DNA of 64,000 nt, taken from the IMG/VR virus record IMGVR_UViG_3300033978_000437. One strand, written 5' to 3'. The DNA is from a virus. The notes below the pieces were generated by a model. It was not told where the DNA came from. It did not search any database and worked only from the letters and a program-made list of their open reading frames with translations. The position numbers were made by a program, and so were the translations under genes. This document shows positions 1-64,000 of this stretch, in pieces. How positions within the stretch are numbered: the first letter of the stretch is position 1; the number at the start of each line of letters is the position of its first letter.

Positions 1-7
1 CGAACAG

Positions 8-952
8 TTAAGACAGCTGCTCGATCCCGTTCATAAAATTTGGGTCGTCAACGCACACCTCCAGCTTGACAACTAAACGATTAAATTTACTGCAGCTGTG
101 CGAAACAATACGATGTAGATGTTCTGTGCATAACACATTAGTAAGTATGTAATCTTTTATCTGTTCTATAAGACTTGGGCCGTTATCTGCTTCTTCCTTG
201 TAGCAACCTTTTTCTTTTAAAAAAGTATCCCAGAAGGATTCTGCGTTAGGATGTGTTTCTTTAGTCAACCCATCTGGAAGCGTCATGTGTAACGAACTCT
301 GCTGCGCAGACAGACTAGTAAGCTGAAGGTAAAGGCGTAATCGGTTTAAGTATTCGTAATAGTCATCCCTTGTTGCAATGACCCCCATCTTTGATGCTCT
401 AAATGTTTCTTGGTAAAGTACATCAATTTCTCTTAAAGTTAACGAGCGGAAAGTTATGCGTAAATGTCCTGAATATAGTAGGTATCGCTTTGTAAAAACT
501 TTTTGCCCTAACAGCATTTGTAGAAATCCAAGCTTGTCAATATGGCTCGGTTCTTCAATAACTGGCATATTATTATCCCACCCGCATTGGGGACAAATAT
601 GTAAAACAGAACCTAATTCATCGTCATCTTTCTTGTCTTCTTCTACTTCTGTTTCCACAGCAGCGGGAGGCGGTGGAGGTGCAAAGTCGCTAGGTAAGTC
701 GGGTACAACATCTACAATAGGTGCGTCAGTTTCTACTTGTAGTCGTAAAGGTGGTTCGAGCACCATTGGAGGTGTGTCAGCAGTGTCCTCTGTAGCGGCA
801 ATACCTACAAATTCTATCTTTGCATCTTGCTTAGGTGGAGGTACATGCCCAAGAGAAATTAACGCTTCCTCTAAAGTTTGTCCTTTAGCTTTAGCCACTT
901 CTTCTAATAGCTGTCGTTCTTCATCAGATATTCGGCTCAAATCTAGCATCAC
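8..952 (-). CDS. Probable baseplate/tail assembly protein (acidic Pro-rich N-half, CPQC motif)
   Basis: 314-aa ORF directly downstream of the spike-like gene; function inferred mainly from position. Confidence 0.4.
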   Translation of the reverse strand: MMLDLSRISDEERQLLEEVAKAKGQTLEEALISLGHVPPPKQDAKIEFVGIAATEDTADTPPMVLEPPLRLQVETDAPIVDVVPDLPSDFAPPPPPAAVETEVEEDKKDDDELGSVLHICPQCGWDNNMPVIEEPSHIDKLGFLQMLLGQKVFTKRYLLYSGHLRITFRSLTLREIDVLYQETFRASKMGVIATRDDYYEYLNRLRLYLQLTSLSAQQSSLHMTLPDGLTKETHPNAESFWDTFLKEKGCYKEEADNGPSLIEQIKDYILTNVLCTEHLHRIVSHSCSKFNRLVVKLEVCVDDPNFMNGIEQLS

Positions 953-958
953 TACTCC

Positions 959-3766
959 TTACATTGAATAATTTCCGTCACATACCCGTTCTTTCCATTG
1001 AGGAAAACTAGGCTCCTCATACTTTTTCGTATTATCTTTTCGACTTCTTGCCTTCTTAGTCTCAAACAATTTAAATTTGTTTTCATCGCTATACCCTAGG
1101 AATACTTTTTTAGTTACCCAGTTAATTTTGCCGGGCCATGGGTATAATTCTTTACCTTGATACTTCACCACCTTCTCTGTCCAAGTTCTACCGGCTGATG
1201 CTAGCATACCCATGCGTTCCAATTGTTGCCACCTAGTTTCTAATAAGAAAAACCCAGTTGCAGAATAACCATAAGCATTACCTCTAATCGAAGTATCTCG
1301 GTAAGAAAATCCAATTTGATTTCCAAGTAAATTACTGTTACCAGGTTGAGAAGGTTTCCAGTAAAAATTAGAGTAGAATCCTAAAAAAATAGGATTACCG
1401 TCTTTAATATGATCTCTAGCTGATTTTGTAAATTGAGCAATGGATTTAGAAAGTATTTCAGATAAATTACTCTTGGAGCTATCTCCAACTTTGGGGTAAC
1501 CGCCTTTACATGCCATCCCCCCAACAGATTGAATATCTCTTAGAGAGTATATGCCACCAGCTGCTGTAAGACTTCCACCATTAACAATTCCCACGTGACC
1601 TTCTATGACGGCTGGACCATGCACCTTAGCAAAGCCAGCACCAAAATAGTGAGAGGCTGTCATCTGCGTGGCCCCTTGACCAGAAGGTGAATGCCATATG
1701 CCAACCCCGCCAGTACAAAAAAAGTCAAACGATCTAGCATAAGAAACCATGCTAGAACGACCATTGGCACAGTCTATGATTAAATCGCCAGTGCTTTCTG
1801 GGTTACCTTCATCCACCCCAGTGCGAATGTAGGCAGTTTTTGACATAGTGTTTACAGAACCACCACGACTGAGCAGCGTAATACCTGTTGCCCTTACTTC
1901 TTCCCCAATAAGACCTTGATAAACTTGAGCTACTCCCTTCCCTTTCGATTCTAAAAGCATGCCACCGGCTCCAGAATTACCGGCAAGCAGCTGCATATTA
2001 CGCTCAGCTTTAATTCTAACATCGTATTCGTTTGAGGAAATATCTACGCTACCTCTTGCTCTAATTATCGCTTCGTTAGCTAATGTGACTACACGCGCAC
2101 CCGACATCAACATCACATCACCACCAGCTTCTAGCCTAATTTGTCCTCCGCCCATCAGCAACTGAGAACCATATCCATCTGCAATAACAATGCTTCCATC
2201 CTCTGCAATCGTAATAAATGCAGCGGTGTTATAGTAATTTACATCTTTATACCGTTCATCAATGAGAAGCTTTTGCGGTGTAACTTCAACATATGCTTTG
2301 GACATTTCCCCACGATAAAAACGAATCTCTGTTAATGGGCTCTTGTTATCCCCTTCTTCTGGGTAATCATAATCTTTTTTATGATAGAAAAAGGGATGAG
2401 TAGACTTCCAGTTATAATGATGTGTAAGTAAATCCATAATGCCAGCGGGGCGCAGTATATTTTTAAGGACAGCAACACTATCGTCTTTCCAGTCTAGAAC
2501 TACATGGTTTGGACCTCCTCCGAATTTACCGCTAAACTTATATTGGCCTCTGTTAGGTCTTTCTGTTAAATCTTCGCCTTGAGTATCTTCTGTTAATCGT
2601 TTGCGTCTAGGATTGGGGATTAGTGGATATTTAGCCAGCATAATCTGTTTAGCCGACCTCACCGAATAACTTCCATCTAATGCTATTAATTCTTGAAATA
2701 ACCCTATATCTTTATCTTTTGCAGCATCAGTCATTAATCTTTTGCCACTGTCTTTAGCTGGCTTAATTAATGTGCGGTTAAATCCTTGACCAAGATATCC
2801 CGTGTAATCAGTTAAACGATACAGTGGAGTTTGACTCTGATCTTGTACTTCCTCTAATCCAAACGGAAATAGCCTATCCATCTGAACTGCTTCTGCACTG
2901 TTAGTCTTAGTGAACTTTTCAAGGGGAGCATACATCCCAGCAGCTTCCCATGGATAAGTTGCATGTCCAATTAATGAGAAGTTTTCACCCTCATCGTACT
3001 GCTGTATATTGTGGGTACAATACGACATAATGTTTAAAGATAAGCCAGCTAGCTTAGTGTAATTATCAAAGTAGTTTAACCAGAGACCGCAAGTTTCATT
3101 CACACGCAGATAAGTTTGAAAAGAGTCAATTAAAAGGCCGATACCCGTTTCAGACATACGGACATATTCACCAATAGTCCCATCCATTGGCCGTCCGCAA
3201 GATTGAGAAACCCAACCATGCCCTCTTGCTGCTGTCCTTGGAATATTACGATAAGCATCTACTTTCTTAGGGCCGGAGTTGCCACCCTGTTGAATATGAT
3301 CTGACGCATTAAAGTCATCATGGAGCACAGGGGAAGGGAGCACTGCTAAGATGTAAGCTAACTCTGAGGAGGCTGGATTCCAAATCAACACATTAGAATT
3401 AGGTGCAATTACTTCGCCCGAGCGTACACCTAGCGGAGTGCGGGAATGATTAGAGGCAGAAGTTGCAATGCAAGTGCCTTGCCTTCCAGTTAATTGAACT
3501 TTGTAACAATGAACATATGGAAGAGCTAAAAGAACACGGCCTACCCGTAAAGGCGTGTCTGAGGCTAAAGGAGATGAGTGGTTGGCTGCGTTATTTTTTG
3601 AGTCGCTGACTTGACCGCCAGCTAGTAATTGATCCCAAGAGGAAGCCCCATCTAGTCTAGATCTGAGTGCAGAGATTAAACCAAGATCACCAGCATTAGC
3701 CCCTGTAGACTTTTCATTGTACACTGCTGGTTTACTATCAACAGAAGATCCTGGACTGTATGCCAT
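959..3766 (-). CDS. Baseplate hub/central spike protein (gp5/VgrG-like)
   Basis: 935 aa; N-terminal OB-like segment (GRVLLALPYVHCYKVQL) and a run of short beta-strand repeats (DGSIVIADGYGSQLLMGGGQIRLEAGGDVMLMSG...) typical of gp5 beta-helices; follows the tube gene; SD AAGGTGAG. Confidence 0.6.
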   Translation of the reverse strand: MAYSPGSSVDSKPAVYNEKSTGANAGDLGLISALRSRLDGASSWDQLLAGGQVSDSKNNAANHSSPLASDTPLRVGRVLLALPYVHCYKVQLTGRQGTCIATSASNHSRTPLGVRSGEVIAPNSNVLIWNPASSELAYILAVLPSPVLHDDFNASDHIQQGGNSGPKKVDAYRNIPRTAARGHGWVSQSCGRPMDGTIGEYVRMSETGIGLLIDSFQTYLRVNETCGLWLNYFDNYTKLAGLSLNIMSYCTHNIQQYDEGENFSLIGHATYPWEAAGMYAPLEKFTKTNSAEAVQMDRLFPFGLEEVQDQSQTPLYRLTDYTGYLGQGFNRTLIKPAKDSGKRLMTDAAKDKDIGLFQELIALDGSYSVRSAKQIMLAKYPLIPNPRRKRLTEDTQGEDLTERPNRGQYKFSGKFGGGPNHVVLDWKDDSVAVLKNILRPAGIMDLLTHHYNWKSTHPFFYHKKDYDYPEEGDNKSPLTEIRFYRGEMSKAYVEVTPQKLLIDERYKDVNYYNTAAFITIAEDGSIVIADGYGSQLLMGGGQIRLEAGGDVMLMSGARVVTLANEAIIRARGSVDISSNEYDVRIKAERNMQLLAGNSGAGGMLLESKGKGVAQVYQGLIGEEVRATGITLLSRGGSVNTMSKTAYIRTGVDEGNPESTGDLIIDCANGRSSMVSYARSFDFFCTGGVGIWHSPSGQGATQMTASHYFGAGFAKVHGPAVIEGHVGIVNGGSLTAAGGIYSLRDIQSVGGMACKGGYPKVGDSSKSNLSEILSKSIAQFTKSARDHIKDGNPIFLGFYSNFYWKPSQPGNSNLLGNQIGFSYRDTSIRGNAYGYSATGFFLLETRWQQLERMGMLASAGRTWTEKVVKYQGKELYPWPGKINWVTKKVFLGYSDENKFKLFETKKARSRKDNTKKYEEPSFPQWKERVCDGNYSM

Positions 3767-3805
3767 ATGTGTCTCACCTTAGGGTGCGTTTGGAGCTTAA
3801 AGCTC

Positions 3806-3836
3806 AAAAAACTGGCCCAACCTAAGTTGAGCCAGT
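3806..3836 (-). terminator. Rho-independent terminator after tail tube gene
   Basis: Minus strand ACTGGCTCAAC-TTAG-GTTGGGCCAGT followed by TTTTT. Confidence 0.75.
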
Positions 3837-3840
3837 CGGT

Positions 3841-3858
3841 TTAAAATCCGGATTTTAA
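3841..3858. promoter_or_regulatory. 18-bp palindrome TTAAAATCCGGATTTTAA (perfect copy of recurring intergenic motif)
   Basis: Perfect palindrome; related copies at 11908, 27906, 36004, 50717. Confidence 0.6.
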
Positions 3859-3859
3859 C

Positions 3860-4396
3860 TTATGCTGTTTCACATGTTAGGTTTGCAAACATGAGTGTAA
3901 TATTTTCATTTACAAGCATGTCTTGCGATCCAACAGTAACGCTTAAGTTAGTCATTAAAGCACCCGTAATGGAATACTTTACTTTATTAAAGTTTGCTGC
4001 CCCTACTGCATTTTTAAAAGGCGCAGGTTTTGAGGTACCTGAAGCTGCGTCACACCCTCCTGCGAAGGTGAATGAAAAATCTTGAGGGGAACAAACATTA
4101 CCCATTTTGTTATAAAAATCACAAAGTGCACCAGACTGCGGTCCAAGTATTCGAGCAATCGTACCTTGTCCTTGAGTACGACCACCTACATAGAATACAG
4201 GAACAACACCACCTGCTGCCCCACCGCTACCACCATTTGAAACATCGTAGATGCGTGCAACTTGCTGAGAGAATGACATGTTGACGTTCTGTACGATGCC
4301 TACATTAGTAGGGGTGCCTGCAATTGTTAATGCAGCAACATCCGAGGCAAAAGCTCCGGCAAACTGCGTTCGTTGTCTTTGATAGATATCTGACAT
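3860..4396 (-). CDS. Tail tube protein
   Basis: 178 aa, beta-rich (IVQNVNMSFSQQVARIYDV), immediately downstream of the sheath gene; SD AAGGAG. Confidence 0.65.
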   Translation of the reverse strand: MSDIYQRQRTQFAGAFASDVAALTIAGTPTNVGIVQNVNMSFSQQVARIYDVSNGGSGGAAGGVVPVFYVGGRTQGQGTIARILGPQSGALCDFYNKMGNVCSPQDFSFTFAGGCDAASGTSKPAPFKNAVGAANFNKVKYSITGALMTNLSVTVGSQDMLVNENITLMFANLTCETA

Positions 4397-4456
4397 AGAA
4401 GTTACTCCTTGAAATTATAAAGCTATAAAGCCACTTATAGCGGTTAGCCACTAGGG

Positions 4457-4486
4457 AAAATCTAGGGGGCTGGCAGGCCCCCTAGA
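4457..4486 (-). terminator. Terminator after sheath gene
   Basis: Perfect 10-bp stem TCTAGGGGGC/GCCCCCTAGA, 6-nt loop, TTTT on the minus strand. Confidence 0.7.
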
Positions 4487-4496
4487 AAAGGCCACA

Positions 4497-7304
4497 TTAA
4501 ACTACAAGGTGTAATTCAATGTTATTTAATGCGTATGGCACTTCCAAGGTAATGTAAGCGACATACCGATCTTTAAACACTTCTGAAATAAAGAAACGAT
4601 CAACGGTTGCGGTGATTAGCTGCCCGCCGAGTTGGGGAGTGGTCCGCTCTATTCGCAACGCACGAATTAGCCTATCCATCCCGCCAAGAATAATATCGCT
4701 CATTGTTGGGGTCACATTAGTAACACCAATAAAGGGAGCAAAGTAATCCTTGAACCGGTAGCTAATGCTGTCCACATTACGAGTCAGCATTTCTTCACGC
4801 TGGTTGATATCTGCATAGTCCCCAGTTGTTACAGCATGTCGAGTGTAAATTTGACCTGCTGCATCCTGTTGCACAACCCACACGCCAGCAAGAGCTAGAA
4901 TATCTCGCTGTGGCTTGTTGAACTTATCGTTTGTCCGTTGTGTGCTGGAAAAACCAGTAATTTCCACATTGGTCAAACCTTGTTGTGGAAGTACAGCGGA
5001 AGCCAAACCGGCAAGTGCTGCATTCAAAAAGTAACCCGATTGAATGGTACCTGAGGATTCGATTCGGTCAGGCCATGTGGCTCTAACACGTCGATCTCCA
5101 TAAGCACCAGCAGTCTTGGCAATTTCAACAGCTTCTTCACCAGCCGACAAAGTTCGCCAAACTTCAATTTTAGATGGAACCAACTGTTCTACAGCAGGAC
5201 CAGTCTTAACTCGAAGTTGACCTTCAGACTGAACTTCATCTACAACAAATTCGCTGTAAGTGTAGTTGCCAAAGCCGTCACCAGTGTACAACGCACGAAC
5301 GATGTCTCCAGGTCTTACGCCATTTTCTTCAAACCCAGCATTACCTGCGGGAACATAGCAAATGGTGTAGTCAACTGCAGTAGTAGTAGGATCAGCTTCA
5401 AATCTAGCTAAAACAACTTCTCCATCGGTGCTAGTTGCTTCCGTATGATTAGGTACGGTAGAACCGGCTGCTACGACTGGGATTTCAGGAATGCCGTGCA
5501 AGTTTGCCCAGAGCACTCGCCATAACCCTTCAGAAGCGGATGAACAACTATTAACATGAGCTTGGAATAACCCAAGTACTGTTGCATCGTTGGTCAATGG
5601 TACTAGATTGTAGGTGTCATCTCGGCTTAACAACACTTCTAGCACTTCATCCCAATAATTGACATCGTTAGGATCATTAACTGCAGTGTAAAGTACGGGA
5701 GTACCATTACTGTTTGATAATGCCTTAAACACGCCCCACTTAAGAGGATTGTCGGGAGTTAAAGAACCAGAAATATCATCAATGTTGCCAACATCGACAA
5801 TGCTGTTAACCTTGCCAGCCAAGTCGGGCAACCAAGCACGATACTCAACATACAACTCACCATAGCCTGCCTCGTCAGACGAGTAGACATCTAGTGCAGT
5901 AGCTGTGCCAATCTCAGCATCGTAAGCTACAATTCCGGATTTTACAGAAAGCTCAACATCAGACTGTTCCCAGTTGGTAAGAGGAGCCATACCTATACGA
6001 TTTGCAGTCACTTCAAGAAGTGGTTTGCGAATGTACAAATCAATGCCGACTTCTTCATTACCACCAAAGGTTTGATCTAAATTATTCCCAAGCACAATGG
6101 TACGAATTTCACCTTCGCTAGTGCCATTAGCTTGAACATAAAATCGATCACCTTTGCGTAAACCTGCAGTACTGATAAGCTTGAACGAAACACCACGAGT
6201 TCCGATAGGAAGACAAGTGTTATTAGCGATTACTGAAGGGCCACTTTGATCAACACCATCAGTGGTAGCAACAGAGATCTCAGGATAAGCACCCCAAGCA
6301 CCACCTTTAGTGACTGTTACAATATAGTTGGTGTCTGAGTTGCTTACATAAGTTCCGCAAGATGTCGAGGCAGGAGCATCGAACAATTGTGAAACTGTCA
6401 TGGTAAACACTTGACCAACAAGGATGTCCACATCGCTAACACCTGCTGCGGCAGAGGCTGCAACAGTACCTGCGTCAGGAGTGCTACCAAAAGTGACAAG
6501 CAAGCCACGGGTTCCAACTGCAGTTGCACCTGACAACGCCAAAGAGGACTGATTGTCAGTTCCACTTGCAGTAGTTACACGGAAACGAGCGGTAGTCAAG
6601 TCTCCGCCAATGGAACCATCGATAACCGTAAGCGTATAAACTTCATTAATTACACCAGAAGGTAACCCATTGTAGGTACCAGAAGGTGTGATAGTGATAG
6701 AGTTAGCAACACCAGTAGTGCGTACTGCGACAGAGACAGCAGCTTGGGAAGCACTATTAGTAGAAGCTGCGATAGGTGCATCAATGGAGGAGGCAACTAC
6801 GTTTGCAACAAACCCACGGACATAAGTCCATAAGGTAAGCACATCAGAAGTAGCCCCAGAACCATCTGCAACACCTCGTACTCGAACAATATCACCAATT
6901 TTTACATCTCGATTACCCAAAGCGGCATTACGAGCAAACCCACCATTAGACACAAAGTTCACAGTAGCTGATGCAACTCGGTTACGATACCCACTTACTA
7001 CCGTAATAGTAGAACCGCTAGTAGAGGGGTCAGAAAAATACTTTAACAAAGCATCTTTGATAAACAGCTTGGTGTAGCTTGCGTCAACCACGGCACCAGC
7101 TGGGCGCTCAGGCCAAGGGAAAGCCGAGTCAGTACCATTGTCATAAAAACCCAAGTTACCAAATTCTCTTTCGTTTTCATCGCTGTAACGAACGAGTTTG
7201 GCATGACCGCCAGAGATATGTGCTGACAGCGGGTTAGCTGCTGCAGCTGGTTGAATAGTAAAATCTTGGAAAACAAGAACTTGCGGAAGAACATAAGTTG
7301 CCAT
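4497..7304 (-). CDS. Contractile tail sheath protein (enlarged)
   Basis: 935 aa; N-terminal YVLPQVLVFQ and C-terminal sheath-like domain (ALAGLASAVLPQQGLTN...RHAVTT...EEMLTRNVDSISY...YVAYITLEVPYALNNIELHL); upstream of tube-sized gene. Confidence 0.8.
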   Translation of the reverse strand: MATYVLPQVLVFQDFTIQPAAAANPLSAHISGGHAKLVRYSDENEREFGNLGFYDNGTDSAFPWPERPAGAVVDASYTKLFIKDALLKYFSDPSTSGSTITVVSGYRNRVASATVNFVSNGGFARNAALGNRDVKIGDIVRVRGVADGSGATSDVLTLWTYVRGFVANVVASSIDAPIAASTNSASQAAVSVAVRTTGVANSITITPSGTYNGLPSGVINEVYTLTVIDGSIGGDLTTARFRVTTASGTDNQSSLALSGATAVGTRGLLVTFGSTPDAGTVAASAAAGVSDVDILVGQVFTMTVSQLFDAPASTSCGTYVSNSDTNYIVTVTKGGAWGAYPEISVATTDGVDQSGPSVIANNTCLPIGTRGVSFKLISTAGLRKGDRFYVQANGTSEGEIRTIVLGNNLDQTFGGNEEVGIDLYIRKPLLEVTANRIGMAPLTNWEQSDVELSVKSGIVAYDAEIGTATALDVYSSDEAGYGELYVEYRAWLPDLAGKVNSIVDVGNIDDISGSLTPDNPLKWGVFKALSNSNGTPVLYTAVNDPNDVNYWDEVLEVLLSRDDTYNLVPLTNDATVLGLFQAHVNSCSSASEGLWRVLWANLHGIPEIPVVAAGSTVPNHTEATSTDGEVVLARFEADPTTTAVDYTICYVPAGNAGFEENGVRPGDIVRALYTGDGFGNYTYSEFVVDEVQSEGQLRVKTGPAVEQLVPSKIEVWRTLSAGEEAVEIAKTAGAYGDRRVRATWPDRIESSGTIQSGYFLNAALAGLASAVLPQQGLTNVEITGFSSTQRTNDKFNKPQRDILALAGVWVVQQDAAGQIYTRHAVTTGDYADINQREEMLTRNVDSISYRFKDYFAPFIGVTNVTPTMSDIILGGMDRLIRALRIERTTPQLGGQLITATVDRFFISEVFKDRYVAYITLEVPYALNNIELHLVV

Positions 7305-7335
7305 TAGTGGCCTCCTGCCTAAAAATGTATAAGAG

Positions 7336-8067
7336 TTATGGACCTTGGTACCGAGAGTTTAAACTAACTTGATCTCCGTCCAAGACACCAGTAAAAGAGA
7401 AACCCTGAGCCGGAAGTGAATCTCGTTTAAGCTGCCAGACATGCTCGTAAGCCCATCCAACAGTTATCGGAATCACATAATTCTCTGTGGACTCTTCAAG
7501 TTCTTGAATAGCCCCTACGTCGGTGACTGAGAAGTTTCTCAATCCAAGGTTCTGGCGAATCGGCCACATACAGGCAATTAAATGCCCCATGACTTCCGCA
7601 GCTAGAACCTCCGTTGAAGCACCCGTTCCATGGATGCAGAAAAGAGTGTGCGAACCAACAAACATGGTGGCATGTCGAGTAATCGCACCCTTTTCGTTTT
7701 CGTATGCCGCTTCTCCACCCCCAAAGATAAACCCGCCACCTAGACCAAGGGGCGTATCCCTAAAGGCATTGCGTTTTATCATTATAGCTGGCCGTTTTTC
7801 AACAAGATCAGGTCTATAACGATACACACTTTCAATGAGTATACCCGAGTTGACTTGTTCTTTCCAGATGTATTGCTTCATTTCTGGAGTAATAATATTT
7901 TCTGGATTAGACCATTGTCTTATAAGCAAATCACGAAGAAATCCGGTGATAAGAAGAGGTTGCCAGCCATTGTCACACAAATAGCTAGTGTCAATCGTAC
8001 TTTGTACTTTTGGAGCATCTCTCTCAGGAGGAGGGACGCTTGGGGGACACCAATTTGCTGTATTCAT
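7336..8067 (-). CDS. Probable tail completion/terminator protein
   Basis: 243 aa between neck genes and sheath; SD TAAGGAG; function from position. Confidence 0.45.
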   Translation of the reverse strand: MNTANWCPPSVPPPERDAPKVQSTIDTSYLCDNGWQPLLITGFLRDLLIRQWSNPENIITPEMKQYIWKEQVNSGILIESVYRYRPDLVEKRPAIMIKRNAFRDTPLGLGGGFIFGGGEAAYENEKGAITRHATMFVGSHTLFCIHGTGASTEVLAAEVMGHLIACMWPIRQNLGLRNFSVTDVGAIQELEESTENYVIPITVGWAYEHVWQLKRDSLPAQGFSFTGVLDGDQVSLNSRYQGP

Positions 8068-8293
8068 CGATATTTAACTCCTTATCTGTAATGTGTTTAT
8101 AAATTTTAGCTGCAGGGACATCAAATTTCATCATGCTTAATCGCCCTATTAGCGAACTTGACTTTCTCCCAGTAGATGGCTCAGGTTTAGTGTAAGGTAC
8201 AGTGGGCTTCTCTAAACTCGTGCGAGAAGGCGCACGAGGTACGCTACCAAAGTCAGGAGTGCTAGGAGATATAAATCTTGGTATGTATGGCAT
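8024..8293 (-). CDS. Small hypothetical protein
   Basis: 89-aa ORF filling the gap between neck genes; weak SD; 44-bp overlap with next gene. Confidence 0.35.
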   Translation of the reverse strand: MPYIPRFISPSTPDFGSVPRAPSRTSLEKPTVPYTKPEPSTGRKSSSLIGRLSMMKFDVPAAKIYKHITDKELNIDEYSKLVSPKRPSS

Positions 8294-8300
8294 AAGTATC

Positions 8301-9167
8301 TCAGGTTAATGATTGCAACCAGTCATCTTGCTGCGGTATCGCAATTTTGTAAACTATGTCTGAAAACGGAGCAGGGCGTAACACTACATTAGCAATTAAA
8401 GGAACGCCTCTTATTTCAGCAGTATGCTGAATAGACTGTATGTAGTAGCGGTCATCTGTTTTTCGGTTAACCCATACATCCTGTTCCCCAATTAAAGGCA
8501 GCATTAACATTCGTGCCGATACTTTAATGTCTTGAACTGTACCTCGCATGCCTTGGTCATCTATATTCATGTTTTGAGACTGAGGTGAAAAGTCCGCCCA
8601 AATGCAGCCAACCGGATAAAAATAACCACACTCTTTGCCAGTTCCCCAGCATTGAGGGCAATAAGGATCAAGAGTTTCTAATGTTTGAAAATCGGAGCAT
8701 ACGGGACAATTAGCTCCCATCACTCGACGCTTTAGCAAATAACCATCTTGTGAAATATGTTTAAATCGTAGCTTTTCTTTTCTTACAATTTCTTTTGCTA
8801 TTCTCCAGTCTCTAACAGACAGAATACCAGCTTTTGCAACTGGGTCGGAATAGTAAACTCCAACGGAAGTAGTCAGTTTGACTCGATAATAAATCGGTAA
8901 GGTTATAACGCTGTAGGTGTCTTGGCCGGGATCAACGGCATAACAAGCATTAACAAGAGGAAGCCCAACATTTTCCCAATCATCTGCAGTTGGGCTACCA
9001 CCATGCCCGACTTGTAGTTGAAAAGTCCAAGGGGTTGGATCTACAAAAGTGGGGAGCAATGACCACATAACATGGGTGCCCCCTCTTATTAGGTAGGAAA
9101 CATGCACCATATCGAAAACATTTTCGCAGGAAGGCGGGCATTGATCTGTTTCGCAGTTGTTGTACAT
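8301..9167 (-). CDS. Neck/head-closure protein with CxxC motifs
   Basis: 288 aa; CPVC, CPQC, ECG Zn-like motifs and C-terminal beta-barrel-like pattern (EQDVWVNRKTDDRYYIQSIQ); neck position. Confidence 0.55.
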   Translation of the reverse strand: MYNNCETDQCPPSCENVFDMVHVSYLIRGGTHVMWSLLPTFVDPTPWTFQLQVGHGGSPTADDWENVGLPLVNACYAVDPGQDTYSVITLPIYYRVKLTTSVGVYYSDPVAKAGILSVRDWRIAKEIVRKEKLRFKHISQDGYLLKRRVMGANCPVCSDFQTLETLDPYCPQCWGTGKECGYFYPVGCIWADFSPQSQNMNIDDQGMRGTVQDIKVSARMLMLPLIGEQDVWVNRKTDDRYYIQSIQHTAEIRGVPLIANVVLRPAPFSDIVYKIAIPQQDDWLQSLT

Positions 9168-9183
9168 ATCAAGCTCCTCTGCG

Positions 9184-10134
9184 TTAATTATAGAATATGC
9201 CAGAATAACTTGAATTTAAGTTGCCAGAGAACAACCCAATATTAATTTCCATCTTCTTAGCACGGAGCATTTCTCTAAATTGCTGAGTTAGCTGATTGCT
9301 TGCTGCTCGGTATTGTTGTTCTTTATTCTTGTCATCAATAGATAACCCACCTGCGTTGTAGGCAAGCTGATTACGACGATAGTGGCTAGATACCATATCA
9401 AATAGATAAGACTGAATCCCAACCATCCACATCTCTCTAAAAGGAAATGTTTTTGTAGTAAGCAATGGTTGAATAGGAGGTGGAGTTTCATTCCAATACA
9501 TAATTGGGCGCAAAACTGCTTGTGTAATTTCAGCTGCATCAAACTCTACATCGTCTAACAAAGAGTTATCTGCTGGGCCATTATCTCGCATAGACAAGCG
9601 GATTTCTTCGATTGTAGGAGGCCCAAGCGTTCGCTTAGTCATGTCATCACTTACACCGAACAAACCGCGCCTTACAAACGCACAACTTTGATTACTAAAC
9701 AGCATGTTGCCATTAGAATCAAACACTGCCCACTCTTCTAAATACACTCCGGGATTTCGTACAATTTCGTCAGGAAGAGCGTCAGCTTTAACCAGTCCCG
9801 TAGCGGGGTTGATAATAGTAACATCTATGGAATGAATCGGGTCATTAGCTGGATCAACCCCTGTTAATTCCCTCATCCGCAAAGTAACGCCACAAGGTGG
9901 GTTACCCACATCGTCAAAGGAAACATTAGGCTGGCTGATTGCAGCACTATCGGAACAGCTTGCAACTGCGGATAAATCTACAAGTATTCCTTGTGGATCT
10001 TTCAAATTCCAAAGTAATCGAGCATATTGTCCCATTTGAATCTCATGACATTGGATTTTGGCAAGCACAGGGCAGCCATCGACCAAAGTCTGTTTGGGTC
10101 TAAGATTATTTTGATTAGTACTTTCATTCGGCAT
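9184..10134 (-). CDS. Head-tail adaptor/neck protein
   Basis: 316 aa; C-terminal helical adaptor-like region (EEIRLSMRD...AVLRPIMYWNETPP...YRRNQLAYNAGGLSIDD); SD AGGAG. Confidence 0.5.
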   Translation of the reverse strand: MPNESTNQNNLRPKQTLVDGCPVLAKIQCHEIQMGQYARLLWNLKDPQGILVDLSAVASCSDSAAISQPNVSFDDVGNPPCGVTLRMRELTGVDPANDPIHSIDVTIINPATGLVKADALPDEIVRNPGVYLEEWAVFDSNGNMLFSNQSCAFVRRGLFGVSDDMTKRTLGPPTIEEIRLSMRDNGPADNSLLDDVEFDAAEITQAVLRPIMYWNETPPPIQPLLTTKTFPFREMWMVGIQSYLFDMVSSHYRRNQLAYNAGGLSIDDKNKEQQYRAASNQLTQQFREMLRAKKMEINIGLFSGNLNSSYSGIFYN

Positions 10135-10205
10135 AGCAGGTACTCCTATTTATGTCATTGTAATTTGTTACGCAAGAAATCTGAATAGAAGTCCTAGGCT
10201 TCACC

Positions 10206-11426
10206 CTAAATATGCTGTAGGCCAGGGTGTCGCTGTCCTTTTAAAGCCACAAGCTCAAAACGTAAGAATTTAAGGTTATTATCTTTGTGGTAGTCCGAAG
10301 GAAACACTTCTAAACAATTAATCTGCTGAAATCTGCAATTAATCTTTCCATTAACTTTAGCGACATTTTTACGAGTGTATGGGGCCATGCTTATTGCACC
10401 AAAATGAGATTGCCACTCTACATCTCCATACCCCATTCCAGAATGCACCTCTGGCACAGTGATTGTCAAATATCCCCCAGGCACTAATGCAGTGTAAGCT
10501 GCGTTCATAAACTCTCTAACTTGCCGTCCCGTTAACCATTGCAATTCAGTATCTGCTTTAATGTGGCCGTAGTTATCAGCACCAAATCCTTGTAGCAGTT
10601 GCCTATCTGCGTCCCACCCGCTGGCTTTTAATTTAGTAATGTCTAGCGTGGGTAAGCTGTTTCGTTGCACCCAAGATTCGATTAAGGGTTGCACATATTT
10701 CTGGCGTAAGCTTAGGGTAGTGTCTTGAATTAATTGGTTTCGAGCCCACACTGTATTATGTGCAAACATTCGATATAGGTACTGACAACCACCTGTATGC
10801 TCAAAATTAGCCCCGCTTATGTATGTCTTAATCATCAACTCGTGATCATCGCAGACAGCTAACTCAGGATTGTGTCCGCCAGCTTTGTAATAAGCTTTTC
10901 GAGACCAACTTCTCACATGGTCGGGACAATAGTAAATCTCAGCTAAAGATCGAGGAGATATGGGAAAGCACCGAGTAGCCTTCAACTTATGCCCATACAC
11001 TTTGATCTCGTAATCTTGCCAGCCATGGTGGGAGGAGTAAGTAAATGGAGAAAAACCAATATTGTCCTTGTGCTTAAATACCGCAGTGTCCGAATAGACA
11101 AAGTCAGCTCCTTCATCAAACTTATCATGTATTTTCTGGAGGCTATCTCCAGGAACAAATAAATCATCATGATCAAATTCAACAAACACATCTCCGGTTG
11201 CCGCATCACAAGCACTGCGTTTTAAAGCTCCAATATTACTGGAGTTAGTTACATCAGCTATCAGCTTTACCCTTGAGTCTTTTCGTATAACTTCTGGTAT
11301 TTTAACATCTTTACCATTGGGCAAAATAACCCATTCCCAATCGGTAATTGTCTGCAATTTTAAAGAATTATAAGCTTCAACTAGATATGTAGGTTTGTGT
11401 GTTGGGGTGAACAAACTTAGTTTCAT
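10206..11426 (-). CDS. GT2-family glycosyltransferase fused to a degenerate SAM-methyltransferase-like domain
   Basis: FTPTHK start, WEWVILPN, ALKRSACDAATGDVFVEFDHDD (DxD), CDDHELM; C-terminal ALVPGGYLTITVP. Confidence 0.8.
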   Translation of the reverse strand: MKLSLFTPTHKPTYLVEAYNSLKLQTITDWEWVILPNGKDVKIPEVIRKDSRVKLIADVTNSSNIGALKRSACDAATGDVFVEFDHDDLFVPGDSLQKIHDKFDEGADFVYSDTAVFKHKDNIGFSPFTYSSHHGWQDYEIKVYGHKLKATRCFPISPRSLAEIYYCPDHVRSWSRKAYYKAGGHNPELAVCDDHELMIKTYISGANFEHTGGCQYLYRMFAHNTVWARNQLIQDTTLSLRQKYVQPLIESWVQRNSLPTLDITKLKASGWDADRQLLQGFGADNYGHIKADTELQWLTGRQVREFMNAAYTALVPGGYLTITVPEVHSGMGYGDVEWQSHFGAISMAPYTRKNVAKVNGKINCRFQQINCLEVFPSDYHKDNNLKFLRFELVALKGQRHPGLQHI

Positions 11427-11447
11427 AACTACTACTTTCTAAAATGA

Positions 11448-11482
11448 AAGATCGACCGGTCATATTGTAACCAGTCGATCTT
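11448..11482 (-). terminator. Hairpin/terminator downstream of capsid-associated small gene
   Basis: AAGATCGAC/GTCGATCTT 9-bp stem followed by TCATTTT on the minus strand. Confidence 0.55.
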
Positions 11483-11523
11483 AAATTGCACACTTTTATA
11501 GAAAGTTTTTCTAAGTAGATGTC

Positions 11524-11898
11524 TTAGCTATTGCCAGCTAAAACAGCCGCTTCATGGGCTTTCAAAGAAAGTATTGAGCTGTAAATAGCGGGGTCGTTAG
11601 CTAGATCATATGTTGCCTGCTTCACTGCAAAATCCTGTGCTTCTGGTGTAGAAGTTAAAGCAGCATTAAGACCAGCGACAGCAGAGCCAAAACGGCTATG
11701 GTCGGCAGCTTGCTTCTCAGGACTTTCAATGTGACGAAGTTGTCCAGCAAGTGCAAATAAGTCTGAGACTTCTGCTTCAGTACTAGGAACAATGCCGTAA
11801 CTGGCCAACTTGTTCAAAAATACTTGAGCATGCACATTGTTAAACAAATAGTTGTAAGCATCATTAGGATTAGGTAGACCGTTTGAATTCGCAGACAT
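11524..11898 (-). CDS. Capsid-associated small protein
   Basis: 124 aa just downstream of MCP; SD GGAG; EKQA and VKQA motifs. Confidence 0.6.
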   Translation of the reverse strand: MSANSNGLPNPNDAYNYLFNNVHAQVFLNKLASYGIVPSTEAEVSDLFALAGQLRHIESPEKQAADHSRFGSAVAGLNAALTSTPEAQDFAVKQATYDLANDPAIYSSILSLKAHEAAVLAGNS

Positions 11899-11907
11899 GT
11901 TAATTTC

Positions 11908-11925
11908 TCCAATTCTGGATTTTAA
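11908..11925. promoter_or_regulatory. Copy of 18-bp intergenic motif overlapping an SD
   Basis: Minus strand TTAAAATCCAGAATTGGA. Confidence 0.5.
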
Positions 11926-11927
11926 GA

Positions 11928-11959
11928 TAAGTTAGCCCCACAAATGTAGGGCTAACTTA
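11928..11959 (-). terminator. Hairpin downstream of major capsid gene
   Basis: TAAGTTAGCCC/GGGCTAACTTA 11-bp stem; weak U tract. Confidence 0.55.
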
Positions 11960-11968
11960 AACCTATGT

Positions 11969-12916
11969 TTAGGTAAAGTCAACCCTAGCAAGACCAGAGG
12001 TATGACCAATGGTGCCACCTAAGGTTTCATAAGCAAAGAATTCGATAAAATACGCTTCACGACGGATGTACATCGTGGTGTCTTCTATCAGGTAGCTCTT
12101 GCCGATAAATTTAGGGTCAGCGAAATGATACATCGTACCAGTTGGGACAAGTCCCTTCTTAATAGTGATGATCCACTGAACACCCATAAATTCGCTGTAG
12201 GTCCAACCATTACGCATAATCTCTTCACTAAGATCGCCACCCATATCATTACGATTGAGTTTGGCAACTTCTTTGATAGTGATGTTATTAAGCAAAACGG
12301 AATGAACTTCAAGATTAGAAGGAGTGCCTGGCATAATCTTAAAGCTGTCCCACAGGTTGCTGCGGGTTACCCCACCGCTAAGCTGTTTGTACTGGATTAC
12401 TCCAGAAGTAGGAACAGTTGTTCCTGCGCCAACAAGAGCAGTGTTGACCGCAGAAATAAATTTGCCATCTTCTTCCGCTAACATATCCTTAATGGCATTA
12501 TCGGATAGGATTTGTCTGATATCCATATGCCATGTGCGAAGTTCATCCACATCCTTCGTGAATTTAGGGGTCACGATGCGGTCAAAGGTAACTCGGTACC
12601 TATCACCACGGATGTACAAGTTGGTAGGAAGCGTGGCAAAAGGAATTGAGATTGCTGCTGGAGAATCTGGTTCCTTGTCCACGATCTTTACAGGCTTGTC
12701 CGTGTCAACTTGACGATCAAGATCGTCGTTGCTGAGTGGGATTGGTGGCATAATACGTCTGTAGAAGCCATCTTCACGCATCTTAGTCCTAGTGAAGTCG
12801 TTGACAGCGTCAACAGCTTGCTTTTCTAGGTTAGAGTCACGGGAAGCCAATTTTTCAAAAATTGTCTGACTAAGAAGTTTGCTTTCTTCTTGAGTCATGA
12901 TACTAGAATTAGCCAT
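11969..12916 (-). CDS. Major capsid protein (HK97 fold)
   Basis: 315 aa; pattern RIVTPKFTKDVDELRT...DIRQILSDNAIKDMLAEEDGKFI; follows protease-scaffold-decoration; strong SD AAGGAGG; N-terminal LEKQA. Confidence 0.8.
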   Translation of the reverse strand: MANSSIMTQEESKLLSQTIFEKLASRDSNLEKQAVDAVNDFTRTKMREDGFYRRIMPPIPLSNDDLDRQVDTDKPVKIVDKEPDSPAAISIPFATLPTNLYIRGDRYRVTFDRIVTPKFTKDVDELRTWHMDIRQILSDNAIKDMLAEEDGKFISAVNTALVGAGTTVPTSGVIQYKQLSGGVTRSNLWDSFKIMPGTPSNLEVHSVLLNNITIKEVAKLNRNDMGGDLSEEIMRNGWTYSEFMGVQWIITIKKGLVPTGTMYHFADPKFIGKSYLIEDTTMYIRREAYFIEFFAYETLGGTIGHTSGLARVDFT

Positions 12917-12939
12917 TTATAAGAACCTCCTTGTTATAC

Positions 12940-12962
12940 CAGTCAAGCTTGCGGCTTGACTG
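12940..12962 (-). promoter_or_regulatory. Stem-loop just upstream of the MCP ribosome-binding site
   Basis: CAGTCAAGC/GCTTGACTG perfect 9-bp stem, no U tract. Confidence 0.45.
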
Positions 12963-12985
12963 AGTCAAGATTAAGAGAAAAGTTA

Positions 12986-13516
12986 TTAAGCAGTAGGGAA
13001 CACAGGGCAAGGCCAGAATGCCAAAGCATTCTTGCCGTAACCATTGTCCACAACGCCACGGGAAACAAGACCAACAATCATGTTGGTGTACATTGTGCCT
13101 GCAGAAAGCTTGCCTGCGTTACCACCACTGGTAGCAGAGGTTAAAGCAGCATTGGGGGCATAAGAACCAGATACATACGAAGTCGTTACCAACTCATATG
13201 CACCAGTTGCAACCAACGCTAATGCTTGGCCGGTGGGGCCAATTGGGATGAATACACCCTTAACAGTGGAGGCATCGCCACCATCGTTAACAATATCTGG
13301 GTCATCAGAATTGGCGAAGAGAAACATAGGCATAACCTTAAGGTTGCCAACGCCAAGAATGAATTTACCAGAAGAATTCAAAGAAACGACAGAACCTGCA
13401 GGAACAACAGAAGTTACACTAGCATCGAATGCTGCGGTGTAATCTACTGCGTTCATCTGTGGCCAACCCTTCAACGCATTGAGAGTGTTGGCAGTCATTT
13501 GCCGTGGAGCAGCCAT
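12986..13516 (-). CDS. Head decoration/cement protein
   Basis: 176 aa, Gly/Ala-rich beta protein directly upstream of MCP (SYAPNAALTS...GLVSRG); SD AGGAGG. Confidence 0.6.
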   Translation of the reverse strand: MAAPRQMTANTLNALKGWPQMNAVDYTAAFDASVTSVVPAGSVVSLNSSGKFILGVGNLKVMPMFLFANSDDPDIVNDGGDASTVKGVFIPIGPTGQALALVATGAYELVTTSYVSGSYAPNAALTSATSGGNAGKLSAGTMYTNMIVGLVSRGVVDNGYGKNALAFWPCPVFPTA

Positions 13517-13572
13517 AATTGTCCTCCTAAGACCAAATTAAGACTCATAACGAGTCTTTAGTGTTAAAGTAG

Positions 13573-14013
13573 TTAAGAACGAGGGGCGTCCATAACCGCC
13601 CAAATTGCCACATCCGATGCCTTCTTTTCAGAAGTACGTCGGCCTACATACGGATCATTTAAACTGGTACGGCCTTTGAGACCGGGCTTAATGCCTGCCT
13701 CTCTGTCCGAAACAGCTTGTCCAAGGTCAGAGCCAGTCTTCTCAGCAGCAGTTTTAAACTGATACATTTTGTCAACGGCATTGACCAACAAGTCTAAACT
13801 TTGGGCATGATTGCTCAACATCGCAACAGCTGCCTGTTTTTGATGGGGAGCAACACAACCAGTCCGCTCTAACTGAGCAAGAACAGCAGACTGCTTATCG
13901 GCAGCTTGCTTATCTTGCACATAGCGTGCTTTTGCGTGCTTCAATAATCGATCATTTAATGTCGAGGTGACAGCAATGTATTCGATCATCTGAGCTGCTA
14001 ACTTTGTGTTCAC
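13573..14013 (-). CDS. Head morphogenesis protein, helical, multiple KxA motifs
   Basis: GTG start with SD GGAGG; DKQA, DKQS, QKQA, FKTA, EKTG. Confidence 0.55.
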   Translation of the reverse strand: MNTKLAAQMIEYIAVTSTLNDRLLKHAKARYVQDKQAADKQSAVLAQLERTGCVAPHQKQAAVAMLSNHAQSLDLLVNAVDKMYQFKTAAEKTGSDLGQAVSDREAGIKPGLKGRTSLNDPYVGRRTSEKKASDVAIWAVMDAPRS

Positions 14014-14049
14014 TGTATAAATCCTCCAAGAATAGATTTTAAAGAAAGA

Positions 14050-15255
14050 TTAACGGCGGGAACGTTCTAGAACTTCTTGAATGTAATCCCGCACATTTTT
14101 ATTAGCTGCACCTTTTTTAGCTGCTGCTTGTTTATAAGCGGCTTCAACTTCCATGTTAGGGGCAGCATTAGCCATCTCTGGAGGAGCACCACCGCCCATG
14201 GAAGGATCCATAGGAGAAGCGCCACCTTCACCACCTTCAGAACCTTGGCCGGCCATGGCCGCTTCTAGTTCTTCGGGAGAAATGCCAAGTTGGTCTAAAA
14301 CAGCTGCTAACTGCTCTACATCGTCGCCACCTTCGCCCTCTGGAGCTGCGCCACCGCCCATGGCACCAGCCATGGCAGCTTCGTCACCACCACTCGCAGG
14401 AGTCATACCACCAGCAGAAGGATCCATCTCTGGAGGCATTTCTTCGCCTTCAGCTTGCTTACGCAATTCATTTTGATAACTGTGTAAGTAAACTGCGGCT
14501 TTGTCTGCATCGTCATTAGCAGTCTTGATGATTTCGCTCAAAGTAGAATACACAAGGGAGTCAGCAGCTCGTTTATCGAACTGACCACTCAATAATCCTG
14601 CAAGTTCCCAGCCAGCTTGGCCAGCAAGATCTACTGCACCTTTTTCTTCCATTATGTCAGATGCAGAGTCAGAATCTGAATCAGATTTGCGGGCTTCTTC
14701 GTCATCATCGTGGAATTCTGCGTTCTTTGTCAAAGAGACAAGAACACGGTTTCCAAGATCATTAGAAAGCTTGTGCAATTCTGCAGTGGACATAGATGCA
14801 TATTTATTGCCATCTAATTCACTATTGTCAGTGCTAGCAGGATGTGAAGTTTCCACATCGTCTTTTTCAGCTTTTACTGAAGAGGTTTCCACTGAAGGAT
14901 CCTCTCCGGTTGGTTGCTTATTCGTGCCAATCTGCAGCTGATCATCTGCAGCAGATCCAGTAGGATCCTTTTCAGCAGCCCACTTATTTGCAGAAGCTCG
15001 CTTCTTAGCTGCAGCTTTTTTAGCATTTTCAACAGATGCTGGGCCTTGGTCGGCCTTTACATCTGCTGTGTTTTCTGCAGAACGTGCACCTTCTGATGCA
15101 TCTTCTGTAGAATCATCCACGTCTTTCACAGGGTGGGTGGTTTCTCCGCCAATGCTGCCTGCTTCTGTATTAGCCGCTGCATTCTTTTCGGAATAACCAA
15201 CCGCCTTTAGAAAGCGATCAATAGAGTCTATTTGATTCTTAACTGTTGTCGCCAT
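14050..15255 (-). CDS. Capsid scaffold protein
   Basis: 401 aa, acidic and low-complexity, between protease and capsid genes; SD AAGGAG; many KxA motifs. Confidence 0.65.
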   Translation of the reverse strand: MATTVKNQIDSIDRFLKAVGYSEKNAAANTEAGSIGGETTHPVKDVDDSTEDASEGARSAENTADVKADQGPASVENAKKAAAKKRASANKWAAEKDPTGSAADDQLQIGTNKQPTGEDPSVETSSVKAEKDDVETSHPASTDNSELDGNKYASMSTAELHKLSNDLGNRVLVSLTKNAEFHDDDEEARKSDSDSDSASDIMEEKGAVDLAGQAGWELAGLLSGQFDKRAADSLVYSTLSEIIKTANDDADKAAVYLHSYQNELRKQAEGEEMPPEMDPSAGGMTPASGGDEAAMAGAMGGGAAPEGEGGDDVEQLAAVLDQLGISPEELEAAMAGQGSEGGEGGASPMDPSMGGGAPPEMANAAPNMEVEAAYKQAAAKKGAANKNVRDYIQEVLERSRR

Positions 15256-15296
15256 TTAAAAATACTCCTTACAAAACGGCACCGAGTTTCGATGAC

Positions 15297-16775
15297 CTAG
15301 TTAAATATTCGATTCTGACGCAGACTTAACTTAACTGTTGAGGTAAAGTCATTGTCTGTTGCAGCTAGCCTCCACAATCCTGCTAGCTTATACATTGCAT
15401 ATTCTTTGGCTAGGCTTTCACCTTCCAAATTACATGCAGCTGCTTTTTGACGAATCACAGGGGCAGCCTGCCCCCGGATACAACTCAAGAAACTTCGGTC
15501 TTCAACCGCAGATCGATGAAGCGAATGACTCGCAGTCAAAGTAGCGGCGAATGCCTTAGAACTTTCATTAGCTGTCTTGTCAATAAATGAACATGCACCA
15601 CGTTCAATCTCAATAGGCAAAGATTCATCCGCAGCCATTCTTGTATATATTTCTGGAAGTATTAAAGCTGCAGATTTCATATGCTCTTCGTGTCCTGCCA
15701 ATCGTGCATAATCAAATAATGTTAAAAATATTTTATTATCTGCCAACGCAGCTAACTGTTTGCTGCATTGCTCCGAACCTAGTTTCGCCAGCCTTTCTAT
15801 AGGGAAAGCTGAGGTTGCTACCGCTCGATAAGTACCAGCATCTCCCATCTCAGCAAATTTTTCAAGAGCAGCTAGCCCATATCCTAATTTAACTTGAGCA
15901 GTATTTTTCTCTGACCATAAACCATTTCTTCCCGATTGATAAAGAATTACATCCAGCGGAGCGGTAGAGGCAGAAGCCAACTTAATATAATCTTGCAATT
16001 CAAATATGCCGGAATCTGCTGCAGCTTTTGTTAAGTAATCCGCCCTAGCCCCATAAGCAATACGATCCGCAGGCCGAAATACTCGGCTAATATCGAACCA
16101 TACAGGGTTAGGATTGTCTACATGTAGGTGATGCACATCGCTGCCTACTTTTACTAATCTAGTAAGATTATCCTTACAGCCACCTGCTGCACACTTTTCT
16201 CTTGTGCAGTATTCCTCCCTAGTCTTAGCTGCGTGTTTGCAGAAGGAACAAACATCATGAGGAACACGGCAAGCCATGCTCACTGGAATGTCATCTCCCT
16301 TTGCAATCTTTTCTAATTCTGTGTCTGCAACAAAACCACCATTTCGATCTGCTGCAGATTTACTAGCATTCAACGCACAAAGCAACTCCACTCGACGCAT
16401 ATCTTCGTTGTAGGCAGAAGCTTTAACAACCCCATAGAAAGGGTCGCCTCGTTCTGCTTTGTTTTTATGATTGCGGAAGAACTTGGCAAATTTAACAAAG
16501 GTAGCATGATGATCTCGGCAAGTGGCTTCTTTAAAACCATCACCATTGCGGTTAGGGCCATAAGCTTCACTAGCACCTAATGCAATCAAATGCACAGGAA
16601 CCTCATCTTTGGCAAACTTGACATTGTCTAACTGAGGTAAGAAGGTATGACTAGCCCGCTTTAAAAAATCTTGTCGATCATTACCAATCAACCCACGACT
16701 GCTCACCTTGATCGGTGAAACGATTTGTTCTGCAAAATCCCAACCAGACGGAGAAACAAATTTAATCAGTGCCAT
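15297..16775 (-). CDS. Prohead (head maturation) protease with C-terminal extension
   Basis: HLIALGASEAYGPNRNGDGF, FFRNHKNK and IPVSMACRVPHDVCSFC...EEYC motifs typical of HK97-type prohead proteases with a Cys cluster; upstream of scaffold. Confidence 0.7.
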   Translation of the reverse strand: MALIKFVSPSGWDFAEQIVSPIKVSSRGLIGNDRQDFLKRASHTFLPQLDNVKFAKDEVPVHLIALGASEAYGPNRNGDGFKEATCRDHHATFVKFAKFFRNHKNKAERGDPFYGVVKASAYNEDMRRVELLCALNASKSAADRNGGFVADTELEKIAKGDDIPVSMACRVPHDVCSFCKHAAKTREEYCTREKCAAGGCKDNLTRLVKVGSDVHHLHVDNPNPVWFDISRVFRPADRIAYGARADYLTKAAADSGIFELQDYIKLASASTAPLDVILYQSGRNGLWSEKNTAQVKLGYGLAALEKFAEMGDAGTYRAVATSAFPIERLAKLGSEQCSKQLAALADNKIFLTLFDYARLAGHEEHMKSAALILPEIYTRMAADESLPIEIERGACSFIDKTANESSKAFAATLTASHSLHRSAVEDRSFLSCIRGQAAPVIRQKAAACNLEGESLAKEYAMYKLAGLWRLAATDNDFTSTVKLSLRQNRIFN

Positions 16776-16787
16776 AGTTATTCTCCA

Positions 16788-17909
16788 TTACTGCATTGTG
16801 TTAGCTGTTTGATCGGGCATGACTAGTGCATTTAATACATCTTTAGCACTGTTGCGATTTGCATCACCTTGTCTGTAGTGGTTACGTATGATTCCGCTTC
16901 CAACGCCCCAACCACCAGCTAACAATCCTAGTAAACCTAATTTCCCAGGTCGTAGCTTCCCGAGTGCATTACGCATCCCCGTTACTTTAGAGGCTTCTAT
17001 AATTTCTTTAGCTGCTGCATCGCCCATGGCCGATTGTAATTTAGTGTTCAACAAACCTGGAGCTACACCTGGAATTAAACTTTTAGGCAACATTGCCCTA
17101 ATCTCATCAACGGTTAAACTAGCTGGTTTTCCCGTACTCGGAAACACCTTCTGAAATCGAGCAGTGTCTATTAGAGGGGGACCGGAAGTGCCAGCGGCAG
17201 ACCCCTTAGGAGGCGGTCCTAAAGTTTGCAATCTTGCACTTATGTTTTCTGCAGCTGCGGTAGGATCATATACTCCCTTAGCGGCTACATAAGCCCCAGC
17301 CCCACCAGCTGCCGCTGTGTTTAGCCCATGTGCAGTGTAGTTGACAATTTCTGGCATACTACTTTCTGCGGTGTTTTGTAATTCGTTTATTTCATTTAAT
17401 TGTTCAGCTGGTGACTTGCTTTTAATGTGAGCGGCTATTTGTCTGGATTTAGAAGCATCAGGAGGAAGGGCAGAAGTTAGCCCAGGCTTTTTTTCAAAGT
17501 GTAAAGCTTTGCCTAGTGCATCCGGATTAAATGCCAACCCAAGACCACCACCTAGCGCACCACCAGCCAACCCACCTTGCAATGCTTTCCAGCCTGCACC
17601 TTCTTCGCCATTCAATAAAGCAGAGGCTCCGCCTGCACCTGCCCCAAGACCTGCTCCAGCTAGCCCAGATAGCAGAACATTACGAGTAGAGTCGTCCATT
17701 CCGCCAAATCCGGATTTTAAAGAATCAAGCAATCCAGATTCTGCAAGCTTTTCTATGTAGTCAGCACCGATATCTCTTAAAGGAAAAGAAGTAGCCATAG
17801 CCTCTTTGGACATACGCTGAATATGCCCAGAGTCTAAAGCTTGCTTCCTAGCAGCCAATAGCTGCAAACCTTGGGAATAAGTAATGTTACTTAGAGTTAT
17901 CGGTGTCAT
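16788..17909 (-). CDS. Glycine-zipper membrane-type virion protein
   Basis: GLAGAGLGAGAGGASA, GGLAGGALGGGLGLA and two further hydrophobic Gly-rich segments; IEKLA motif; no Cys. Confidence 0.6.
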   Translation of the reverse strand: MTPITLSNITYSQGLQLLAARKQALDSGHIQRMSKEAMATSFPLRDIGADYIEKLAESGLLDSLKSGFGGMDDSTRNVLLSGLAGAGLGAGAGGASALLNGEEGAGWKALQGGLAGGALGGGLGLAFNPDALGKALHFEKKPGLTSALPPDASKSRQIAAHIKSKSPAEQLNEINELQNTAESSMPEIVNYTAHGLNTAAAGGAGAYVAAKGVYDPTAAAENISARLQTLGPPPKGSAAGTSGPPLIDTARFQKVFPSTGKPASLTVDEIRAMLPKSLIPGVAPGLLNTKLQSAMGDAAAKEIIEASKVTGMRNALGKLRPGKLGLLGLLAGGWGVGSGIIRNHYRQGDANRNSAKDVLNALVMPDQTANTMQ

Positions 17910-19266
17910 TTTTTGCCTTTACTCTTTGTGCTTGGTTGGAAATATTAGAGTCACTTTGAGTATCTTTAAGACTTCCTTCCATTTTAAGCAATTCAGCAAC
18001 TTCGAAAGGTTCTGTGTTGCCTATCATACGCTTGTTCAACAATGGCCCAATACCCCCAGACTGATCGGCTAGACGAGGAGACAGCTGAACCATTTCATTA
18101 TATTTACTTAGCACATCCTCAGGATCATACTGACTTAAAGGGTTATCAGGATCACTCATTAACTGAGTAAGTACTGTCTGTGCCCTAATCTTACGCAGTT
18201 CATTTACATGCTCAGGGCTATCTAACTTATTTATTTGGCGTTCCACATCTTTGTCATGCTCGCCACCTACGCCCTCTGCTAGATTGCGTGCTAACCCAAA
18301 CCCAGCTCCGCTAGCAAACATACCTGAGGCCGTACCCCCTTGTTTTTCTCCCATAATATTAGAATGGAGAGGCAAACAAGGTTCGCTATTAGAGTACGGC
18401 TGGTAAAAAGAAGCTGTAAGCTCTTTGGCTTCTGCTAATTTAATTTCGGCTTTTTGCAAAGCTTCTGAAGCTTTGTAATAGTCTTTAGCTTGTTTTATCG
18501 TGGCATCGATTAAGGTGTAGGGTTCTTTTTTCCAATCTGCTTCTTGTTGAAACCCTGCCCAACTAGCTTTGTGATCTGATGCTCTTTTTTCTTTCGTAAA
18601 CTGCCCTGCAACATGGTCCATAAGCGACTTGCCTACAGCACCACGACAGACAGAAACTGCGTGTTCTACTTGTGCTAAGGGCAAGCGATCTTGAGCAAAC
18701 TTACGGAAGTAGCTTTCCAACAAATGAAGCTTAAGGTTTAGCCTATCTTCATTTGCTGACTTTTCTCGTCTAGCTTCTTCAGCCATTCGACGACAGTAGT
18801 CAAAGTTTGAATAGCTTTTTGCAATTTTATTGGTGGCATGTTCTGCTGCTGCTAGCGGGTGAGGTTCCACCTCTGCTGCTGATTTCTCTAATGTACTTAA
18901 ATCCATGCTAAGCAATTGCTGTCTTGCTTGCTCTTCATACGAAGCAAAAGTAGGAGGAAAAAAAGATACTGAAGCAACTTTCTCTACCTTTTGCCCCCAG
19001 ATCTGATCATGAACAGTAGCGTAGTCCGCTAGACTAAAACTAGCGAGCTTATCCAGCACGGAATCATTAGCGTTCCATTGTGCTAGCTGTCTCCCAGTAT
19101 TAAAAGCGTTGCAAGCTGCTTTTAAAAAGCCTGGGGAAAACTGCATATGTTTAGCTACCTTGTGCATGGCATCATTAGGCAGCATGTTTTGGTTATCCAC
19201 CAAATCCACGGCCATTTTAACGCCATCCAGTAGCTGCTGTTCGTCTGACTTACTTAGTGCTTGCAT
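17887..19266 (-). CDS. Helical head-associated hypothetical protein
   Basis: Start moved to ATG 19266 (SD GGAGGAG); EKVA, EKSA, EKQG motifs. Confidence 0.6.
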   Translation of the reverse strand: MQALSKSDEQQLLDGVKMAVDLVDNQNMLPNDAMHKVAKHMQFSPGFLKAACNAFNTGRQLAQWNANDSVLDKLASFSLADYATVHDQIWGQKVEKVASVSFFPPTFASYEEQARQQLLSMDLSTLEKSAAEVEPHPLAAAEHATNKIAKSYSNFDYCRRMAEEARREKSANEDRLNLKLHLLESYFRKFAQDRLPLAQVEHAVSVCRGAVGKSLMDHVAGQFTKEKRASDHKASWAGFQQEADWKKEPYTLIDATIKQAKDYYKASEALQKAEIKLAEAKELTASFYQPYSNSEPCLPLHSNIMGEKQGGTASGMFASGAGFGLARNLAEGVGGEHDKDVERQINKLDSPEHVNELRKIRAQTVLTQLMSDPDNPLSQYDPEDVLSKYNEMVQLSPRLADQSGGIGPLLNKRMIGNTEPFEVAELLKMEGSLKDTQSDSNISNQAQRVKAKNDTDNSK

Positions 19267-20272
19267 TTTTTTCTGGCTCCTCCCGTTTGTAAACATCAAC
19301 ACCTGTATCGTGTTCCAATACGGGTAAATTAGTTCCAGCTGCGATCAAAATAGCTTCTTCTGAATTCAACTCAACTGGTCCCATATCATACTTACCAACA
19401 GGGGTTCCTTGATATAACTGTTCCCCGTTTTTCCCAATACTCCAAGGAATTTCTAACATCATTGCACTGACATTCTTCTCGAACTCATTGTGCCTTACTT
19501 CTTGGCTCTTATCCGATCTTTGCAATTCCATCAGCCTTACATGTGTGTTGAGCAATTCCATCACATTGTACTTGTTCACTTCAAACTGACCCGCTGCTTG
19601 TGCACTGCGGCGCTGTACTTGAAGAGTGAGCTGGCTGTTAAAGAACTCCGATAAATTATCTGTATTTAATACATGATTATTACGACGAAATCCACTAATC
19701 ATTACATCGCACACCAAGGGTCCGCCAAAATATGCAAAGAATTTTAAAGGTAAGTCTAACTGTGATCGCATAAGCCCAGCAGCGATAATTGGCTGAGATG
19801 CTTCATCACTGTCATGTGGTGCCTGCTCCACAAATCGGTCGGATGCGGGCAGAAGCACATTCTTTACAATCCAATCATGATGAGACAAGAAATCAGATAC
19901 ATTAAAGAATAATCGCTCATACCATTGGATAGTTTCAGGTATAGTTTTGCAATCATTAGCTATGCTCTCGATAGATGCCCCAGCTAGCAGTCTAGCCTCG
20001 ATCATCAATGTCAACTCAGGTTCAACAGCTAATCGGTCATACAAACTATAGGCAAAGTATAAGCCAGGGTTTTCATAGAGAAGCTTCTCTCTATGCCCTT
20101 CACCTTTGTTCCAGAAAAACAAGAACTTCTTATATTCTTGAATCCACTGATCATCAAATCGTTTACATCGCTCGGGAGGAACACTTCGAAGCATACGAAG
20201 TACCCGCTCATGCCTCCAGTAGGGGCGAAGAAATGGGTCAGCGAGGCGTACGTCCTTGTAACTTTTCAACAC
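19250..20272 (-). CDS. Hypothetical protein
   Basis: 340-aa ORF in the head gene cluster; SD AGGAG. Confidence 0.6.
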   Translation of the reverse strand: MLKSYKDVRLADPFLRPYWRHERVLRMLRSVPPERCKRFDDQWIQEYKKFLFFWNKGEGHREKLLYENPGLYFAYSLYDRLAVEPELTLMIEARLLAGASIESIANDCKTIPETIQWYERLFFNVSDFLSHHDWIVKNVLLPASDRFVEQAPHDSDEASQPIIAAGLMRSQLDLPLKFFAYFGGPLVCDVMISGFRRNNHVLNTDNLSEFFNSQLTLQVQRRSAQAAGQFEVNKYNVMELLNTHVRLMELQRSDKSQEVRHNEFEKNVSAMMLEIPWSIGKNGEQLYQGTPVGKYDMGPVELNSEEAILIAAGTNLPVLEHDTGVDVYKREEPEKNASTK

Positions 20273-20278
20273 TAACTC

Positions 20279-21097
20279 CTAATCAACGCTATTAGTTTTG
20301 CAGGTGTAAGCAACTTCCCATCCCAACGCTATATTAGGATCTAGGGCATCCGCTGTAAATTCTAACCAGAGACCTGTATGGCGGCTTCGTAGATTGATGT
20401 CTTGGTTATCTTTGTTCTCATATCCACGATTTAAATCAAATGCTTGAAAAGTTGTTCCAGCAGTTACAGTGCCGGCATAGACTAGGCTAGTTGGTGGGGA
20501 AGTTCTTGGGTTAAATGGTGTTGTCTGCCATACCCCTGTAGTAATCGCAGCGGTTGAAGCAGCAGAAACGGAAACAGTTACAGCAACAGAAGAAGTTACG
20601 CTAGTGACTGTATATGTGGTGTTATATGCAGCAATATCGCAGTCTTTGATCGAAAATGAAGATCCTACTTTTAAACCATGTGCTGTGCTAAAAACTATAC
20701 TGGCCGGTGTGCTAATAGGGGTCGCTTCCCAATATTCTGTACCTGGGGCATAACCTGTATTTGGGCCAAGTAGCCTACGCCACAAAACACCAGCATAAGA
20801 TACAATGTCCCCAATACTGTAATCAGCGCCACCAGCATATTCCCCGAGAAAAAGATTACTAGTTACAGTTATTGACGAAACAGTTCCCGAGTTTTCCACA
20901 TTAAGATCAGTCAATCCAATACACGCAGATCTGCGGTCATAAACTTTGAAGGTACCGCTACCAGTATTACTTGCAGGGCTAGTCTGCGTAATAATAAAGC
21001 GGTCCAGCGTTCCATAAGATGGAGCAGGGAGTTCCAAAGTTTGGATCGCATTTGAGTTGCCAGAAAATGCAACCACACGAGAATATTCTGAAGCCAT
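20279..21097 (-). CDS. Ser/Thr-rich virion surface protein with a short carbohydrate-binding-like motif
   Basis: YSIGDIVSYAGVLWRRLLGPNTGYAPGTEYWE resembles CBM5/12-type repeats; VFSTAHGLKVGSSFSI module. Confidence 0.45.
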   Translation of the reverse strand: MASEYSRVVAFSGNSNAIQTLELPAPSYGTLDRFIITQTSPASNTGSGTFKVYDRRSACIGLTDLNVENSGTVSSITVTSNLFLGEYAGGADYSIGDIVSYAGVLWRRLLGPNTGYAPGTEYWEATPISTPASIVFSTAHGLKVGSSFSIKDCDIAAYNTTYTVTSVTSSVAVTVSVSAASTAAITTGVWQTTPFNPRTSPPTSLVYAGTVTAGTTFQAFDLNRGYENKDNQDINLRSRHTGLWLEFTADALDPNIALGWEVAYTCKTNSVD

Positions 21098-21100
21098 GTT

Positions 21101-23632
21101 TTAGTTCCTTGAAACTTCGTCTAAGTTAATGTCACCTTTATCAAATGATGACTCAATAGTCTTCTCTTTCAAGAAGAGTGTAATATCACCAAGAGATTCA
21201 AAGGCATTCCGTAAACTATCTTCTAATTCTGGAAGATCACTTTTACCATATCTATCTTCAAATTCTTCTTGATGCCAGTAGAAATTCATCAACAACCGGC
21301 CTAGCGAATCCAAGGCTGCCATTAAGTCGCCCAAGTGGCGGTCTACCAGTGAATCTTGTCTTACTGTTTTTAACATACCTGCCATCATTGAAACATCAAA
21401 TACTTCTTTCTGACCATCTTTGCCAGCAGTTTGTGCTGATTGCAGATTTTGTTGAAAATCTTTAGCTTCAAAGTTCTGCCAGTTGTCCCACTTGGATCTA
21501 TTTGTATTCTTACCACTCATTGAGGGTATAGGTGAATTCTTTTCCGTAGGATAGCGAGTCAAGGCAGATGTGCTTGGCCCAAATGTCTCGCTACCACGAT
21601 CCCCAGAAGTGTCCGTATCAAGGGGGAACGAAGGACCTCCAGCTAACACACTAGTATTAGGTGCAGCTTGTTTCTCTGTGCCATAGCCAGCAGCATACAG
21701 CACACGATAAATTGCATGCCCTGACTTCTCTGCTTTTTGCAGCATATCCATAGCAACTTTTTCACGAAGTCCATGTGTGTCTACCAACCGGCATAATGCT
21801 GCTTTTTTGCTTAATTGAACGGCACCGATTACAGAGTCTAAGTACACATCGGTGCCGTTATTGAATATTTTGAGCCTAGCTGTCTTTTCAACTAATAAGC
21901 GTTTGATGTCAGATAAGCCACCTAACTTAATAGGATTTGATTCATCGTCAAAAGGTGAACAGCCACACCCACCAAAGATGCTGGAAGAAGAACCATCCGA
22001 CAATTTGATGAACTTGAAAGAAGCTGGCACACGAAGTTGCCCGGAGACAGGTCTAAGTCTAAGGCCGCTCTTATCTTCTTTGCCAATGATTAGAGTAGCC
22101 CCATAATTACTATTACTATTGAAAGAACTTATTAGATTAGCACCTGCTGCCATGCCCCGCCTAGAAGGAGCATACCGATCTTGTATCTTAGGCATCAGCT
22201 CGCTACGTGAAGCTGAATAATCTTTATTCGTGCGAAAATCTACTTTGTACTCACCATCACCCATGTCCGTAGTTACACGGAAAGGCGCAGTAGCCGAACG
22301 ACTGTAGTTTATAGCGATATATTCTGCATCCTCGTCTAAGTCTGTGTCAGAGGATAAGCCGTCAAACCAATCTTTCCATTCGTCTTTGTCCGAAACTTGT
22401 GTAGCAAAAACTGATGTGCTGTCGGCATTTAACCAGCTTTTATTAGCTCCATCCTTTTTATCTATCCGTACAACTGTGGTCATGGACTCTGCTCCACGAC
22501 TGCTGATACCATTCAAGACCACCAGCATTTTGCTAAATTCACCAGAGCTTTCTAAAACAGAATATAATTCAGTTTCAGAGGGGTTAGTGAGGCTAATATC
22601 ATTTTCAGTGGTGTAAAGCTTACTTACTTCTGTATCTTCTCTACGATCTTTGATGACTACTTTGCCTTGCAGCAATTTCTCTCGGTCTGAAGTGCCCAAA
22701 TCAGATTTGTTCGTAACCACCGATGCGGACATATAGATCTCTAACTTACCTTCTTTAATGTGATCGGTAATAGGCTGGGGCTGGGAGAGCGTACCCAGCA
22801 AGGTAGTAGGCACAAGTGTGACGGTAGTAGGCGTAGGAAGAATGCTGCTAGCCTGCTTGATTGTGTTACTTCGAAGTTCTTTAGCCCAGCGGGAAAAACA
22901 ATCAACACCATAAAAGTCACTAGTAGCTTTTTTAATGGTGGGATAGCGTTCTGCTAAGTCGTAAGCTGCTTCAAGTAATGCCAAGCTTTTAGGGAGCACT
23001 TGGTTAAAATCCAGATTTGAAGCTGTCTTTGCTAGCGCCGCTTCAAATGGCACTTGGACAACTGCCTTTTGATCCAACTTGCGATTACCTGCGCCACGAT
23101 ACAAGGATCCGGCAAATTTTACTTTGAAGGCGGCAAGCATAGGAAGCACAGGTGCTAGCCAATGAGAATCACTTGCGTGCTTGTTGCCTTGGGGCGAAAT
23201 AGACAAAGAGTTAATGTCAGGGGCAATGCCTCCGAGCTCTTGTAATTTGCCTACAGAAGGTTCTCCTAAAATATGAGGTTTCCGGCTCATAAGATAGTTG
23301 ATCCAATTTTCTTTCATTGGAACAAATGAATCATTATTTTTTATGTAGAGTAGCTCGTGTCCTTTTAAATCACCATTTAAGAAAAAGACAGGAGCATACA
23401 ACCACTGCTTACCGATTTGAAAGCCAAAAACACCAATAGCTTTAGTATTGTCTTCATTACGATCAATTAGCTGGAAGCCCAACATATAATCAAGAAGTCT
23501 TGGTGCCTTATCTTTTAGATAAGCATAGGCTAAGCTAGAGAAAGCTTGTTCAAATTCTGTTTCTCCTCCCTTACCGCCGATACTAGCATTCTTCAATAAA
23601 TTATTTTTTCTAGACATTTTCATGAGCCACAT
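21101..23632 (-). CDS. Large hypothetical head-associated protein with six KxA motifs
   Basis: 843 aa; LKNA, NKHA, AKTA, IKQA, EKTA, EKQA. Confidence 0.6.
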   Translation of the reverse strand: MWLMKMSRKNNLLKNASIGGKGGETEFEQAFSSLAYAYLKDKAPRLLDYMLGFQLIDRNEDNTKAIGVFGFQIGKQWLYAPVFFLNGDLKGHELLYIKNNDSFVPMKENWINYLMSRKPHILGEPSVGKLQELGGIAPDINSLSISPQGNKHASDSHWLAPVLPMLAAFKVKFAGSLYRGAGNRKLDQKAVVQVPFEAALAKTASNLDFNQVLPKSLALLEAAYDLAERYPTIKKATSDFYGVDCFSRWAKELRSNTIKQASSILPTPTTVTLVPTTLLGTLSQPQPITDHIKEGKLEIYMSASVVTNKSDLGTSDREKLLQGKVVIKDRREDTEVSKLYTTENDISLTNPSETELYSVLESSGEFSKMLVVLNGISSRGAESMTTVVRIDKKDGANKSWLNADSTSVFATQVSDKDEWKDWFDGLSSDTDLDEDAEYIAINYSRSATAPFRVTTDMGDGEYKVDFRTNKDYSASRSELMPKIQDRYAPSRRGMAAGANLISSFNSNSNYGATLIIGKEDKSGLRLRPVSGQLRVPASFKFIKLSDGSSSSIFGGCGCSPFDDESNPIKLGGLSDIKRLLVEKTARLKIFNNGTDVYLDSVIGAVQLSKKAALCRLVDTHGLREKVAMDMLQKAEKSGHAIYRVLYAAGYGTEKQAAPNTSVLAGGPSFPLDTDTSGDRGSETFGPSTSALTRYPTEKNSPIPSMSGKNTNRSKWDNWQNFEAKDFQQNLQSAQTAGKDGQKEVFDVSMMAGMLKTVRQDSLVDRHLGDLMAALDSLGRLLMNFYWHQEEFEDRYGKSDLPELEDSLRNAFESLGDITLFLKEKTIESSFDKGDINLDEVSRN

Positions 23633-23648
23633 TCCTCGATTGTATTAC

Positions 23649-23858
23649 TTACTGATTATTAGAGTGCATCTGCTGTCTAAGTAAAGAAAGGCGCGCATTT
23701 ACAATGGCATTACCCAAGGCTGCTGCCACCTTTTCAACATCCGTTTCTTCTTCCTCTAGTGGCGTTTTCTTTTTCTTTTTCTTCATGGTAGTTGGAGGCA
23801 ACAAGTATGCTGCAGCATATTTTATGTCAAGCCCACCAAGCAATGGTTTATTCCACAT
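23649..23858 (-). CDS. Small protein with IKYA and EKVA motifs and poly-K/poly-E tract
   Basis: ATG 23858 with SD AGGTG. Confidence 0.5.
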   Translation of the reverse strand: MWNKPLLGGLDIKYAAAYLLPPTTMKKKKKKTPLEEEETDVEKVAAALGNAIVNARLSLLRQQMHSNNQ

Positions 23859-23945
23859 AATATTCACCTAAATTTAAAACTTGAAATTATTAGACTAGTT
23901 TAGCCACACAAGGGCTTGTACCGCAATACAAGCACTCAACTAATA

Positions 23946-26900
23946 TCATTTAGAACTTTCTGCCCATCCTCGATACTCCGCTAGATCTTCATTGTTAGTT
24001 CTCAATTGGGATTCTAGTTTCGCCCTTTGTTCTGGCGGAAGAGAAGTATCTCGAAGTTGTGCTTCAACTGCCACAATGTTTTCTTTAAGCCCATTAACTC
24101 GATTACGCATGTCCGTGCTAAACAAGCCCTTACCTGAAGAACCACCCTCTCGCTCGTAAGTACCCATCATCTGCTTACGCTGTGCCTGTCTATTTAATAA
24201 CTGCTCCTGCCTTGCTTGCCCCCCTGCGTCTAGCTCCCCCTTAGCTTTTAACTCTGCTAGTTCTGTGTCCGCAGCTGTAACCGAATTTTGCATGGCATCA
24301 CGGAATTTGTGTCCGCCACTACCAAACCAATTTTGTTGGCCTAGTCTCCAGTTAGCTGTTTCATCCGCTGTATTTCCTTGTCTAGTTTTAGCGTCTTGTA
24401 TTTGTGCTTTTAAATCTGCAGTACCTTCTAAATTCTGCGGTTTAGTCAAAGCTAATTGTGCTTCTAGACCTTTTTGCTTTTCTACTTCCATTGCATTAAC
24501 TTGCGTTTTGTCTGCCACCGAGGCACGGGAACGAGCATCAGTTCCAGTTACTTTGTCACGAATAGCTTCACCGGCCATCCCAGCCTGCTCCCCAAGCATC
24601 CCCGCTGTCTGAGTTGCACCCCCAGCTATTAGCTGCGCATTAGCCACTGGGTTAAGAGCTTGTGCAGGGGCTTGCCATGCTGTATGCAGCCCATCTTTAA
24701 ACGAAAGAATGTCTCTCCAGTTTTGTGCTGCATCATTGGTTGTATTATCCCAACCTTTATCTACTATGTCTGAACCAACGCTATAAGCTTCCATACCTGC
24801 ACCAAGGAATGGCAGAGCTTTTCCTACTCCTTTAGTAAGTGCTGAAAATCCTTTACCTACATAACCTGCAGGTGCTTTAGGTAATGGGGGTGGACCTTTA
24901 GGCAATGGCGGGGGGCTACCAGGCACAGGTGGTGGAGTTGTAGGAAAGGGGGGCGGGCTTCCGGGTATAGGAGGCGGAGTGGTAGGAAATGCAGGTGGTT
25001 TAGGTGCCATAATTGTATTTTTTATACCATTGTAGCCAATTGGAGCAGCATACCCAAATGCTGTACCTGTATCTGGACCCGAGCGGGCTGCTGGTTTTTC
25101 CTCTGTAGGCGAGTCTACTGTAGGAGCAGATGCTGTAGGGGCACTAGGCTGGGAACCGCCACCAAACATATTAAGCATGCTATTCCACATCCCACCTTGG
25201 TTTGCAGCTGGGGTAGGACTGCTGCTAGGTGCATTAGATTGCGGGCTTTGGTTTAAATTTTGTTGTCCTTGTCCGCTGTTGTTTTGGGCACCACCCCCAA
25301 ACATATTAAGCATATTACCCCACAACCCATTATTATTACTTGTAGCTAATCCTTGTGAGGGTCTCGAATTAAATAGCTGTTGAAAATTACCACCACCAGC
25401 CATCCCACCTAACATCATAAGCCCCATTAAAGGATTTTGATTTAACATCTGCCCAGCTTGCCCTGCAAAATTAGAATTATTTTGCATCAAATAATTAAAG
25501 TGATTAAATTGATCCGAATTTGAGGTTGGGGTAGGTGTAGATGCGGGCGGAGGGGCTAAAGCAGAAGTGCCCTGATCGCCCTTTGCGTCAGTATCTTTGT
25601 ATGTGTCATACAGTGATGGGGCGGGGGCAGGAGTAGGTGCAGGCGCAGGAGTAGGTGCAGGGGTAGGTGGCAGAGCTGGCATGATATTTGGGCTAAGGTC
25701 AGCTGCTGGGGTATAAGGATGAGGTTCAGTATTATTACGAGGGGCAACCCCGCCTTCCATATGTTCTGGGGAATTTGACCCATTCCTTGGGGCTGGTCCG
25801 CCCATATATTCTGTAGCAGGGGTATTGGGTATCGGTTTAGAGACGGCAGGAGGCTTAGAAACGGAAGGTGGTTTAGAAACATCTGGAACAGAGTCCATCG
25901 CAAGCTTAGTTTGGCCAGGGGTAAAACGACCGCCAAAAAAAGGAGCGTTGCTAGGTGCTATAGGCTTTAATGCAGGAGGAGTAGGAGTTGCAGGTAGCTC
26001 ATAGCTAGGTTTAGGTTTTATTACCGCATGGTCTTTACCTTCTCCAAAATCAAGACCCATTGCTAAACTAGGAACAAAGCTTGTACCTCGTTCTTCGCTG
26101 ATAGCCCCATGAGTCACAGAATCTAAGAAACTTTTCTTTAAACCAGACCCATACATTTGAGTCATCCAGTCAGGATCATGCTGCATTTGATACAAACCAC
26201 GAACCATGTGGGGCTCAAATGGCGGAGGGTTCTTGTGTACTGGAATTTCATTGATTTCAAAATCTTGAAAATTCTTAAGCATAGAAGGTCGAATTTTAGT
26301 ACCAATAGTGTAATGCAGTATAGGTCGTTCAAGATATTGACCTAGTGCTCGCTTAGGAGTTAATCGCTGGTGGTCTTCTCGTGGTTTGTAAGTGTGCTCA
26401 AGCGTAGAGTAAGGAACAATATCGTCAGGTACATGGTCATCTGTTTCTTCTGTCAGCCTTACATGGTTAATAAGACCTCGAGCTAATACCTCTATGTTTC
26501 GTCTGTGCCCGAACATTCCGCTGTCACCCATTGCCTTACGAAACTCATTAACAAAATAGCGTCTTCCTTCGCCTACCCCTTTGTGCTCTGTAATAGTAGC
26601 AGGGTTAGGAATTCCTGAGCTAATTACATCCCCAGCCTCTACCTCGTCTCCTTTTTTTACTTTAAGATCAAACCCAGCCCCTACATAATGTTGTTTATCT
26701 CCAATGGTTACATAGCTACCACCCGCAGGAGCTTCCTCAATACGCTGTACTACTCCATCTTTTAGTGCATGCGCTGCCCCGCCTTGCATCTTCTTTGGAA
26801 CTTGCACTAATTGGTTTAAATACTGGAAACCGCTGACAGCTTTTTCTTGACCTGCCACTCCACCCGAATGTTTTGCAGATAGCTGACCTTGGCTAATCGG

Positions 26901-27878
26901 TTCACTTAAAGCATGTGCAGCCTGTAACCCAACTTGCTCGCCAAGCCCTGGAAGCTTTCCAGTTTCCCGAATACCTACATCCCTAGAATAAACACCACCA
27001 TCGGGAGATCCACCTACGAGGGCAGATCGTACTAAGATTTTAGATGTGCCAAGCCGTTTTAAATGATTCAGTATTTTCGGAGTAAGGGGAGTGTTTCGAG
27101 CATAAGGGCCAACAGCCCGAGCTAGCAGTGCTCCTTCGTTATCTGCGTCATCAGTGTCTACTACCAATCCTCGAATAGGTGCATCTTCTGCCTCTTCGGC
27201 ATCTTCTCCGGTTACCACTAATCTATGGCTAGTTTGATTAAGTTGTTTGTTAAAAAATCCGGCATCTTGTGTGGCAAACTTAGTTGCCATAATACCTTTA
27301 CGTGCCCCATAGGTTCCGGCCCAATACTCGGCAGGGGACAACCCTTCGCTGTAGCTACGCAGTACAGGGATTGGAATCACATCATCCCGCTGATCCGAAT
27401 ACAGCATGTCTGAACCTAACAAACTAGTTAAATTCATAGACTTACCGCGCGTACCTGACATTACCTGCATCCCAAGCGGATTCTTATTTAGCAATGCCTC
27501 TGCAAGTACTTGTTTTTGTTGTTCTGGACTTTCTTTACCAACGGCACGAATAATCTGCTCATTTCGCTGCTGATCTGTCAAAGATTCGTCAGATAGAATG
27601 TTGGTAAGTGTTGCTCTAACTTTCTGGCGAGAAGCTAATGCCGCTTTGCTTACTTGCAAATGGCGAAGACCAAAAGACATGCCACCCTGCTCTTGAGCCA
27701 TGCTTTGGCCAAGACCACTTAGCTTAAAAGAAATGTCTTTATAACGCTCTGGGTGTTGTTGTGCCACTTGCTGTAATAAAGATTGCAGCCCTTTTTTATC
27801 TAGCACACGATGAGAGTCTCTCAACTCTTCCGGAAGGACATCATTAATTAACAGTTGTCCAACGGTCGTATTCAACAT
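23946..27878 (-). CDS. rpoC: Phage RNA polymerase beta-prime C-terminal subunit fused to a 650-aa low-complexity/helical tail
   Basis: Bridge helix GLSPAEYWAGTYGARKGIMATKFATQDAGFFNKQL; trigger loop AAHALSEPISQGQLSAKHSGG; RRNIEVLARGLI; tail starts at KLA-MDSV (aa 658-664). Confidence 0.9.
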   Translation of the reverse strand: MLNTTVGQLLINDVLPEELRDSHRVLDKKGLQSLLQQVAQQHPERYKDISFKLSGLGQSMAQEQGGMSFGLRHLQVSKAALASRQKVRATLTNILSDESLTDQQRNEQIIRAVGKESPEQQKQVLAEALLNKNPLGMQVMSGTRGKSMNLTSLLGSDMLYSDQRDDVIPIPVLRSYSEGLSPAEYWAGTYGARKGIMATKFATQDAGFFNKQLNQTSHRLVVTGEDAEEAEDAPIRGLVVDTDDADNEGALLARAVGPYARNTPLTPKILNHLKRLGTSKILVRSALVGGSPDGGVYSRDVGIRETGKLPGLGEQVGLQAAHALSEPISQGQLSAKHSGGVAGQEKAVSGFQYLNQLVQVPKKMQGGAAHALKDGVVQRIEEAPAGGSYVTIGDKQHYVGAGFDLKVKKGDEVEAGDVISSGIPNPATITEHKGVGEGRRYFVNEFRKAMGDSGMFGHRRNIEVLARGLINHVRLTEETDDHVPDDIVPYSTLEHTYKPREDHQRLTPKRALGQYLERPILHYTIGTKIRPSMLKNFQDFEINEIPVHKNPPPFEPHMVRGLYQMQHDPDWMTQMYGSGLKKSFLDSVTHGAISEERGTSFVPSLAMGLDFGEGKDHAVIKPKPSYELPATPTPPALKPIAPSNAPFFGGRFTPGQTKLAMDSVPDVSKPPSVSKPPAVSKPIPNTPATEYMGGPAPRNGSNSPEHMEGGVAPRNNTEPHPYTPAADLSPNIMPALPPTPAPTPAPAPTPAPAPSLYDTYKDTDAKGDQGTSALAPPPASTPTPTSNSDQFNHFNYLMQNNSNFAGQAGQMLNQNPLMGLMMLGGMAGGGNFQQLFNSRPSQGLATSNNNGLWGNMLNMFGGGAQNNSGQGQQNLNQSPQSNAPSSSPTPAANQGGMWNSMLNMFGGGSQPSAPTASAPTVDSPTEEKPAARSGPDTGTAFGYAAPIGYNGIKNTIMAPKPPAFPTTPPPIPGSPPPFPTTPPPVPGSPPPLPKGPPPLPKAPAGYVGKGFSALTKGVGKALPFLGAGMEAYSVGSDIVDKGWDNTTNDAAQNWRDILSFKDGLHTAWQAPAQALNPVANAQLIAGGATQTAGMLGEQAGMAGEAIRDKVTGTDARSRASVADKTQVNAMEVEKQKGLEAQLALTKPQNLEGTADLKAQIQDAKTRQGNTADETANWRLGQQNWFGSGGHKFRDAMQNSVTAADTELAELKAKGELDAGGQARQEQLLNRQAQRKQMMGTYEREGGSSGKGLFSTDMRNRVNGLKENIVAVEAQLRDTSLPPEQRAKLESQLRTNNEDLAEYRGWAESSK

Positions 27879-27905
27879 GGATAGTTCTCAGCGTGTGCAA
27901 ATTAT

Positions 27906-27923
27906 TTAAAATCTGGATTTTAG
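27906..27923. promoter_or_regulatory. Copy of 18-bp palindromic motif upstream of the RNAP beta-prime-C gene
   Basis: TTAAAATCTGGATTTTAG, 27 bp upstream of the ATG. Confidence 0.6.
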
Positions 27924-28489
27924 TCGTCACTATCGTCACCACCAAAGGCGGCTTCGATATCTTTAAGAGTAATTTCTTCACTCTTGCCACGCTTTGCTTT
28001 CTTACGAGATGGCTTAGGTTCATCTTGTATAATAGCAGCCGCCTCTGGCATACTCTCAACAACTTTGACTACTTCTTCTTTAATAGCTTCAGGAGCTAGT
28101 ATAGAAAAAGATATGGAGTCTGCCTGATCACGGGTTAATTCTCCCCGTCCAACCGACATGTCTACAACGATTTGCAGCTGTGTAATTATATATTCAGTGG
28201 CCTTCACTGTGATAAGCGTGGCTCCGTTTTCAAATTCAGCTTGTATGGCTGCGAGCCCATAGCAATTATCAAGTATTTCTAACTCTACTTCTTTTTTTGG
28301 AGGAAGTTGAAGTTTAGCAATAAGAGGGGCATCTTCTAATATAGGTAGTGACATCTCGGCATAATACTTATTATTAGAAGAGTTTAAGTTAGAAGATTGT
28401 TGATAAGTAGGAGCAGGGATAGCTGTAAGGCTAACCTCTGGTTTTCGGTCTCGATAGTAGCAGTCAGAAGATCGTAAAGAATCGTCCAT
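27920..28489 (-). CDS. Hypothetical protein
   Basis: 189-aa ORF between the RNAP genes. Confidence 0.55.
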   Translation of the reverse strand: MDDSLRSSDCYYRDRKPEVSLTAIPAPTYQQSSNLNSSNNKYYAEMSLPILEDAPLIAKLQLPPKKEVELEILDNCYGLAAIQAEFENGATLITVKATEYIITQLQIVVDMSVGRGELTRDQADSISFSILAPEAIKEEVVKVVESMPEAAAIIQDEPKPSRKKAKRGKSEEITLKDIEAAFGGDDSDD

Positions 28490-28490
28490 A

Positions 28491-28715
28491 TTACACCTGT
28501 ATCTTAGTAGAAATAACGGTTTCGTTAATACCTAGTTTACGCAAATTATCATTGAAACTGGCATCTTCACAATGAGACACCATAACGCTGGAAGAACCAC
28601 CAAAAAGTGCAGCTACGCTAACTGGAGTACCATCTAGCATACGCACTACAACCTGAGAAGCAGGTATCCTAAGTGGAGGTTTACCAATACTTTCAAGTAC
28701 CTCCACGATAAACAT
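28491..28715 (-). CDS. Small hypothetical protein
   Basis: 74 aa; SD AAGGGA. Confidence 0.55.
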   Translation of the reverse strand: MFIVEVLESIGKPPLRIPASQVVVRMLDGTPVSVAALFGGSSSVMVSHCEDASFNDNLRKLGINETVISTKIQV

Positions 28716-28727
28716 ATAATAAATCCC

Positions 28728-29462
28728 TTACTTGTTATTATTACGCATTAAAAGTGCAGTAGCCAACGCTGCTACACTGCCACTTTTAACAGAAGTATGT
28801 TGAGGGTAATAATCCGCAGGCAAGCTGAAAGCTGTACCACTTTCCCACGCCTCCGCTGACTTCATAGGAGCAATAGGTTGAATCTGCCCAAGACCACCAC
28901 CCGACTTACCATCGGGAGTAGCTGCCGCTAATCCTGGCCCACCTTGTGCAATCTGGTTTAAGTCTTCAGGTGTTACCACCATATCAGACACAGGTACATG
29001 GATGCCAAGTGCATCAATAATCTTAGCAAGCATTTTCTTAATCTGTACGATTTCGACATTGATGTCAATTTTAGGTTTAAGACCGGGGCCTGCGCCTTGT
29101 GGTTGCCCGCCACCATTAGCTGACATTGCTTGTTGCACTGCCTGTTGAACCATCGGCATTATTGCTGCCATGGGGTCCATAGGGGGAGGAGGTGGAGCAC
29201 CGCCACCCATAGAAGGATCCATAGGAGGAGGTGGGGCACCACCGCCCATAGAAGGATCCATAGGAGGAGCACCGCCCATTGAAGGGTCAGGAGGTGGAGC
29301 ACCACCGCCCATAGAAGGATCCATAGGAGGAGCACCGCCAGAAGGCATAGGAGCCCCCATAGCAGGATCGCCTGCCGCAACAAATGCATATTTAGATAGG
29401 TGTCGTTTTCCTACATGTTGTCGGGCCATCTTTAACAATTCCAAATTAACTGCCATAAACAT
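28728..29462 (-). CDS. Scaffold-like Pro/Gly/Met repeat protein
   Basis: Four DPSMGG(G)APP repeats after LSKYA; likely start at ATG 29456 given SD spacing. Confidence 0.65.
   Translation of the reverse strand: MFMAVNLELLKMARQHVGKRHLSKYAFVAAGDPAMGAPMPSGGAPPMDPSMGGGAPPPDPSMGGAPPMDPSMGGGAPPPPMDPSMGGGAPPPPPMDPMAAIMPMVQQAVQQAMSANGGGQPQGAGPGLKPKIDINVEIVQIKKMLAKIIDALGIHVPVSDMVVTPEDLNQIAQGGPGLAAATPDGKSGGGLGQIQPIAPMKSAEAWESGTAFSLPADYYPQHTSVKSGSVAALATALLMRNNNK
29171..29345 (-). repeat. Coding tandem repeat (PMDPSMGGGAPP)n
   Basis: Repeated CCCATAGAAGGATCCATAGG-type units on the plus strand. Confidence 0.85.
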
Positions 29463-29528
29463 ACTCCTTGTGTGATCTCATCTTATGATTCTAAGTTCTA
29501 ATCAAAATCTAGGATAGAGATATATTGC

Positions 29529-32500
29529 CTAACCATTTAAAATTCGTACGGGATCGTTGATCGAAATATCTCCACGTGCATGCGCTCGTCTTACATCCTG
29601 TATATTCTGGAAAATCCTTAATGGTCGATCAGATTTACGAGAAGGATCTGTACCCATAAATAAACCACCAATGTACTCATTAGCAGGGGCATGCATTACA
29701 GACTTCATATCACCCACACTAAAAAGATTACGACTTGGCAATAAGCGGTCAAATGCTTCTTGCCTAGCTTTTTCCGTACTTGGCACATGATAGTTCATGG
29801 TGTCGCCATCAAAGTCAGCACCAAATCCCTTCACGATCAAAGGACTTACTTGTAGGGTATTCCCTTTAGTCAATCTTGGCCTCATCGCCATAATCCCAAA
29901 CTTATGCAAAACAGGAGCACGACTAATATATACAGGACGATGCTCCATCTCTTCAAGCAAGAATTTGCGTGCTACCGGAGTCTTATCTTCTAATTGAGTA
30001 CGAGCCTGCAGCATCGACATGCCTTGTCGCACCAATCTTCTAGTAACAAATTTCTCATAGACCTTAAATGCTTTATCTTCGGGCAGCCCTACCGAGTCCA
30101 TGTCCAATTCCGGATTTGGAGTAATTACCGCTCGACCTACATTGTCTACCGTAGACGAAATCAGTTTGCGTTGTACAACCCCGAACTTAGGGCTTGCACC
30201 AAACACATTTTTTAAAGCCCCACGAACATTCTTCTCTTGGCTTTTTGCACTAATAGGATCACCTAACCCAGTCACCGCTTTAAATGCTTGATAGGTAGAA
30301 AGACGCTCCGATCCCGAAGCTTCTTCCCCTACTTCTTGCTGCATTTTGCTAAAATTCTGATTAGCCTCAAACAGTTCTTTATAAAGGTGATTAGCGTCGT
30401 TAACCAATGGCATGCCATTGCTCATCAAGCTAACTGGACGAAACATTGGAGGAAGAACTGGCACTTTGGTCAGCATGTAGTCCGCAGGCTTCAGCCCTAG
30501 TTTATGTGCAGATTTAAAATAGCTAAGCTTACGAATTGCGGCATCTCGTTGCGCCCCTCGCCCTGCGGCTATCATAGCTCGAGCTTTAGGGATTTCTGCT
30601 TCTGGATTAAGATTCTCTAATGCCTTTTGTAAAGCTTTCGTACCGGTGCCATATTTCTCTAAAAATTCTGTACCTGCCACAATGCCTTCAAACTTTTTCT
30701 GTGTTAGCCCAAGCATATGACGAATAGGTTCTTCCATTACTGGGTTAGGTAAAGGTTCGTGCAAACGCATAAACGACCAACGAGTGCCCCCGTGTCCACC
30801 AGTTTTAGCCTTGTCAAATAAGCCACCATTAATCTCTTTAAGCTGATTTCCCCATTCTACTCCGTCTGCGCTGCTAAGCTCACGATCCCCAGCTAAGTTG
30901 TCAATGTCCTTGTCCGTCAATGCCATGATTTGAGTCTGCGTTCCTTGCTTAACCACATTAACTCCAGCAGATTGCAGCTGGGCTACAAACTTCTGATAAG
31001 CAAAAGGAACTTTAGTAACCTTAGGGTTATACCCAGACATGTACTGCATCCAATAATCATCATTCTTCTGCCTACGAATTGTAAAAATGTCCTGCAGTGT
31101 GTCCGTAGCTCCGTGAGAAAGTAATGCGTTGGCATCCATTAGCCCAATACGCTTAGAACCTTCAACACCACCTTTAGCCGGTGCATCTTCCATCGTGTAA
31201 GCTCCACCACTTCTACCTTGTCCTTTAGACTCAGAGGTGTGATGCAGTTTCATGAAGAAACGATTACCCGTTGCCACATTTTTAATTTTTTGATCTTTAG
31301 ATGGGTCTATAATGTCTTCTAAGTCCGACAAACCTTCCTTAGCTAATTCTTGCATAACCCATTGAGTCATATCTTTTTTAGTGTCAAAATCATCCACCTT
31401 AATAGGCATGCCACGCTTAGCTGCTATTTTACCTAGAAACAATTCAGACATTTGAGCTGGGTTGGTTCGGCTAATAATCCCAAGAGGATTAAGAAGCACT
31501 TCAAAAGGTTGTTTATTTGAATCATGGGGCATTTCGCTATCTGGGATGATGTCAGCAATAACACCTTTATCCCCATAACGACCCGACAGCTTATCTCCAA
31601 CCTGCGTTGGCGATTCTGCCTTAACTACAACGACTGGACCTTTCTTACCCATTACCACATCAGTAACAACACCACTATCGTGATGCTGCCAAAGTACTGC
31701 TGCGTCGTTGAATCCAGATTGACCCTTCTTATGCACTTTGTTGTATACATTTTCCTTTTGTGTGATCCCCAATACCAAAGGATCTCCAAAGTTAACTACT
31801 GTACCAGGCTTGACCACTCCTTGATCGTCTATGTTCGCTAATATGTCTTTTTTAAAGGTAGCTGGAAATGCTTGAATAAATTGTCTTTTACCGACTTGTG
31901 TTTTGTCATCCACTTCCAACTCATGCTGGTACATATGGGAAGAAGCTGTCTTCTTTGCAAAGCTTTCTGAGATAACAACCGCATCTTCAAAGTTTTTACC
32001 CTGCCATGGGATATAGGCAGTGCGAGCATTTCGGCCTAAAGCCATTGTTCCAGTACTGTCCGTGAAGTTAGAGCTAGCTAATAACTGATTTGGTCTAAAT
32101 GTGTCACCGGGTTTAACTGCGGCAGTTTGATGAAAAAAGGTTTTACGATTGAAAGGAAAATTATGATAAAGTTCGTGCGTTTCTTCTGTTCCGTCTGCAT
32201 TACGCACTTTAATCTCTTCATCCGTCACCGAGGTAACTGTACCTCCTTGTGTTGCCCTTAAAGCTCCCATCCCAGATGAGTATAGCTCTTCATAACTTTG
32301 TTTACCGCCTGTGTGCGGAACTGCAGACTGTACCAAAGGAGCTTCAGGAGAAGCTAAAGGTAATGCTTGTGTGGTCATACGAGATGCCATCACTAATCGC
32401 TGACCTTTTACCTGACTCTTCATGGGGATGACATTAGAAAGAGGATTAAATGCTTCTTCCATGTCAGGAAGCTCTAAATCAATGCTTGATTTAGGTACAT

Positions 32501-33995
32501 GTAACATCTTACCGCCACGCATCGCCACTACACGGGCATCTTCACCATCTTGGCTTCCGGGAAAACCAACGGTTAAGTCTGCTACATCTTGAGGAGTTTT
32601 AAAAGTCATTTCCCCGCTACGCAGATCCTTAAACTGAGCATAGAGCTTACCATCGCTTCCTTTACGAGATCCCCTAGCTAGATATGTGTCCACCCCTACA
32701 CGACCCGACTCGGGAGTACGCACAGGATCCACATAACCCAACATGCTTGACTGTACATTTCTGGATTCCATGGGAATTGCATCCATAGAACCAATACCAC
32801 CCTCACCCACTCGAGTAACAGACATTGTCTTTTCATAAATGTCTGTAGGATTAATTTCTTCAATCGCTTGCCCTAGCCCGCTACCGAGCAAAGCACTTTT
32901 TAACTGTTTTTCTAATGCTGAAGACGGCATCGAATCCAAATTACCTTTGCCTGACATCTTCCACAGTAGGTTACGGCGAACCCCGCCTTTATCTCGTGCA
33001 ATACGCTCTGAAAACAAATCTTCTGGACCTACAAACTGCTGAAAATGCAGTGCATCTCTATCATCCGGATCCGCTTCCTTTCTATTAACCTTTATCAGCT
33101 TTTTGGTAATGTCCATCAATGTGTCTAGTGTGACACCTGAATGTGGGTTTCCCAGCGTGCGACGATTTACCTCGGGATCCATTTCCATCTTAGAAAACTT
33201 AGCAAGCAATGCTTGTTTTTGTTTTTCTTCTGGTTCAGCTAGTTCTTTAGAAGAAAGAAACATGCCTTTAAGTCTTGTATACTCAGATGCATCATCCGAA
33301 TTGTAATTAGAAGCGAATAGATCTTTACCCCAAGCTTCCTGCGCCTGCTCCGAGGTAACTCCCATAGCTTTTAACAAAGGAGTTAATCCAACTGAAGCTT
33401 GCCCAACCTTAAGCTTAAATTTGCCTTTCTCAGGGTCTAAGAAATAACGCTGTGATACGCCTTTTCCAGGCATCACATTAACATGGGATTCAATTTCACC
33501 ATTGTTCCGTGTGCGGGTGTAAACTCCGGGCAGTAACCGCTGTTGATTTCTTAAAATGTACTCAGTGCCATTGTTAATAAAGGTACCACGCTCCGTTAAG
33601 TGTGGGACAGTGGCAAGAACTGATTTCTTGGAGGCTATCACTTGCTGTGTTGCATTATCCATTAACTCCCAAGTTCCTTCTAACCTACGACCTTGAGACC
33701 TACCATTAAGAATAGCAGCTTTCTGCTCCTGCTTGCTGGCGGTATCCCCATCACGATAGTTTACTCCAGTTAAACTAAGCGTATGTCGGTCATTAGATAT
33801 AGGTTGTACTTGCTGTGCTGCTTGCAACACTCTGTCATAAATAATAGATTTGACTTTTTTGGTGTCGTGAAATTCATGAAAACTAGGCAATGGAGCTGCA
33901 GGCTGCATTGTTTGTAGAAGCTGTGCCTGTTGTGGCACCCCGCCTAGCAACGAGATGTTAGCAGTATCAAACAAATTAGACGAAAGTGGAAGCAT
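29529..33995 (-). CDS. rpoB: Phage RNA polymerase beta subunit fused to the N-terminal (catalytic) half of beta-prime
   Basis: Beta motifs GTFINNGTEY, DPVRTPESG, IPWQGKNFEDAVVISE, GDKLSGRYGDKGV, LNPLGIISRTN, FMKLHH; then beta-prime motifs PVLPPMFRP, GRAVITPNP, SRAPVLHKFG and catalytic GADFDGD (29802-29822). Confidence 0.95.
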   Translation of the reverse strand: MLPLSSNLFDTANISLLGGVPQQAQLLQTMQPAAPLPSFHEFHDTKKVKSIIYDRVLQAAQQVQPISNDRHTLSLTGVNYRDGDTASKQEQKAAILNGRSQGRRLEGTWELMDNATQQVIASKKSVLATVPHLTERGTFINNGTEYILRNQQRLLPGVYTRTRNNGEIESHVNVMPGKGVSQRYFLDPEKGKFKLKVGQASVGLTPLLKAMGVTSEQAQEAWGKDLFASNYNSDDASEYTRLKGMFLSSKELAEPEEKQKQALLAKFSKMEMDPEVNRRTLGNPHSGVTLDTLMDITKKLIKVNRKEADPDDRDALHFQQFVGPEDLFSERIARDKGGVRRNLLWKMSGKGNLDSMPSSALEKQLKSALLGSGLGQAIEEINPTDIYEKTMSVTRVGEGGIGSMDAIPMESRNVQSSMLGYVDPVRTPESGRVGVDTYLARGSRKGSDGKLYAQFKDLRSGEMTFKTPQDVADLTVGFPGSQDGEDARVVAMRGGKMLHVPKSSIDLELPDMEEAFNPLSNVIPMKSQVKGQRLVMASRMTTQALPLASPEAPLVQSAVPHTGGKQSYEELYSSGMGALRATQGGTVTSVTDEEIKVRNADGTEETHELYHNFPFNRKTFFHQTAAVKPGDTFRPNQLLASSNFTDSTGTMALGRNARTAYIPWQGKNFEDAVVISESFAKKTASSHMYQHELEVDDKTQVGKRQFIQAFPATFKKDILANIDDQGVVKPGTVVNFGDPLVLGITQKENVYNKVHKKGQSGFNDAAVLWQHHDSGVVTDVVMGKKGPVVVVKAESPTQVGDKLSGRYGDKGVIADIIPDSEMPHDSNKQPFEVLLNPLGIISRTNPAQMSELFLGKIAAKRGMPIKVDDFDTKKDMTQWVMQELAKEGLSDLEDIIDPSKDQKIKNVATGNRFFMKLHHTSESKGQGRSGGAYTMEDAPAKGGVEGSKRIGLMDANALLSHGATDTLQDIFTIRRQKNDDYWMQYMSGYNPKVTKVPFAYQKFVAQLQSAGVNVVKQGTQTQIMALTDKDIDNLAGDRELSSADGVEWGNQLKEINGGLFDKAKTGGHGGTRWSFMRLHEPLPNPVMEEPIRHMLGLTQKKFEGIVAGTEFLEKYGTGTKALQKALENLNPEAEIPKARAMIAAGRGAQRDAAIRKLSYFKSAHKLGLKPADYMLTKVPVLPPMFRPVSLMSNGMPLVNDANHLYKELFEANQNFSKMQQEVGEEASGSERLSTYQAFKAVTGLGDPISAKSQEKNVRGALKNVFGASPKFGVVQRKLISSTVDNVGRAVITPNPELDMDSVGLPEDKAFKVYEKFVTRRLVRQGMSMLQARTQLEDKTPVARKFLLEEMEHRPVYISRAPVLHKFGIMAMRPRLTKGNTLQVSPLIVKGFGADFDGDTMNYHVPSTEKARQEAFDRLLPSRNLFSVGDMKSVMHAPANEYIGGLFMGTDPSRKSDRPLRIFQNIQDVRRAHARGDISINDPVRILNG

Positions 33996-34015
33996 TCATA
34001 AAACTCTAAATAAGA

Positions 34016-34810
34016 TTATATGGCATGAGGAATAGCATAAATTTCAGGAGGCTGTACTAATGCCTGCCGACGTGCTCTTTCCTCCACAGCCTCATCCAAT
34101 ATCGCACGCCTGCTATTCTTCTTCATTGCTTTATTGACCAAATAGTAACCAGCAGGAACACTTGATAATAACCAAGTTAAAGCTAACCCTTTGCTAATAC
34201 CAGAAGCGTTTGGAAAAGTAGAATTAAATGTGTCAGAGATAGCTCCAACAGGATCTAATGCCGACTTTTGACTGTACCCTGCAAATGCTCGATCTAAATA
34301 ATCATCAGTTCCTTTCTTATATGCGCCTAATAAAGCTTCCTCATACTTCTTTTTTGAGGCTTCAAGTTTTGCTTTGCTTTCTTGTTCTTTTGCTCTGTTT
34401 AACAAAAGATCCACACCTTTCCACCCGCCATAAGCAGCAAGCGGAGCTCCTAAAAGCATACCAGGCAAATAATAGTCTAAGCCATAAGGAGAAGTTGCTC
34501 TAGAATTCGAATCAATAGCATTTTTCTCTTTTGGGTAAGCTACTGGCATATCAATTACGCGTGGCCCCTTTTTAGGATTTTTTGTATTATCAAAAAGTCC
34601 TGTAATCCCTCGAACTGCAGCTCCTGCCCCTACGCCTAATGCTAATGTTTTAAGAATACTTTTAATTGCATCAGCTTGCATTTGCTGATTAACTTGAGTT
34701 CTGAGGTCTTCACCAATTGCACCTACTGGAGTAACAATGGGGGTTGCTGCAGATTTTTCAACTTTAATTTGTTTCAATAACTTTTTTGCACTTGTCTTAT
34801 TCATGTCCAT
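34016..34810 (-). CDS. Three-TM glycine-rich virion/membrane protein
   Basis: EKSA, EKNA, QKSA motifs each followed within about 20-35 aa by a hydrophobic Gly/Ala segment; no Cys. Confidence 0.6.
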   Translation of the reverse strand: MDMNKTSAKKLLKQIKVEKSAATPIVTPVGAIGEDLRTQVNQQMQADAIKSILKTLALGVGAGAAVRGITGLFDNTKNPKKGPRVIDMPVAYPKEKNAIDSNSRATSPYGLDYYLPGMLLGAPLAAYGGWKGVDLLLNRAKEQESKAKLEASKKKYEEALLGAYKKGTDDYLDRAFAGYSQKSALDPVGAISDTFNSTFPNASGISKGLALTWLLSSVPAGYYLVNKAMKKNSRRAILDEAVEERARRQALVQPPEIYAIPHAI

Positions 34811-34814
34811 ATCC

Positions 34815-35189
34815 TTATGGGGTAGAGGAAGAAGGCATCAAGCAAGGATTACCATCTTCTAAGAAATATTCGAGCCATTCTGCATAGATATAATGATGCT
34901 TATCCTTCTCTTCTCGCCATCTCTCGATAAATACCAACTGATACCAAGAATTTGCCACACCATCCATGACTTTTAAATACGCTTGATTCTGTTCATTGTC
35001 TCCAGTGTAAAATGTAGCATTTTTAGGGTCTGCTACTCGTACTAGTCTATCTTCATACTCTTCGTTTTTATAAAGAGGTGCTTGATGCCCACGAAAAGGC
35101 AAACCATCTACATCCGCACGATCCCAAAATAATTGGCCTCGTTCGTTACCTTCTTTGCGATTCGTAAACTTCACTAAACTATTCGCCAT
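34815..35189 (-). CDS. Hypothetical protein
   Basis: 124 aa; SD AGAGG. Confidence 0.6.
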   Translation of the reverse strand: MANSLVKFTNRKEGNERGQLFWDRADVDGLPFRGHQAPLYKNEEYEDRLVRVADPKNATFYTGDNEQNQAYLKVMDGVANSWYQLVFIERWREEKDKHHYIYAEWLEYFLEDGNPCLMPSSSTP

Positions 35190-35204
35190 CTTAGCCTCTT
35201 CTAG

Positions 35205-35585
35205 TTACAGAAAAATACGCCCAGTACTTTTACGCTTTGCTTTATAATCTTGTCGTTCTTTCTGCCTTTGCAGCTGTCCTGCTAATCTTTCATAAGTGTC
35301 TTGCAACTCTTGCCGTTTAATGTTTTCAATTCCTCGGCTACCTTCTGTGTCTGCAGCTTGGTTAGCAAAGTAAGCAGCAATACCGCCAATGGCCGGAGGA
35401 ATTGCTAAACCTGCCATCAAATAAGGAGCAATAGATCCAGCTGCGCTTACAGCGTTATTAACTTCACCCATGGGGCTAAACAAACTTGCAGCCATTTTAG
35501 ACAAACCATGTGTCTGCTCAGGGCTCATTCCCTCTTCAACACACCTAGACAAAAACCCAAGTTTAAATGCTTCGTGTACTTGCAT
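35205..35585 (-). CDS. Small single-TM protein with EAFKLGFLSRCVEEG...SKMA leader
   Basis: ATG 35585 with SD AGGAG; TM-like YLMAGLAIPPAIGGIAAYFA. Confidence 0.6.
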   Translation of the reverse strand: MQVHEAFKLGFLSRCVEEGMSPEQTHGLSKMAASLFSPMGEVNNAVSAAGSIAPYLMAGLAIPPAIGGIAAYFANQAADTEGSRGIENIKRQELQDTYERLAGQLQRQKERQDYKAKRKSTGRIFL

Positions 35586-35596
35586 TAAATAATCTC

Positions 35597-35995
35597 CTAG
35601 AACGCAACACTTTTGCCACTGGTCAAACAAGATGGCATAATTACAGTGACAGGCAAACTCATCGCCTTGTGTCTCTGCACCGTAGGATCATCAGGGGCAC
35701 CCTGCTCCCTTGCTTTATGTACTAAGTCTAATGCTTGTTCGATGAAACGCATATGCCGTTCCACCTCATCTTGGTGCATAAAACCTTCATTATCTTTACT
35801 GCGACCATTAGACATCATATCGTTGATGCCTTGCAATCGCAGAAGAAATTCTCGAATAGACACCACTCCATAGCTGTTGTTCCGAGAATCTTCCCAATGG
35901 AGTTGCCCTCGTTCCGCCCACCAACGAACCGCTTTTGGGTTAGTTCGAGGACCAAAGAAAACAACCCCATTATTCGTTCCAAGCAATACAGTCAT
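35597..35995 (-). CDS. Hypothetical protein
   Basis: 132 aa; SD AAGGTG. Confidence 0.6.
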   Translation of the reverse strand: MTVLLGTNNGVVFFGPRTNPKAVRWWAERGQLHWEDSRNNSYGVVSIREFLLRLQGINDMMSNGRSKDNEGFMHQDEVERHMRFIEQALDLVHKAREQGAPDDPTVQRHKAMSLPVTVIMPSCLTSGKSVAF

Positions 35996-36003
35996 ATCAC
36001 ACC

Positions 36004-36021
36004 TTAAAATCTAGAATTTAG
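36004..36021. promoter_or_regulatory. Copy of 18-bp palindromic motif
   Basis: TTAAAATCTAGAATTTAG overlapping the upstream stop codon and the downstream SD. Confidence 0.55.
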
Positions 36022-36449
36022 AAAATCATAACAGGCTTAGCCCTTGCTGCCATTTTAACAGCTTGAGGCTCGTTACTAGTATCTTCAGCTATCCAGCCCA
36101 TCTTTTCAAACACATTAAATATAGAATCTGTAGCCCCGTCAATTGTGGAAAGTAGCAATGACTTTATAGTGGAATCCACCATGGGCTCAAGCATGTTAGG
36201 AACACCAATGATATCGATTGGAGCAATCACGGTATCGTAGAACTTATCCAGCCCAGCTAACACTAGCTGCTTTTTTTCCTCACGGCTACCCTGCCCTGCT
36301 ATTTCTACAAGTCGCACAAGGGTGGCTGCCCCGTTGTACAATAACCCAAGCACTTCTGAATAAGTTATTTTTCCGTCTGCTGTATACCCCTTATAGCGAT
36401 CAACCATCGCAAGGATTGTTTGTTCCAACTGTTCTTGTACTGTAGCCAT
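36018..36449 (-). CDS. Hypothetical helical protein
   Basis: 143 aa; SD AAGGAG. Confidence 0.65.
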   Translation of the reverse strand: MATVQEQLEQTILAMVDRYKGYTADGKITYSEVLGLLYNGAATLVRLVEIAGQGSREEKKQLVLAGLDKFYDTVIAPIDIIGVPNMLEPMVDSTIKSLLLSTIDGATDSIFNVFEKMGWIAEDTSNEPQAVKMAARAKPVMIF

Positions 36450-36465
36450 AACTATCTCCTTATAC

Positions 36466-37581
36466 TTAGTTAAAAAGACGAGGCACTATACTATTAATCA
36501 CACCTAGGGTAGCCCCAGTTTGCCCTAATGTAGCTTGCGTTCCGCCAGGCATGCCAGTTAGTAATCCAAGGCCATAACCAACTGTACGCCCAGTAATGTA
36601 ACCTTTAAGTCCGCCACCTGCGGCACCCATGGCCATACCAAATAACCCAACTTGGTGTGGGGTTACCATTCCTGGGCTTGAATTGGGATCTTGCATTTGC
36701 CCTGCCCCATATACTGCTCCCATTGTCATAGCTGTGGTTTGAGGACTTGCATTAGTCCCCCAAAGAACTTGCCCAAGCTCGTTTGTGCGGATCAAGGGCA
36801 TTTCAGTAAAAGAAGGACCACCAATAGTCCCAAAGGCATCACTAGAATGCTTAGATATAAAGTTTGCCACCGCCTCCTTATACTTTACGGAAGTAGGCAA
36901 CTTATCTTCAAATCCGTCTTCGGGAAAACCTTTAAAAAGAGTTGGATCATTAAATTCTCGACCTTCGTGCAGATTTATTAAACCGGGTACTGAACCTACT
37001 AAAGCTCCACCTGCTCCGCCTAATAAAGCCAGCCGTTTTCGTAAAGTACCTTTAGTCTGTGCCCAGTCTGGCAATACTTGTTCACCTAACCAACCTGCCC
37101 CATACCCAAGACCTGTACCTATAAGCCCGCTGGCAACCATAGCTGCAATAGGTCGTCCACCATAGCCGGGAATGTCTTTGCTTGGAAAAAATTGAGCTAG
37201 TTCTCCTAATCGTCGTATAGTTGGGGAGTAAGCTACCTTTACCCACCAGTCATGTAAATCGTAAGGTGTCAAAGGCTCAGAATGCACTCGGTCTGTTCCA
37301 AGCTTTTCTGTTAAAAGCCGTAGACCCCAATCAAACTCTTCTTGGTTTAGTACTGGGCGTACATACATGCCAGCCTTTTCAAGAGCTGGATTCCAGTAAA
37401 TACCTATATCTGTTTTTGTGTATAAAGGAGACACTATCCGTCTTATGATTTGAGCCGGAGCAGCACACTTCTCGGCCAAGTAATCAATAGTGCCGGGAAA
37501 ATCAGCGTATAACCCTAAATCTAGAGTCTGTTCGACATTTAAATTAGGTAACTCGCTATCGTATGCCACATGCTTATCCAT
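36466..37581 (-). CDS. Glycine-zipper membrane-type virion protein
   Basis: SGLIGTGLGYGAGWLG, LLGGAGGALVG, FGMAMGAAGGGLKG, VGYGLGLLTG; EKCA, VKVA, SKHS motifs. Confidence 0.6.
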   Translation of the reverse strand: MDKHVAYDSELPNLNVEQTLDLGLYADFPGTIDYLAEKCAAPAQIIRRIVSPLYTKTDIGIYWNPALEKAGMYVRPVLNQEEFDWGLRLLTEKLGTDRVHSEPLTPYDLHDWWVKVAYSPTIRRLGELAQFFPSKDIPGYGGRPIAAMVASGLIGTGLGYGAGWLGEQVLPDWAQTKGTLRKRLALLGGAGGALVGSVPGLINLHEGREFNDPTLFKGFPEDGFEDKLPTSVKYKEAVANFISKHSSDAFGTIGGPSFTEMPLIRTNELGQVLWGTNASPQTTAMTMGAVYGAGQMQDPNSSPGMVTPHQVGLFGMAMGAAGGGLKGYITGRTVGYGLGLLTGMPGGTQATLGQTGATLGVINSIVPRLFN

Positions 37582-37597
37582 TGAGTTACAAGTACAA

Positions 37598-37625
37598 AGC
37601 CATGCGTCAAAGATGACACATGGCT
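37598..37625 (-). terminator. Hairpin downstream of nrdJ
   Basis: AGCCATGTGTCA/TGACGCATGGCT 12-bp stem with one G-U pair. Confidence 0.5.
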
Positions 37626-37672
37626 AACTATCTTACTCCATTTATACCCTGCATAGCTAGACTAAGCTAGGC

Positions 37673-39952
37673 TTACAAAGCACAAGCACCGCCTGCGCAC
37701 GCAGTCTGCTGATGCAAATCTGTCATGTCGGATCGTTCATAGCGAACTAGTTTAGCCCAGTTGATCTTGGGCATAGCTGCAACTCTACGGTCGAACTCTT
37801 CTTGAGAAATCGCTTCATAAGGGGCTAAATGATACATACCCCCATCAAAGGGCAAGAAACTTAAGCCTCCCACAATATCCCAGTTGTCATAGACCCATTT
37901 GCCCACTTCCAACCATTCAGTAGGTCGAATGTAAATAGTGACGCTAGGATTATGCTCAGTCCAATGCACCTTGAAGGTTTTCCATTTTTCCAACTGGCTA
38001 AGAGCTGTTTGAGTTTCTAACAGCACTCCACCTTTAGGAGCCTTCATAGGAAACTCTAATACCAAGCCACTACCATCGTAATCGGTTAAGCAAGGTACAC
38101 CTTCATCTTTCAACATCTGTGCTACTGGATTAGTAGAGTTTGCCCTAACTCGCCTAACATACCATTCCCCGTGATGTCCTTTGAAACCTGCAGGCGTGTT
38201 GAAAAACACACTGCTATCCCCCGAAGGCTTAATACAAGTTGTGGCTGCAGAGACATTGATACCAAATCGTGCTGCCCATTTAGCATTAACTTCGTTGACT
38301 AAACTTAATAACTTAGCTAAAGTTCCACCAGCTTTTGCGTTGTCTTGGAATAGCGGGTGATCAAGAAAACCAAGCAAATCTACACCCAGTAACCTCTCTT
38401 CTTCACTATTCTTTTTCCATTCTTCTCCAATGTACTTAAAGCGAGTCATCGTAGATTGAAGCGTGCCCCAAATTGTAGCTAACTCCACTTTACGAGCAAT
38501 CTCTTCATAAGTGTCCGTGACACGAATAACCGCAATGGATAGGTTGCAGAACTGCTTGTGTCTCAGAATAATTTCACCGCAAGGATTCGTCCCAAAGAGG
38601 TGGCCATGGTGTTTGCGCCGTTTGGGAAACTGACTTTTCAACCCGCCTCGATTGAAGATACCACGCTCACCCGAGTTTGACTTGGCCATCGATAACCATT
38701 CTTCCATCCAAATCAATTGATCAGGTTTTTCGTTATAGACTGCAGAGTTGTTAGCCTGATTGCGTTGCTCATTGGTAGTCCAGAAATCTTGTTGCTTGCA
38801 ATCTCGCATTTCACGATCATGCAGATCTGATAAAGATATACCGCTAGCCCTACGCACCCCACCCATACGCACAATTCGATGAGCAAAACAATTAATGTCA
38901 TGAAGATCCAAGCTAGACAGATACCGTCCTTGTCTTGCTAAGATTCGAGCTTTAGAAAACTCTAACAAGTCTTTTAATGGACCTGGGCCAGAAGCTCTTC
39001 CACCTTTGATTTTAAGTGGAGCACCTGATTCTCGGATATGACTGTAATCAAAGTGGATATCTTCACCTGCCCACCATGCGTCTAACCCTGCCTTATACGC
39101 ATCACACCAACCTTCTGTGCTGTCTTCGATTACATAAGTAATAGGTTCACTATGCTTCTTTTGTCGTTTAACTCGAGGAAACTCTTCTACGCTAAACTCT
39201 TTTTCTACTGAAAATCCAACACCCGTGCCCTGCATGAGTACATAGAGTTCCTCTGCCAAATCTGTAGTATTTTGCAGCATTTGAAAAGAACAGTTGTATA
39301 CTCCGACATGACATCGTTCTAAAGCAGGTCCAGCCATCTGCACGCAACGCATGGAAGGAGCAGACTCTAACCGCAAAAGACTTTGCTTAAGCTTCCCCCA
39401 TTCTTCTTCAGTTACATTGTGGTTTTCACGCTTGCAATGTGTTTGAAAAAATCCGATAACCCGATCCACTGTTTCAGGCCAAGTCTCTCTGCGCCCTAGC
39501 TCGGGAACAAAACGAGCAAACTTGTCTAAAGCTTGGAACTTCTGCAGCTCGTTATCAAAATAAGTGTCGTTTTCTTGAAATGCAGCAACTACCGCTTCGG
39601 GCAATGGTGCGTTTTCTCGTTGCTGTCTTTTGACTTCTCGAAAGAGAATATACTGCTTGGCCACGAGGTATAACCCATTAGCCATCAATTGGGTTTCCAC
39701 TAGATTCTGAATCTCTTCCACATCTACTACTTTGTTGCTGCTGCACACAATGTTGTATACTTGCTCCCCAACTAGTTTGCTGATGCGAGCTGCCTCGCCT
39801 TCATCGTATTTTAGCTCACTTACTAAGCAACGATGTAAGGCAGTGTAGATGCGAGCTTGATCAAAGTTCACCACTTTCCCGCTTCGCTTCTTAACCGTTA
39901 AATCCACATGACTACGAGCTGAAGCATCTTTTTTAAAAGAAGTAATTTGCAC
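37673..39952 (-). CDS. nrdJ: Class II (AdoCbl-dependent) ribonucleotide reductase with N-terminal ATP cone
   Basis: VKKRSGKVVNFDQARI ATP cone; RRETWPETVDR; GTNPCGEIIL; TTCIKPSG; C-terminal CAGGACAL; GTG start with SD AGGAG. Confidence 0.9.
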   Translation of the reverse strand: MQITSFKKDASARSHVDLTVKKRSGKVVNFDQARIYTALHRCLVSELKYDEGEAARISKLVGEQVYNIVCSSNKVVDVEEIQNLVETQLMANGLYLVAKQYILFREVKRQQRENAPLPEAVVAAFQENDTYFDNELQKFQALDKFARFVPELGRRETWPETVDRVIGFFQTHCKRENHNVTEEEWGKLKQSLLRLESAPSMRCVQMAGPALERCHVGVYNCSFQMLQNTTDLAEELYVLMQGTGVGFSVEKEFSVEEFPRVKRQKKHSEPITYVIEDSTEGWCDAYKAGLDAWWAGEDIHFDYSHIRESGAPLKIKGGRASGPGPLKDLLEFSKARILARQGRYLSSLDLHDINCFAHRIVRMGGVRRASGISLSDLHDREMRDCKQQDFWTTNEQRNQANNSAVYNEKPDQLIWMEEWLSMAKSNSGERGIFNRGGLKSQFPKRRKHHGHLFGTNPCGEIILRHKQFCNLSIAVIRVTDTYEEIARKVELATIWGTLQSTMTRFKYIGEEWKKNSEEERLLGVDLLGFLDHPLFQDNAKAGGTLAKLLSLVNEVNAKWAARFGINVSAATTCIKPSGDSSVFFNTPAGFKGHHGEWYVRRVRANSTNPVAQMLKDEGVPCLTDYDGSGLVLEFPMKAPKGGVLLETQTALSQLEKWKTFKVHWTEHNPSVTIYIRPTEWLEVGKWVYDNWDIVGGLSFLPFDGGMYHLAPYEAISQEEFDRRVAAMPKINWAKLVRYERSDMTDLHQQTACAGGACAL

Positions 39953-40072
39953 ACCTATCTCCTAGATAAATTAAAAACTAATAGACTCTTGTTTAAACAT
40001 GGCCATACTATCGATACACAGCGCAAGATGCTGCGTCAACTTAAAAATTTGAACAGCTTGCAGCACCTAACT

Positions 40073-40519
40073 TTATTGTTCGTGATCGTTGTTTTTTTCT
40101 ACATAATCAGAAAAGTCAGTAGAAGGTACATCTTTGCCATTCCACATCATGCGAGAACGAGGCCCAAGCTCTCGAGAAACTTGTGCATAATCCGCTACAA
40201 TTTCTTGATCTTTGCTAATTTCTCGCTTTGCTACTAAATCAATTTGATCCTTATCTTTCTTTATGTCAACATTTGCTTTCCATTGATGGTTACAGTAACG
40301 AGCTAATTCTGTTAAATTCCAGATTTTAGACCCAAACTCATCTTCTCCGCCAGCAGTCCCAGCACTACCAATGCTCTCTCCTTCTTTGTAATCTTTATCC
40401 GCAAATATACCTTTCCCTTTTATATGGGATTCCCCTATATACCAGCCATTATGGCTAGAGGCCATTTTGTCAGTAAATCGGATAGGTACTGCTCGTAATC
40501 GCTGAAGAAACGCTTCCAT
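40073..40519 (-). CDS. SET-domain protein (putative lysine methyltransferase)
   Basis: SHIKGKGIFADKDYKEGESI (GxG), ARYCNH, AKREISKDQEIVADY; 20-aa leader ending DKMA; SD AAGGAG. Confidence 0.8.
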   Translation of the reverse strand: MEAFLQRLRAVPIRFTDKMASSHNGWYIGESHIKGKGIFADKDYKEGESIGSAGTAGGEDEFGSKIWNLTELARYCNHQWKANVDIKKDKDQIDLVAKREISKDQEIVADYAQVSRELGPRSRMMWNGKDVPSTDFSDYVEKNNDHEQ

Positions 40520-40531
40520 GATAACTCCTTA

Positions 40532-40560
40532 TTGACTTGCTTGCATAAAATAAGTATGGT
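40532..40560 (+). promoter_or_regulatory. Sigma70-type promoter for csrA
   Basis: TTGACT-N17-TATGGT, 43 bp upstream of the ATG. Confidence 0.55.
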
Positions 40561-40603
40561 GATCGAATTCCAAGCATTTTAACTTCAAGGAAGGACGATT
40601 CAA

Positions 40604-40816
40604 ATGCTAGTATTAAGTCGAAGAAAAGGCGAGAGCATTAAGATCAGTGATAACATCACTATCACCATAGTGGACATTCGTGGGGATAAAATTCAAATAG
40701 GAATAGAAGCTCCTCGTGAAGTTGCCGTACACCGTAGCGAAATAGCGAAGTTAATTGAAAATAAACTCAAGGCAGAGTCCAACTTGGAAGCTCCTGAGAA
40801 TCCTTCTGCTTCGTAG
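40604..40816 (+). CDS. csrA: CsrA/RsmA translational regulator
   Basis: MLVLSRRKGESIKISDNITITIVDIRGDKIQIGIEAPREVAVHRSEI matches the family pattern. Confidence 0.92.
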   Translation: MLVLSRRKGESIKISDNITITIVDIRGDKIQIGIEAPREVAVHRSEIAKLIENKLKAESNLEAPENPSAS

Positions 40817-41351
40817 ATTTACTCGTAGCATTGGCAGTGAGTACCCCAGTTTTACGCACTGCCACTATTATGGAAAAATCAGAATCACCTTCAACTTTGG
40901 TAGGTAACCCGTAGCTACGGCGTAACTTACCTAGTTCTGGCGATTTGATTCGCATGTGCCAGCAAGTAGAAACACCGGGCCAACCTTTGGCAGATGTTTC
41001 TTCAAGCCCATCAAGGTAATAGCTAAAAGCTTTACCTCGCTCGCTTATCTTCTCAGTACCACCTATTTGCTTTAATTCTTCGGGGGTCATAACCACGATA
41101 CCTGCACGCAAAGCCCCGCCATCTACAGAAGTGGGTAAAGAAATACCAGGTTCGTGCATTGCGTCGAAAATACCACGGACTAATGCAGTAGGTATGCCAA
41201 CTATCAAGTAACTAGGAGCTGCACATTTTGAATTAGTGATTTGAAGCAAACCCGTCATTTTAACTTCCGCCCATTTCTCGGGCATTTGCAAAACATCATA
41301 GAGCAATAAATGCCGATAATCTGGAATATCAGCTGTAGAGATCAGACTCAT
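40767..41351 (-). CDS. 2H-phosphoesterase-like protein lacking both His motifs
   Basis: Overall pattern resembles phage 2H proteins but LRAGIVVM and DFSIIVA occupy the expected HxT/S positions; SD AGGGAG. Confidence 0.45.
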   Translation of the reverse strand: MSLISTADIPDYRHLLLYDVLQMPEKWAEVKMTGLLQITNSKCAAPSYLIVGIPTALVRGIFDAMHEPGISLPTSVDGGALRAGIVVMTPEELKQIGGTEKISERGKAFSYYLDGLEETSAKGWPGVSTCWHMRIKSPELGKLRRSYGLPTKVEGDSDFSIIVAVRKTGVLTANATSKSTKQKDSQELPSWTLP

Positions 41352-41366
41352 AAAAACTCCCTTAAC

Positions 41367-41720
41367 CTATTTCATAATTGCGGCATAAACTGAAAATGAA
41401 GAAAGCAACACAGTAAGAATCATGCCAGACAAACCTACAACTAACTGTGTTCTAGTGAGCATGCGAGAAGCGGTCATAGAATTGGCATATTGGCTAATTT
41501 GTTCTAAGTCTTTAATCTGACCTTCTAATACTGTCTCTACTTGAGCTAACCGCTGCATAATAGACGGCTGACCATTACCATCTCGTACCAACTTACACAG
41601 GATATGAATGTCCTGACTCATATGATCCACTTTAGCTTCAACTGATGCCACTTGTTGTATTAATCTTTCTTGAGTTAATGCTAAGGCGTGATATTGAGTA
41701 GTTGTCATGCTTCTCGGCAT
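41367..41720 (-). CDS. Coiled-coil protein with C-terminal TM helix (holin/XhlA-like architecture)
   Basis: RDGNGQPSIMQRLAQVE coiled coil; TM LVVGLSGMILTVLLSSFSVYAAIM. Confidence 0.5.
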   Translation of the reverse strand: MPRSMTTTQYHALALTQERLIQQVASVEAKVDHMSQDIHILCKLVRDGNGQPSIMQRLAQVETVLEGQIKDLEQISQYANSMTASRMLTRTQLVVGLSGMILTVLLSSFSVYAAIMK

Positions 41721-41734
41721 CCTTGTAAGAGAAG

Positions 41735-41931
41735 AGAAATAGCTAAGTGGCCCCTTGAGATCCCCTTCCTCAAGTCCAGTGCGGAAGCGTTCCGCTGGTA
41801 ACAGTCATAAGGTGCGACTGGAACTCCACCAGCTGGCTGTTTTTCACTTGCCCAGCAATCCTAATGCAAATTGCGGCTATCCTAGCTGCGCTGCATTTCC
41901 TAACCTATCGGCACCTGCGATAAAGCCACTT
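41735..41931 (-). ncRNA. Candidate ~190-nt multi-hairpin small RNA, GGA-rich (CsrB/RsmZ-like?)
   Basis: Predicted +1 at 41931 is the first base of AAGUGGC, which pairs with GCCACUU (41745-41751); six internal hairpins; 8 GGA; pyrimidine tail. Confidence 0.6.
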
Positions 41932-41937
41932 GGGCTG

Positions 41938-41967
41938 ATTATACCTCTTAAGTAGAGGCAACAGCAA
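41938..41967 (-). promoter_or_regulatory. Sigma70-type promoter for the candidate sRNA
   Basis: TTGCTG-N18-TATAAT. Confidence 0.65.
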
Positions 41968-41986
41968 GAGTAGGAAATTTGTTAGG

Positions 41987-42712
41987 TTAGCTGGCATCTT
42001 TTTTATCCCATAGCCTTTTTAAAAGTTCCCACAAATCGGATTGTAAGTTCTCTTCCTTGTTCTCTACCATCCACTTTTCTACTTCCTTAGCTGTCTCCAT
42101 CATTCGGTCTAAACGCAAGGCACCTATACTGCGAAGCTCTGACACCAAGGTAAGCAGTAACACCCCAGCAGAAGCCGGCACATAGTCTTCTGTTTTACCT
42201 TTTTTAATCTTTATCTCGTCCTCATCCGCTTTGAAGGAATCTTCAACTGGAAGGTAAGCATCGTCATCAAAGATGATTTCTTCGTCATCATCGTCGTCTT
42301 CTTCGTCGCTACCTTCAACCCCTTCCCTACCTTTGTGCCCTTCGTAATTATGGCACTCCTTGTAGTTCTCCTTGTAGTTCTCCTTATATGTATTATCTGT
42401 AGCCAGTTTGCTTTCCAACGAAGAAAAGAAATCAAGCAGATTTTCCGGTCCTATTAGCTTTACTAGTTCTTCTGCATTGTCTGTATACACATAGCAGCAG
42501 GCAATTTCAGCGTGGGTTACGGAATCAGAGTTTTGGCTTAAAGGTAATAAAGTCGTGTACACGAGGCAAGGATAGGATTCTGGGCTTTTAGGTAACTGTA
42601 TCGACAACGAACTGCCATCTGCAGCCATATTCAATTCAGTTATCATATCTTTCTGATAATGCTGCCACTCTTCTTTATTATGAAGCATAACCGCTTTTTT
42701 AAACTTACTCAT
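41987..42712 (-). CDS. Acidic hypothetical protein
   Basis: 241 aa; YKEN x3 micro-repeat and poly-D/E tract; SD AAGGA. Confidence 0.6.
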   Translation of the reverse strand: MSKFKKAVMLHNKEEWQHYQKDMITELNMAADGSSLSIQLPKSPESYPCLVYTTLLPLSQNSDSVTHAEIACCYVYTDNAEELVKLIGPENLLDFFSSLESKLATDNTYKENYKENYKECHNYEGHKGREGVEGSDEEDDDDDEEIIFDDDAYLPVEDSFKADEDEIKIKKGKTEDYVPASAGVLLLTLVSELRSIGALRLDRMMETAKEVEKWMVENKEENLQSDLWELLKRLWDKKDAS

Positions 42713-42730
42713 GTAGGTCCTTTCTTTGGT

Positions 42731-42940
42731 TTAACCTTCCGTCCACCCCTGTTTGTAGCCCCACAATCCCACCTCTAACTTAGAGGAAAGATTTAGTTTT
42801 TTACGGATACGTTTAACATAAGTCTTAATTGTTTCATAGCCAAGATTAAGCTTTACTGCAATGTCTTTGTACTTTAAGTTTTTACTGATTAGTATGACTA
42901 TTTCCCGTTCTCGTGCCGTCAACCCTTTGTCTTGCTGCAT
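42731..42940 (-). CDS. Stand-alone LuxR/GerE-type HTH DNA-binding protein
   Basis: LTAREREIVILISKNLKYKDIAVKLNLGYETIKTYVKRIRKKLNL. Confidence 0.88.
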   Translation of the reverse strand: MQQDKGLTAREREIVILISKNLKYKDIAVKLNLGYETIKTYVKRIRKKLNLSSKLEVGLWGYKQGWTEG

Positions 42941-42961
42941 GTTTTTACCTTACTATCCTAA

Positions 42962-43738
42962 TTAAAATAAAGTGGTACTATCCATGTATTCGAGCACATC
43001 ATGAGGCGCCGCACTTTTCAGCTCGGTCCAATTCATCACTCGACTGCGAACATCCCTACGCTGTACTCGTTTTTGGTTGGGCAAACATGCTGGGCTAAAC
43101 TTTAACTCCAAAAACTCTAACAGATTCTCTAAGACACCTCGAAAGTCTAAAAGTAACTCATGATAGGGAATAACAGCTCGGTCTGGGCAAAGCCTATTAA
43201 CTTTAGACATAGCTGCAGTGTGGTCCCGCACAAATTGCGTTAGTTCTGCAGGTTCAATGCAAATTGCAGGTAAGCGGTCACTACTACTAATTTCCACATT
43301 ACCCTCCCTTTGCTGCTGCTGTTTCCACGCAACATAACAAGCAATAGGATTACGCACAACATGCACTAAACAGAAATCGCCACGGCGACAACGCTGGTCC
43401 GTATAATCCCACAAATCGTAATGGCGTAAGTGTTCGTAATTGACCTTTACCCCGACGGCCTTTTCGCCATGCAGTATGTTGTCAAAAATCTTGTTATTGA
43501 AGTATTGTTCAACGCTTAGATGGGTGGGATCAAAATGGTCAATGATTTTACCAGTAGTCCCAAAGTACATGGAATGTTCGACTTTTCTAACCTTGTCATC
43601 ATCGTGAAGCAGATCGCCATGACAAACTATGTCAGGGTGTGCAGCTAAAGAAGACTGTAATAAACCATACCCCGAATGCCGATTTCCGATCACCATAAAA
43701 TTAAGAATTTCTGCGTTTTCTCGGTTGTACCAAGCCAT
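42962..43738 (-). CDS. Sulfotransferase-like protein (Stf0-type), PAPS loop diverged
   Basis: FMVIGNRHSGYGLLQSSLAAHPDIVCHGDLL; VHVVRNPIACYVAW; IPYHELLLDF. Confidence 0.7.
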   Translation of the reverse strand: MAWYNRENAEILNFMVIGNRHSGYGLLQSSLAAHPDIVCHGDLLHDDDKVRKVEHSMYFGTTGKIIDHFDPTHLSVEQYFNNKIFDNILHGEKAVGVKVNYEHLRHYDLWDYTDQRCRRGDFCLVHVVRNPIACYVAWKQQQQREGNVEISSSDRLPAICIEPAELTQFVRDHTAAMSKVNRLCPDRAVIPYHELLLDFRGVLENLLEFLELKFSPACLPNQKRVQRRDVRSRVMNWTELKSAAPHDVLEYMDSTTLF

Positions 43739-43817
43739 AAACCCTCCGTGGATTTTACATTGATCATCCTAAAGCAGATGGGTTTGTACCCACTTAAGGG
43801 GACACAGTCAACTAAAT

Positions 43818-44168
43818 TTAATCAATTATTTTTGAGACATACGCTCGCCAGACCCGAGCATAGCACTTACCCCAGCTGCTACGATGGGGCTCTCCAGTTA
43901 CCCCATGTGCTACTTGGTCTAATGCGTGTGCCCACTCATGAAGAAGGGTATCAATAGCCGTAACTGGGGCTAAATTACTGTCTACTTCAATGACAAAACG
44001 AGTTACTTTGCCATTATCATCCAAATAAGCTATGCAGCATCCGCATAGCTTTTCTCTGTTTAGATCTTTACTAATTACTTTGATAGGGCGGGCTATTTTG
44101 CATTCTTTGCGTAACATGCGTAAGACCGCACGAAACTTTGCACCTTGTCCATCTGTTCGCTCAGCCAT
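43818..44168 (-). CDS. SprT-like zinc metallopeptidase
   Basis: DTLLHEWAH (HExxH) and HRSSW; ATG 44168 with SD AAGGAGG. Confidence 0.6.
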   Translation of the reverse strand: MAERTDGQGAKFRAVLRMLRKECKIARPIKVISKDLNREKLCGCCIAYLDDNGKVTRFVIEVDSNLAPVTAIDTLLHEWAHALDQVAHGVTGEPHRSSWGKCYARVWRAYVSKIID

Positions 44169-44203
44169 GTCACCCTCCTTGGCACTTTGGCATAAAACAA
44201 CAG

Positions 44204-44620
44204 TTACTTCCACGGATGTAGTTGGCGGTAAGCCTTCACCTCTTCCTGACACTTTTTGTTAGTGATTGTCCAGTTACCCGAATGACCTAGAAAAAAATGA
44301 TGCTTGCGACATAAGGTAATTAAATTATCCGGATCCAGCTCCAACTCGGGATTGTTTTTAAAACTAAAAATATGATGCACATTGAGGTTTTGCGAGCTAC
44401 CGCAAGCTTCACAGCAAGGGTGCGCCTTGATAAATCGCTGGCGCACCGCAGGCCACTTCCCCGAGCGAGGGCCCTCGAATACCGCATGGTCATGCGATAC
44501 CATCTCAGCTTGTTGTTCAACTGGCTCTAGCGGAATTTCCAGTTCATAGAGGGTGGGGAAATTCCCCCACCCCAATAAACAGCCGAAAAACAACAAAAGT
44601 ACTAACCAAAAGAACTTCAT
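44204..44620 (-). CDS. HNH endonuclease with hydrophobic N-terminus
   Basis: CEACG...NVHHIF...DPDNLITLCRKHHFFLGH; N-terminal MKFFWLVLLLFFGCLLGWG. Confidence 0.8.
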   Translation of the reverse strand: MKFFWLVLLLFFGCLLGWGNFPTLYELEIPLEPVEQQAEMVSHDHAVFEGPRSGKWPAVRQRFIKAHPCCEACGSSQNLNVHHIFSFKNNPELELDPDNLITLCRKHHFFLGHSGNWTITNKKCQEEVKAYRQLHPWK

Positions 44621-45991
44621 TTACTTGCCCTTCTGGGGAAAACCCACACCCGTGGGCTTCCCCGTGTAACTATTGAGGTTTACCTGCAATCTTGCTACTG
44701 GGCCAGTATCGTGATCCCATACAAAGGCCATAGCACCCCGTTGCTGCCAGTTAAATCCTTTTAATCGATGCCAAGCATTAGGAGGAGTTAAAGCGGGTAA
44801 ATACTCAACGCCAACCCCTTGCTCCTCCATTACTACAGGACTTCCAGTTCCTTTGCGGTGCTGGTCTCCTAAATGCCACTCCCTAAAGCTAGTGTCTGCC
44901 CAGTGCTCACGGCATTCGTGTGCCATCAAGGCAGCCAATCGAATGGACTTAATATGATGCCCATGATCAAACCCAATCAAGTTAGTACCGAAACGATAAA
45001 ACTTATAAGGGCTTGGAGTTACATCTACTGTAACATTATCGTCGTTGCGATAGTAGGCTTTTAACACCTGTCCTAGGCTAAACGAAGCTTGCTGGTCGTG
45101 ATTACCAGAAACTTGAATTACCCTAACCGGAGCTAGTGCCGTAAGCTTGTCCACCATGGTAACTGCAAGCTTAATTGCATTCTCGTACACATGCTGGAAG
45201 GACAGACCTTCTGGCTGAAGTGTTCCCCTCGTGGTGGTGTGCATTGCGTTATCATGGTGGAGGAAGTCATTCCCAAAAGGAAAGACAATCTCTTCAAACT
45301 TACCATACAAGTGGGCTTGGGCTAGCAGCGAGTCAATTGCCCACAGACACATGCGACTGCATTCCTCTAAGCTCCAATTGTGATCGCTTTCACCCTTGTA
45401 GCATTGCATGCCATAGTGCGGATCCATGATCGATACTTCAAGGGCACGACGAGCTTTCTGCTTCTTGTCTTTAGGATATTTAATCTTCAGCGTAATAGGC
45501 GAGTTATCTTCTAGCTGCTGAAGCACACGATCTACCGCCACTCTTTCATCTCGCTTACGCCTTAGCTGTACCTTAATCTGCTTTAGCCCAGTCTTCCAGA
45601 TCCCGCTGGTGGGCTTAGCCCCTGCAACTTCCCAGTTGTTGACGGTGATGCGTTCCACCTCATACAACTCCATGTCAATTCCGGATTTTAAAAGAAGTTC
45701 TTCTGCAGTGTTAATCTGGTCGCCCACGTAATCAACTTCAGTAAATTGACCTCGTTCATTGATAGTTAGTTTTTCTTTGGCAGACTTTGCAATATTCTGA
45801 CCAGGCTTTGGCTTTATGCTGGTCATTGCCCGCATGCGTTCCATTAGCCCAGCTTTTTTAAGCCTTGCACCAACAGTGGAACGATAAGGTATACCTAGTG
45901 CTGTGGCTGTTTTAGCCAAGCTACCACCACAGCTTATTGCCGTATCAAAGATAACTTGAATGGGAATATCATACTTAGGCTTAACTGGCAT
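44621..45991 (-). CDS. Calcineurin-like metallophosphoesterase with N-terminal HTH-like segment
   Basis: IMDPHYG, FGNDFLHHD, VSGNHD, GFDHGH, WHLGDQH; SD GGAGG. Confidence 0.8.
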   Translation of the reverse strand: MPVKPKYDIPIQVIFDTAISCGGSLAKTATALGIPYRSTVGARLKKAGLMERMRAMTSIKPKPGQNIAKSAKEKLTINERGQFTEVDYVGDQINTAEELLLKSGIDMELYEVERITVNNWEVAGAKPTSGIWKTGLKQIKVQLRRKRDERVAVDRVLQQLEDNSPITLKIKYPKDKKQKARRALEVSIMDPHYGMQCYKGESDHNWSLEECSRMCLWAIDSLLAQAHLYGKFEEIVFPFGNDFLHHDNAMHTTTRGTLQPEGLSFQHVYENAIKLAVTMVDKLTALAPVRVIQVSGNHDQQASFSLGQVLKAYYRNDDNVTVDVTPSPYKFYRFGTNLIGFDHGHHIKSIRLAALMAHECREHWADTSFREWHLGDQHRKGTGSPVVMEEQGVGVEYLPALTPPNAWHRLKGFNWQQRGAMAFVWDHDTGPVARLQVNLNSYTGKPTGVGFPQKGK

Positions 45992-46057
45992 ACAGAGTCC
46001 TCCATGACATTGCGATGCTAGTGAAATTTAGCAAACAGAGCTTATTTGACTTTAAAG

Positions 46058-46086
46058 AGCGTATGCCGCTTATGTAAATGAATCAA
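46058..46086 (-). promoter_or_regulatory. Possible sigma70-type promoter for the phosphoesterase operon
   Basis: TTGATT-N17-TACGCT. Confidence 0.3.
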
Positions 46087-46094
46087 GACATGAT

Positions 46095-46889
46095 TTAATT
46101 AAGCTGCGGAAGTATACCTGTAGGAGCTACTTTTTTTGAAAAACCACCTAGTAGTTTTTTACCATAATGCGCAAGTAAAGGGGTTGCGGCTAGAGCTCCG
46201 TAAGTAGGTAATCCTATAGAAGCACCCCAGCGAGACTGACCAAGTCTTTTTAATAAAGCACCACCTCGCACACTTGCATCTACTTCTGCGGCAAGTAATG
46301 GAATGTGTGCGGAGCTACCAAGCAACGCAGCATTTCTTGAATTGCCCTCGTCACTGGACAACAAAGCTCCCCAAGTACCACCAACAGTACCCAACCTGCT
46401 TGCAATTTGGCCCGACGAAAGATTATTCGGTGATAGTAATTTTTTAGGTGTTAAAGAATGCCCTATTTCGTGTGCAAGGATAGCGGGTGATTCATTTACC
46501 CCAGTCCTTATCAAATTGCTTCTGGTATCATAAGAATAACCTAGATTATTAGATTGAGGTGCAAAGTCTATACCTCTAGATAAAGCCAATCTTTTTAAAG
46601 CTTGCGTAGCCTTCACATTCTCTGGCTTAGGACTAAAATTGAAGAGCTGCGGGTTATTGTGTGCGGCATAATGCTTAGATGGATTTGCATTTCCAGATGT
46701 GGCTTTTTCAAAAGGAGTCATTACTTTGTGTGCATATGCGGTTGTTGCTAAGAGGGGAGTCAGCAACGCAGGAGGGATTCCAAGCCCCCACAAGTAGTCT
46801 AAGCCCCGAGATGCTGGTTTAGCTGAGTCTTCCAAAGTATTAGAAGCAGCAGTCTTTGCCAATGCAATTATCGAGGCATAGTGCGTCAT
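46095..46889 (-). CDS. Membrane-associated zinc metallopeptidase-like protein with KTA leader
   Basis: AILAHEIGHS (HExxH), downstream LLAAEVDASVRGG, hydrophobic Gly-rich segments; leader IIALAKTA; start taken at ATG 46889. Confidence 0.6.
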   Translation of the reverse strand: MTHYASIIALAKTAASNTLEDSAKPASRGLDYLWGLGIPPALLTPLLATTAYAHKVMTPFEKATSGNANPSKHYAAHNNPQLFNFSPKPENVKATQALKRLALSRGIDFAPQSNNLGYSYDTRSNLIRTGVNESPAILAHEIGHSLTPKKLLSPNNLSSGQIASRLGTVGGTWGALLSSDEGNSRNAALLGSSAHIPLLAAEVDASVRGGALLKRLGQSRWGASIGLPTYGALAATPLLAHYGKKLLGGFSKKVAPTGILPQLN

Positions 46890-46928
46890 TGTTTGCCCAA
46901 AAGTTGTCAACATTTTCAACAGAAAAAC

Positions 46929-47684
46929 TTAGACAGTAGCCCTACCCCGTGTACCCGGATTATATAGTGGGTAGTTTGGATTAGGATAATACGGGTTTAG
47001 CGGAGGAAAGGACGGAGTGTAATTAGGATTTGTGTTAGGCGCGTTATACTGTGTACCAGGGGCTACTGAATCTGGATTGATTTCCATAATTATAGGCGGT
47101 TTCTGGCGTACATAAGGTTGCAGCCCAGTCCCAGGTTTAGCACTTTCTATCACTGTTCTAGATTTATTTACACCAGGGCTTGAGTAATCAGTTGTGGAAT
47201 CAGAGTTGAACGCATCAATACCCCTACGAAACTTATTTAGCACAGCGCCTATTCCACTTTCGGATTCATTGTATCTCTTTTTAGCTGCTTCAATTACATC
47301 GCCTGCGAATGGCAGACCAATTTCTTTGATACCAAGGGCACCAGCACCGCCACCAATTATGCCCGCAGCGGGATTAGCTCTAGTAAAGTCAACTGCCGTT
47401 CTTCCAGCTACTCTAGTTCCCTTGCTTATACCAGAACCTAAACCTTTAAGCCCAGCCCAGCCCATCCCGCCAGCACCATATAATAAATTCCCTAAAAGCT
47501 TTAAAATAGCTTTCTTCTCTATCGATGCTTGCTTCTTCAACCCAAGGTAATAAGCACATGCTTGCTTGTTCCTTGTAGTAGGATACTCTGCAGCTTGCTT
47601 AATCAAGCTGGCAGGATTATAGCGAGCAAGCTCTGCATTTAAAATACGCAAACGATTAGCTTGTTTAATCAATAAATTTGACAT
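46929..47684 (-). CDS. Glycine-zipper protein with KxA-rich leader
   Basis: IKQA, IKQA, NKQA, KKQA, EKKA then LLYGAGGMGWAGLKGLG and GIIGGGAGALG; ATG 47684 with SD GAGG. Confidence 0.6.
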   Translation of the reverse strand: MSNLLIKQANRLRILNAELARYNPASLIKQAAEYPTTRNKQACAYYLGLKKQASIEKKAILKLLGNLLYGAGGMGWAGLKGLGSGISKGTRVAGRTAVDFTRANPAAGIIGGGAGALGIKEIGLPFAGDVIEAAKKRYNESESGIGAVLNKFRRGIDAFNSDSTTDYSSPGVNKSRTVIESAKPGTGLQPYVRQKPPIIMEINPDSVAPGTQYNAPNTNPNYTPSFPPLNPYYPNPNYPLYNPGTRGRATV

Positions 47685-47709
47685 GATATCCCTCATAAGA
47701 AACTAAGTA

Positions 47710-47740
47710 GAACCTAGGCTACAAATAAGTGCCTAGGTTC
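47710..47740 (-). terminator. Hairpin between low-complexity protein genes
   Basis: GAACCTAGGC/GCCTAGGTTC 10-bp stem. Confidence 0.5.
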
Positions 47741-47759
47741 AATTCAAGATTGTAACTAA

Positions 47760-49253
47760 TTAAAGTCCTCTGCGTCTTTGTATACGCATCTGCCTATTAT
47801 TTTGCATTGCTTGTAAAGGTGCTCCGCTACCAATTACTGTTTGGCGACCCTGTGGCTGCTGAGGCTGTGATTGCCGGGCTACTTCTTCTTGCCCTGTACT
47901 TCCTGTGCTCCCTGCAGCTCCACTGACAGAATATGTGGGAGCGGTAGGCTCTATGCTCTTCATGTAAGCATCTTCGTCACCTTGCTGCTTCGAGGCATCG
48001 CTGTATCTCTGGCTTTCAGCTATTTGGCTGTCGTAATCATTTTGTGCAGGAGCGGATGCAGCTGCTGGAGATGCCCCATAGGCGGATTGAGATGCAGCGT
48101 AACCTGTGCTTGGAGCCTTAGCCCCACCCATAGCATTACTTGCACTATTAACCGCATTAGCTGTAGTCTTACCAAAATTACTCATGAAGTTGCCTATGCC
48201 GCTAGCTATGTTAGTAGCTTGCTGCCGGCCCGCACTTTGCGCAGCACCTTGGTTTAGTTTCTTCGAGTAAGCTGCTTCCACAGGATCTTCTGTGTAGGAG
48301 GGTTGAGCAGCACCTTGTGCTTTTGCGTAAGCAGCGGAATTTGCAGCAAATGGATCACGGCTAGGCTTTGCTGCAGGAGTAGATTTACCGGTTATATCGT
48401 TGAAGGTGTCTGGGTTAACCGGCTTAGCAGGGCGCTTAGCCGCTCCTTGTACTCCGCTTGCCCCTTGTGCTCCAGTTGCCCCTTGTGCTTTTGCATAAGC
48501 AGCAGAGTTAGCTGCGAATGGATCCGCACTACCTGTGGCTGCAGGTTTAGGAATTACACTTGCTGGAGTTGGCTTAGCTGGAGTTTTAGCTACGGCTTTT
48601 GCAGCAGTGACTGCAGGAGCACCCCCAAAATTACTAGGTACTCTTTCGTTGTCTGCAAACGAAGGTACACCAGACTCTAAAGCATTCGAAGCATTGGAAG
48701 CAGCAATTTGTGCATCTCTAACAGGGTCAGCCGCATTAGGGTTATAACGAAGAGATCCGCTTGGAACTTGAGGGGCAGGTTGTTGCTTTAACGAACCCCC
48801 TGCTGTGAAGCCGTCCCTAGGAAACTTTGGGGCTGCCGCTTCAGTTCGCAGCCCAGGTATGCCATATATAGATTTTTTTTGCGCTGGGTCCATTGGCTTA
48901 GGCGTAGGTAATAACCCAGAAAGATAGTTGCCAGCGCTGCCGGCTGCGTTAGAAATACTGTTACCCAGCCCCGTTAGCCCTAGACTATCACTTATACCGC
49001 CAAACCCTCTCCGAGATGCTGCTGTTGGTGCACTTCTAGCCACATTGCCGAGCTCTTCTATAGATCGCTTTTCAAAAAGCAAAGCAGTGTGCAGCGCTGC
49101 GTATTTCAAACAAGCTTCCTTGCTGTGCCCAGTAGAAGCAGCTTTCAACAACCCTTCGACATTGTAGGTGTCCATTTCTCGCTTTAATGCAACAATATTG
49201 AGTAAATGGTGTGCGGTCTTAATTCGGTGCTGACTTGCTAAACTTCTACGCAT
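47760..49253 (-). CDS. Ala/Pro/Gln/Gly low-complexity protein with KxA leader
   Basis: LKAA, SKEA, LKYA, EKRS within the first 65 aa; internal repeat DPFAANSAAYAKAQGA x2; SD AAGGAG. Confidence 0.65.
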   Translation of the reverse strand: MRRSLASQHRIKTAHHLLNIVALKREMDTYNVEGLLKAASTGHSKEACLKYAALHTALLFEKRSIEELGNVARSAPTAASRRGFGGISDSLGLTGLGNSISNAAGSAGNYLSGLLPTPKPMDPAQKKSIYGIPGLRTEAAAPKFPRDGFTAGGSLKQQPAPQVPSGSLRYNPNAADPVRDAQIAASNASNALESGVPSFADNERVPSNFGGAPAVTAAKAVAKTPAKPTPASVIPKPAATGSADPFAANSAAYAKAQGATGAQGASGVQGAAKRPAKPVNPDTFNDITGKSTPAAKPSRDPFAANSAAYAKAQGAAQPSYTEDPVEAAYSKKLNQGAAQSAGRQQATNIASGIGNFMSNFGKTTANAVNSASNAMGGAKAPSTGYAASQSAYGASPAAASAPAQNDYDSQIAESQRYSDASKQQGDEDAYMKSIEPTAPTYSVSGAAGSTGSTGQEEVARQSQPQQPQGRQTVIGSGAPLQAMQNNRQMRIQRRRGL

Positions 49254-49293
49254 TGTAATGCTCCTTGTTATTTTCTTATGTCATCAACTATTA

Positions 49294-49329
49294 GTAATAC
49301 CTAATGTTGGTAATCTGTGTCAACAGATT
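49294..49329 (-). promoter_or_regulatory. Promoter-like site whose -35 lies inside an inverted repeat (operator candidate)
   Basis: AATCTGT-N4-ACAGATT (49312-49329) containing TTGACA on the minus strand; N18 to TATTAC. Confidence 0.4.
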
Positions 49330-49393
49330 CAGCCTAAGCTGCACTGATATTCTAGCAGCAGCATAGATTGTACCTCTCTACCCTTGTTAGTTG

Positions 49394-49918
49394 CTAGAGC
49401 AGCCAATGCTTATTCGGCTTTTCCCACCAAAAAGTTAAGTCTTCTTTGGAGTCATCGTAGTATCGCCCTACAAAGTCTGACTTGAATTTACTTTTAAAAT
49501 TCTCAAACAAAGTAAGGGTGTATATCTCTTGGGTTAACTTAAGCTGCTTCCTAATTATCTCATGAACTTTGGTGTAGTTACCACCTCGAATAACACCCGC
49601 TTCCACAAGAAGGATTTTCTTGTTTCCGATATCTGCAAGGTTTAAGTAGAACAAAGCTAAGATAGCGTTAACAAACTTGTCATCAAACTCTTCATCAGGG
49701 TAGGGGACATCCACGCCAAACCCCTCACATATTTCGCCGTCGTGAGATAACTGGTGCCTAAGGTACTGAGCAACTACGGAAGAGTAATCTGTGGACACTG
49801 CAACTACGACTGCGTTGGACGCATTTATATTTAACTTAAGTAAGTTGTCTCTGAGCCTATTCATTAGCTGAAGTTCAAGAGGCCAATCTACATGTAGTAT
49901 TTTACGTGTGTTTAACAA
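49394..49918 (-). CDS. Type I phosphoribosyltransferase-like protein
   Basis: KKILLVEAGVIRGGNY PRPP-loop-like motif; TTG start. Confidence 0.65.
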   Translation of the reverse strand: MLNTRKILHVDWPLELQLMNRLRDNLLKLNINASNAVVVAVSTDYSSVVAQYLRHQLSHDGEICEGFGVDVPYPDEEFDDKFVNAILALFYLNLADIGNKKILLVEAGVIRGGNYTKVHEIIRKQLKLTQEIYTLTLFENFKSKFKSDFVGRYYDDSKEDLTFWWEKPNKHWLL

Positions 49919-49923
49919 CGATT

Positions 49924-50715
49924 TTACCCTTTAGCTATTGCTCGTACTTTGTCAAACAAACAACGCAATGACTCTTTTCGCTCAACTCCACGAATATCCC
50001 CATAATTTTCTGTAGCAGTTTTTCCAGTATATAAATGCAATATGTAGCCTGCCAACCTCGTTTGGTCCCCTTCAATCTTAAGATGCCCAGTTAAAGGAGT
50101 TTGGTCATGCCCAAGGCGGAACAATAAATCTAATTTATCCCTATCTCCAAACAATATATTTTCATTAAAGCGTAGAGAAGAATCTTCTCGGAAGACTAAT
50201 TGACTTTCCTCTAAAAAAGTATTTAACTTTTGCCCATAGTGCTCAAAGGGTATGCGTGCCATAGGTAAGCTATAATACTGGCTAGGATGTTCTTCTGTAG
50301 TTTGTTTAAATTGATTCCAACCTTCTTGATCAAAAATACAATCACCATCTAGTATAATTGCATTTGTGGCAAACACATGACCATAGTCTATAGCCGTATT
50401 TCTTGCAGAATTAATACCAATTACTTCTAAGTTAAAAGCTTCGTTTGAAGCTTTGGACTGTTGCATTATTTTAAGCTTATCCCAATGTAATGGCAATTCT
50501 AGGTAGCGTACACGATGTTCCAGCAACAAGTCTTCTAGCTGTTTTTGAAAAGGTAAATCTACAAAACGATTTAACAAAAAAAGTTTAATTGTGTCTGGAA
50601 AATAAGGTTCATTTTTTAAGGTAAATTCTAATGCCTTCAGTCTGGCTCCTGGCGTATCTCTAGGCGGGTTCTCATTACCAAGGATACGAACAATAGCAAA
50701 TTTATAGTTTTTCAT
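49924..50715 (-). CDS. GT-A-type glycosyltransferase-like protein
   Basis: INSARNTAIDYG...AIILDGDCIF (DxD). Confidence 0.55.
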   Translation of the reverse strand: MKNYKFAIVRILGNENPPRDTPGARLKALEFTLKNEPYFPDTIKLFLLNRFVDLPFQKQLEDLLLEHRVRYLELPLHWDKLKIMQQSKASNEAFNLEVIGINSARNTAIDYGHVFATNAIILDGDCIFDQEGWNQFKQTTEEHPSQYYSLPMARIPFEHYGQKLNTFLEESQLVFREDSSLRFNENILFGDRDKLDLLFRLGHDQTPLTGHLKIEGDQTRLAGYILHLYTGKTATENYGDIRGVERKESLRCLFDKVRAIAKG

Positions 50716-50716
50716 T

Positions 50717-50734
50717 TTAAAATCCAGAATTTAA
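50717..50734. promoter_or_regulatory. Copy of 18-bp palindromic motif abutting a start codon
   Basis: TTAAAATCCAGAATTTAA, 1 bp upstream of ATG 50715. Confidence 0.6.
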
Positions 50735-50735
50735 A

Positions 50736-51040
50736 GTCAAGCTAGGCAGTCGCACCCGGTCCGGCGTTTCCGCTTTTCCTCGTCGAAACGTGACACTCTG
50801 TAATGTGTCAGAGGTCTCAAGTTATATGGTGGTAGGGCGAAAGGAGACCTGAGGCATCGTGGACCCTTTAAAACAGCCACCATTCCAACTGCCCGAAACA
50901 CTGATCGCAAGGAATTTTCCTCAGCAGCGTTCTGCGCATTTGCCTACTAGAAACAAATGCACCCAGCTGCTAGGGATGATTCGGGGAACTTACCAACCCG
51001 CCTTGCGCCCTACACAGCCACTTACTCGACACACAGATTC
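50736..51040 (-). ncRNA. Candidate ~300-nt structured RNA of unknown class
   Basis: GC-richer gap with no credible ORF; several 6-8-bp helices, GAAA and UUCG tetraloops on the minus strand, potential pseudoknot. Confidence 0.5.
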
Positions 51041-51042
51041 AT

Positions 51043-54018
51043 TTAATTCTTTGCAAAGTGACGCAGAAGCCTTACGGCTCTGTCACCAGCTGATTTTTTT
51101 GAGAAATTCTCTATAATCCGGCCAGTTATGGGATCATATTTTTTTGCGTTGTCTATGGCTTGCCTAATCCCGCCCTCTATAGAGTTATTAGGGAAAATCT
51201 GGCTAGTAGGACTAGCCAACCTTGGATCTCTAGTCCGCGCCGCAATTTGCTTGTCTGCTTGTTCTCGCTCGTATTGTTGATTTTGCTGTGCGTAGTCAGG
51301 ACGGTGTGTGGTTGCTTCTGGTGCATGCAAAGGATTAGCTTTACCCCCACCAAACATACCATTCTGGTGCATCATGTAGAGAGCGGGTAAGCTAAGCCCA
51401 CCGAGTGCCGCACCTTGGCCACCGCCAATAGCACCACCCGCAAGAGCACCGCCACCAGCTAACAATGCAGGCATTAACCAATGTTTGTTCTCTTCAAAGA
51501 ACTGGCCTATCCCACCCATGCCGCCACCAAGATCTTGACGGATGCCCGACAAGTTATTGTGTGTTTCATTACGCAACATATTCATCTGCGCATTCATTCT
51601 TTCGGATGCATCATTTATGCCACTGACAGCCTTGTTGCCTATGTAAGCACCAGTGCCAATACCGGCAGTTCCTAATCCTATCCCAGCTGTAAGCCCCTTA
51701 TTAGCTTTCATTGCGTCAAGTGCCGGGCGTACATTAGGTTTAACAAATTTCGTATAGCCATTACCTATGAGGCTAAATGGGTCTAGCTTATTCAATGCGG
51801 TTACCGTGTCACCTTGTGTACCAGGTATCGTCCATCCGAGACCAGCACGAGCATCGGTACCACCTGCGAAACGATTAGCCCTTGCTCCCAGAAACTTAGG
51901 CATTTTTGCAGGTGATATTCCTGCCCCTAAAAATCCAGCTTTACCGCCTAAGCCACCTGTATCAATGCCAAATGCCCCTGCCCCAAGATCCGCCGTAGAA
52001 CCGGCTAAACTACCAGCGTACATACGCTTCATTACATCTTGCACACCTTTGCCACCAAGAAGACCTGCACCTGCTCCGGCTAACGCACTTCCGCCAACTC
52101 GAGCGGCATAATCACCCCAGCCAGCATTCGGGTCATCGCTCGGAGTAAACGCACCAGTGAAGGGATTTGTTGCCCCAGTTCCTGCACCAGTCCACATTTG
52201 GCTGCGCATAGTCTTATCGTTCAATACTCCTTTTATTCCTTTGCTAATACTCGGCATCGAAGGACCAGCAGCCCCCGCACTATTTTTAGCAGCGTCATAA
52301 ACACTTTTTACAGCCGCACCCGGTCTAGCCAAACCCGTGCCTAAGTAATTAGCTGCAGATCGCGCCAGCCCTGCCCAATTAACAGCTTTCTTTTCATGAC
52401 TTTGCTTGCCCATCCCATTACCTGTGAAACCACCACCAAGACCATTAGCTCTCACCATATTCTGCGCACCAGTTGCCATATTTCTAAGATGCTGCATACC
52501 TACGCCAGAAGCTCCGCCCACTCCTGCTCCTGCTCCTGTCATCATATTTCCAAAATGCTGCATGCCTGCGTTAAGTACATTTTGGAATGGGTTACCACCG
52601 GTCGCAGGTGCACGTGACATCACAGCTTGCATAGGATTGCCTATTGCATTATTCATGAAATTACCTGCGCTATTAATTGCATTATTACCCACATTCTCTA
52701 CCCCTTGCTGCATTCCTTGCTTCGCTCCAGCTTGAACCGCTCCAGGCATTTTAGCTGCAGCATAACCTGCACCACCTAGTGCACCACCTAAACCGAGTGC
52801 ACCTGCTCCCATCATAAGACCTTTTCCCCAGTTGCTTAGTTTTTCTAAGCCACGATTTAACTCTTTACCTACTTTGTACCCAAACTGATCCCCTGCTTGT
52901 TTAATCGCTGCATACATCTCGTGTTCGTTTCTACCTTCTTGAATCAATCGACCAAAGAAGTTACTTTGGAAATCGTTCAATCCTGCTTTCTTCGCCATCC
53001 TCAAATACTTGTCTAACGAGTCAAACGCAGCCGTGCCTGTTGCATGGTCTTCGTTCTGCTGTTTGTACTTCACACCTTTGCTATCCCCTGCAGCTGAGCG
53101 AGAAGGTGAGCAATTATCTTGCGAGGCAAGTTTATCTTGTGCAGCCTGTTGTATCCCAGCTGTATCTGCTTTTTTAGCAGGTGGCTTACCCGCATAAACA
53201 TTAGGCTTCTTTTCGGGCAATGGCATACCCGCAGTAAATACGGGCGGGGTTGGCCATTCAGCAAACTTAGTTTTATCCTTAGATAGCTTTTTGCCCTTTC
53301 GCAAAGCAGCTAAATCTGCTGCTTCGATTTTACCATTATCATTAACATCAATTTCTTCTTGGTTTCCGGTAAGCGGAGGTGTAAACGCACCTTCTTTTGC
53401 TGCCATCTCACGGAAAAGATTAGCACCTGCATGCGTACCTATGGAATTACCAACTAAACCACCAGCAGCAGCCCCACCAAGAGGACCGCCAAGACCAAGA
53501 GCTAAAGACGCACGAGGATTAAGTTTACCTTTAGATAACAAGAGTGCTAATAGCGCACCACCAGTTCCTACAGTGGCACCACCAATACCGCCAAGAAGCC
53601 CGCTAGAGGCACCAAATCGACTAGCCATCTGGCCTTCACCCATTGCGCTAACAAGTCGTCCTCGTCCAGGTATTGGATTAAAAAATCCATCTAGACTTCC
53701 ACCAACTCCCGGAACATAGGCTAACCCAGAAGCAGCACTATCTTTAAGTTTACGACCACCCTCTCCTAAAGCCTTTGTGGCTTTCTCTGCCAGATTTTCC
53801 ATGGGTTGGCCCCTCAATGACTCTACAGTTTTGCGAGCAGATTCAGGTAGGGCAGCAACTCCATCACCTATAACTTGTTGTGCTTCGGGAGGAAGGGCTG
53901 AAACTCCATCGTTTGCGGAAGAGCCTCTAATCTTTTGTAATAGGCTCATAGCTCCGTCTGCCACTGAGTTTTTTGCGTTTCTCAATGAGTCCATTATATC
54001 TGCATTTTTTTCGTACAT
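51043..54018 (-). CDS. Modular glycine-zipper polyprotein-like virion protein with an EF-hand motif
   Basis: True start MYEKNA (ATG 54018, SD GGAG); KxA/S/G sites separate Gly-zipper segments; EF-hand DVNDNGKIEAAD at 53314-53349. Confidence 0.7.
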   Translation of the reverse strand: MYEKNADIMDSLRNAKNSVADGAMSLLQKIRGSSANDGVSALPPEAQQVIGDGVAALPESARKTVESLRGQPMENLAEKATKALGEGGRKLKDSAASGLAYVPGVGGSLDGFFNPIPGRGRLVSAMGEGQMASRFGASSGLLGGIGGATVGTGGALLALLLSKGKLNPRASLALGLGGPLGGAAAGGLVGNSIGTHAGANLFREMAAKEGAFTPPLTGNQEEIDVNDNGKIEAADLAALRKGKKLSKDKTKFAEWPTPPVFTAGMPLPEKKPNVYAGKPPAKKADTAGIQQAAQDKLASQDNCSPSRSAAGDSKGVKYKQQNEDHATGTAAFDSLDKYLRMAKKAGLNDFQSNFFGRLIQEGRNEHEMYAAIKQAGDQFGYKVGKELNRGLEKLSNWGKGLMMGAGALGLGGALGGAGYAAAKMPGAVQAGAKQGMQQGVENVGNNAINSAGNFMNNAIGNPMQAVMSRAPATGGNPFQNVLNAGMQHFGNMMTGAGAGVGGASGVGMQHLRNMATGAQNMVRANGLGGGFTGNGMGKQSHEKKAVNWAGLARSAANYLGTGLARPGAAVKSVYDAAKNSAGAAGPSMPSISKGIKGVLNDKTMRSQMWTGAGTGATNPFTGAFTPSDDPNAGWGDYAARVGGSALAGAGAGLLGGKGVQDVMKRMYAGSLAGSTADLGAGAFGIDTGGLGGKAGFLGAGISPAKMPKFLGARANRFAGGTDARAGLGWTIPGTQGDTVTALNKLDPFSLIGNGYTKFVKPNVRPALDAMKANKGLTAGIGLGTAGIGTGAYIGNKAVSGINDASERMNAQMNMLRNETHNNLSGIRQDLGGGMGGIGQFFEENKHWLMPALLAGGGALAGGAIGGGQGAALGGLSLPALYMMHQNGMFGGGKANPLHAPEATTHRPDYAQQNQQYEREQADKQIAARTRDPRLASPTSQIFPNNSIEGGIRQAIDNAKKYDPITGRIIENFSKKSAGDRAVRLLRHFAKN

Positions 54019-54100
54019 GATTATCTCCGTAAAATCGAAACAAAACCGCAAACTTAGTTATTACTTTAACTTTGTTTGTTAACTTTAGCAATCGTTAGGA

Positions 54101-55621
54101 CTAAAGTTCCTTAAGCAAATCTAGAAACTTGTCATTTAGCTGCTGCTTACGATTACCCGCCGCAATGAGGTAATCATCGGTAGCAGATAAAGGATTAACT
54201 TTAATTCCGATGTAGCGTAGTAGAGACTTTAATCGACTTGGGGCTGTTCTAGCTATATATCTCTCTATCTTTACTTTCCTATCTGCAAGAGGAAGGTGGG
54301 CATGACTGTCATACCTTAATCCTCTACCTTCACTCTGCTCAGACCTAACATTATTCCAATGCGGATCCAATAGCTGCATAAGCTTCGTACCCTTAAACGA
54401 AAGTCCCTCAGTACCAGACGGACCAAGCAACGCTACCTTCAGCTTATCTGAGTTGTAGTCGTCTACCAGCTTCTTTCGTTGTTTGTCTGATAGTGCACCT
54501 GTGAAGGACGCTGCAGGGATACCAGCTTTGTCCAACGCAGCTTGATAAGGGTTCAGTCCTGACTCAATAAAGTTAGAGAAGATGAGAGCTTTACCCTTGG
54601 GATCCTTTTTAACCAACTCATTAACTCTTCTAAATGCTTCTGTTAGCTTTGGGGAACTGTTGAACGCAGCCATAGGGTCAGCTTTGTCTTGTGTGAATGT
54701 GCTAGTAGATAAACCCAGCTGTCTTGGCCCAGTCAAAAAGCTAACCATCTTCTTAGACTCTGCATCACTCAGCGGGTAGTTTAATTGCAACTTCCATTTG
54801 AGCAAGGCGGGTAGCTTACCATACATTTGTGAGTTTAGGTCCGTCTGATCCCTAGTCATCTCTGTAATCACATCTTCCCTATTGATCTCTGCTTGAGGCT
54901 TAGCTGGTGCAAAGTAATCTACCTTGCCTCTTAAGTTGTTCTTTAACTCCTCTACATTCTTTAAACCCGGATCGGGTGCCTTTAGATTAAAGAAACGGCG
55001 ATACAGCGAAGGTTGTGGGTCATTGTCTACATACCTAGCACTAAACTCTTCTGGAGTCGTATCCTTGCCGGTAAGCACGCTGTAAGGCACTGCAAAATCC
55101 GCAGGCGAGTTCACAATAGGAGTACCGCTTAGCATCACCACTTGTTTTGCTTTTCTAGCTGCGTCTAACAAATTCTGCGTCTGCGCAGATTGAGCGTTTC
55201 TAAACCGATGTGTTTCATCAATAAGCAACGAATTAGGATTCGCTATAGGAAGTCCTCTGCCTAGCCCAGTATGGCTCATAATGCTGCTAGGCACTGCCGT
55301 ATCTTGGTCGATGAACTTCTCTTGCTCTTTCCTTAGATTGGTACGGAGAGCAGCGGGTACGATTGCGGTGTAGGGGAGCTTCGAGCTTTCAGCAGCCGCT
55401 AAACCACCTAAGGTCTTACCCGAGCCCAGCCCTTGATACAGTAGCAATCTAACCTTGTCCTCAGTAGCAAGCTGATTTTGCACATTGCGTACAACTCTTT
55501 TTTGATGAGGTTGCAGCTCAATTCCAGAATTTAAATCTGCACGCTTGGTGAAACTCAACTTAGCAGCTTGCGTTGCTAAATAGGCAATTGCGTCAAAGGT
55601 ATTACTGGAGCGTTTAAACAC
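54101..55621 (-). CDS. SNF2-family helicase/ATPase with N-terminal leader
   Basis: LQPHQ, YQGLGSGKT, LLIDETH, MLSGTP, QSEGRGLR; leader ends TKRA (aa 28); no Cys. Confidence 0.88.
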   Translation of the reverse strand: MFKRSSNTFDAIAYLATQAAKLSFTKRADLNSGIELQPHQKRVVRNVQNQLATEDKVRLLLYQGLGSGKTLGGLAAAESSKLPYTAIVPAALRTNLRKEQEKFIDQDTAVPSSIMSHTGLGRGLPIANPNSLLIDETHRFRNAQSAQTQNLLDAARKAKQVVMLSGTPIVNSPADFAVPYSVLTGKDTTPEEFSARYVDNDPQPSLYRRFFNLKAPDPGLKNVEELKNNLRGKVDYFAPAKPQAEINREDVITEMTRDQTDLNSQMYGKLPALLKWKLQLNYPLSDAESKKMVSFLTGPRQLGLSTSTFTQDKADPMAAFNSSPKLTEAFRRVNELVKKDPKGKALIFSNFIESGLNPYQAALDKAGIPAASFTGALSDKQRKKLVDDYNSDKLKVALLGPSGTEGLSFKGTKLMQLLDPHWNNVRSEQSEGRGLRYDSHAHLPLADRKVKIERYIARTAPSRLKSLLRYIGIKVNPLSATDDYLIAAGNRKQQLNDKFLDLLKEL

Positions 55622-55626
55622 TTAGT

Positions 55627-58600
55627 TTACCTTCCTTGAGTCGCCCAACTTGGTAGATCGGAAGAAAACCTAGAAGTAGCATAGGTGTTAGAAGGAGCCT
55701 TAGGTGCAGGAGCTTGTGCCATAGCAGTTGGTTTAACTGGATTAATTATATTAACACCGCTAGGTGACCAAGTTTTCCCGCTAGCTAGGGCCACACGCTG
55801 TTCTTTTTTAATGTCAAACATCGCTTTGTTGAGTGCAGTATGTTGAGGATCTTCTCCAGGCGGTGCAACATAAGTATTAGAAATGGATGCCGGTGCTTTA
55901 GCTAGTTCGGCAGAGCGTGGTCCATTTTTAGCATAGTGCTCTCCACCTTCGTTCATGGAGCCCTCTGGCAACCCTAGTTGCTTCTCTTTCTCTCTTCGCT
56001 CTCCACTAATGTCTATAGGCTTCCAAGTATTTGCGGGCTTAGGTGTAGCAGTTCTAAAACTTCCGCTAGTTGCGCTTGCTCGTGAATTACCAGAAGCACC
56101 ACGCTGCTGGTTAAATGCACCAGTGTTCGCATCAATGTTTGTTGTCACATTAGTAGGGCCGGGTTGTGTCTGCAAATCACCACGATAGAAGTTCTTACCA
56201 TTCCTTGTTTTTTGAGTTCCTGAATCGTAGGTAGAGGCCCCAGTTAGAATATTACCCATGCCACCATACTGAGCCCCATTCAATATTGAAGAGCCAAGAT
56301 TAGCTGCTGCAGCATTTCCGGGAGTTAAATAGCCGGGGGTTTCTGGCGCAAAATTAGAAGGGGGTGAAGCTTCAGGATTAGAGTCAATCAAATTAGTTGA
56401 AGGTAAGTTTTTGGGTGTAAAAGTAGCAGTATCGGGTTGAATTTTACCTCCGCTAAAAACTCCTTGGTGCGTGCCATTACCAACACCACCTATAGCGTTT
56501 TGTAGCTGCTCCACCTTAGTCCTATCTGTAGCCATATCATTAAAGTCTTCTTTAAACATGGAGCTATTACTAAGACCATTGCGTCTAAACGCAGGATGGT
56601 CACGAAGGCTACTAATAGGTGCAGAAGGAGGCACAGTACCGCCTTTTGGAGTGAAAGCTTGACCTGATTGCGCTGGGGCAGTCCTAAGCAAAGGATATGG
56701 TAACCTGCCTTCTGCTCCGTTTAGATACTGCGAGCCAAGCCCAGTATAGGGTATTGGTGGAGTAGCTGCAGGGGGAGTAAAGTTGTAAGTAGGGTTTTCA
56801 ACTCTATCTGGGAATACATGCCCACCCCAGCTATGCGTACCATTCCCAGTTGGGTTAGGAATACCTGAGGCAGCTCTAACTCTTGCAGCCTGATCTTTCA
56901 TTCTAGCTGTATCCTGTTCATTTAAAGCTACTACTCTGTTTAAGTAAGATCCTCCAGCTTGAGTCGCTGCCTGCTTAGCTAATGCAGCTATATAATCACT
57001 CGATTGTTTACCTATGTAAGGCTTACCAATCAGAGAAGGTAAAATTCCGGATTTTGGAAGACTAGCGTAGGGAGTAGCCTCGGGAGTAAGAGCAGGTAAC
57101 ACATTTGAGTTGAGAGCTTTGCGTATCTTGTCTACCATACTTTGGGTAGCTGCTTCTGAATTTGCAGCATCTTGACTACCACCTAGATAACGCATTGCCA
57201 GCCCGCTCCCTACTACGGGTAAGGATAACATTGCACCTATCCTAGACTTAGCTGCTAATCTTCCTAGATTTGAAACTCCCCAATTTAAAATTCTTTTAGG
57301 AGCAGCAATAGCGTTGCTTAAATTACCATAAGAATTTGTTCTAAATGCTAAAGATGTTGGATCCCCAAAGGAACTAGTCATACTCTGTCCGAGCGGAGTT
57401 CTATGCGCATAATCCACAAGCTTTAACTGTTGATCTCTGCTCAGACTCTCGAGTCCTCTGCCTAGACTGCTTGCAAATTCTGGCTTAGATTTGGCTAGTT
57501 GAAGCAGCTCGTCTTGCATTGCATTACGTGTAAGCCCATACTTATCCCCAGGTAAAACTGGAGCTATTGAGTTAAGTATGCGTTCTTTAGATGCATCCGC
57601 TAGCCCAGTTAAATGCTGTTTTAAAGCATCACCGGATAGGTTGTTGCCGTTAGAAATTAGCTTATTTTTTATAAAATCTCCTCGGCTATTTAACTTATTT
57701 ATTATCTCGTCTTGAGGTGCTAGGGACTTCTGACTAAACTCATTCATTCTATCATGACGCAGCTGCAATCTAGGTCTAAACTTAGAAGCCCATGCATCTT
57801 CCCTTTCGCCCAGCAACCCTTTACCTCGTAACCTTTCAATAAGGTTCTCCACTTTAGACTTTACTTTCCCCTGCATGGTATCCATTTTGCGAGCTATAGC
57901 TGCCCTGTCTGCTACAGCTTTTGCTGTATTGACATCGTTACGCGCAGCTGCTGTTCCTAACAGCGAAATTTTGTTGTTTCGAGCTGCCTCGTGTAGCGCA
58001 AATTGTCGCTGAAACATCGGTCCCTGTATCGCATCATCTCCGAGAAGTTCTGCACCCAACTGTGCATAAGCTGCAGCTGGCCCTTTATTGAATTGTCCGT
58101 AGTGCTCTGATAGTGAAGGACTCCATTTCATATTAGGCTGAGATCCGTCAGCTATCATTGTGGTAATAGGATTCTTGTAAACCTGTTCAATCATATCGCG
58201 CCCAATAAGTTTAGTACCATCGGGCCTCGTCCATACAGGTTGTTGAATTAAGTCCGTACCATGCTCAACATATGCTTTCAATTTTTCAGCAGCATTTAAT
58301 GTTGGAGAATTCATTTTCGTATTAAATTGATCCACTCGGTTCAACAAATTAGGTTCAAACTGGTCATACCGCTGCAGAGCTGGAATGCCTTTGTTCGCCC
58401 CGTAATTCACCGCTAAAGAGCCAGCACCTGCAATACCGCCTCCGGCCGCAGTCAAGTTACCAAGTCCTGTCATTATCCCAGATTGAGAAGGAGCAGAATT
58501 GATTACAAAGATAGGTTGTTGTTGTGGTTGCTGCATCCACTGCTGCTGGGGCTGTTGTGGCTGCTGCGGAGAATAAACAGAATCCATCGCTGATTTAGCT

Positions 58601-59505
58601 AATAAAGCAATTTGTTCAAATGCATCACTGCCACACTTCCACTTACGCAGTGCTTTGTTGATGCGGCTATCGGGATCATTAGCCGTTGCACTAGAAGTGA
58701 GCTTAGCCTTCATACCACCCATGCGTGCACAGAAGCTATCTTTACGAGATCCACCTTCGGGCTGAGGTCGTTTGATGTCGTGTCCTTGTGCCTTTAAGCT
58801 GGCTCGACCTTTATCATTTAAACCGCCTTCGGGATTCTTACCTTCAGCAGTTTGCCAAGCTGCACCGCTTTGCTTCTCTGCCTCTTTCTTCTTACCTGTA
58901 GGCCGACAAGATCCGGGAGTTAAAGCTTTAGTGCCTGGTACTCGTTCGTAACCTTCCCAGCATTGCGCCTTCTTCTCAGAGATCGCCGTTACCTTGTCCC
59001 AGTTCTTAGAATCTGGATAGTCTTCGTCCCCAGGCTTGGCAGTAGTTTCGCCCCTGCGCTTCTTAGCTCTTATGTTGGCCCAAAGGCCCGGCCGTACTGC
59101 TGCTACCTTAGCTAACAACGCAGCAAATCTTGAAGGCTGGCTAGTCTGAACACTGCTTTTCTTTTCAACCTTTTCCATTTTTGAGTAGTACTTAGGCTCT
59201 TCGGTAAGATGATCCACCGCAATCTCTGTAGCTACATCCGTATCATTAGTATGTTCTTTTTCTTCTTTAATTCCGGAATTTAACTCTGCTTTATCTAAGT
59301 CCGCAGGATTCTTATTATCACCAACTCCGCCTTTCAGCTTATTGGTGATTCCTAGTGCCTTCTTCTCTGTTTGGTCTTCTACATGCTCTGGCAACTTCTT
59401 ACCTCCTGTAGCTTCGGACCATTCAGAGCAGTCCCACGAACCTGCCTGACCTTTGCCTTTGAGAAGGTAACATAACTTACGCTGAGCATCAGATTTGAAT
59501 GGCAT
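55627..59505 (-). CDS. 1292-aa polyprotein: five small N-terminal modules plus two long Cys-free domains
   Basis: Modules separated by EKKA, EKKS, AKVA, EKKA, EKQS, AKSA; later GKQS/AKQA. Confidence 0.75.
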   Translation of the reverse strand: MPFKSDAQRKLCYLLKGKGQAGSWDCSEWSEATGGKKLPEHVEDQTEKKALGITNKLKGGVGDNKNPADLDKAELNSGIKEEKEHTNDTDVATEIAVDHLTEEPKYYSKMEKVEKKSSVQTSQPSRFAALLAKVAAVRPGLWANIRAKKRRGETTAKPGDEDYPDSKNWDKVTAISEKKAQCWEGYERVPGTKALTPGSCRPTGKKKEAEKQSGAAWQTAEGKNPEGGLNDKGRASLKAQGHDIKRPQPEGGSRKDSFCARMGGMKAKLTSSATANDPDSRINKALRKWKCGSDAFEQIALLAKSAMDSVYSPQQPQQPQQQWMQQPQQQPIFVINSAPSQSGIMTGLGNLTAAGGGIAGAGSLAVNYGANKGIPALQRYDQFEPNLLNRVDQFNTKMNSPTLNAAEKLKAYVEHGTDLIQQPVWTRPDGTKLIGRDMIEQVYKNPITTMIADGSQPNMKWSPSLSEHYGQFNKGPAAAYAQLGAELLGDDAIQGPMFQRQFALHEAARNNKISLLGTAAARNDVNTAKAVADRAAIARKMDTMQGKVKSKVENLIERLRGKGLLGEREDAWASKFRPRLQLRHDRMNEFSQKSLAPQDEIINKLNSRGDFIKNKLISNGNNLSGDALKQHLTGLADASKERILNSIAPVLPGDKYGLTRNAMQDELLQLAKSKPEFASSLGRGLESLSRDQQLKLVDYAHRTPLGQSMTSSFGDPTSLAFRTNSYGNLSNAIAAPKRILNWGVSNLGRLAAKSRIGAMLSLPVVGSGLAMRYLGGSQDAANSEAATQSMVDKIRKALNSNVLPALTPEATPYASLPKSGILPSLIGKPYIGKQSSDYIAALAKQAATQAGGSYLNRVVALNEQDTARMKDQAARVRAASGIPNPTGNGTHSWGGHVFPDRVENPTYNFTPPAATPPIPYTGLGSQYLNGAEGRLPYPLLRTAPAQSGQAFTPKGGTVPPSAPISSLRDHPAFRRNGLSNSSMFKEDFNDMATDRTKVEQLQNAIGGVGNGTHQGVFSGGKIQPDTATFTPKNLPSTNLIDSNPEASPPSNFAPETPGYLTPGNAAAANLGSSILNGAQYGGMGNILTGASTYDSGTQKTRNGKNFYRGDLQTQPGPTNVTTNIDANTGAFNQQRGASGNSRASATSGSFRTATPKPANTWKPIDISGERREKEKQLGLPEGSMNEGGEHYAKNGPRSAELAKAPASISNTYVAPPGEDPQHTALNKAMFDIKKEQRVALASGKTWSPSGVNIINPVKPTAMAQAPAPKAPSNTYATSRFSSDLPSWATQGR

Positions 59506-59528
59506 AATTAAACCCTAATTTTAATGAT

Positions 59529-59843
59529 TTAACGGCGCAACAATGCACTGAGGATTTGTTTATCTAAAGATGTCTTCCCTAACCCAACCTCAGTGTTTGG
59601 AGGTGGAGAAGTACTTGCATTAGGGAGCAAAGCTGGATTAGCAAGCTTCTTAGGTTGCCGAGCAAATTCATAGCCCGCCATACCACCTAGACCAGCAGCT
59701 GCAGTAGTAAGCGGGGCACGAGATGCCGCTCTAAATAAGGGGCCTAACAATGCAGCAATGGCACGTTTTTCTCTAGTGCTGGCAATAGCTTGTTTTTCTA
59801 AGCGGTTAAGCATATTGCGTAGCTTTGCGGTTTTGTAAAACAT
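59529..59843 (-). CDS. Small single-TM protein with KxA leader
   Basis: YKTA, EKQA, EKRA then AIAALLG...AAAGLGGMAGY. Confidence 0.6.
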   Translation of the reverse strand: MFYKTAKLRNMLNRLEKQAIASTREKRAIAALLGPLFRAASRAPLTTAAAGLGGMAGYEFARQPKKLANPALLPNASTSPPPNTEVGLGKTSLDKQILSALLRR

Positions 59844-59921
59844 AATGCATTTCCCTATGCTATTTAAACTAACTTCATTGGTTTTAGTTTAAATAGCATA
59901 GGGATTAAACGCAAGGGTAGC

Positions 59922-60584
59922 TTAGTTAGCGTTATTTTTACGAAACATATCACCATTTGTACGCAATGACTTATTAACATCCTTCTCGACAAAATTCTCA
60001 GTCCGCTTATCGTTACCATGTGGGTTATGATAAACAGATAACTTTTTTGCATCAATAAACCGATGAGTCAGCCCCTGTTTCCTTAACCTAGCGTAAATGT
60101 CAGTGTCCTCAAAACTATAATTAACAAAACGCTCATCAAACCCACCAACAGCCCTAAAATCAGCAGTTCTAATGTACAATAAACCATGAAGATATTTCAT
60201 AAAACCTAATTTATTGTCAAACACCTCCATCCTGTAGTCACCAGTAAAGAAATCTTTATCACTAAGCTTATGAATATCAAAAAAATTAAAGTAAGGATTT
60301 AAGATGTAATCGACATCCATTTTTAAAACAAACTCGGTATCGACATGTGAAAAAGCAATATTCCAAGCTGCGGCCACATGGTATGTGTCTTTGTTATCAA
60401 CTCGCTTAAATTCGATCCTATTGTCTAGAAGACAAAAAGACTTTACAAAATCAGCAGATAAGTCGCTGGACGACCAATCTACCACAATGATTTTAGTAAC
60501 CTCTTTATACTTCAACCAAGACATTAGGCTGACCCGCAGCATGTCAGCCCTATTCATCACAGCAGAAACAATAGTAATACTCAT
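59922..60584 (-). CDS. Glycosyltransferase (GT2 N-terminus, GT7-like C-terminus)
   Basis: IIVVDWSS, KMDVDY (DxD), GGFDERFVNYSFEDTD. Confidence 0.8.
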   Translation of the reverse strand: MSITIVSAVMNRADMLRVSLMSWLKYKEVTKIIVVDWSSSDLSADFVKSFCLLDNRIEFKRVDNKDTYHVAAAWNIAFSHVDTEFVLKMDVDYILNPYFNFFDIHKLSDKDFFTGDYRMEVFDNKLGFMKYLHGLLYIRTADFRAVGGFDERFVNYSFEDTDIYARLRKQGLTHRFIDAKKLSVYHNPHGNDKRTENFVEKDVNKSLRTNGDMFRKNNAN

Positions 60585-60626
60585 TTTAAATACCGATGTG
60601 TTTGAAATGGGTTAATAGCTGCATTC

Positions 60627-60980
60627 CTATTTATTTTCATAAAGCTTTTTAAGCCTATACAATTCAGCTTCGGCTTTAAAGAATGCTGTTTGATACTTTT
60701 CAATTCCTTTTAAAGGAAGATCATTACCAACTTTGCTAAAAACATCGATTATCCAATCTTTACTTACATTTTTAGGTATTCCTAGCATCTTTAATTTTGC
60801 ATTTAATCGGGCAATACCCAAAGATTCCGCTGTTTCTTCGAACTCCAACATTGCAGCTGCAATCGTGTCCAAATCTTTTGCGGTAGCCTCTACAAATTCA
60901 TTTTTAGCAATGCTGCGCAACTTATCCTTGTGCTTCATTTTTTCAGCAAAAGCAGCTTTATTTGAATTATTCAGCTTCAT
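60627..60980 (-). CDS. Hypothetical basic helical protein
   Basis: 117 aa; SD AGGAG. Confidence 0.6.
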   Translation of the reverse strand: MKLNNSNKAAFAEKMKHKDKLRSIAKNEFVEATAKDLDTIAAAMLEFEETAESLGIARLNAKLKMLGIPKNVSKDWIIDVFSKVGNDLPLKGIEKYQTAFFKAEAELYRLKKLYENK

Positions 60981-61032
60981 AATATTCTCCTTTTAGGGGG
61001 AAACATAGTTTGTATAACCACAGATTATTTTA
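60978..61032 (-). repeat. 55-bp leader element, copy 1
   Basis: 50/55 identical to 61825-61879; includes SD and ATG. Confidence 0.85.
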
Positions 61033-61827
61033 TTTCTTATGCCATTTACTATTTTTAAATGTAGCAATATATCGAGTGTATCTATCCTCTGTAAAAGGAC
61101 CAACTGCAATCTTTAGCATTTGATTTGCTACTCTTTCTGCTTCTACATAAAATTCATACATGTCACCTGCATACTCATTAATAGAAGCTTTTATCCTTGC
61201 CACTTCTGCTTTTTCAATATCTAACATTGATTTAAGTACTGCGTGGTTTTTATGTTCTTTGTCTGATTTTTTGCGAGCTTTGGCTTCCATACTTTTCAAA
61301 TGCTCTAATTTTCTGCGTCTCAACTCGTAAAGAGTAGCTAGCTCAATCTTCTCTATCATTTCATCTTCTTTGGCAGCTTCAATAGAATCCTCGATATCTG
61401 CGTCTTCAGCACGAGCTATAGAATCATCTTCTTCGGCTTGCTCTTTGGCAGCTTCAATAGAATCCTCGATATCGGCTTGCTCTTTGGCAGCTTCAATAGA
61501 ATCCTCGATATCTGCGTCTTCAGCACGAGCTATAGAATCATCTTCTTCGGCTTGCTCTTTAGCTACACGCACTACGACTTCGTAAGCGCAACAAGACTTG
61601 CATATTGTTTCAATTTCTAATTTATACTCACCTATGATATGAGCAGCATCGTGCTCTATGCAATCTCTGCATACTATATCTTGGCAGTAGTAACACTGCT
61701 CCCCCTCATCTTTGTCCCGGTGATAGCTGTCAACTCGAGGAAATTTATCACTGCATACACAGCATTTATCTGCATTGTCATATCCATCCCATTTAGTTCC
61801 GCTTTGTTTCAAATCTGATGCTGACAT
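61030..61827 (-). CDS. Cys-rich Zn-finger-like protein with acidic repeats and coiled coil
   Basis: CCVC...CYYCQDIVCRDC...CKSCC; EDDSIARAEDADIEDSIEAAKE repeats. Confidence 0.6.
   Translation of the reverse strand: MSASDLKQSGTKWDGYDNADKCCVCSDKFPRVDSYHRDKDEGEQCYYCQDIVCRDCIEHDAAHIIGEYKLEIETICKSCCAYEVVVRVAKEQAEEDDSIARAEDADIEDSIEAAKEQADIEDSIEAAKEQAEEDDSIARAEDADIEDSIEAAKEDEMIEKIELATLYELRRRKLEHLKSMEAKARKKSDKEHKNHAVLKSMLDIEKAEVARIKASINEYAGDMYEFYVEAERVANQMLKIAVGPFTEDRYTRYIATFKNSKWHKK
61367..61560 (-). repeat. Perfect 80-bp coding direct repeat (61367-61446 and 61481-61560) with a partial copy between
   Basis: Identical copies offset by 114 bp (38 codons). Confidence 0.9.
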
Positions 61828-61879
61828 AATATTCTCCTCCTAAGGGGAAACATAGTTTGTATAACCGAAGATTATTTTA
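61825..61879 (-). repeat. 55-bp leader element, copy 2
   Basis: 50/55 identical to 60978-61032. Confidence 0.85.
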
Positions 61880-62027
61880 GCCCCCTTTGGGGAGTTGTCT
61901 AGCTAAATCTTTATCCATGATTAAACAAGATTGAACGTTCAATCCTAATTTGCTGCTTGGTGCTGATCTTTGCGAAACTCTGCACTTCTCTGCGAACCTT
62001 AATGAACCTCTATGAATCGAAATTTAT

Positions 62028-62753
62028 TTATTGAAAACAATTTTTGATAAGTTCTTCTGCGGCATTGGTAGCAATAAAACATTCCATTTGTTTAATTTTA
62101 TTGTGCATATGCCCCGCAAAATTCATGAAGTGATAGATCTTCCCATCTTCAAACTTGTCCCACTCTTTAGCAAACAAAACAAACTTATCTGTCATACAAT
62201 GCCAACCTTCATATTTGGTTTCATACAGAAATAGATTGTACATGGATTGCTCTAAAGGAGGAAAATATTCATTTCTAATGCTGATGTTTGCATGCATGTG
62301 CTTGGCCATCGCTAAGCCAGTCTGTTTATCTACGCTGAAAAACCCTGAGTTGGCTCCTTTATGCTCCGCCGTAGGCACAAAGGGCCAGCCAGTACTGCAC
62401 CAAGTTGTGTTAAGAAGTGCAACATCTTTACAATATTGGTTTATATAAGGGTTGAAGTCGTTGGCAAACCATAGAATATCACTGTCTAAGAACACAAAGT
62501 GGTCATAGTCTAAATCAAAGACAGTCTGGGTGTATTTCAAATCCAACACCCCAGGCCAGCTAGGATTGACCTTTGCCACAGGCAGCAGCAAAGGGTGGAC
62601 ATCAAGGGGATACAAACACTCACTCCCCTGAGCTACGACTATCTTAAAATCAATGTTGCCCAGTTTCTGCACTAAGCTTTTATGCATGAGCTTGGTGCAG
62701 GCTAAGGCAGAAGCGTCGGGAGAGGAGATAGTATAGTATAATGTTTTAAGCAC
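62028..62753 (-). CDS. GT8-like nucleotide-diphospho-sugar transferase
   Basis: FVFLDSDILW (DxD), ANSGFF, PLEQSMYN; GTG start. Confidence 0.7.
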   Translation of the reverse strand: MLKTLYYTISSPDASALACTKLMHKSLVQKLGNIDFKIVVAQGSECLYPLDVHPLLLPVAKVNPSWPGVLDLKYTQTVFDLDYDHFVFLDSDILWFANDFNPYINQYCKDVALLNTTWCSTGWPFVPTAEHKGANSGFFSVDKQTGLAMAKHMHANISIRNEYFPPLEQSMYNLFLYETKYEGWHCMTDKFVLFAKEWDKFEDGKIYHFMNFAGHMHNKIKQMECFIATNAAEELIKNCFQ

Positions 62754-62756
62754 GGT

Positions 62757-63470
62757 TCACTTTTGCCTTTCAAATATTTGCTTAAGCTCCGGAAACAGTT
62801 CAAATAACTTTGTAACTAAGTAAGTTCTATGGTCATAGTGCCCTTCAATTTGACAAATAGCTGCAGGGCATGGCAACTCTTGAAGTTTCAAGTTATGCCT
62901 TCGGTTGAACTTCTTCGTCTGTAGCATTGCAACAATGCTTAGAAAGATGTCTTCCCCATTCCATATTGGCTTACAGTCTTGCACATAAGGTGCAACTATA
63001 GGTGCCAGCTCCATCACTTTCTTTATAGTAAGGCTAGAGGTCATAGCAAAGTGGGGCAGTATCACTGGAACATGGGCAGAGAGTGCGTTCTTAGGAATGT
63101 AGGTAGTCTCTGTTATAACTCTACCCGTAACTCCATGAATTGAATGCTTGTCCTCTAGCCACTGTTCATAACAAAACTTGATAGAAGCGTTATCCACTAC
63201 GAAGTCATCGTCTTGGAAAGCAATACACTCGGTGGTAGCTCTCTCTGTGGCTAGGAACCTACAATACATCCCTACTTTTTTCTGCTCTTCAAAGTTTTTT
63301 AACTGCAGCAACCTATCGTTGTATACATAAGTATCAAAGCAAGTCTCTCTTAACGCATGCGACACTATTATCTTATCGATTAGCTCGTTCTTCAATAAGC
63401 TTGGGAGAATGTGTTCAACTAGGTTTCTTGGTCGCTTGTAGTTTAAAAGGACGAAAGTTATCTTGCTCAT
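62757..63470 (-). CDS. GT64/EXTL-like glycosyltransferase
   Basis: LLNYKRPRNL, CIAFQDDDFVV, SIHGVTGR, WNGEDIFLS. Confidence 0.6.
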   Translation of the reverse strand: MSKITFVLLNYKRPRNLVEHILPSLLKNELIDKIIVSHALRETCFDTYVYNDRLLQLKNFEEQKKVGMYCRFLATERATTECIAFQDDDFVVDNASIKFCYEQWLEDKHSIHGVTGRVITETTYIPKNALSAHVPVILPHFAMTSSLTIKKVMELAPIVAPYVQDCKPIWNGEDIFLSIVAMLQTKKFNRRHNLKLQELPCPAAICQIEGHYDHRTYLVTKLFELFPELKQIFERQK

Positions 63471-64000
63471 TTAAACTCAATATATTTAGAAGGTATCTTC
63501 CCCATAGGTGTAACAACTTGAGCATGCGGTACATCCGATGCGTAATACTTACCTTCTGTGTCCTTAAAGTCTTTCCACATGTCTTTCGGGTTTTGACCCC
63601 TAGTTAGCAATGCCTTAATTTCGTCCAATGATAATGTATGGTGCCGTTTATTTACAAATTCATTCCTACCTTTTTCGTCTAAGGCAGCATAAGTCGTGTC
63701 TGAGAATGGAATCAATTCGCTGCCTTCCATCTTTGTAGCGGGGTAGTCCCTCAATAGCTCACGTAATTTAATTACAGCCCTAGTTGTATCAAACTTCTTA
63801 ATTGGGTGCTTATCGTGGATTTTCTCAGCATCTATATCACCAAAGAAAGCAGAGGGGCCATTGTAGGAGTTTGTCCACGGAGACTTAGCTAATCTTGCAT
63901 CCCTTTCTTTAAGCCACCTGTCTGCATCTCCATCCGGTCTAGCTATATCTAACAAGTGCCTATTTTCAGGCTTTGCTAATTCGTTTCCTGATAACAGTCC
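63467..64000 (-). CDS. Partial ORF (5' end beyond window), possibly ADP-ribosyltransferase fold
   Basis: Frame is open to 64000 (GLLSGNELAKPENRHLLD...); GLLS, SAFF and terminal GKIPSKYIE resemble ART/Tpt1-fold patterns. Confidence 0.4.
   Translation of the reverse strand, partial: GLLSGNELAKPENRHLLDIARPDGDADRWLKERDARLAKSPWTNSYNGPSAFFGDIDAEKIHDKHPIKKFDTTRAVIKLRELLRDYPATKMEGSELIPFSDTTYAALDEKGRNEFVNKRHHTLSLDEIKALLTRGQNPKDMWKDFKDTEGKYYASDVPHAQVVTPMGKIPSKYIEFK

Follow-up and report, generated by a model that had tools for sequence, protein, structure and literature searches.

A tail module fused to RNA polymerase beta'-C behind a candidate Lys-x-Ala processing site in an uncultured lake phage

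In phiKZ-like phages (SPN3US gp245, phiKZ gp175, and 201phi2-1), virion RNA polymerase (RNAP) subunits and ejection proteins are processed by the head protease (PMC5694885). The entry and exit of multisubunit polymerases through phage capsids is an open problem that was raised for these phages. Polyvalent proteins of phages and conjugative elements include the N4-like virion RNAP (Iyer, Burroughs, Anand, de Souza, and Aravind 2017), which is packaged uncut (PMC5512222). Salmonella phage Arash encodes a beta::beta'-N fusion and a separate beta'-C next to structural genes (PMC10585845). In its virion preparations, the beta::beta'-N chain gp206 showed the highest spectral count and the beta'-C chain gp216 gave 1210 spectra; the preparation listed 116 proteins, including metabolic enzymes, and, thus, contamination is possible. 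The same layout of beta::beta'-N and beta'-C is described for the mReC clade (Weinheimer and Aylward 2020; PMC7481178). Tails, K-x-A, and processing are not known to be mentioned in either account.

In the present study, we analyzed a stretch of 64,000 nucleotides (hereafter, the window) of IMG/VR record IMGVR_UViG_3300033978_000437, which shares the RNAP gene layout of Arash and the mReC clade. It is a Caudovirales contig with beta and beta' recognizable by cellular profiles, a likeness to the mReC clade in gene content. The source is an uncultured lake phage. The ORF reading of the window revealed a single uninterrupted ORF of 1310 aa in which the C-terminal half of RNAP beta' is continued by a tail (Table 1). 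Logan contigs from three lake-water runs cover this entire gene with 0 differences and 0 gaps, and contigs from a fourth run cover the polymerase/tail junction. The fusion noted in the preliminary description is real, and an assembly artefact, which had been named as a concern for the tail, is ruled out by the three runs. No RNA or protein run was listed among those holding the phage.

Table 1. Features of the window that are discussed in the text
Feature	Position	Strand	Remarks
1310-aa ORF, beta'-C and tail (putative precursor)	23946..27878	(-)	stop codon 23946-23948
RNAP beta' C-terminal half, aa 1 to about 620	26019..27878	(-)	multisubunit type; no Cys
Pro-rich linker, aa 621-657	25908..26018	(-)	ends in FFGGRF (25923-25940)
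K658-L-A660, candidate head-protease site	25899..25907	(-)	predicted cut after A660; MDSV follows
Tail low-complexity part, aa 661-1003	24870..25898	(-)	hypervariable; P-rich and Q/N/G/M-rich repeats
MLNMFGGG repeats in tail	25290-25325 and 25155-25190	(-)	(L/M)WxxMLNMFGGG at aa 852 and 897
K928-P-A930, possible second site	25089..25097	(-)	Pro at P2; sole other K-x-A in tail
FPTTPPPxPGSPPP, twice in tail	24906-24989	(-)	aa 964 and 978
Tail C-terminal helical domain, aa 1004-1310	23949..24869	(-)	conserved; GWDNTT..., ETANW..GGHKFRDA, ..YRGWA
beta::beta'-N fusion, 1488 aa	29529..33995	(-)	partner RNAP chain; no Cys; Pfam Rpb2_6, Rpb1_2, Rpb1_1
492-aa protein	15297..16775	(-)	N-domain with predicted T4 gp21/assemblin prohead-protease fold, helical C-domain; 15 K-x-A observed vs 4.5 expected
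Scaffold-like acidic protein, 401 aa	14050..15255	(-)	14 K-x-A vs 4.6 expected
Major capsid protein candidate, 315 aa	11969..12916	(-)	leader sites EKL[A/S/G] and EKQA (12815-12823); phrog_2522, weak
1292-aa modular protein	55627..59505	(-)	DUF5661, DUF6321, then low-complexity body
K304-S-A306 in 1292-aa ORF	58588-58596	(-)	MDSV next

Pfam RNA_pol_Rpb1_5 (PF04998) matches aa 179-364 of the 1310-aa protein at 67.7 bits (cut-off, 28.5 bits) and is also seen on the genome record, and the beta'-C part matches phrog_25354. Arash gp216, which is 606 aa long and ends where the window's tail begins, shares about 26% identity with aa 5-616; its alignment with the 1310-aa protein stops at aa 616. By this alignment, RNAP homology ends near aa 616-620, and, thus, aa 621-657 are assigned to a linker and not to the polymerase. 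The preliminary description was correct on the beta' fusion, but had extended the polymerase domain to approximately aa 657. As judged from its Pfam domains (Rpb2_6, 171.6 bits; Rpb1_2, 84.6 bits; Rpb1_1, below threshold at 22.6 bits vs a cut-off of 39.7), the 1488-aa chain contributes beta together with the catalytic front part (N-terminal half) of beta' and is the partner of beta'-C. Its gene is single copy in the genome record, and no RNAP set other than this one was found there. The two chains together contain 0 Cys in 2798 aa vs 37 expected, and their genes sit within the head-gene block of the window.

The fusion is widespread: in 93 of the 150 best homologs, the chain continues for 300 aa or more past the DPDW anchor. 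Domains recognized in the tails of relatives are NUDIX, DUF5661, SNF2 plus Helicase_C, and AAA_18/33, and K-x-A separates the modules. Neither Arash gp216 nor a 654-aa beta'-C of one relative has a tail, which argues that the tail is not needed to package the polymerase. In this phage clade, beta'-C is followed by a cargo slot of variable content, and the window's tail is one filling. Variation of the tail among relatives had been proposed as a check, and the slot was found to hold other modules (Nudix, SNF2, kinase-like, and DUF5661) or nothing. A separate tail gene, the other outcome considered, was not confirmed. Five short proteins that match the tail end alone come from contigs of 1.3-3.3 kb, which cannot demonstrate a separate gene, and an apparent beta'-C/tail split in relative L005 is a scaffold gap of N inside a PAATPK repeat. 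In the distant relative L007, a 918-aa beta'-C is followed by a separate low-complexity ORF of 734 aa.

The window's tail consists of two parts. The low-complexity part (aa 661-1003) showed similarity to none of the 150 homologs. The repeats listed in the preliminary description are all present, with PAPTPAPAP at aa 740 and the others placed as in Table 1. The segment GKALPFLGAGMEAY was likewise located, at aa 1019. However, its description as hydrophobic does not reach the membrane grade: the best 19-residue Kyte-Doolittle mean is only 0.94, under usual transmembrane-helix values, and the scan detected no transmembrane-grade segment in the tail. The C-terminal part (aa 1004-1310) shares 33-83% identity with P0002, P0003, P0004, P0016, and other relatives. 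Its end is all-helical in an AlphaFold2 model, which agrees with the coiled-coil end initially described; pLDDT reaches 70-86 only over the last ~120 aa, and the model is poor overall (mean pLDDT, 58.7). The C-terminal domain had no match in BFVD at E 0.001 or better (Foldseek) and only chance-level scores of 0.84 or lower in Atlas, and the tail matched no Pfam family, CCDC-167 being sub-threshold. The channel or condensate function initially proposed for the tail received no structural or family match from these searches. Among GenBank phages, we found no protein-level match to the tail and no close DNA relative of the phage, and an IMG/VR pattern scan using the tail found no relative.

K-x-A is kept at the junction in relatives L002 (KFA), L003 (KLA), L004 (KQA), L005 (KEA), and P0002-P0008. 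The surroundings vary (↓, candidate cut position): the window has KLA↓MDS and the nearest relative, L002 (89% protease identity), has KFA↓ADT, with KLA↓EEP, KQA↓DNT, KEA↓STL, KSA↓VQA, and KKA↓EPI in others. An FFGG[RK]F-like motif is followed by K-x-[A/G/S] within 5-29 aa in 13 of the 93 tailed homologs. Across these 93 proteins, K-x-A is enriched 1.7-1.9-fold at 45-140 aa past the DPDW anchor and about 2-fold depleted deeper in the tails (114 observed vs 234 expected under a local-composition control; z -7.9). K-x-G and K-x-S are depleted in a similar manner, whereas A-x-K, R-x-A, K-x-P, and K-x-T are not. Such avoidance is predicted only for a motif that is read destructively. In the window's own tail, the depletion is not significant alone (1 found vs 3.6 expected); the signal is that of the family. 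Relatives have a downstream K-x-A just before a Gly-rich hydrophobic segment (SKAA↓LPL and GKAA↓VPV), where the window has GKAL.

The same motif is found in the head-maturation proteins. A protease with a predicted gp21/assemblin fold, the 492-aa protein, is encoded in the phage's head module; its Ser166 and His62 are invariant. In 116 homologs of this protein, conservation is 0.82 for the K and A of the sites and 0.52 for the middle residue, compared with 0.55 and 0.59 for the remaining K and A, and the mean per homolog is 16.6 K-x-A vs 2.0 A-x-K. K-x-A numbers also exceed expectation in a 471-aa protein (12 vs 4.6, with 0 A-x-K) and an 843-aa protein (11 vs 5.0), as they do in the scaffold-like protein (Table 1). 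The capsid-protein leader closes with EKQA↓VD in seven phages, and its second site varies as EKL-A/S/G. Database searches with the 492-aa protein gave only leads in Atlas (Peptidase_S78, S77, and S80 at 0.88-0.89) and only chance cytochrome c3 matches to its Cys-rich insert in the PDB sequence search. Nearly all of the 30 neighboring ORFs were without a match in PHROGs and Pfam. K-x-A alone cannot suffice for cutting because three copies (aa 78, 200, and 509) lie within the folded polymerase part. In silico, a site of the processing type between polymerase and tail is supported by the conserved junction motif, the avoidance of K-x-[A/G/S] in tails, the motif in the capsid leader and throughout the scaffold-like and gp21-fold proteins, and the mass spectrometry of virions of Arash, a distant relative. 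The Lys-x-Ala joint is probably a cut site of the phage capsid protease.

The preliminary description had relied on a mirror between KLA↓MDSV at this junction and KSA↓MDSV in the 1292-aa protein. The positions and the K-x-A in both proteins were reproduced; however, the mirror does not exceed chance. Of the trials with two shuffled proteins of these compositions, 83% yielded a shared exact 5-mer and 12% a shared gapped 6-of-7 word, and 118 words of the latter type are common to different proteins within the phage proteome. We rejected the AMDSV identity as evidence by itself because it is at chance level in shuffles and absent in the nearest relative, in which A-D-T replaces it; MDSV adds no support in the case of the beta'-C tail. 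Orthologs of the 1292-aa protein gain or lose modules at K-x-A, and K-[S/A]-A invariably stands before their MDSVYSPQQ. DUF6321 is fused to PF18760, PF18814, PF18013, and PF00293 in other phage proteins.

We slightly favor the interpretation that the 1310-aa protein is a precursor that is cut after A660 in the prohead, which frees an internal or ejection protein that resists the protease, next to a Cys-free RNAP carried in the virion. The precursor would comprise beta'-C, the Pro-rich linker, K658-L-A660, and a cargo module of 650 residues. The beta::beta'-N and 1310-aa chains would enter the prohead as the polymerase. Based on its predicted fold and the motif statistics, we infer that the 492-aa protease cuts after the small residue of K-x-[A/G/S]. 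A cut after A660 would yield a ~73-kDa beta'-C and a ~66-kDa tail. The tail would survive maturation as an internal head protein because it contains almost no internal K-x-A, and would probably leave the capsid with the DNA and polymerase at infection. The loading of the tail together with RNAP by the fusion is plausible, and the 1:1 stoichiometry proposed initially is presumptive; the fusion would act as a loading device and K-x-A as a release device. More tentatively, we speculate that the slot is used for hitch-hiking throughout a large clade of uncultured phages: any module fused to the C-terminus of beta'-C behind K-x-A would be taken into the capsid by the polymerase, freed by a protease with Lys(P3)/small(P1) specificity, previously undescribed for the gp21/assemblin fold, and delivered with the DNA, and the window's tail would be a payload with a new activity.

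An unlikely alternative is that the fusion stays uncleaved. The tail would remain on beta'-C for encapsidation, injection, or tethering, similar to the terminal regions of the N4 virion RNAP, which is packaged unprocessed and needs these regions for injection and encapsidation (PMC5512222), and the junction K-x-A would be conserved for another reason. The K-x-A copies in the folded RNAP part, which are presumably uncut, are consistent with this. However, the junction obeys the same rule of conserved K and A with a variable middle residue as the sites in the capsid leader, scaffold-like, and gp21-fold proteins, and the tails avoid K-x-[A/G/S]. Moreover, the Nudix, SNF2, and kinase-like enzymes of relatives, with K-x-A between them, are unlikely to work as one polymerase-bound chain.

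Slightly more doubtful is a disposable pro-domain, namely, a capsid-targeting or scaffold-like propeptide that is cut off and then lost or degraded. The virion RNAP beta subunit of 201phi2-1 provides a precedent with its 275-aa N-terminal propeptide (PMC5694885), the tail is dispensable in some relatives, and its composition is low-complexity and scaffold-like. However, proteins that appear to be doomed (the scaffold-like, 492-aa, and 471-aa proteins) are dense in K-x-A, whereas tails are ~2-fold depleted. The window's tail also ends in a conserved domain of ~300 aa, and enzymes fill the same slot in relatives.

It is improbable that the polymerase is unpackaged and the tail acts in the cytoplasm, as a disordered or coiled-coil extension that, for example, organizes transcription foci. 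The Q/N/G/M-rich composition fits this role, and the single RNAP set found in the record implies that the enzyme must have a late cytoplasmic role as well. However, the gene lies inside the head-gene block, the RNAP chains are Cys-free, the motif logic is shared with the capsid-protein leader, and Arash gp206 and gp216 were found by virion mass spectrometry (PMC10585845). We rejected as highly improbable that translation starts internally at M661 or that M661 marks the remnant of a formerly separate gene, with AMDSV as a duplicated gene start: 14 of 15 nucleotides across A-M-D-S-V are identical between the 1310-aa and 1292-aa genes and L007 has its separate ORF, but the sequences flanking this match are unrelated, the Met is not conserved (Ala in the closest relative; E, D, Q, V, or S in others), no Shine-Dalgarno-like sequence was seen by eye in the ~15 nucleotides upstream of the ATG, the short stand-alone tail proteins all come from contigs of 1.3-3.3 kb, and the L005 split is an N gap.

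The window's clade offers a simpler case of polymerase passage through the capsid: two chains, one with a module that appears to be detachable and exchangeable. If K-x-[A/G/S] is the code of the head protease, the packaged proteome and its mature ends may be listed by sequence alone for hundreds of uncultured lake and soil phages, and injected payloads (Nudix, SNF2, and kinase-like modules) may be recognized in the same manner. If true, the gp21/assemblin fold would also gain a third specificity class in addition to x-E and x-A↓S. Motif avoidance in the tails provides a reusable test for other phages.

The proposed system may be likened to T4 head maturation (gp21; the capsid-targeting leaders of IPI-III and Alt; gp23 and gp22 processing). 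In both, a motif is common to the capsid-protein leader, the scaffold or scaffold-like protein, the protease itself, and internal proteins, and T4 internal proteins are injected with the DNA, as we propose for the window's tail. The T4 motif is L/I-x-E, its targeting leaders are N-terminal peptides of ~10 aa, and T4 carries no RNAP. In contrast, a large enzyme subunit would be the carrier in the window, with release of its C-terminal part.

Polyvalent proteins also fuse a polymerase module needed right after DNA entry with variable, unrelated modules and lie among late or virion genes; delivery along with the DNA, and possibly processing, is predicted for them (PMC5512222). The Nudix, SNF2, and kinase-like modules of relatives and DUF6321 in the 1292-aa protein are of the same kind. 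The 1310-aa protein has one recognized domain and a tail without a family, and is located in a virion/late-gene neighborhood, as polyvalent proteins are. However, the N4 enzyme is of the single-subunit T7-like type, whereas the core in the window is of the beta' type according to Pfam and represents half of a multisubunit beta' chain. Polyvalent proteins usually hold their own zincin-like peptidase, whereas the joints in the window carry the motif of a separate head protease. Since no peptidase (zincin-like MPTase) or MuF profile was found in the 1310-aa protein down to E 0.01 (Pfam), we describe it as working like a polyvalent protein and do not file it as one.

PhiKZ-like phages carry a multisubunit RNAP in the head and eject it, as we infer for the window phage, and their gp21-like head protease reads a short P3-x-P1 motif (PMC5694885). 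Furthermore, the beta chain of 201phi2-1 starts out with a long extension and loses it through cleavage at a motif of this type, and extra sites occur in parts meant for clearance (PMC5694885). The differences are as follows. The phiKZ-like motif is [A/S/G]-x-E vs K-x-[A/G/S] in the window phage, and two RNAP sets are split over four to five chains vs the one set in two chains found here. The 201phi2-1 extension is N-terminal and 275 aa long, whereas the window has a C-terminal module of 650 aa in which the motif is avoided and whose end is a conserved domain. Cleavage was measured by mass spectrometry in phiKZ-like phages, whereas it is predicted from sequence in the window. The beta'-tail fusion with its K-x-A joint is a variation on already known virion-cargo processing.

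The signal at the junction of the putative 1310-aa RNA polymerase (RNAP) precursor is K-x-A. In relatives with an inspected junction, K-x-A lies 64-100 residues past the conserved DPDW block, and its flanking residues vary. Motif statistics were obtained from 93 tailed homologs (those with at least 300 aa past DPDW among the 150 best homologs), which are cluster representatives at <50% identity with hypervariable tails. K.A was enriched 1.7-1.9-fold at the junction and halved deeper in the tails (114 vs 234 expected, z -7.9, 60-residue local-composition control), where, among i,i+2 pairs, only L.L and V.V were more depleted. K.G and K.S were likewise halved in the tails, whereas A.K, R.A, K.P, and K.T were at expectation and K.E was slightly low (0.74-0.95). 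A motif avoided in the protein body and kept at one boundary would be expected under selection by a co-resident protease. Several near relatives have a second K-x-A directly ahead of a Gly-rich hydrophobic stretch, e.g. SKAA↓LPL (↓, putative cut); the window tail has GKAL at this position and K-P-A 90 residues earlier.

Features of the RNAP and head regions (K.A, observed vs expected; A.K, observed)
Feature	Position	Strand	Basis or motif counts
Whole beta + front half of beta', 1488 aa	29529-33995	-	Pfam Rpb2_6, Rpb1_2, Rpb1_1 (sub-threshold); upstream of precursor ORF
Putative precursor, 1310 aa	23946-27878	-	ORF
Pro-rich linker, FFGGRF at its end	after aa 616, before K658	-	Sequence
K658-L-A660	25899-25907	-	Junction, then 650-aa tail
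843-aa protein	21101-23632	-	K.A 11 vs 5.0; A.K 4
471-aa protein	17887-19302	-	K.A 12 vs 4.6; A.K 0
492-aa protein	15297-16775	-	K.A 15 vs 4.5; A.K 2
Acidic scaffold-like protein, 401 aa	14050-15255	-	K.A 14 vs 4.6; A.K 12
Capsid-protein candidate, 315 aa	11969-12916	-	
1292-aa protein	55627-59505	-	ORF

The window belongs to a 178,753-bp virus record (83% complete by CheckV estimate) and shows its minus strand; nearly all genes of the record are co-oriented. The 1488-aa and 1310-aa ORFs were the only RNAP genes detected in the whole record. The precursor matched Pfam RNA_pol_Rpb1_5 at aa 179-364 (67.7 bits vs a cut-off of 28.5). The preliminary description extended the polymerase domain to approximately aa 657; its polymerase part was confirmed, but not this end point, as similarity to gp216, the untailed 606-aa beta'-C of Salmonella phage Arash, ceases at aa 616. 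Both RNAP chains lack Cys (0 in 2798 aa vs 37 expected). Identical assemblies of the gene in Logan contigs from lake-water runs of 2020, 2023, and 2024 indicate that it is not an artefact. The phage recurs in approximately 20 lake-water or runoff metagenome runs (2020-2024), in which 84-100% of the words sampled from the gene are present; some may be the source sample. Among the 27 longest beta'-C homologs, 15 carry a LAGLIDADG_3 profile (e.g. P0026, P0035, P0044, P0051, and P0054), 10 Hom_end_hint, and 8 Hint. These inteins are inserted in the polymerase part; therefore, DPDW lies near aa 950 rather than 568 in the homologs bearing them.

Arash virion data and gene order indirectly support the virion residence of the window RNAP. 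The Arash RNAP is similarly two-chain. In the Arash report (PMC10585845), gp206 has the highest spectral count of all proteins in the virion preparation and gp216 has 1210 spectra, in a preparation that may be unclean because 116 proteins are listed. Putative cargo genes lie on one side of the RNAP genes, and the protease, scaffold-like, and capsid genes on the other; six related contigs keep this order. The sigma factor of Arash is gp10. However, no clear sigma factor was found in the window phage genome; a Sigma70_r2 match at C1:63725-63853 of the whole record was sub-threshold (17 bits) and contains a TAA stop.

K.A was approximately 3-fold over-represented in four head-block proteins (see the table). 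The 471-aa and 843-aa proteins are encoded between the RNAP and protease, and many of their K-x-A sites are conserved in six related contigs. In the 471-aa protein, the first 290 aa resemble a chain of short peptides. In the family of the 492-aa protein (116 homologs), K-x-A sites retained their K and A in 82% of sequences, vs 55% for K and 59% for A elsewhere, and their middle residue in 52%; family means were 16.6 K.A vs 2.0 A.K. The leader of the capsid-protein candidate spans 34 residues and terminates at E-K-Q-A↓V-D in 7/7 phages compared. An upstream leader site reads E-K-L-A/S/G among them, which shows tolerance at P1. Outside the window, a 392-aa ORF (C1:17880-19058, minus strand), on the rarely used strand and distant from the head block, has 16 K-x-A vs 4.2 expected, 8-36 residues apart.

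The slot occupied by the tail is variable. The tail middle (aa 661 to ~1000) matched nothing, while the last ~300 residues, predicted to be helical, are 33-83% identical in nearer relatives. The slots of distant relatives hold NUDIX, DUF5661, DUF4269, SNF2 + Helicase_C, or AAA_18/33, with K-x-A between modules. The slot is empty in Arash gp216 and in the 654-aa beta'-C of the contig of homolog P0198, and related contig L007 encodes a 918-aa beta'-C and then, as a separate ORF, a 734-aa low-complexity protein. Thus, by these comparisons, the tail is an accessory, exchangeable payload, outside the polymerase proper and dispensable for polymerase packaging. All tail repeats previously described were found in place; a membrane or channel role of the tail, suggested in the preliminary description as an alternative to condensate formation, had no hydropathy support (maximum 19-residue mean 0.94). 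A 519-aa "separate" tail gene in L005:1-3504 was rejected as a false call following an N run, where a long PAATPK repeat broke the assembly.

The preliminary description also treated K-L-A↓MDSV at the junction as mirroring K-S-A↓M-D-S-V in the 1292-aa ORF. The latter is present (58588-58596), and 14/15 bases are identical between the sites, with unrelated flanks. However, the likeness proves little because, with shuffled versions of both proteins, 83% of trials yielded a shared exact 5-mer and 12% a shared gapped 6-of-7 word, and because the junction in the closest relative found, L002 (protease gene 89% identical), reads K-F-A↓A-D-T. Therefore, M661 of beta'-C does not represent a conserved start codon and does not belong to a conserved signal. 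A third K.AMD, K-V-A↓M-D, occurs at aa 625-629 of the 843-aa protein (3 in the proteome vs ~0.4 expected); L002 has K-A-A↓M-D there, but the K is absent in L005 and L006. Orthologs of the 1292-aa protein (P0276-P0278, P0303, P0308, and P0316) gained or lost whole N-terminal modules with breakpoints at K-x-A. The body always starts with MDSVYSPQQ immediately after K-[S/A]-A, and the leader is just 21 residues in one ortholog. The DUF6321 module of this protein occurs in hundreds of other phage proteins fused to PF18760, PF18814, PF18013 (phage tail lysozyme), PF00293 (NUDIX), or PF13946.

The 492-aa protein is the protease candidate. Its model was usable (pLDDT 79.5, 53-sequence alignment), and the top three Foldseek matches in the PDB were all T4 gp21 chains, but weak (E ~0.1). 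We infer that its invariant His62, Ser166, and His215/218 are ordered as in the Ser-His-His triad of assemblin. It contains 12 Cys; the invariant C176, C179, C190, C195, and C200 interrupt the protease domain as an inserted cluster (aa 169-200), which may be a metal site. Cys is absent from the neighbouring proteins (both RNAP chains and the capsid, scaffold-like, 373-aa, and 1731-aa proteins).

A gp21-fold protease would cut the precursor after A660 inside the prohead, and this cut would free the tail as a protease-resistant internal or ejection protein. We lean towards this reading. An uncut fusion, in which the tail would play the part that the terminal domains play in N4 vRNAP, is the main alternative and appears unlikely. 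A disposable targeting pro-domain, similar to the propeptide (275 aa) carried by the beta subunit of the 201phi2-1 vRNAP, is somewhat more doubtful still.

Herpesvirus proteases of the gp21 fold recognize V/L-x-A↓S. P3 and P1 are read by proteases of this fold, as L/I-x-E in T4 and [S/A/G]-x-E in phiKZ-like phages (PMC5694885). K-x-[A/G/S] is alike in format to these motifs, but different in residues. Earlier work describes short motifs at which head cargo is processed, a vRNAP subunit whose extension can be removed, and polyvalent proteins that include a polymerase (PMC5694885, PMC5512222). The new elements are a carrier consisting of half of beta' from a multisubunit enzyme, a C-terminal payload that is exchangeable and avoids the motif, and the Lys-x-small motif.

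Follow-up and report, generated by a model that had tools for sequence, protein, structure and literature searches.

A bacterial-type, two-chain phage RNA polymerase purged of cysteine and of both β′ zinc sites, probably packaged in the virion

The window, a 64,000-nucleotide stretch from the ~180 kb genome (178,753 bp) of an uncultured marine tailed phage (IMG/VR contig), carries two RNA polymerase (RNAP) genes (Table 1). A previous reading of the letters alone (the sequence-only reading) had found no cysteine in 1488 + 1310 residues of the two chains. Our counts agree for both ORFs. The chains do not correspond to β and β′, however: the longer one combines β with the N-terminal half of β′ (β′-N) and the shorter one holds the C-terminal part (β′-C). 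In the 1488-aa chain, Pfam searches detected Rpb2_6 (aa 582–935; 3.7e-50), Rpb1_2 (aa 1334–1414), Rpb1_1 and Rpb2_3; Rpb2_6 and Rpb1_2, as well as Rpb1_5 in the 1310-aa chain, scored above the gathering thresholds, Rpb1_1 and Rpb2_3 below. Among PDB entries, β chains matched aa 369–1036 and β′/γ chains aa 1114–1486 of the longer protein. For the enzyme as a whole, the PDB matches reached E 1e-69 with β chains and 1e-35 with β′ chains. Single Rpb2_6 and Rpb1_2 loci, and no second RNAP set, were found in the genome. Its record has an estimated completeness of 83%, and a second polymerase or sigma factor could therefore be missing from it.

The polymerase genes lie among late or structural genes, between the portal gene (genome 69656–71572) and the gene for the major capsid protein (MCP), on the same strand and in synteny with phage Arash. 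The MCP, which also gave a weak PHROG major head match, marks the head module housing the polymerase genes. The 244-aa repeat protein encoded between the two polymerase genes and the 264-aa protein encoded directly upstream had no family match in the family search. In relatives, the FFGG(R/K)(F/Y)K..K-x-A motif is kept after the β′-C core, while the tail that follows, of low-complexity, Gly-zipper and coiled-coil character, varies in length and is absent in two related genomes, G004 and G005; the relatives' tails contain 53 Cys in 127,222 aa.

Table 1. Features of the polymerase locus and associated genes (window coordinates)
Feature	Position	Strand	Basis
β (complete) fused to N-terminal half of β′, 1488 aa, 0 Cys	29529..33995	-	Pfam, PDB chain matches
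Catalytic loop GADFDGD, intact, aa 1392–1398 of 1488-aa chain	29802..29822	-	Aligns to Salmonella β′ NADFDGD
Former N-terminal β′ zinc ribbon, GGLFDKAKTGGHGGTRW, aa 1057–1073 of 1488-aa chain	30777..30827	-	Alignment with Salmonella rpoC, Arash Gp206, D69 0261
1310-aa chain: β′-C plus ~650-aa tail, 0 Cys	23946-27878	-	ORF
β′-C polymerase core, aa 1–620 of 1310-aa chain, 0 Cys	26019..27878	-	Pfam Rpb1_5; PDB β′ chains match aa 2–494
Former second zinc site, A227/G289/Y297/D300 for C814/C888/C895/C898	26973..27218	-	Alignment with cellular β′
FFGG(R/K)(F/Y)K..K-x-A element, then ~650-aa tail of β′-C, 0 Cys	23946..25940	-	Sequence
Cys-free Met/Pro/Gly-repeat protein, 244 aa, between the two polymerase genes	28728..29462	-	0 Cys also in G004, G005 orthologues
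Cys-free protein with Gly-rich hydrophobic helices, 264 aa, directly upstream of polymerase	34016..34810	-	Sequence
SNF2-family ATPase, 506 aa, 0 Cys	54101..55621	-	Pfam SNF2-rel_dom, Helicase_C, ResIII; 31.7% identity to orthologue Arash Gp217
Major capsid protein (MCP), 315 aa, 0 Cys	11969..12916	-	Matches the Arash MCP, Gp226 (29% identity, E 6e-33)

Both zinc sites of β′ are lost, as had been read from the letters. Compared to Salmonella/E. coli β′, ~32 residues including C70, C72, C85 and C88 are deleted from the N-terminal ribbon, with GGLFDKAKTGGHGGTRW aligning across the gap; window phage, Arash and vibriophage D69 share this deletion. At the second site (Zn2), the four ligands read A/G/Y/D, the last three within RSALVGGSPDGGVYSRDVG (aa 284–302 of the 1310-aa chain; window 26973–27029), which aligns to RSVVSCDTDFGVCAHCYG. 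At the Zn2 quartet, 252/252 relatives read x-G-Y-D or something close to it and none has Cys, as opposed to CCCC in Arash and D69. The enzyme thus has the catalytic loop (NADFDGD in the class) and the β/β′ domains of bacterial-type RNAPs but neither of their zinc sites.

Cysteine accounts for 1.33% of the residues encoded genome-wide, versus 0.85% in the window ORFs, and at these means the probability of encountering no Cys in 2798 aa is 5.5e-17 and 4.5e-11, respectively. TGT/TGC is absent in frame from the two RNAP ORFs, yet each off-frame of this DNA contains it 43–72 times. Thirteen ORFs of at least 200 aa lack Cys, all within the late module, where 1.6 would be expected genome-wide. The purge extends across the clade, with 39 Cys in 155,471 residues of the β′-C core (252 relatives, 47–99% identity) and 38 in 178,756 residues of β/β′-N (120 relatives), a level of 0.02–0.03%; the trait is conserved in 232/255 and 100/122 aligned sequences, counts that take in the Arash, D69 and Salmonella references. 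Inteins inside the RNAP genes provide an internal control, as their Cys content is 2.1–2.2% (562 of 26,807 aa and 172 of 7,690 aa). All of the ~85 inteins, at no fewer than 10 sites, are followed by Ser/Thr at +1, and the spliced polymerase therefore stays Cys-free. The absence of Cys is the result of selection, with drift and composition set aside.

We compared orthologue groups of at least 180 aa in three genomes (G000, G004 and G005), which have proteome Cys contents of 1.33–1.35% and RNAPs that are ~52% identical. Seven groups are Cys-free in all three, comprising both RNAP chains, the 244-aa ORF, the SNF2 protein, a sigma factor, a 1731-aa tape-measure-like protein and a 184-aa ORF. Cys is kept in 3/3 genomes in ribonucleotide reductase (RNR; 15–20), terminase (12–14), a 1163-aa protein (19–27), portal (5–9) and tail/baseplate proteins (3–15); as for the MCP, its G004 and G005 orthologues carry 2 Cys. 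General depletion across the proteome, which would have undone the sequence-only reading, is contradicted by these counts and by the 1.83% Cys of the replication module. Its more specific observations also stood: the 506-aa SNF2 protein has no Cys, a 1292-aa protein carries Cys only at residues 12–291 and hence none in its last ~1000 aa, and tail proteins do contain Cys (4–9 each).

The SNF2 protein is likewise Cys-free in G004, G005 and Arash, with 2 Cys in ~3,680 aa across 7 relatives, and in G004 its gene sits between the two RNAP genes. The sigma factor (245 aa; genome 155648–156385), an orthologue of Arash Gp10, has the hallmarks of a sigma-70-family initiation factor (Sigma70_r3, 25.5 bits at a cut-off of 25.3; Sigma70_r4, weak; PHROG sigma, 1.3e-8). 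The polymerase probably works with this phage sigma and the SNF2 ATPase. A phage-specific promoter motif was looked for, and none was found.

The nearest cultured relatives, at only 26–30% identity, are Salmonella phage Arash (OQ632216, PMC10585845; Gp206 + Gp216), the closest of them, and the Vibrio phages D69, D148 and D181. As in the window phage, β and β′-N are fused and β′-C is separate, and the polymerase genes belong to the head module, with portal and capsid genes close by. The large chain of Arash/D69 is nearly Cys-free (1–2 Cys in ~1525 aa), and the sigma and SNF2 orthologues of the group are also devoid of Cys. Their β′-C retains the four Zn2 Cys and no others, in contrast to the x-G-Y-D of the window clade, and in Arash it is only 606 aa long, without the C-terminal tail of the 1310-aa chain.

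Mass spectrometry (MS) of Arash virions placed Gp206 above all other proteins, with 128 unique peptides and 3516 spectra, and yielded 40 unique peptides for Gp216, 38 for the SNF2-like Gp217, 24 for the sigma factor Gp10 and 32 for the portal, compared to 2 each for primase, ligase and helicases; a second sigma factor, Gp196, is missing from the list (PMC10585845). Gp196 has 3 Cys. Detection in Arash particles alone is weak evidence, because the preparation held 116 of 272 proteins, RNR, primase and ligase among them (PMC10585845). Nonetheless, since the Arash homologues of the chains, sigma and SNF2 are among the best-detected virion proteins, we regard it as likely that the polymerase is packed in the particle and ejected with the DNA, deducing packaging from homology to Arash, at only ~30% identity, and inferring ejection and the selective cause. 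The sequence-only reading had proposed a virion-packaged RNAP adapted to unfold and cross the periplasm. Its packaging component gains from the restricted depletion, the Arash MS data and the Cys-free injected proteins of N4 and T7, whereas unfolding and periplasm passage as the cause are not separated from oxidative stability in the particle.

Based on these observations, we suggest that the two genes would encode the only RNAP of the phage, a bacterial-type enzyme recut into two chains with an intact catalytic loop. Its proteins would be made late, alongside the head proteins, and then packed into the capsid; upon infection they would leave the capsid by way of the tail, together with the DNA, and the injected polymerase would transcribe the first phage genes. 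Assuming a host with a periplasm, the Cys purge and zinc-site loss may spare the unfolded chain from disulfide trapping on its way through the tail channel and the oxidising periplasm, and from having to bind zinc again as it refolds in the cytoplasm. More tentatively, and with the balance tipping slightly against it, this large and mostly marine clade might inject a complete, self-refolding kit of two-chain core, sigma, SNF2 and small partner, all without Cys and structural zinc. Should this be the case, the phages would be independent of host RNAP from the first second of infection, and x-G-Y-D would exemplify a metal-free way of building the otherwise universal bacterial β′ Zn2 fold.

Alternatively, the polymerase could be packaged but avoid Cys as a protection against thiol and zinc-thiolate oxidation while the particles spend long periods outside cells in sunlit, oxygenated seawater, irrespective of tail or periplasm passage. 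Marine or aquatic sources predominate in the clade (Tara appears as a source name), the capsid protein of the window genome is also Cys-free, and the enteric/coastal Arash and D69 keep the Zn2 Cys that the marine clade lost. However, exposed virion proteins such as portal and tail/baseplate keep Cys in 3/3 genomes, as do the MCP orthologues in G004 and G005, and the proteins free of Cys without exception correspond to ones that other phages eject, for example tape measure and injected polymerase, so that we consider this explanation unlikely. We give the same low weight to an unpackaged, late or middle cytoplasmic enzyme that could have shed Cys and zinc to resist a thiol/zinc-directed host defence or oxidative stress inside the infected cell, or for zinc/reduced-sulfur economy. 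While the case for packaging in the clade comes from homology, the Arash preparation is impure and phiKZ demonstrates injection without a Cys-free enzyme, the cytoplasmic enzymes of the same phages (RNR, terminase, the 1163-aa protein) are Cys-rich across relatives, and sulfur is not spared, because Met makes up 3–4% of the polymerase. Moreover, the tape-measure-like protein shares the trait without having a cytoplasmic role, and the peptide counts of the Arash homologues resemble those of portal and tail proteins, unlike those of replication enzymes. Chance, composition or annotation artefact as the source of the missing Cys is refuted by a P of ~5e-17, the abundance of TGT/TGC in other frames, the conservation of the trait among aligned sequences and the Cys content of same-gene inteins.

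Virion-packaged, ejected phage RNAPs form a class that includes N4 gp50, the phiKZ virion RNAP (vRNAP), crAss gp66 and P23-45 TMP-RNAP. The phiKZ enzyme (gp80, gp149, gp178, gp180) is packed in the head and established as injected. It is multisubunit, lacks α and ω, and resembles the window enzyme in its β/β′ type; Pfam provided no link between the two, the sequences being too distant. In phiKZ, β and β′ are broken into at least four pieces and a second, non-virion set exists, whereas the window phage has two chains, a β/β′-N fusion and one set, and the phiKZ-like arrangement of two sets of four to five polypeptides each was not encountered in its 83%-complete genome. The phiKZ vRNAP contains 16 Cys in 2614 aa (0.6%), with a Zn2-like four-Cys cluster in gp80; the zinc-ribbon CxC..CxxC is found in none of its four virion subunits and is present in the non-virion gp55. 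Cys suppression, seen in the window enzyme and its clade, is therefore not universal in the virion-RNAP class, and total loss of Cys and Zn is not required for injection, because phiKZ keeps its 16 Cys and Zn2-like quartet and Arash/D69 keep the Zn2 Cys.

A closer match in Cys content is N4 vRNAP, which the sequence-only reading had correctly named as Cys-free: a count from NC_008720 gave no Cys for the 3500 aa of gp50, and gp51 and gp52 have none either. Of the injected T7 proteins, gp15 and gp16 have 0 Cys and gp14 has one. In fold, the single-subunit, T7-like N4 vRNAP is unrelated to the window enzyme, a two-chain, probably sigma-dependent polymerase of the bacterial two-barrel type; the long non-catalytic regions flanking the N4 core find a counterpart in the β′-C tail. 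N4-like gp50–52 and gp71–73 of phage DEV include a giant particle-borne, ejected polymerase (PMC11445570). Cys suppression of ejected proteins across the Schitoviridae (N4-like) and its periplasm/disulfide rationale have already been published (PMC11445570); here, the phenomenon is seen with a bacterial-type two-chain RNAP.

The window contig very probably is of the same kind as the mReC, uncultured, multisubunit-RNAP-encoding Caudovirales of ~100–200+ kb known from aquatic metagenomes, with deep-branching β and β′ (Weinheimer & Aylward 2020; PMC7481178), a report without mention of cysteine, zinc, virions, sigma or inteins. With E. coli/Salmonella rpoC and cyanobacterial rpoC1/rpoC2, the window enzyme shares the catalytic loop, the bridge/trigger region and the domain order, its split point being that of cyanobacterial γ/β′; it differs from cellular β′ in lacking both zinc sites and lineage-specific insertions, and in the fusion of β to β′-N.

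The window, which corresponds to the minus strand of 82690-146689 in the 178,753-bp single-contig IMG/VR record (estimated to be 83% complete), carries all of its sizeable genes, including the two RNA polymerase (RNAP) genes, on its minus strand. Solved bacterial β chains match aa 369-1036 of the 1488-aa ORF and β′/cyanobacterial γ chains match aa 1114-1486, indicating, together with the domain matches, that this ORF encodes a complete β subunit fused to the N-terminal half of β′ (β/β′-N), with the catalytic loop GADFDGD at aa 1392-1398. The 1310-aa chain (β′-C) starts at the same point as the cyanobacterial rpoC1/rpoC2 split. Polymerase sequence accounts for only the first ~620 residues of this chain; the remainder is a Pro-rich, Q/N/G/M-rich tail with Gly-zipper and coiled-coil regions, for which we found no Pfam family and no homologue in two assembled relatives (G004 and G005), whose β′-C stops shortly past the core, without a tail. 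As Pfam Rpb2_6 and Rpb1_2 each occur at one locus genome-wide, only one polymerase set was found in the genome. Many relatives conserve, just past the β′-C core, an FFGG(R/K)(F/Y)K element with K-x-A and then an acidic residue after it, which may serve for proteolytic cleavage or as a signal for packaging.

Features discussed in the text, with cysteine counts in the window's own genome (G000) and in two assembled relatives (G004 and G005); w, window coordinates; g, genome coordinates
Feature	Coordinates	Strand	Matches	Cys G000/G004/G005
β/β′-N, 1488 aa	w 29529-33995	-	Pfam Rpb2_6 (aa 582-935, 3.7e-50), Rpb2_3, Rpb1_1, Rpb1_2 (aa 1334-1414)	0/0/0
β′-C, 1310 aa	w 23946-27878	-	Pfam Rpb1_5; β′ match from about E. 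coli residue 620 onward	0/0/0
FFGG(R/K)(F/Y)K..K-x-A element	w 25887-25940	-
244-aa ORF between the polymerase genes	w 28728-29462	-		0/0/0
SNF2 ATPase				0/0/0
245-aa sigma-70-family protein	g 155648-156385		Sigma70_r3, r4, PHROG sigma; Arash Gp10 orthologue	0/0/0
1731-aa tape-measure-like protein	g 147188-152383 (just beyond window)			0/0/0
184-aa ORF				0/0/0
Portal				5/9/no orthologue
Terminase				14/13/12
RNR				15/18/20
Tail and baseplate proteins				3-15 across the three
Capsid protein				0/2/2
264-aa protein	w 34016-34810	-		
975-aa protein	g 80296-83223 (w 63467-64000 and beyond)		acylphosphatase-like PF00708 (26.7 bits, aa 580-634)	
72-aa open frame	w 42794-42925	-	Sigma70_r4-like (20.6 bits, below cut-off)	
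Weak Sigma70_r2 match	g 63725-63853			

Both β′ zinc sites are conserved in bacterial RNAPs, and the E. coli enzyme requires the second for its assembly. The sequence-only reading had claimed that the two phage chains contain no cysteine and have lost both sites, and counting and alignment bear this out. The same DNA holds 43-72 TGT/TGC triplets per off-frame and 0 in frame. Cysteine makes up 1.33% of residues genome-wide (1.83% in the replication third, 0.89% in the late/structural part), and 2798 residues without any would arise with a probability of 5.5e-17 given the genome mean, or 4.5e-11 given the window mean. Upon alignment of both chains with Salmonella rpoC, whose numbering is the same as in E. 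coli, a ~32-residue deletion takes out the zinc-ribbon ligands C70/C72/C85/C88, leaving GGLFDKAKTGGHGGTRW, and the ligands of the second site (Zn2), C814/C888/C895/C898, are replaced by A227/G289/Y297/D300 within VVTGEDA...RSALVGGSPDGGVYSRDVG. The further claims of that reading also hold: the SNF2 protein contains 0 Cys, Cys in the 1292-aa protein is confined to the first 291 residues, the tail proteins contain 4-9 Cys, and the N4 virion RNAP (gp50) is Cys-free over 3500 aa.

Relatives gathered by a word-indexed search and an exhaustive HMMER search carry the same trait. We retrieved 252 relatives of the β′-C core at 47-99% identity, many of them representatives of 50%-identity clusters. The aligned β′-C core contains 39 Cys in 155,471 residues (0.025%), with 232 of 255 sequences Cys-free, and the aligned β/β′-N chain contains 38 in 178,756 (0.021%), with 100 of 122 Cys-free; both sequence counts take in the references from Salmonella phage Arash and Vibrio phage D69, and that for β′-C also takes in Salmonella. 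The β′-C tails contain 53 Cys in 127,222 residues. The relatives' polymerase genes also harbor ~85 inteins, all starting with Cys, at no fewer than 10 insertion sites (around window aa 187, 201, 209, 324 and 333 in β′-C and 620, 803, 922, 945, 1275 and 1398 in β/β′-N), one of which lies within the catalytic loop, between ADFDG and D-TMN; the window's own polymerase genes have none. These inteins provide an internal control, since they have the gene, the genome and the mutational background in common with the RNAP but are excised before the protein matures. Their Cys content is 2.1% in β′-C genes (562 in 26,807 residues) and 2.2% in β/β′-N genes (172 in 7,690). The residue at +1 is Ser or Thr in all cases, so that the polymerase is still Cys-free once spliced. 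The former Zn2 site reads x-G-Y-D in relatives, never Cys, indicating that its loss is ancestral to the clade and that the replacement itself is conserved. We conclude that the absence of cysteine is selected, not accidental.

Which other proteins share the trait was followed in G004 (190 kb) and G005 (181 kb), assembled whole, with a proteome Cys content of 1.34-1.35% and an RNAP ~52% identical to the window's. Orthologues were paired with G000 by reciprocal best hit, and groups of at least 180 aa lacking Cys in every one of the three genomes were considered; these are the 0/0/0 rows of the table. Other relatives agree: all five sigma sequences are Cys-free, and SNF2 contains 2 Cys over ~3,680 residues. 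Set against the proteins that keep cysteine, these groups show that the loss is specific to the transcription machinery and the tape-measure-like giant, and does not extend to virion or late proteins generally. The two polymerase genes of G004 flank the SNF2 gene. The sigma gene is located within the tail/baseplate block beside a Baseplate_J gene, rather than among regulatory or early genes; Gp10 of Arash is placed likewise. The 1731-aa protein, encoded between tail and baseplate genes, is 27-30% identical among the three genomes; a search for a family match gave none, and it is probably the tape measure.

The nearest cultured phages are Arash and the Vibrio phages D69, D148 and D181 (26-30% identity); our search of the phage collection returned none closer than Arash or D69. 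Like the window phage, they have the two-chain layout, the zinc-ribbon deletion and polymerase genes next to those for the portal and head. The Arash and D69 large chain has 1-2 Cys in ~1525 residues, and their β′-C has exactly four, the Zn2 ligands that are replaced in the window's clade. Purified Arash particles have been analysed by mass spectrometry (PMC10585845). Gp206 (β/β′-N) yielded 128 unique peptides and 3516 spectra, the highest of all proteins, Gp216 (β′-C) 40 and 1210, Gp217 (SNF2-like) 38 and 1148, and Gp10 (sigma) 24 and 467, compared to 32 and 877 for the portal and 58 and 832 for a tail protein; primase, ligase and other helicases gave 2 unique peptides each (217-932 spectra). 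A second sigma, Gp196 (3 Cys), is absent from the particle protein list. The preparation was clearly not clean, as 116 of 272 proteins were detected, and its authors leave open co-purification of abundant enzymes (PMC10585845). Despite this impurity, the Arash homologues of the four Cys-free transcription proteins behave like structural proteins and not like contaminants.

Cysteine is also scarce in other ejected proteins, with 0 in N4 gp50, gp51 and gp52 and in T7 gp15 and gp16, and 1 in T7 gp14; the T7 portal, tail, fibre and terminase have 2-5 each. Suppression of Cys has been shown across Schitoviridae ejection proteins by Lokareddy et al. 2024 (PMC11445570), who cite the proposal that Cys is selected against because ejected proteins cross the periplasm, where disulfides form; the concept is thus already published for single-subunit virion polymerases. 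φKZ departs from this pattern in an instructive way. As Pfam models did not find the φKZ RNAP subunits, we took these from annotated genes (NC_004629). The non-virion enzyme has both sites, C58/C60/C73/C76 in gp55 (CxC-x12-CxxC, the exact E. coli zinc-ribbon spacing) and the Zn2 cysteines C288/C341/C350/C353 in gp74, the latter likewise stated in PMC8287921. The virion enzyme (gp80, gp149, gp178, gp180) has 16 Cys in 2614 aa, and its ribbon is scored as absent on the basis of 0 of 4 subunits with the motif. This enzyme does retain a Zn2-like quartet, as four clustered Cys of gp80 match those of gp74 when the two are aligned, and a reading in which it had lost both sites was therefore dropped. 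The enzymes form a graded series: cellular and φKZ non-virion RNAPs with both sites and many other Cys; φKZ virion RNAP without ribbon motif, with Zn2 and with other Cys reduced; Arash and D69 with the ribbon deleted, Zn2 present and 1-2 other Cys; and the window's clade with the ribbon deleted, Zn2 replaced and 0 other Cys.

The best reading, which by homology to Arash we regard as fairly probable for a clade that is uncultured and whose host, and so periplasm, are assumed, is that the head is loaded with polymerase, sigma and SNF2, which are then ejected. Lacking thiols and structural zinc would allow these proteins to travel unfolded and refold unaided. φKZ and Arash show that complete loss of Cys and zinc is not obligatory for injection, and the extreme state in the window's clade needs an additional cause. 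A reasonable candidate, not separable here from the periplasm idea, is oxidative stability while particles persist for long periods outside cells in seawater. An enzyme that is not packaged fits poorly with the abundance of Cys in cytoplasmic enzymes encoded by this phage, and with the tape-measure-like protein having the same trait. A search for a phage-specific promoter in 60 intergenic regions of at least 40 bp found no common k-mer besides the ribosome-binding AAGGAG.

A metagenomic paper on RNAP-encoding Caudovirales (PMC7481178) mentions neither cysteine nor zinc, virions, sigma or inteins, and a jumbo-phage RNAP review mentions neither Cys nor zinc. Both the scarcity of Cys in ejected proteins and multisubunit polymerases carried in virions were known before; the novelty lies in the two occurring together in a two-chain, sigma-dependent enzyme in which even the Zn2 site is replaced. 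A whole clade without either zinc site or any thiol offers a natural system in which to study how a two-barrel polymerase folds without metal. If packaging is true, the rule that ejected proteins lack cysteine widens from single-subunit N4-type to sigma-dependent multisubunit enzymes, sigma and SNF2 are named as the polymerase's likely travelling partners, and Cys-free status combined with the intein control becomes an inexpensive way to predict, from sequence alone, which proteins uncultured phages eject. In vitro work might also benefit from a multisubunit polymerase that assembles by itself and contains neither cysteine nor zinc.

Several smaller loci deserve mention. The weak Sigma70_r2 match was rejected, as Pfam scans of both ORFs there gave no support, and the 72-aa frame with its weak Sigma70_r4-like match may encode a small HTH regulator. 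The 975-aa protein is Cys-free; a search for a reciprocal best hit in G004 or G005 gave no orthologue. The 244-aa protein contains PPMDPSMGGGA repeats and 8.6% Met and may be a further polymerase partner. Directly upstream of the polymerase gene lies the gene for the 264-aa protein, Cys-free and with three Gly-rich hydrophobic helices, whose position recalls the small ejection proteins adjoining the N4 virion RNAP.

Follow-up and report, generated by a model that had tools for sequence, protein, structure and literature searches.

A phage gene joining RNA polymerase beta to the catalytic half of beta-prime, with a separate second chain for a predicted two-chain core

In Helicobacter and Wolbachia the C-terminus of the RNA polymerase beta subunit is joined directly to the N-terminus of beta-prime in one open reading frame (rpoBC). 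These fusions carry the entire beta-prime and function with alpha and omega. Cyanobacteria and plastids encode beta-prime in two parts, rpoC1 and rpoC2, separated past the catalytic barrel. Among cultured phages, Salmonella phage Arash (gp206 and gp216; OQ632216; PMC10585845) and Vibrio phages D69, D148 and D181 have the two-chain layout described below. The published Arash annotation names the two chains "beta" and "beta-prime" and leaves the fusion unremarked (PMC10585845). Gp206 gave 3516 spectra in the Arash virion, the highest number of all virion proteins and above the capsid protein, followed by Gp216 with 1210, Gp217 with 1148 and the sigma factor Gp10 with 467 (PMC10585845). The authors pointed out that abundant late proteins or highly expressed enzymes may contaminate virion preparations (PMC10585845). 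The phage studied here is represented by a 178.7-kb virus record (IMGVR_UViG_3300033978_000437) that is about 83% complete; the window is the whole 64,000-nucleotide stretch of it that was analysed.

The fusion gene and its separate second chain

The polymerase genes and their parts have the following positions in the window.

29529..33995 (-), fusion gene P0001, 1488 aa; complete beta, then the N-terminal catalytic half of beta-prime
30939..33995 (-), beta portion, aa 1-1019; beta C-terminus set at aa 1019 by alignment with E. coli rpoB
31560-31598 (-), conserved lysine motif GDKLSGRYGDKGV of the beta double-psi barrel, aa 800-812; motif intact
30906..30962 (-), beta/beta-prime junction, aa 1012-1030; linker absent in the MAFFT alignment
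29532..30938 (-), beta-prime N half, aa 1020-1488; about E. coli beta-prime 18-560
30771-30827 (-), site of the deleted beta-prime Zn-binding domain, GGLFDKAKTGGHGG..., from the E. coli alignment
29802-29822 (-), catalytic GADFDGD, aa 1392-1398; 90 aa ahead of the stop
27920..29462 (-), three genes between the polymerase halves, 244, 74 and 189 aa; order conserved within the clade
23946-27878 (-), beta-prime C gene P0002; starts 1650 bp downstream of the fusion gene
26019..27878 (-), beta-prime C half, P0002 aa 1-620; from PDB match, residue-level alignment and family conservation
27213-27338 (-), bridge helix, P0002 aa 181-222; from alignment to Staphylococcus and E. coli beta-prime
26850-26942 (-), trigger-loop helix, P0002 aa 313-343; from the same alignment
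23946..26018 (-), tail of the beta-prime C chain, 690 aa; low-complexity (P/A/G-rich) and helical by composition

The fusion gene is a single ORF of 1488 codons without internal stops. The Pfam matches on this single chain were Rpb2_3, Rpb2_6 (aa 582-935, E 4e-50), Rpb1_1 and Rpb1_2 (aa 1334-1414, E 1e-23). In a PDB sequence search, aa 120-1036 corresponded to a near-full-length beta (8syi_C residues 96-1074 of 1100) and aa 1111-1486 to beta-prime or to cyanobacterial gamma (residues 184-552 of 624), with E-values of 1e-40 to 1e-69 for phage beta and beta-prime against bacterial-type subunits. The beta is in one piece and of complete bacterial type, though compact, and the conserved lysine pair of the beta-type double-psi barrel is present, as seen from the Rpb2_6 match and GDKLSGRYGDKGV. 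The original prediction of one ORF running from beta into beta-prime and ending about 90 aa past GADFDGD was borne out by the ORF and by the Pfam and PDB matches. Since beta and beta-prime through the DFDGD loop are both on chain 1, both active-centre double-psi barrels lie on one polypeptide. This had been proposed for a beta plus rpoC1-like fusion, and Pfam, PDB, alignment, AlphaFold2 and Foldseek results agree with it.

The junction was aligned by MAFFT using P0001, E. coli rpoB+rpoC, Arash gp206 and D69_0261. The first approximately 17 residues of beta-prime are absent and the beta C-terminus abuts beta-prime directly. An AlphaFold2 model of aa 560-1488, with 53 homologues as input, had a pLDDT of 86.5 and a pTM of 0.73, and the junction was modelled as ordered strands with a pLDDT of 83-92. 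With this model Foldseek matched one half to beta chains and the other to cyanobacterial gamma chains, the latter over 560 columns with a TMt of 0.61.

The N-terminal four-Cys Zn-binding domain of beta-prime is missing from P0001 in the alignment with E. coli, and chains 1 and 2 contain no cysteine at all. The three Asp of the DxDxD Mg-binding loop are retained in all full homologues checked, including P0001. At the first position of the catalytic motif, 74 family members have N and 37 have G; Arash and D69 have A, their motif being AADYDGD compared to GADFDGD here. GADFDGD in place of NADFDGD, as reported originally, is present, but with N, G and A alternating within the family the G has no special standing.

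The end of chain 1 corresponds to about residue 552-558 of the 624 in gamma. The split is therefore near the cyanobacterial rpoC1/rpoC2 point, as first suggested, but not at it, the phage cut being about 70 gamma residues earlier. P0002 starts about 18 residues ahead of the RpoC2 start, and a loop of about 20-25 residues in E. coli beta-prime (roughly 562-582) is without counterpart in either phage chain. P0002 aa 1-495 matched the C half of beta-prime (8dy7_D 658-1169) in the PDB sequence search, and its bridge helix and trigger loop align with E. coli 716-955 and Staphylococcus 657-1107; both elements had been placed in a separate gene about 1.65 kb downstream, and this is where they were found. 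Family conservation extends to about aa 622, and no polymerase homology was detected past about aa 620 by PDB search or family conservation. Among the matches listed, beta-prime-C homologues have a total length of 723-1966 aa, with a highly variable tail length.

No Pfam or PHROG matches were obtained for the three genes between the halves. Homologues occupy the same position in L005 and L007, with 43/59/29% and 36/34% identity, and the gene order around the polymerase halves is kept on independent contigs. The idea that they are homing endonucleases was rejected, as no endonuclease or intein domains were present.

Spread of the layout among phages

The fusion protein matched 1591 cluster representatives (50% identity) at E<=1e-30, and the best 150 of these all match end-to-end at their C-termini. 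Beta followed by beta-prime-N was found in 256 of 264 homologue clusters and beta-prime-C in none of the 264, while the beta-prime-C homologues listed (120/120) stand alone with Rpb1_5 only, without a beta or beta-prime-N domain. A recurrence on this scale among independent clusters goes far beyond chance, and the layout is confirmed as real and common to hundreds of phage lineages. A phylogeny and a search for the same split in other phage genomes had been proposed as checks. The search found the split in these clusters and in Arash and D69, and in the tree all 25 fusion-type rows, including the Arash type, fell in one clade (SH-aLRT 99), separate from bacteria and from a Rhizobium phage with unsplit beta-prime. 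Together with the common junction and the common Zn-domain deletion, this clade suggests a single origin of the fusion layout. The layout had been called "re-split". It is both fused and split, but that word implies an order of events, and no fully fused relative that would support it was found among the 264 and at least 120 homologues.

Arash and the Vibrio phages have sigma, SNF2 helicase, portal, terminase and capsid homologues in common with this phage, and their polymerase genes likewise adjoin the structural module. The junction of P0001 recurs in Arash gp206 and D69_0261, which likewise lack the first beta-prime Zn-binding domain. The phage chains share only 29-30% identity with these relatives, whose beta-prime-C measures about 606-609 aa and has no long tail, compared to the 690-aa tail here. 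The gap between the halves holds nine genes in Arash, two tiny ORFs in D69 and three genes in this phage. No description of the layout was found within the searchable papers, so that an earlier account, which had been named as grounds for refutation, did not come to light. The genes of cultured phages already stand in GenBank, under the plain names beta and beta-prime.

Transcription partners, packaging and alternatives

Only one set of multisubunit polymerase genes (one beta barrel and one beta-prime barrel) is present in the 178.7-kb record. Neither alpha nor omega was detected in it, no match to PF01193, PF01000 or PF01192 being obtained at E<=1, with controls matched in 14/14 genomes. Divergent alpha or omega analogues would slip past Pfam models. 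With some 83% of the genome covered by the record, the remaining part could encode an alpha-like protein or another polymerase. A standard alpha2-beta-beta'-omega core was rejected, as the alpha dimer and omega were undetected in the 178.7-kb record and the beta-prime Zn-binding domain is deleted in the alignment with E. coli.

No alpha, omega or full sigma gene was found within the window, in line with the original prediction of neither alpha nor sigma there, but a probable member of the sigma family is encoded elsewhere in the phage. The gene for this 245-aa sigma-like protein is about 9 kb outside the window (G000:C1:155648-156385). It matched Sigma70_r3 with 25.5 bits against a cut-off of 25.3, resembled SigA residues 193-371 (E 2e-5) and was homologous to Arash gp10 (E 1e-15). 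No phage-specific promoter motif was found. Two further genes in the window are of interest for transcription.

42731..42940 (-), stand-alone HTH protein, 69 aa; Pfam GerE 44.8 bits and Sigma70_r4_2 35.8 bits, both above cut-offs
54101..55621 (-), SNF2-type helicase; Pfam Helicase_C and SNF2-rel_dom

The GerE or sigma-70 region-4-type HTH protein is possibly a transcription factor, judged from its domain. The helicase is 32% identical to Arash gp217 (blastp, E 1e-63) and is likely a polymerase partner. Homologues of all four Arash virion transcription proteins (gp206, gp216, gp217 and gp10) are present in this phage. Its polymerase genes open the structural gene module and lie immediately upstream of genes homologous to those for the Arash virion proteins gp218, gp222, gp226, gp233, gp234 and gp236 in the same order, with a match to the capsid protein gp226 at E 7e-34.

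A two-chain, sigma-dependent core, probably packaged in the virion, is the preferred reading, with a probability of about 0.7. That the two chains constitute a functional two-chain core is highly probable. Packaging of the polymerase in this phage is fairly probable by analogy with Arash, a relative only 29% identical from which it is carried over. In this enzyme chain 1 would supply beta and the part of beta-prime that ends some 90 residues beyond the Mg-binding DFDGD loop, and chain 2 would supply the bridge helix, the trigger loop, C-terminal clamp parts and the 690-aa low-complexity tail. The chains would assemble into a canonical core in the manner of the cyanobacterial beta-prime halves, and the covalent tether between beta and beta-prime-N may stand in for the alpha dimer as assembly platform. 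In work by Severinov and colleagues in 1996-97, E. coli beta and beta-prime reportedly remained functional when joined by an artificial tether, as did beta-prime cut after the barrel. Promoters would be recognised by the 245-aa sigma-like protein. The enzyme would be packed in the capsid, delivered with the DNA and used for transcription of early genes, as in Arash.

It is also conceivable, though unlikely, that the two-chain polymerase is real but not carried in the virion, being made during infection for the middle or late genes and leaving early genes to the enzyme of the host, which the phage sigma might redirect. The sigma-like protein could in principle serve the host core, highly expressed enzymes may co-purify with particles (PMC10585845), and there is a single set here, whereas the phiKZ-like packagers also have a second, non-virion set (PMC7598289). 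However, the Arash fusion protein exceeded the capsid protein in spectra and was found with its partner chain, sigma and helicase (PMC10585845), and the polymerase genes lie within the structural module in both phages.

Cleavage of the fusion back to beta and beta-prime-N by a head or other protease, giving a mature enzyme of three chains, is quite improbable. Head proteases do process virion polymerase subunits in phiKZ-like phages, which provides a precedent. A motif scan of P0001 found no K-x-A type motif near the junction, however; K-x-A-[AST] sites occur only at aa 682 and 856, both within the conserved beta part, and the junction is conserved, linker-free and modelled as ordered strands.

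Even less credit can be given to a rejoining of the beta-prime halves after transcription or translation, through an intron, a mobile insertion or a split intein, into one beta plus beta-prime chain. Inteins are frequent in homologues of both polymerase genes, and a homing-endonuclease insert interrupts the fusion gene of Vibrio phage D181. Against this, chain 1 shows polymerase homology right to its final residues and chain 2 from residue 1-4 onwards, and there is therefore no room for intein halves. The gap consists of three conserved protein-coding genes free of endonuclease and intein domains, and the split is present in every relative with differing gap contents. Finally, a lost stop between adjacent beta and beta-prime genes through an assembly or sequencing error, a general possibility for any metagenomic contig, is hardly credible given the conserved junction in Arash gp206 and D69_0261 and the same uninterrupted layout in hundreds of independent assemblies and the complete Arash and D69 genomes.

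Comparison with known RNA polymerases

Taken together, the two-chain, packaged enzyme could tentatively be regarded as an independent third design among the cellular-type RNA polymerases carried by phages, an alpha-free tethered core loaded into the capsid with sigma and helicase, although the odds for this joint reading are somewhat below even. If it were true, a very large, mostly uncultured group of 150-235-kb phages would carry such a polymerase, and a core without cysteine or the beta-prime N-terminal Zn-binding domain would be ejected into the host. Early transcription would then be independent of the host, and the relaxed N/G/A position of the motif would suggest a change in how the substrate sugar is handled.

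As in cyanobacteria, the phage beta-prime is cut past its catalytic barrel, which puts the bridge helix and trigger loop on chain 2. Phage beta-prime-N has its best PDB matches in cyanobacterial gamma chains. Gamma is free-standing in cyanobacteria, with a separate beta and with alpha and omega present, whereas phage beta-prime-N is fused to beta. The direct join of beta to beta-prime is shared with rpoBC of Helicobacter and Wolbachia, but the phage chain ends 90 aa past the catalytic loop. A full rpoBC fusion of the Helicobacter type was rejected, as beta-prime-C is a separate gene and is contained in none of the 264 homologues.

Polymerases of the phiKZ/AR9 type resemble the phage enzyme in being a bacterial-type core without alpha or omega and in a beta-prime split after the barrel, and one of their two enzymes is packaged in the virion (PMC7598289, PMC7824862). 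Their beta, however, is in two or three chains unfused to beta-prime, compared to the intact fused beta here, and they carry two paralogous sets without a sigma-family factor, whereas one set and a sigma-like protein are found in this phage. Membership in this class was rejected, as beta is in one piece and the record holds one beta and one beta-prime barrel.

The mReC phages (Weinheimer & Aylward 2020, PMC7481178) and the Rhizobium phages of the Kleczkowskaviridae are tailed phages with cellular-type subunits alignable to those of bacteria. In the rows of the mReC supplementary table that were covered, beta and beta-prime are encoded by separate ORFs, of about 1009-1563 aa and about 903-1038 aa respectively, and the search filter required NADxDGD (PMC7481178). 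Rhizobium phage Y65 has an unsplit beta-prime of 1127 aa. In crAss-like gp66, YonO and the P23-45 tape-measure polymerase, both catalytic barrels are on one polypeptide, as here, and the crAss and P23-45 enzymes are virion-borne. These single-chain enzymes are highly diverged and without most cellular-type domains, whereas phage beta and beta-prime are recognisably of bacterial type, and, unlike them, the phage enzyme needs a second chain for its bridge helix and trigger loop.

Domain content of the two chains and their junction

The RNA polymerase of this phage was found to be divided over two large genes, with three genes between them.

29529-33995, minus strand: fusion gene, beta plus the N-terminal half of beta-prime (chain 1), a single unbroken ORF of 1488 codons
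27920-29462, minus strand: three genes between the polymerase halves, their order kept in clade relatives
23946-27878, minus strand: beta-prime-C gene, 1310 aa (chain 2), the next large downstream gene, its start 1650 bp further on

Chain 1 carries the Pfam beta domains Rpb2_3 and Rpb2_6 (aa 582-935, E 4e-50) and, on the same polypeptide, the beta-prime domains Rpb1_1 and Rpb1_2 (aa 1334-1414, E 1e-23). Against all PDB sequences, aa 120-1036 corresponded to almost the entire bacterial beta subunit, for example residues 96-1074 of 1100 in the cyanobacterial chain 8syi_C. The stretch aa 1111-1486 is beta-prime, and its top PDB matches were cyanobacterial gamma (RpoC1) chains, residues 184-552 of 624. 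The lysine motif of the beta barrel, GDKLSGRYGDKGV, is intact at aa 800-812, as is the Mg loop of beta-prime, GADFDGD, at aa 1392-1398; the stop follows 90 residues later. Chain 2 is the C-terminal half of beta-prime (8dy7_D 658-1169; Pfam Rpb1_5), with the bridge helix at aa 181-222 and the trigger-loop helix at aa 313-343. The original prediction, an uninterrupted frame from beta through beta-prime ending about 90 aa past GADFDGD, with bridge helix and trigger loop in a separate gene about 1.65 kb downstream, was confirmed on each of these points. The 690-aa tail of chain 2 (23946-26018, minus strand) contains P/A/G-rich, Q/N-rich and coiled-coil sequence. Tails of widely differing length were seen in homologues of chain 2 (723-1966 aa in total), some of which have the additional Pfam domains PF18905 and PF18823. 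Both polymerase chains are devoid of cysteine; the Arash and D69 fusion chains described below have one (gp206) and two (D69_0261).

The junction was mapped by aligning chain 1 with E. coli rpoB and rpoC (K-12 record). The C-terminus of beta was placed at aa 1019 and beta-prime starts directly after it, without its first approximately 17 residues. The entire four-cysteine zinc-binding domain of beta-prime is absent in this alignment, and a short GHGG turn stands in its place. In E. coli numbering chain 1 stops near beta-prime residue 560, and the start of chain 2, TTVGQ..., was equated by eye with E. coli TTVGR... near residue 586; approximately 20-25 loop residues are absent between the two. 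Neither chain end has space for intein halves, and no K-x-A type cut-site motif was found at the beta/beta-prime junction. The split had been predicted to lie near the cyanobacterial rpoC1/rpoC2 point. This holds for the inter-domain region but not for the exact place, since cyanobacterial gamma extends approximately 70 residues beyond the end of chain 1, and residue 5 of RpoC2 aligns with residue 23 of chain 2. An AlphaFold2 model of chain 1 aa 560-1488, built with 53 homologues, had a mean pLDDT of 86.5 and a pTM of 0.73, with pLDDT values of 83-92 over the beta/beta-prime junction. In Foldseek, one half of the model matched beta chains over about 500-540 columns and the other half matched cyanobacterial gamma chains over 560 columns, with a TM-score of 0.61 on the target.

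Distribution and origin of the layout

The layout is genuine rather than an assembly artefact: this rearranged cellular-type RNA polymerase is conserved and widespread among phages. A word-indexed search with aa 900-1488 listed 120 clusters at 57-97% identity, nearly all of about 1470-1500 aa and nearly all with both Rpb2_6 and Rpb1_2. Representatives at 50% identity were also searched exhaustively with HMMER, which gave 1591 proteins at E<=1e-30. Among these, the top 150 were 43-69% identical, all aligned from the beta C-terminal region to their own C-terminus, and many were longer than chain 1, up to 3350 aa. A scripted count found beta together with beta-prime-N in 256 of 264 homologues and beta-prime-C in none. 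In the reverse search, all 120 listed homologues of chain 2 had Rpb1_5 and lacked any beta or beta-prime-N domain. Independent contigs had the same order, i.e. the fusion gene, then three to five small genes and then beta-prime-C. A fully fused beta and beta-prime relative was sought among the 264 and 120 homologues and none was found; the term re-split used in the original prediction takes a full fusion as the earlier step. Intein/LAGLIDADG domains (PF14528, PF14890, PF03161, PF05203) are annotated on several longer homologues, for both polymerase genes; chain 1 and chain 2 of the phage studied here are intein-free.

A megablast search with positions 23000-36000 gave no match among 50,697 phage records, and the phage therefore has no close cultured relative. 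More distant cultured relatives were detected by tblastn against phage genomes: Salmonella phage Arash and Vibrio phages D69, D148 and D181 cover 94-95% of chain 1 at 29-30% identity. The same split was present in cultured phages as well, although in D181 the gene is broken by an insert. The Arash fusion chain, gp206, is 1525 aa long and annotated as 'RNA polymerase subunit beta', and beta-prime-C is again separate (gp216, 606 aa; 609 aa in D69). Both gp206 and D69_0261 have the junction and the zinc-domain deletion of chain 1.

When the beta-prime-N region was used for a quick maximum-likelihood tree, all 25 fusion-type sequences, Arash and D69 included, fell into one group with an SH-aLRT value of 99. 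Outside this group were five bacterial sequences and Rhizobium phage Y65, which has an unsplit beta-prime of 1127 aa. Such a grouping suggests that the layout arose once; the source of the clade cannot be read from a midpoint-rooted tree with such thin sampling.

The D181 fusion gene is interrupted approximately 514 codons in by an insert of approximately 950 bp encoding a homing endonuclease (L017:4902-5850), leaving pieces of 514 and 1006 aa; the gene is intact in the sister phage D69. This insert is a present-day case of polymerase splitting driven by a mobile element, and it shows how such cuts can arise. The Arash gp206-gp216 gap (L001:13508-17879) holds an opposite-strand block, gp207c-gp211c and gp214c, and small glycine-zipper-like proteins, among them the virion protein gp213. 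Insertions seem to favour the gap between the polymerase halves.

The motif GADFDGD had been noted as a departure from NADFDGD. The glycine is present, but it is not peculiar to this gene. Among the first 121 homologues listed, 74 had NADFDGD and 37 GADFDGD, and in some of the others the second residue was M or L. The motif of Arash and D69 is AADYDGD. All three aspartates were invariant in the homologues checked. As N, G and A alternate in the family, the first position (chain 1 aa 1392) is relaxed family-wide. The residue at this position, Asn in cellular enzymes, contacts the substrate ribose, and its alternation suggests that the constraint on it is relaxed.

Neighbouring genes, sigma-like proteins and probable packaging

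37673-39952, minus strand: class II-like ribonucleotide reductase gene with ATP-cone, followed by the hairpin
37598-37625, minus strand: strong terminator-like hairpin, 12-bp stem, after the ribonucleotide reductase gene
10206-11426, minus strand: family-2 glycosyltransferase, adjoining the capsid gene
42962-43738, minus strand: sulfotransferase-family protein, near the 69-aa HTH gene
42731-42940, minus strand: 69-aa stand-alone HTH protein, Pfam GerE/LuxR 44.8 bits and Sigma70_r4_2 35.8 bits, both above cut-offs
54101-55621, minus strand: SNF2 helicase, homologous to Arash gp217
G000:C1:155648-156385 (coordinates of the whole record): 245-aa sigma-family protein, approximately 9 kb outside the window, adjoining a baseplate gene, homologous to Arash gp10

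Of the three gap genes, one encodes a low-complexity protein of 244 aa rich in G, P and M, one a beta-rich protein of 74 aa (59% identical in the relative contig L005) and one an acidic protein of 189 aa. No matches were found in Pfam or PHROG, nor any similarity to genes in the Arash and D69 gaps; for the 74-aa protein, the protein atlas yielded no informative match either. The idea that they are alpha- or omega-like subunits was without any support and was dropped. Scans of 23000-38000 for sigma-70-type promoters and terminators gave chance-level results, except for one strong hairpin. This hairpin precedes the small-gene block that runs into the polymerase gene, and from its position it may mark the start of the polymerase transcription unit. 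A k-mer search of 55 intergenic regions returned the ribosome-binding motif only and no phage promoter. The glycosyltransferase and the sulfotransferase are unusual accessory enzymes for a phage.

The record is a viral contig of 178,753 bp, about 83% complete, in which one beta barrel and one beta-prime barrel were present and no alpha or omega was detected. The claim that the window lacks alpha and sigma genes stood for alpha and for a full sigma, but not for the 69-aa HTH protein of GerE/sigma-region-4 type, which, judged by its Pfam matches, may serve the phage polymerase as a minimal sigma-region-4-like transcription factor. A genome search with PF04542 (sigma region 2) gave a single weak match, an exonuclease-like protein and no sigma. 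The 245-aa sigma-like protein could be aligned with SigA of cyanobacteria over regions 2-4 (E 2e-5); by eye it is also free of cysteine. No homologue of the second Arash sigma, gp196, was found. Homologues in common with Arash are the terminase, the portal, both polymerase chains, the SNF2 helicase and the sigma-family protein. Immediately downstream of the polymerase genes come homologues of the Arash virion proteins gp218, gp222, gp226, gp233, gp234 and gp236, in the same order; gp226 is the major capsid protein (E 7e-34 for its homologue here).

Chain 1 and chain 2 very likely function as a two-chain core, which would work with the phage sigma. The covalent tether of beta to beta-prime-N would replace the alpha platform, an idea which fits reports that tethered and split E. 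coli RNA polymerase subunits stay functional. Mass spectrometry of purified Arash virions ranked Gp206 first of all proteins with 3516 spectra, and Gp216 (1210), Gp217 (1148) and the sigma Gp10 (467) were also found (PMC10585845). By analogy with this distant cultured relative, this core is probably packaged in the virion and then injected.

Comparison with known RNA polymerases

Few biological machines are as conserved as the multisubunit RNA polymerases. Only a handful of natural shifts in their subunit boundaries are known, namely the split in cyanobacteria, the fusion in Helicobacter, the splits in archaea and the fragmentation of the phiKZ type. Since cultured members infect Salmonella and Vibrio, the layout is directly testable. 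It marks hundreds of phage lineages from many sample sources and is not peculiar to one contig. As a natural experiment it can show what binds an RNA polymerase core when alpha is missing; having just two chains, the enzyme is tractable for in vitro studies; and it is probably one more case of a phage whose particle carries transcription machinery of its own.

A search of literature available without subscription brought up no paper that describes the layout. In jumbo-phage polymerases beta and beta-prime are each split, no sigma is used, two sets are encoded per genome and the beta-prime cut coincides with the cyanobacterial one; the reviews make no mention of a beta to beta-prime-N fusion (PMC7598289, PMC7824862, PMC13282480). 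The Arash chains were named beta and beta-prime with no comment on their layout (PMC10585845). In the mReC study beta and beta-prime count as two proteins, and NADxDGD was a requirement; rows of the accompanying supplementary table list beta of about 1009-1563 aa and beta-prime of about 903-1038 aa as separate ORFs (PMC7481178). Filters demanding NADxDGD or separate beta and beta-prime ORFs can overlook a large group of phages. Compared with the known boundary changes, the RNA polymerase of this phage unites a fusion with a split, and does so without alpha, omega and the N-terminal zinc domain of beta-prime.

Follow-up and report, generated by a model that had tools for sequence, protein, structure and literature searches.

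Introduction

Several kinds of described RNA offer comparisons with the phage RNA reported here. In leaders repressed by CsrA or RsmE, such as those of glgC, pgaA and hcnA, a GGA is presented in a hairpin loop overlapping the Shine-Dalgarno sequence, and further GGA sites lie upstream within dimer-bridging distance. The phage RNA shares these features, its start-site loop fitting the RsmE/CsrA consensus A/U-C-A-N-G-G-A-N-G-U/A, and a csrA gene is at hand; unlike those loosely structured leaders, it is phage-encoded and comprises a 187-nt tertiary domain with a kissing loop, a domain that also exists in relatives with neither csrA nor the CsrA-type start-site hairpin. With CsrB, CsrC, RsmX, RsmY, RsmZ and the TwoAYGGAY family it has in common several exposed GGA or AGGA sequences, one of them in a short loop, a promoter of its own and a nearby csrA, but it differs from them in lacking a covariance-model match and a terminator and in having fewer sites, and from the CsrB/Rsm sponges also in being compact, with invariant non-GGA elements, and contiguous with an open reading frame.

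The Salmonella fim 5′ UTR and the Campylobacter flaA mRNA are leaders that titrate CsrA, and by analogy the phage 5′ UTR may be a CsrA target and possibly a sink as well; we know of no conserved tertiary fold in the fim and flaA leaders. A further likeness is to the lysine, FMN and cobalamin riboswitches, which are P1-closed multi-helix junctions of 150–200 nt located in 5′ UTRs, with covarying loop-loop interactions and invariant junction nucleotides. Unlike these, the phage RNA has seven helices, has no Rfam riboswitch match and shows no clear expression platform, ligand or metabolic context.

The RNA lies on a 64,000-nucleotide stretch (the window), part of a 178.7-kb IMG/VR virus record (IMGVR_UViG_3300033978_000437), in whose genome the RNA core is single-copy. 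A sequence-only reading had proposed for this site a CsrB/RsmZ-like small RNA, about 1 kb from a phage csrA, acting either in a self-contained phage Csr circuit or as a sponge for host CsrA. A structured, promoter-driven, GGA-rich RNA is indeed found about 1 kb from a genuine phage csrA (82 bits), an arrangement seen in all 30 close relatives whose sequence extends far enough, while the proposed family membership and mode of action fare less well.

A promoter-driven RNA closed by a long-range helix

The minus strand carries a sigma70-type promoter with TTGCTG at 41962-41967, a spacer of 18 and TATAAT at 41938-41943, and the predicted +1 near 41931 is the first base of AAGUGGC, which pairs with GCCACUU at 41745-41751. 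This promoter and closing helix are as the sequence-only reading had described them, and its six stems coincide with the hairpins P2 to P7 listed here, all on the minus strand.

41962-41967, minus strand: −35 element TTGCTG; relatives have TTGCTG, CTCGAC or CTTGAT at the equivalent site
41938-41943, minus strand: −10 element TATAAT; TANNNT lies 6–9 nt ahead of P1 in 39/39 homologues
41745-41931, minus strand: folded RNA core of ∼187 nt, from the 5′ to the 3′ strand of P1 (alignments A3 and A5, model R1)
41923-41931 with 41745-41753, minus strand: closing helix P1; 97% of cells paired, 3/8 pairs changed on both sides
41906-41922, minus strand: hairpin P2; stem 100% paired; loop 41911-41917, CAGGUGC, kisses the P5 loop
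41898-41905, minus strand: junction J2/3, GGUUAGGA; GGUUAGG invariant in the close clade, GGUWAG family-wide
41863-41897, minus strand: hairpin P3; loop U-AGGA-U with GGA at 41880-41882; stems covary
41859-41862, minus strand: junction J3/4, AGGA; C-R-GGA-C-G in most relatives
41830-41858, minus strand: hairpin P4; 96% paired, 6/7 pairs covary; conserved loop AGUGNAAAAC
41825-41829, minus strand: junction J4/5, GUGGA, within the family-wide GGNGG
41798-41824, minus strand: hairpin P5; loop 41807-41815, GCACCUUAU, kisses the P2 loop
41781-41795, minus strand: hairpin P6, of variable length; GGA in the stem at 41793, not conserved
41775-41780, minus strand: junction J6/7, ACUGGA; GG invariant, A in 32/39
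41754-41774, minus strand: hairpin P7; loop GNAGGGGAU; 99.6% paired, 4/6 pairs covary

The promoter is of host type and is placed ∼7 nt ahead of P1. Among the 39 homologues the spacer is variable in length whereas TANNNT is kept in all of them, and the pattern TTGNNN-N16-19-TATAAT occurs just twice in the whole 178.7-kb genome. In several relatives a clear terminator of the upstream gene immediately precedes the promoter of the RNA. We note also that the spacer is filled at 41944-41958 by an inverted repeat, CCUCU-ACUUA-AGAGG, which shows compensating changes in two relatives (L002 and L014) and is lost in more distant ones; it may be an operator, or it may be incidental.

Covariation and a kissing helix define the fold

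Relatives were gathered through the downstream protein, by scanning viral, genome and metagenome collections for a motif pattern and filtering with nhmmer, and through the second downstream protein. The collection comprises 39 distinct close homologues (alignment A3) and 11 distant ones (alignment A5) from uncultured phages; freshwater-lake, estuary and marine (TARA) metagenomes are among the sources. The RNA is far better conserved than its flanks, with ∼92% identity against 74% for the neighbouring protein.

RNAalifold recovers P1 together with six hairpins; of its 48 pairs, 35 show compensatory changes. In the full 58-pair structure 94% of cells hold standard pairs versus 80% in shuffles (none of 500 reach the observed value), and when partners are slid by 1–3 columns only 34–48% of cells pair. 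The covariation that the sequence-only reading had suggested looking for is therefore present, with changes on both sides in 45 of the 58 proposed pairs among the 39 homologues and far lower values in the controls. Distant relatives have a longer P1. The folding energy of the single sequence (MFE −65.1 kcal/mol; z = −0.02 versus shuffles) is uninformative, and because it equals that of shuffles the proof of the structure is comparative.

The loops of P2 (41911-41917) and P5 (41807-41815) form a kissing helix of six pairs, in which 99.6% of cells are paired and all six pairs covary, the versions including AGGUGC/GCACCU, AAACAC/GUGUUU, GGACGU/GCGUCC and UGGCGU/ACGCCG. Complementarity of 5–8 bp between these loops is present in 18 of 18 sequences, the 11 distant ones included, in at least 10 sequence versions. 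The covarying fold and this conserved contact show the RNA to be compact and tertiary-folded. A pseudoknot between the J4/5 GGUGG and the P5 loop was also considered and dropped, as the P2–P5 kissing helix fits all sequences. Other elements are conserved in sequence: the P4 loop motif is invariant among the 39 close homologues, and GGGGA(U/A) in the P7 loop is maintained family-wide. Taken on the comparison of sequences, this is a real, intricately folded RNA of ∼190 bases that comes from an undescribed family of large uncultured phages.

Relationships and distribution of the family

The RNA has no match in Rfam at the gathering score anywhere in the window, and at an E-value of 10 nothing relevant appears when 1 kb of the locus, the RNA alone or a distant homologue is searched. 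The 6S, CsrB and Rsm families, which the sequence-only reading had named for comparison, are among those not matched even at that threshold, as are CsrC, RsmX/Y/Z, PrrB_RsmZ and TwoAYGGAY when their covariance models are applied; the RNA is thus not a CsrB/RsmZ family member, there being no match at any threshold. ARAGORN finds neither a tRNA nor a tmRNA, and our literature search returned no paper describing the RNA family.

In the INPHARED phage collection the locus has no match at the DNA level, and tblastn with the 194-aa protein encoded downstream finds none either, so a cultured relative or host is not known. In genome and metagenome collections the loose pattern matched mostly by chance. 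After filtering of these matches with nhmmer and a covariance model, the sole real one among genome contigs is L058, a 79-kb contig of a Gemmataceae MAG (JBDNHI010000047.1) with the RNA at 2678-2874. This is the only GTDB genome contig with the RNA, and its phage gene order is complete; either phage DNA has been binned here in error or the contig is a clue that the host belongs to the Planctomycetota. Two further records deserve mention. One, L050, from a Rhodoferax MAG, has a weak covariance-model match at 4904-5073 (16.9 bits, E 0.0014) with no phage-like context, and this match is probably due to chance. The other, L229 (IMGVR_UViG_3300036768_001863), is a distant RNA-bearing record classed as a provirus, with an RNA of 73% G+C, and the sequence on either side of that RNA might point to a host.

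The RNA can be obscured by automatic annotation, as false open reading frames are sometimes called over it: in L016 a gene caller placed an 81-aa frame over the RNA at 2680-2925. Recognition of the family guards against such mis-annotation.

GGA triplets and the neighbouring csrA

The 187-nt RNA contains eight GGA triplets, four of them as AGGA and one as the loop of GCUA-GGA-UAGC, exactly as had been counted earlier. The accompanying estimate that about three would be expected by chance agrees with the window average (a mean of 2.7 per 187 nt, with at least eight in just 0.4% of slices on the same strand) but overstates the excess, as the base composition of the RNA itself predicts 4.5 (p = 0.05). 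Six GGA columns, in J2/3, the P3 loop, J3/4, J4/5, J6/7 and the P7 loop, are conserved in 31–36 of the 39 homologues and all are unpaired, although only two of them (P3 and P7) are in hairpin loops; the triplets at 41793, in the P6 stem, and at 41769 are without conservation. In unpaired segments 5.4 GGAs are observed versus 1.9 expected from segment composition (median p 0.004).

In the distant members the pattern weakens. There the triplets of J2/3, J3/4 and J6/7 are reduced to GG (that at J3/4, present in 31–35 of the 39 homologues, is lost from several distant members), and the start sites of the downstream gene are ordinary GGAGG sequences with no hairpin, so the GGA excess may in part reflect a G-rich tertiary core.

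The neighbouring gene is as follows.

40604-40816, plus strand: phage csrA; Pfam CsrA, 82 bits; convergent with the gene for the 194-aa protein, with a 3′ overlap of 50 bp

Its product keeps L2, L4, R6, R7, V40, V42, R44 and I47, residues with a role in RNA binding known from E. coli CsrA. Among distant loci csrA is adjacent to the RNA in just 3 of 12, and two nearly complete genomes carry it at a distance of more than 60 kb. A complete relative of 204.8 kb with terminal repeats has the RNA and the gene for the 194-aa protein and no csrA, from which it follows that the core has a job independent of phage-encoded CsrA. We note that the tail-to-tail overlap between csrA on the plus strand and the gene on the minus strand (40767-40816, 50 bp) is present in all 30 close relatives; transcription of the operon led by the RNA therefore runs antisense into csrA, and the convergence could constitute a mutual-interference circuit.

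The downstream operon and its start site

Downstream of the RNA on the same strand are a hairpin around the next start site and two genes.

41710-41734, minus strand: start-site hairpin CUUCUC [UUACAAGGAUGCC] GAGAAG, with the Shine-Dalgarno GGA (41720-41722) in the loop
41367-41708, minus strand: first gene, 113 aa from the second ATG; coiled coil and C-terminal membrane helix; 42 homologues
40767-41351, minus strand: second gene, 194 aa; 2H-phosphoesterase fold; Pfam 2H-SAK at 23.8 bits (cut-off 27)

The next start codon lies 36 nt past P1 in this phage and 15–50 nt past it in all relatives, close and distant, and no terminator-like site intervenes between the RNA and the open reading frame. 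The transcript is therefore probably a 5′ UTR of the downstream gene, an outcome that the sequence-only reading had itself regarded as contrary to its proposal. In roughly half of the close homologues P1 is directly followed by UUU(U) and, given this U-run, partial termination or processing may release free RNA.

A pyrimidine tail had been noted at the end of the RNA; it is real, and constitutes the 5′ arm, CUUCUC, of the hairpin around the Shine-Dalgarno sequence of the next gene. Between the arms CUUCUC and GAGAAG the loop contains CAAGGAUG, a predicted CsrA-type site of the form CANGGAYG that is found in 24 of 36 relatives and fits the RsmE/CsrA consensus; the usual Shine-Dalgarno sequence of this phage, AAGGAGG, is unlike it. 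A stem of at least 5 bp is present in 76% of 34 relatives versus 41% in shuffles (none of 300 reach the observed value), and it covaries through ∼10 versions, among them CUUCUC/GAGAAG, CUCUU/AAGAG, CAAAC/GUUUG and CAUUU/AAAUG. The GGA of the P7 loop (41763) is 41 nt and that of J6/7 (41777) 55 nt upstream of the Shine-Dalgarno GGA (41722). Work by Mercante and colleagues in 2009 reportedly showed one CsrA dimer bridging sites 10–63 nt apart, and both upstream GGAs fall within that range. By inspection no alternative pairing of the kind that would form a switch is conserved; the pyrimidine tail was considered in this role as a partner of the P7 loop or of J4/5, and neither pairing is conserved.

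Gene callers choose the second-ATG start for the 113-aa gene. Its product belongs to no Pfam or PHROG family; a resemblance to XhlA-type phage lysis accessory proteins comes from an Atlas feature search alone (score 0.92) and is only a lead. For the 194-aa protein an AlphaFold model (pLDDT 70) has 2H proteins as all of its 21 best VIA-align matches (Z 7.2 to 4.0), the best being the anti-CBASS nuclease Acb1 at Z 7.2, with CPDase, LigT and Usb1 also present, and Foldseek against the PDB gives no significant match. The family is without the two canonical HxT/S motifs (alignment A4): at the first position Y/H is followed by L-I-V, and the second reads H(90%)-L-x-I, with no T/S in either. Many Arg and Lys residues are nonetheless invariant, and the protein may bind a nucleotide or RNA without cleaving it.

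The order of elements is constant in the close clade, the RNA being followed by a coiled-coil membrane protein of 113–160 aa, the protein of 185–194 aa and the convergent csrA. Three loci (L132, L134 and L215) are without the gene for the membrane protein, and in these the RNA stands directly ahead of the ∼190-aa gene. A search of IMG/VR with the 194-aa protein returned 17 loci, down to 37% identity, and in 16 of these the covariance model detects the RNA upstream of the gene, in the same orientation. It is thus the operon, and not csrA, with which the RNA is most deeply associated.

Traces in metatranscriptomes

In one estuary metatranscriptome 140 nt of the RNA (41763-41902) recur without a change in a contig of depth 60.7, and contigs of the 113-aa open reading frame have depths of 4–7 in the same run, though contig depth is a poor measure of expression, transcript ends are unreadable from contigs and uncovered parts mean nothing. 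Contigs spanning the promoter occur in a marine metatranscriptome run. These contigs do no more than hint at accumulation of the folded part, and the higher depth fits a free RNA equally. Elsewhere, an acidic low-complexity stretch of the 241-aa upstream protein (42272-42316) draws unrelated metatranscriptome contigs, and the depth there is an artefact.

Discussion

We consider it somewhat better than an even chance that the RNA is a cis-acting 5′ leader of the two-gene operon, belonging to a new phage RNA family and wired to CsrA in the present clade. The host-type promoter would transcribe a P1-closed domain of P2 to P7, locked by the P2/P5 kissing helix, as the leader of the 113-aa tail-anchored membrane protein and then the 194-aa 2H-fold protein. 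In the present clade CsrA, whether of the phage or the host, would dock on the CANGGAYG loop of the start-site hairpin, and a dimer could bridge from there to a second GGA 41–55 nt upstream, in the P7 loop or J6/7, and thereby keep ribosomes from entering. The remaining exposed GGAs, those of the P3 loop and of the junctions, could strengthen binding or incidentally titrate part of the CsrA. Because the core survives in relatives without csrA it presumably has a further, csrA-independent job, which could be the sensing of a ligand or protein or the stabilisation of the 5′ end.

The same independence from csrA is consistent with an orphan riboswitch-like sensor, whose core would bind a small molecule and control the operon without CsrA, the GGAs being part of a G-rich binding core. 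The conserved, covarying, aptamer-like domain sits in a 5′ UTR behind its own promoter; its P1-closed multi-helix junction, loop-loop contact and invariant junction bases are those of large riboswitches; and the product of the constant downstream gene is folded like phosphodiesterases that act on nucleotides and RNA ends. We nevertheless regard such a sensor as unlikely, since no expression platform with competing pairings was found, the start-site hairpin alone being seen, the downstream genes are neither metabolic nor transport genes, no ligand is indicated, and the CANGGAYG start-site hairpin and strict csrA adjacency in the close clade would be left unexplained.

The original proposal of a CsrB/RsmZ-like sponge, a free and abundant ∼190-nt RNA in which six GGAs sequester host or phage CsrA, or both, in trans, now appears improbable. 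It would account for the ∼3-fold enrichment of the six conserved unpaired GGAs and for the P3 hairpin, whose AGGA pentaloop (U-AGGA-K-A) resembles CsrB repeats and keeps its GGA in 36 of the 39 homologues. The csrA adjacency in 30 of 30 relatives, the U-run after P1 in about half of the homologues and the ∼10-fold greater depth of the RNA piece than of the reading-frame pieces in one metatranscriptome are also as it would predict. Against it are the failure of Rfam Csr/Rsm or TwoAYGGAY models to match even at E 10, and a compact, rigid fold with a covarying kissing loop and invariant non-GGA motifs (AGUGNAAAAC, GGUUAG, GGNGG and GGGGAU). An intrinsic terminator is absent and the operon start site is 15–50 nt on; the GGAs decay in distant members; the RNA occurs in a complete genome without csrA and in others where csrA is more than 60 kb off; and the invariant partner of the RNA is the 2H-fold gene. 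A dual role as target and sink would, we note, reconcile the leader and sponge readings.

That invariant partner raises the alternative of a stand-alone RNA that is partner or substrate of the 194-aa protein, forming an RNP with it or having its ends modified by it. The two occur together in 16 of 17 loci, even between deeply diverged members; RNA ends are substrates of 2H enzymes; and this protein, though without the canonical catalytic HxT/S pairs, keeps many Arg and Lys residues invariant. A leader and its operon explain the co-occurrence equally well, however, there is no evidence of processing sites, and the fold match is moderate (Z 7.2, model pLDDT 70), so that we hold this alternative very unlikely. 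We attach a marginally smaller chance still, that of a long shot, to a more specific idea, in which the core, acting like a riboswitch, would sense a nucleotide-derived signal (for instance a cyclic oligonucleotide or a 2′,3′-cyclic phosphate species produced in the course of host defence) and switch on the Acb1-like protein, which would remove or bind the signal; control through csrA would be an addition peculiar to the clade. We give almost no credence to the notion that the conservation stems from a protein gene, the 66-aa plus-strand frame at 41755-41955: it is present in the window and has a 65-aa counterpart in L003, but it is not maintained in homologues (the longest stop-free stretch on the plus strand is 29–70 aa across the 39, no better than on the sense strand), the helix substitutions are compensatory, contrary to a coding origin, and in nearly all contigs the gene callers predict nothing in the gap.

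Few large RNAs have a proven tertiary fold, and new classes of them have tended to reveal new biology. The covariation behind the present fold, that of the kissing loop included, is unusually strong. The family is spread through uncultured phages of 150–235 kb from lakes, estuaries and oceans, and in one clade it appears as a fixed module with a phage csrA and what look, from their sequences, like textbook CsrA docking motifs. It thereby offers a concrete, testable case of a virus applying the Csr system to its own genes, one not described in the literature that we searched. Its constant partner, a 2H-fold protein related in shape to anti-CBASS nucleases, points to a possible RNA-controlled counter-defence.
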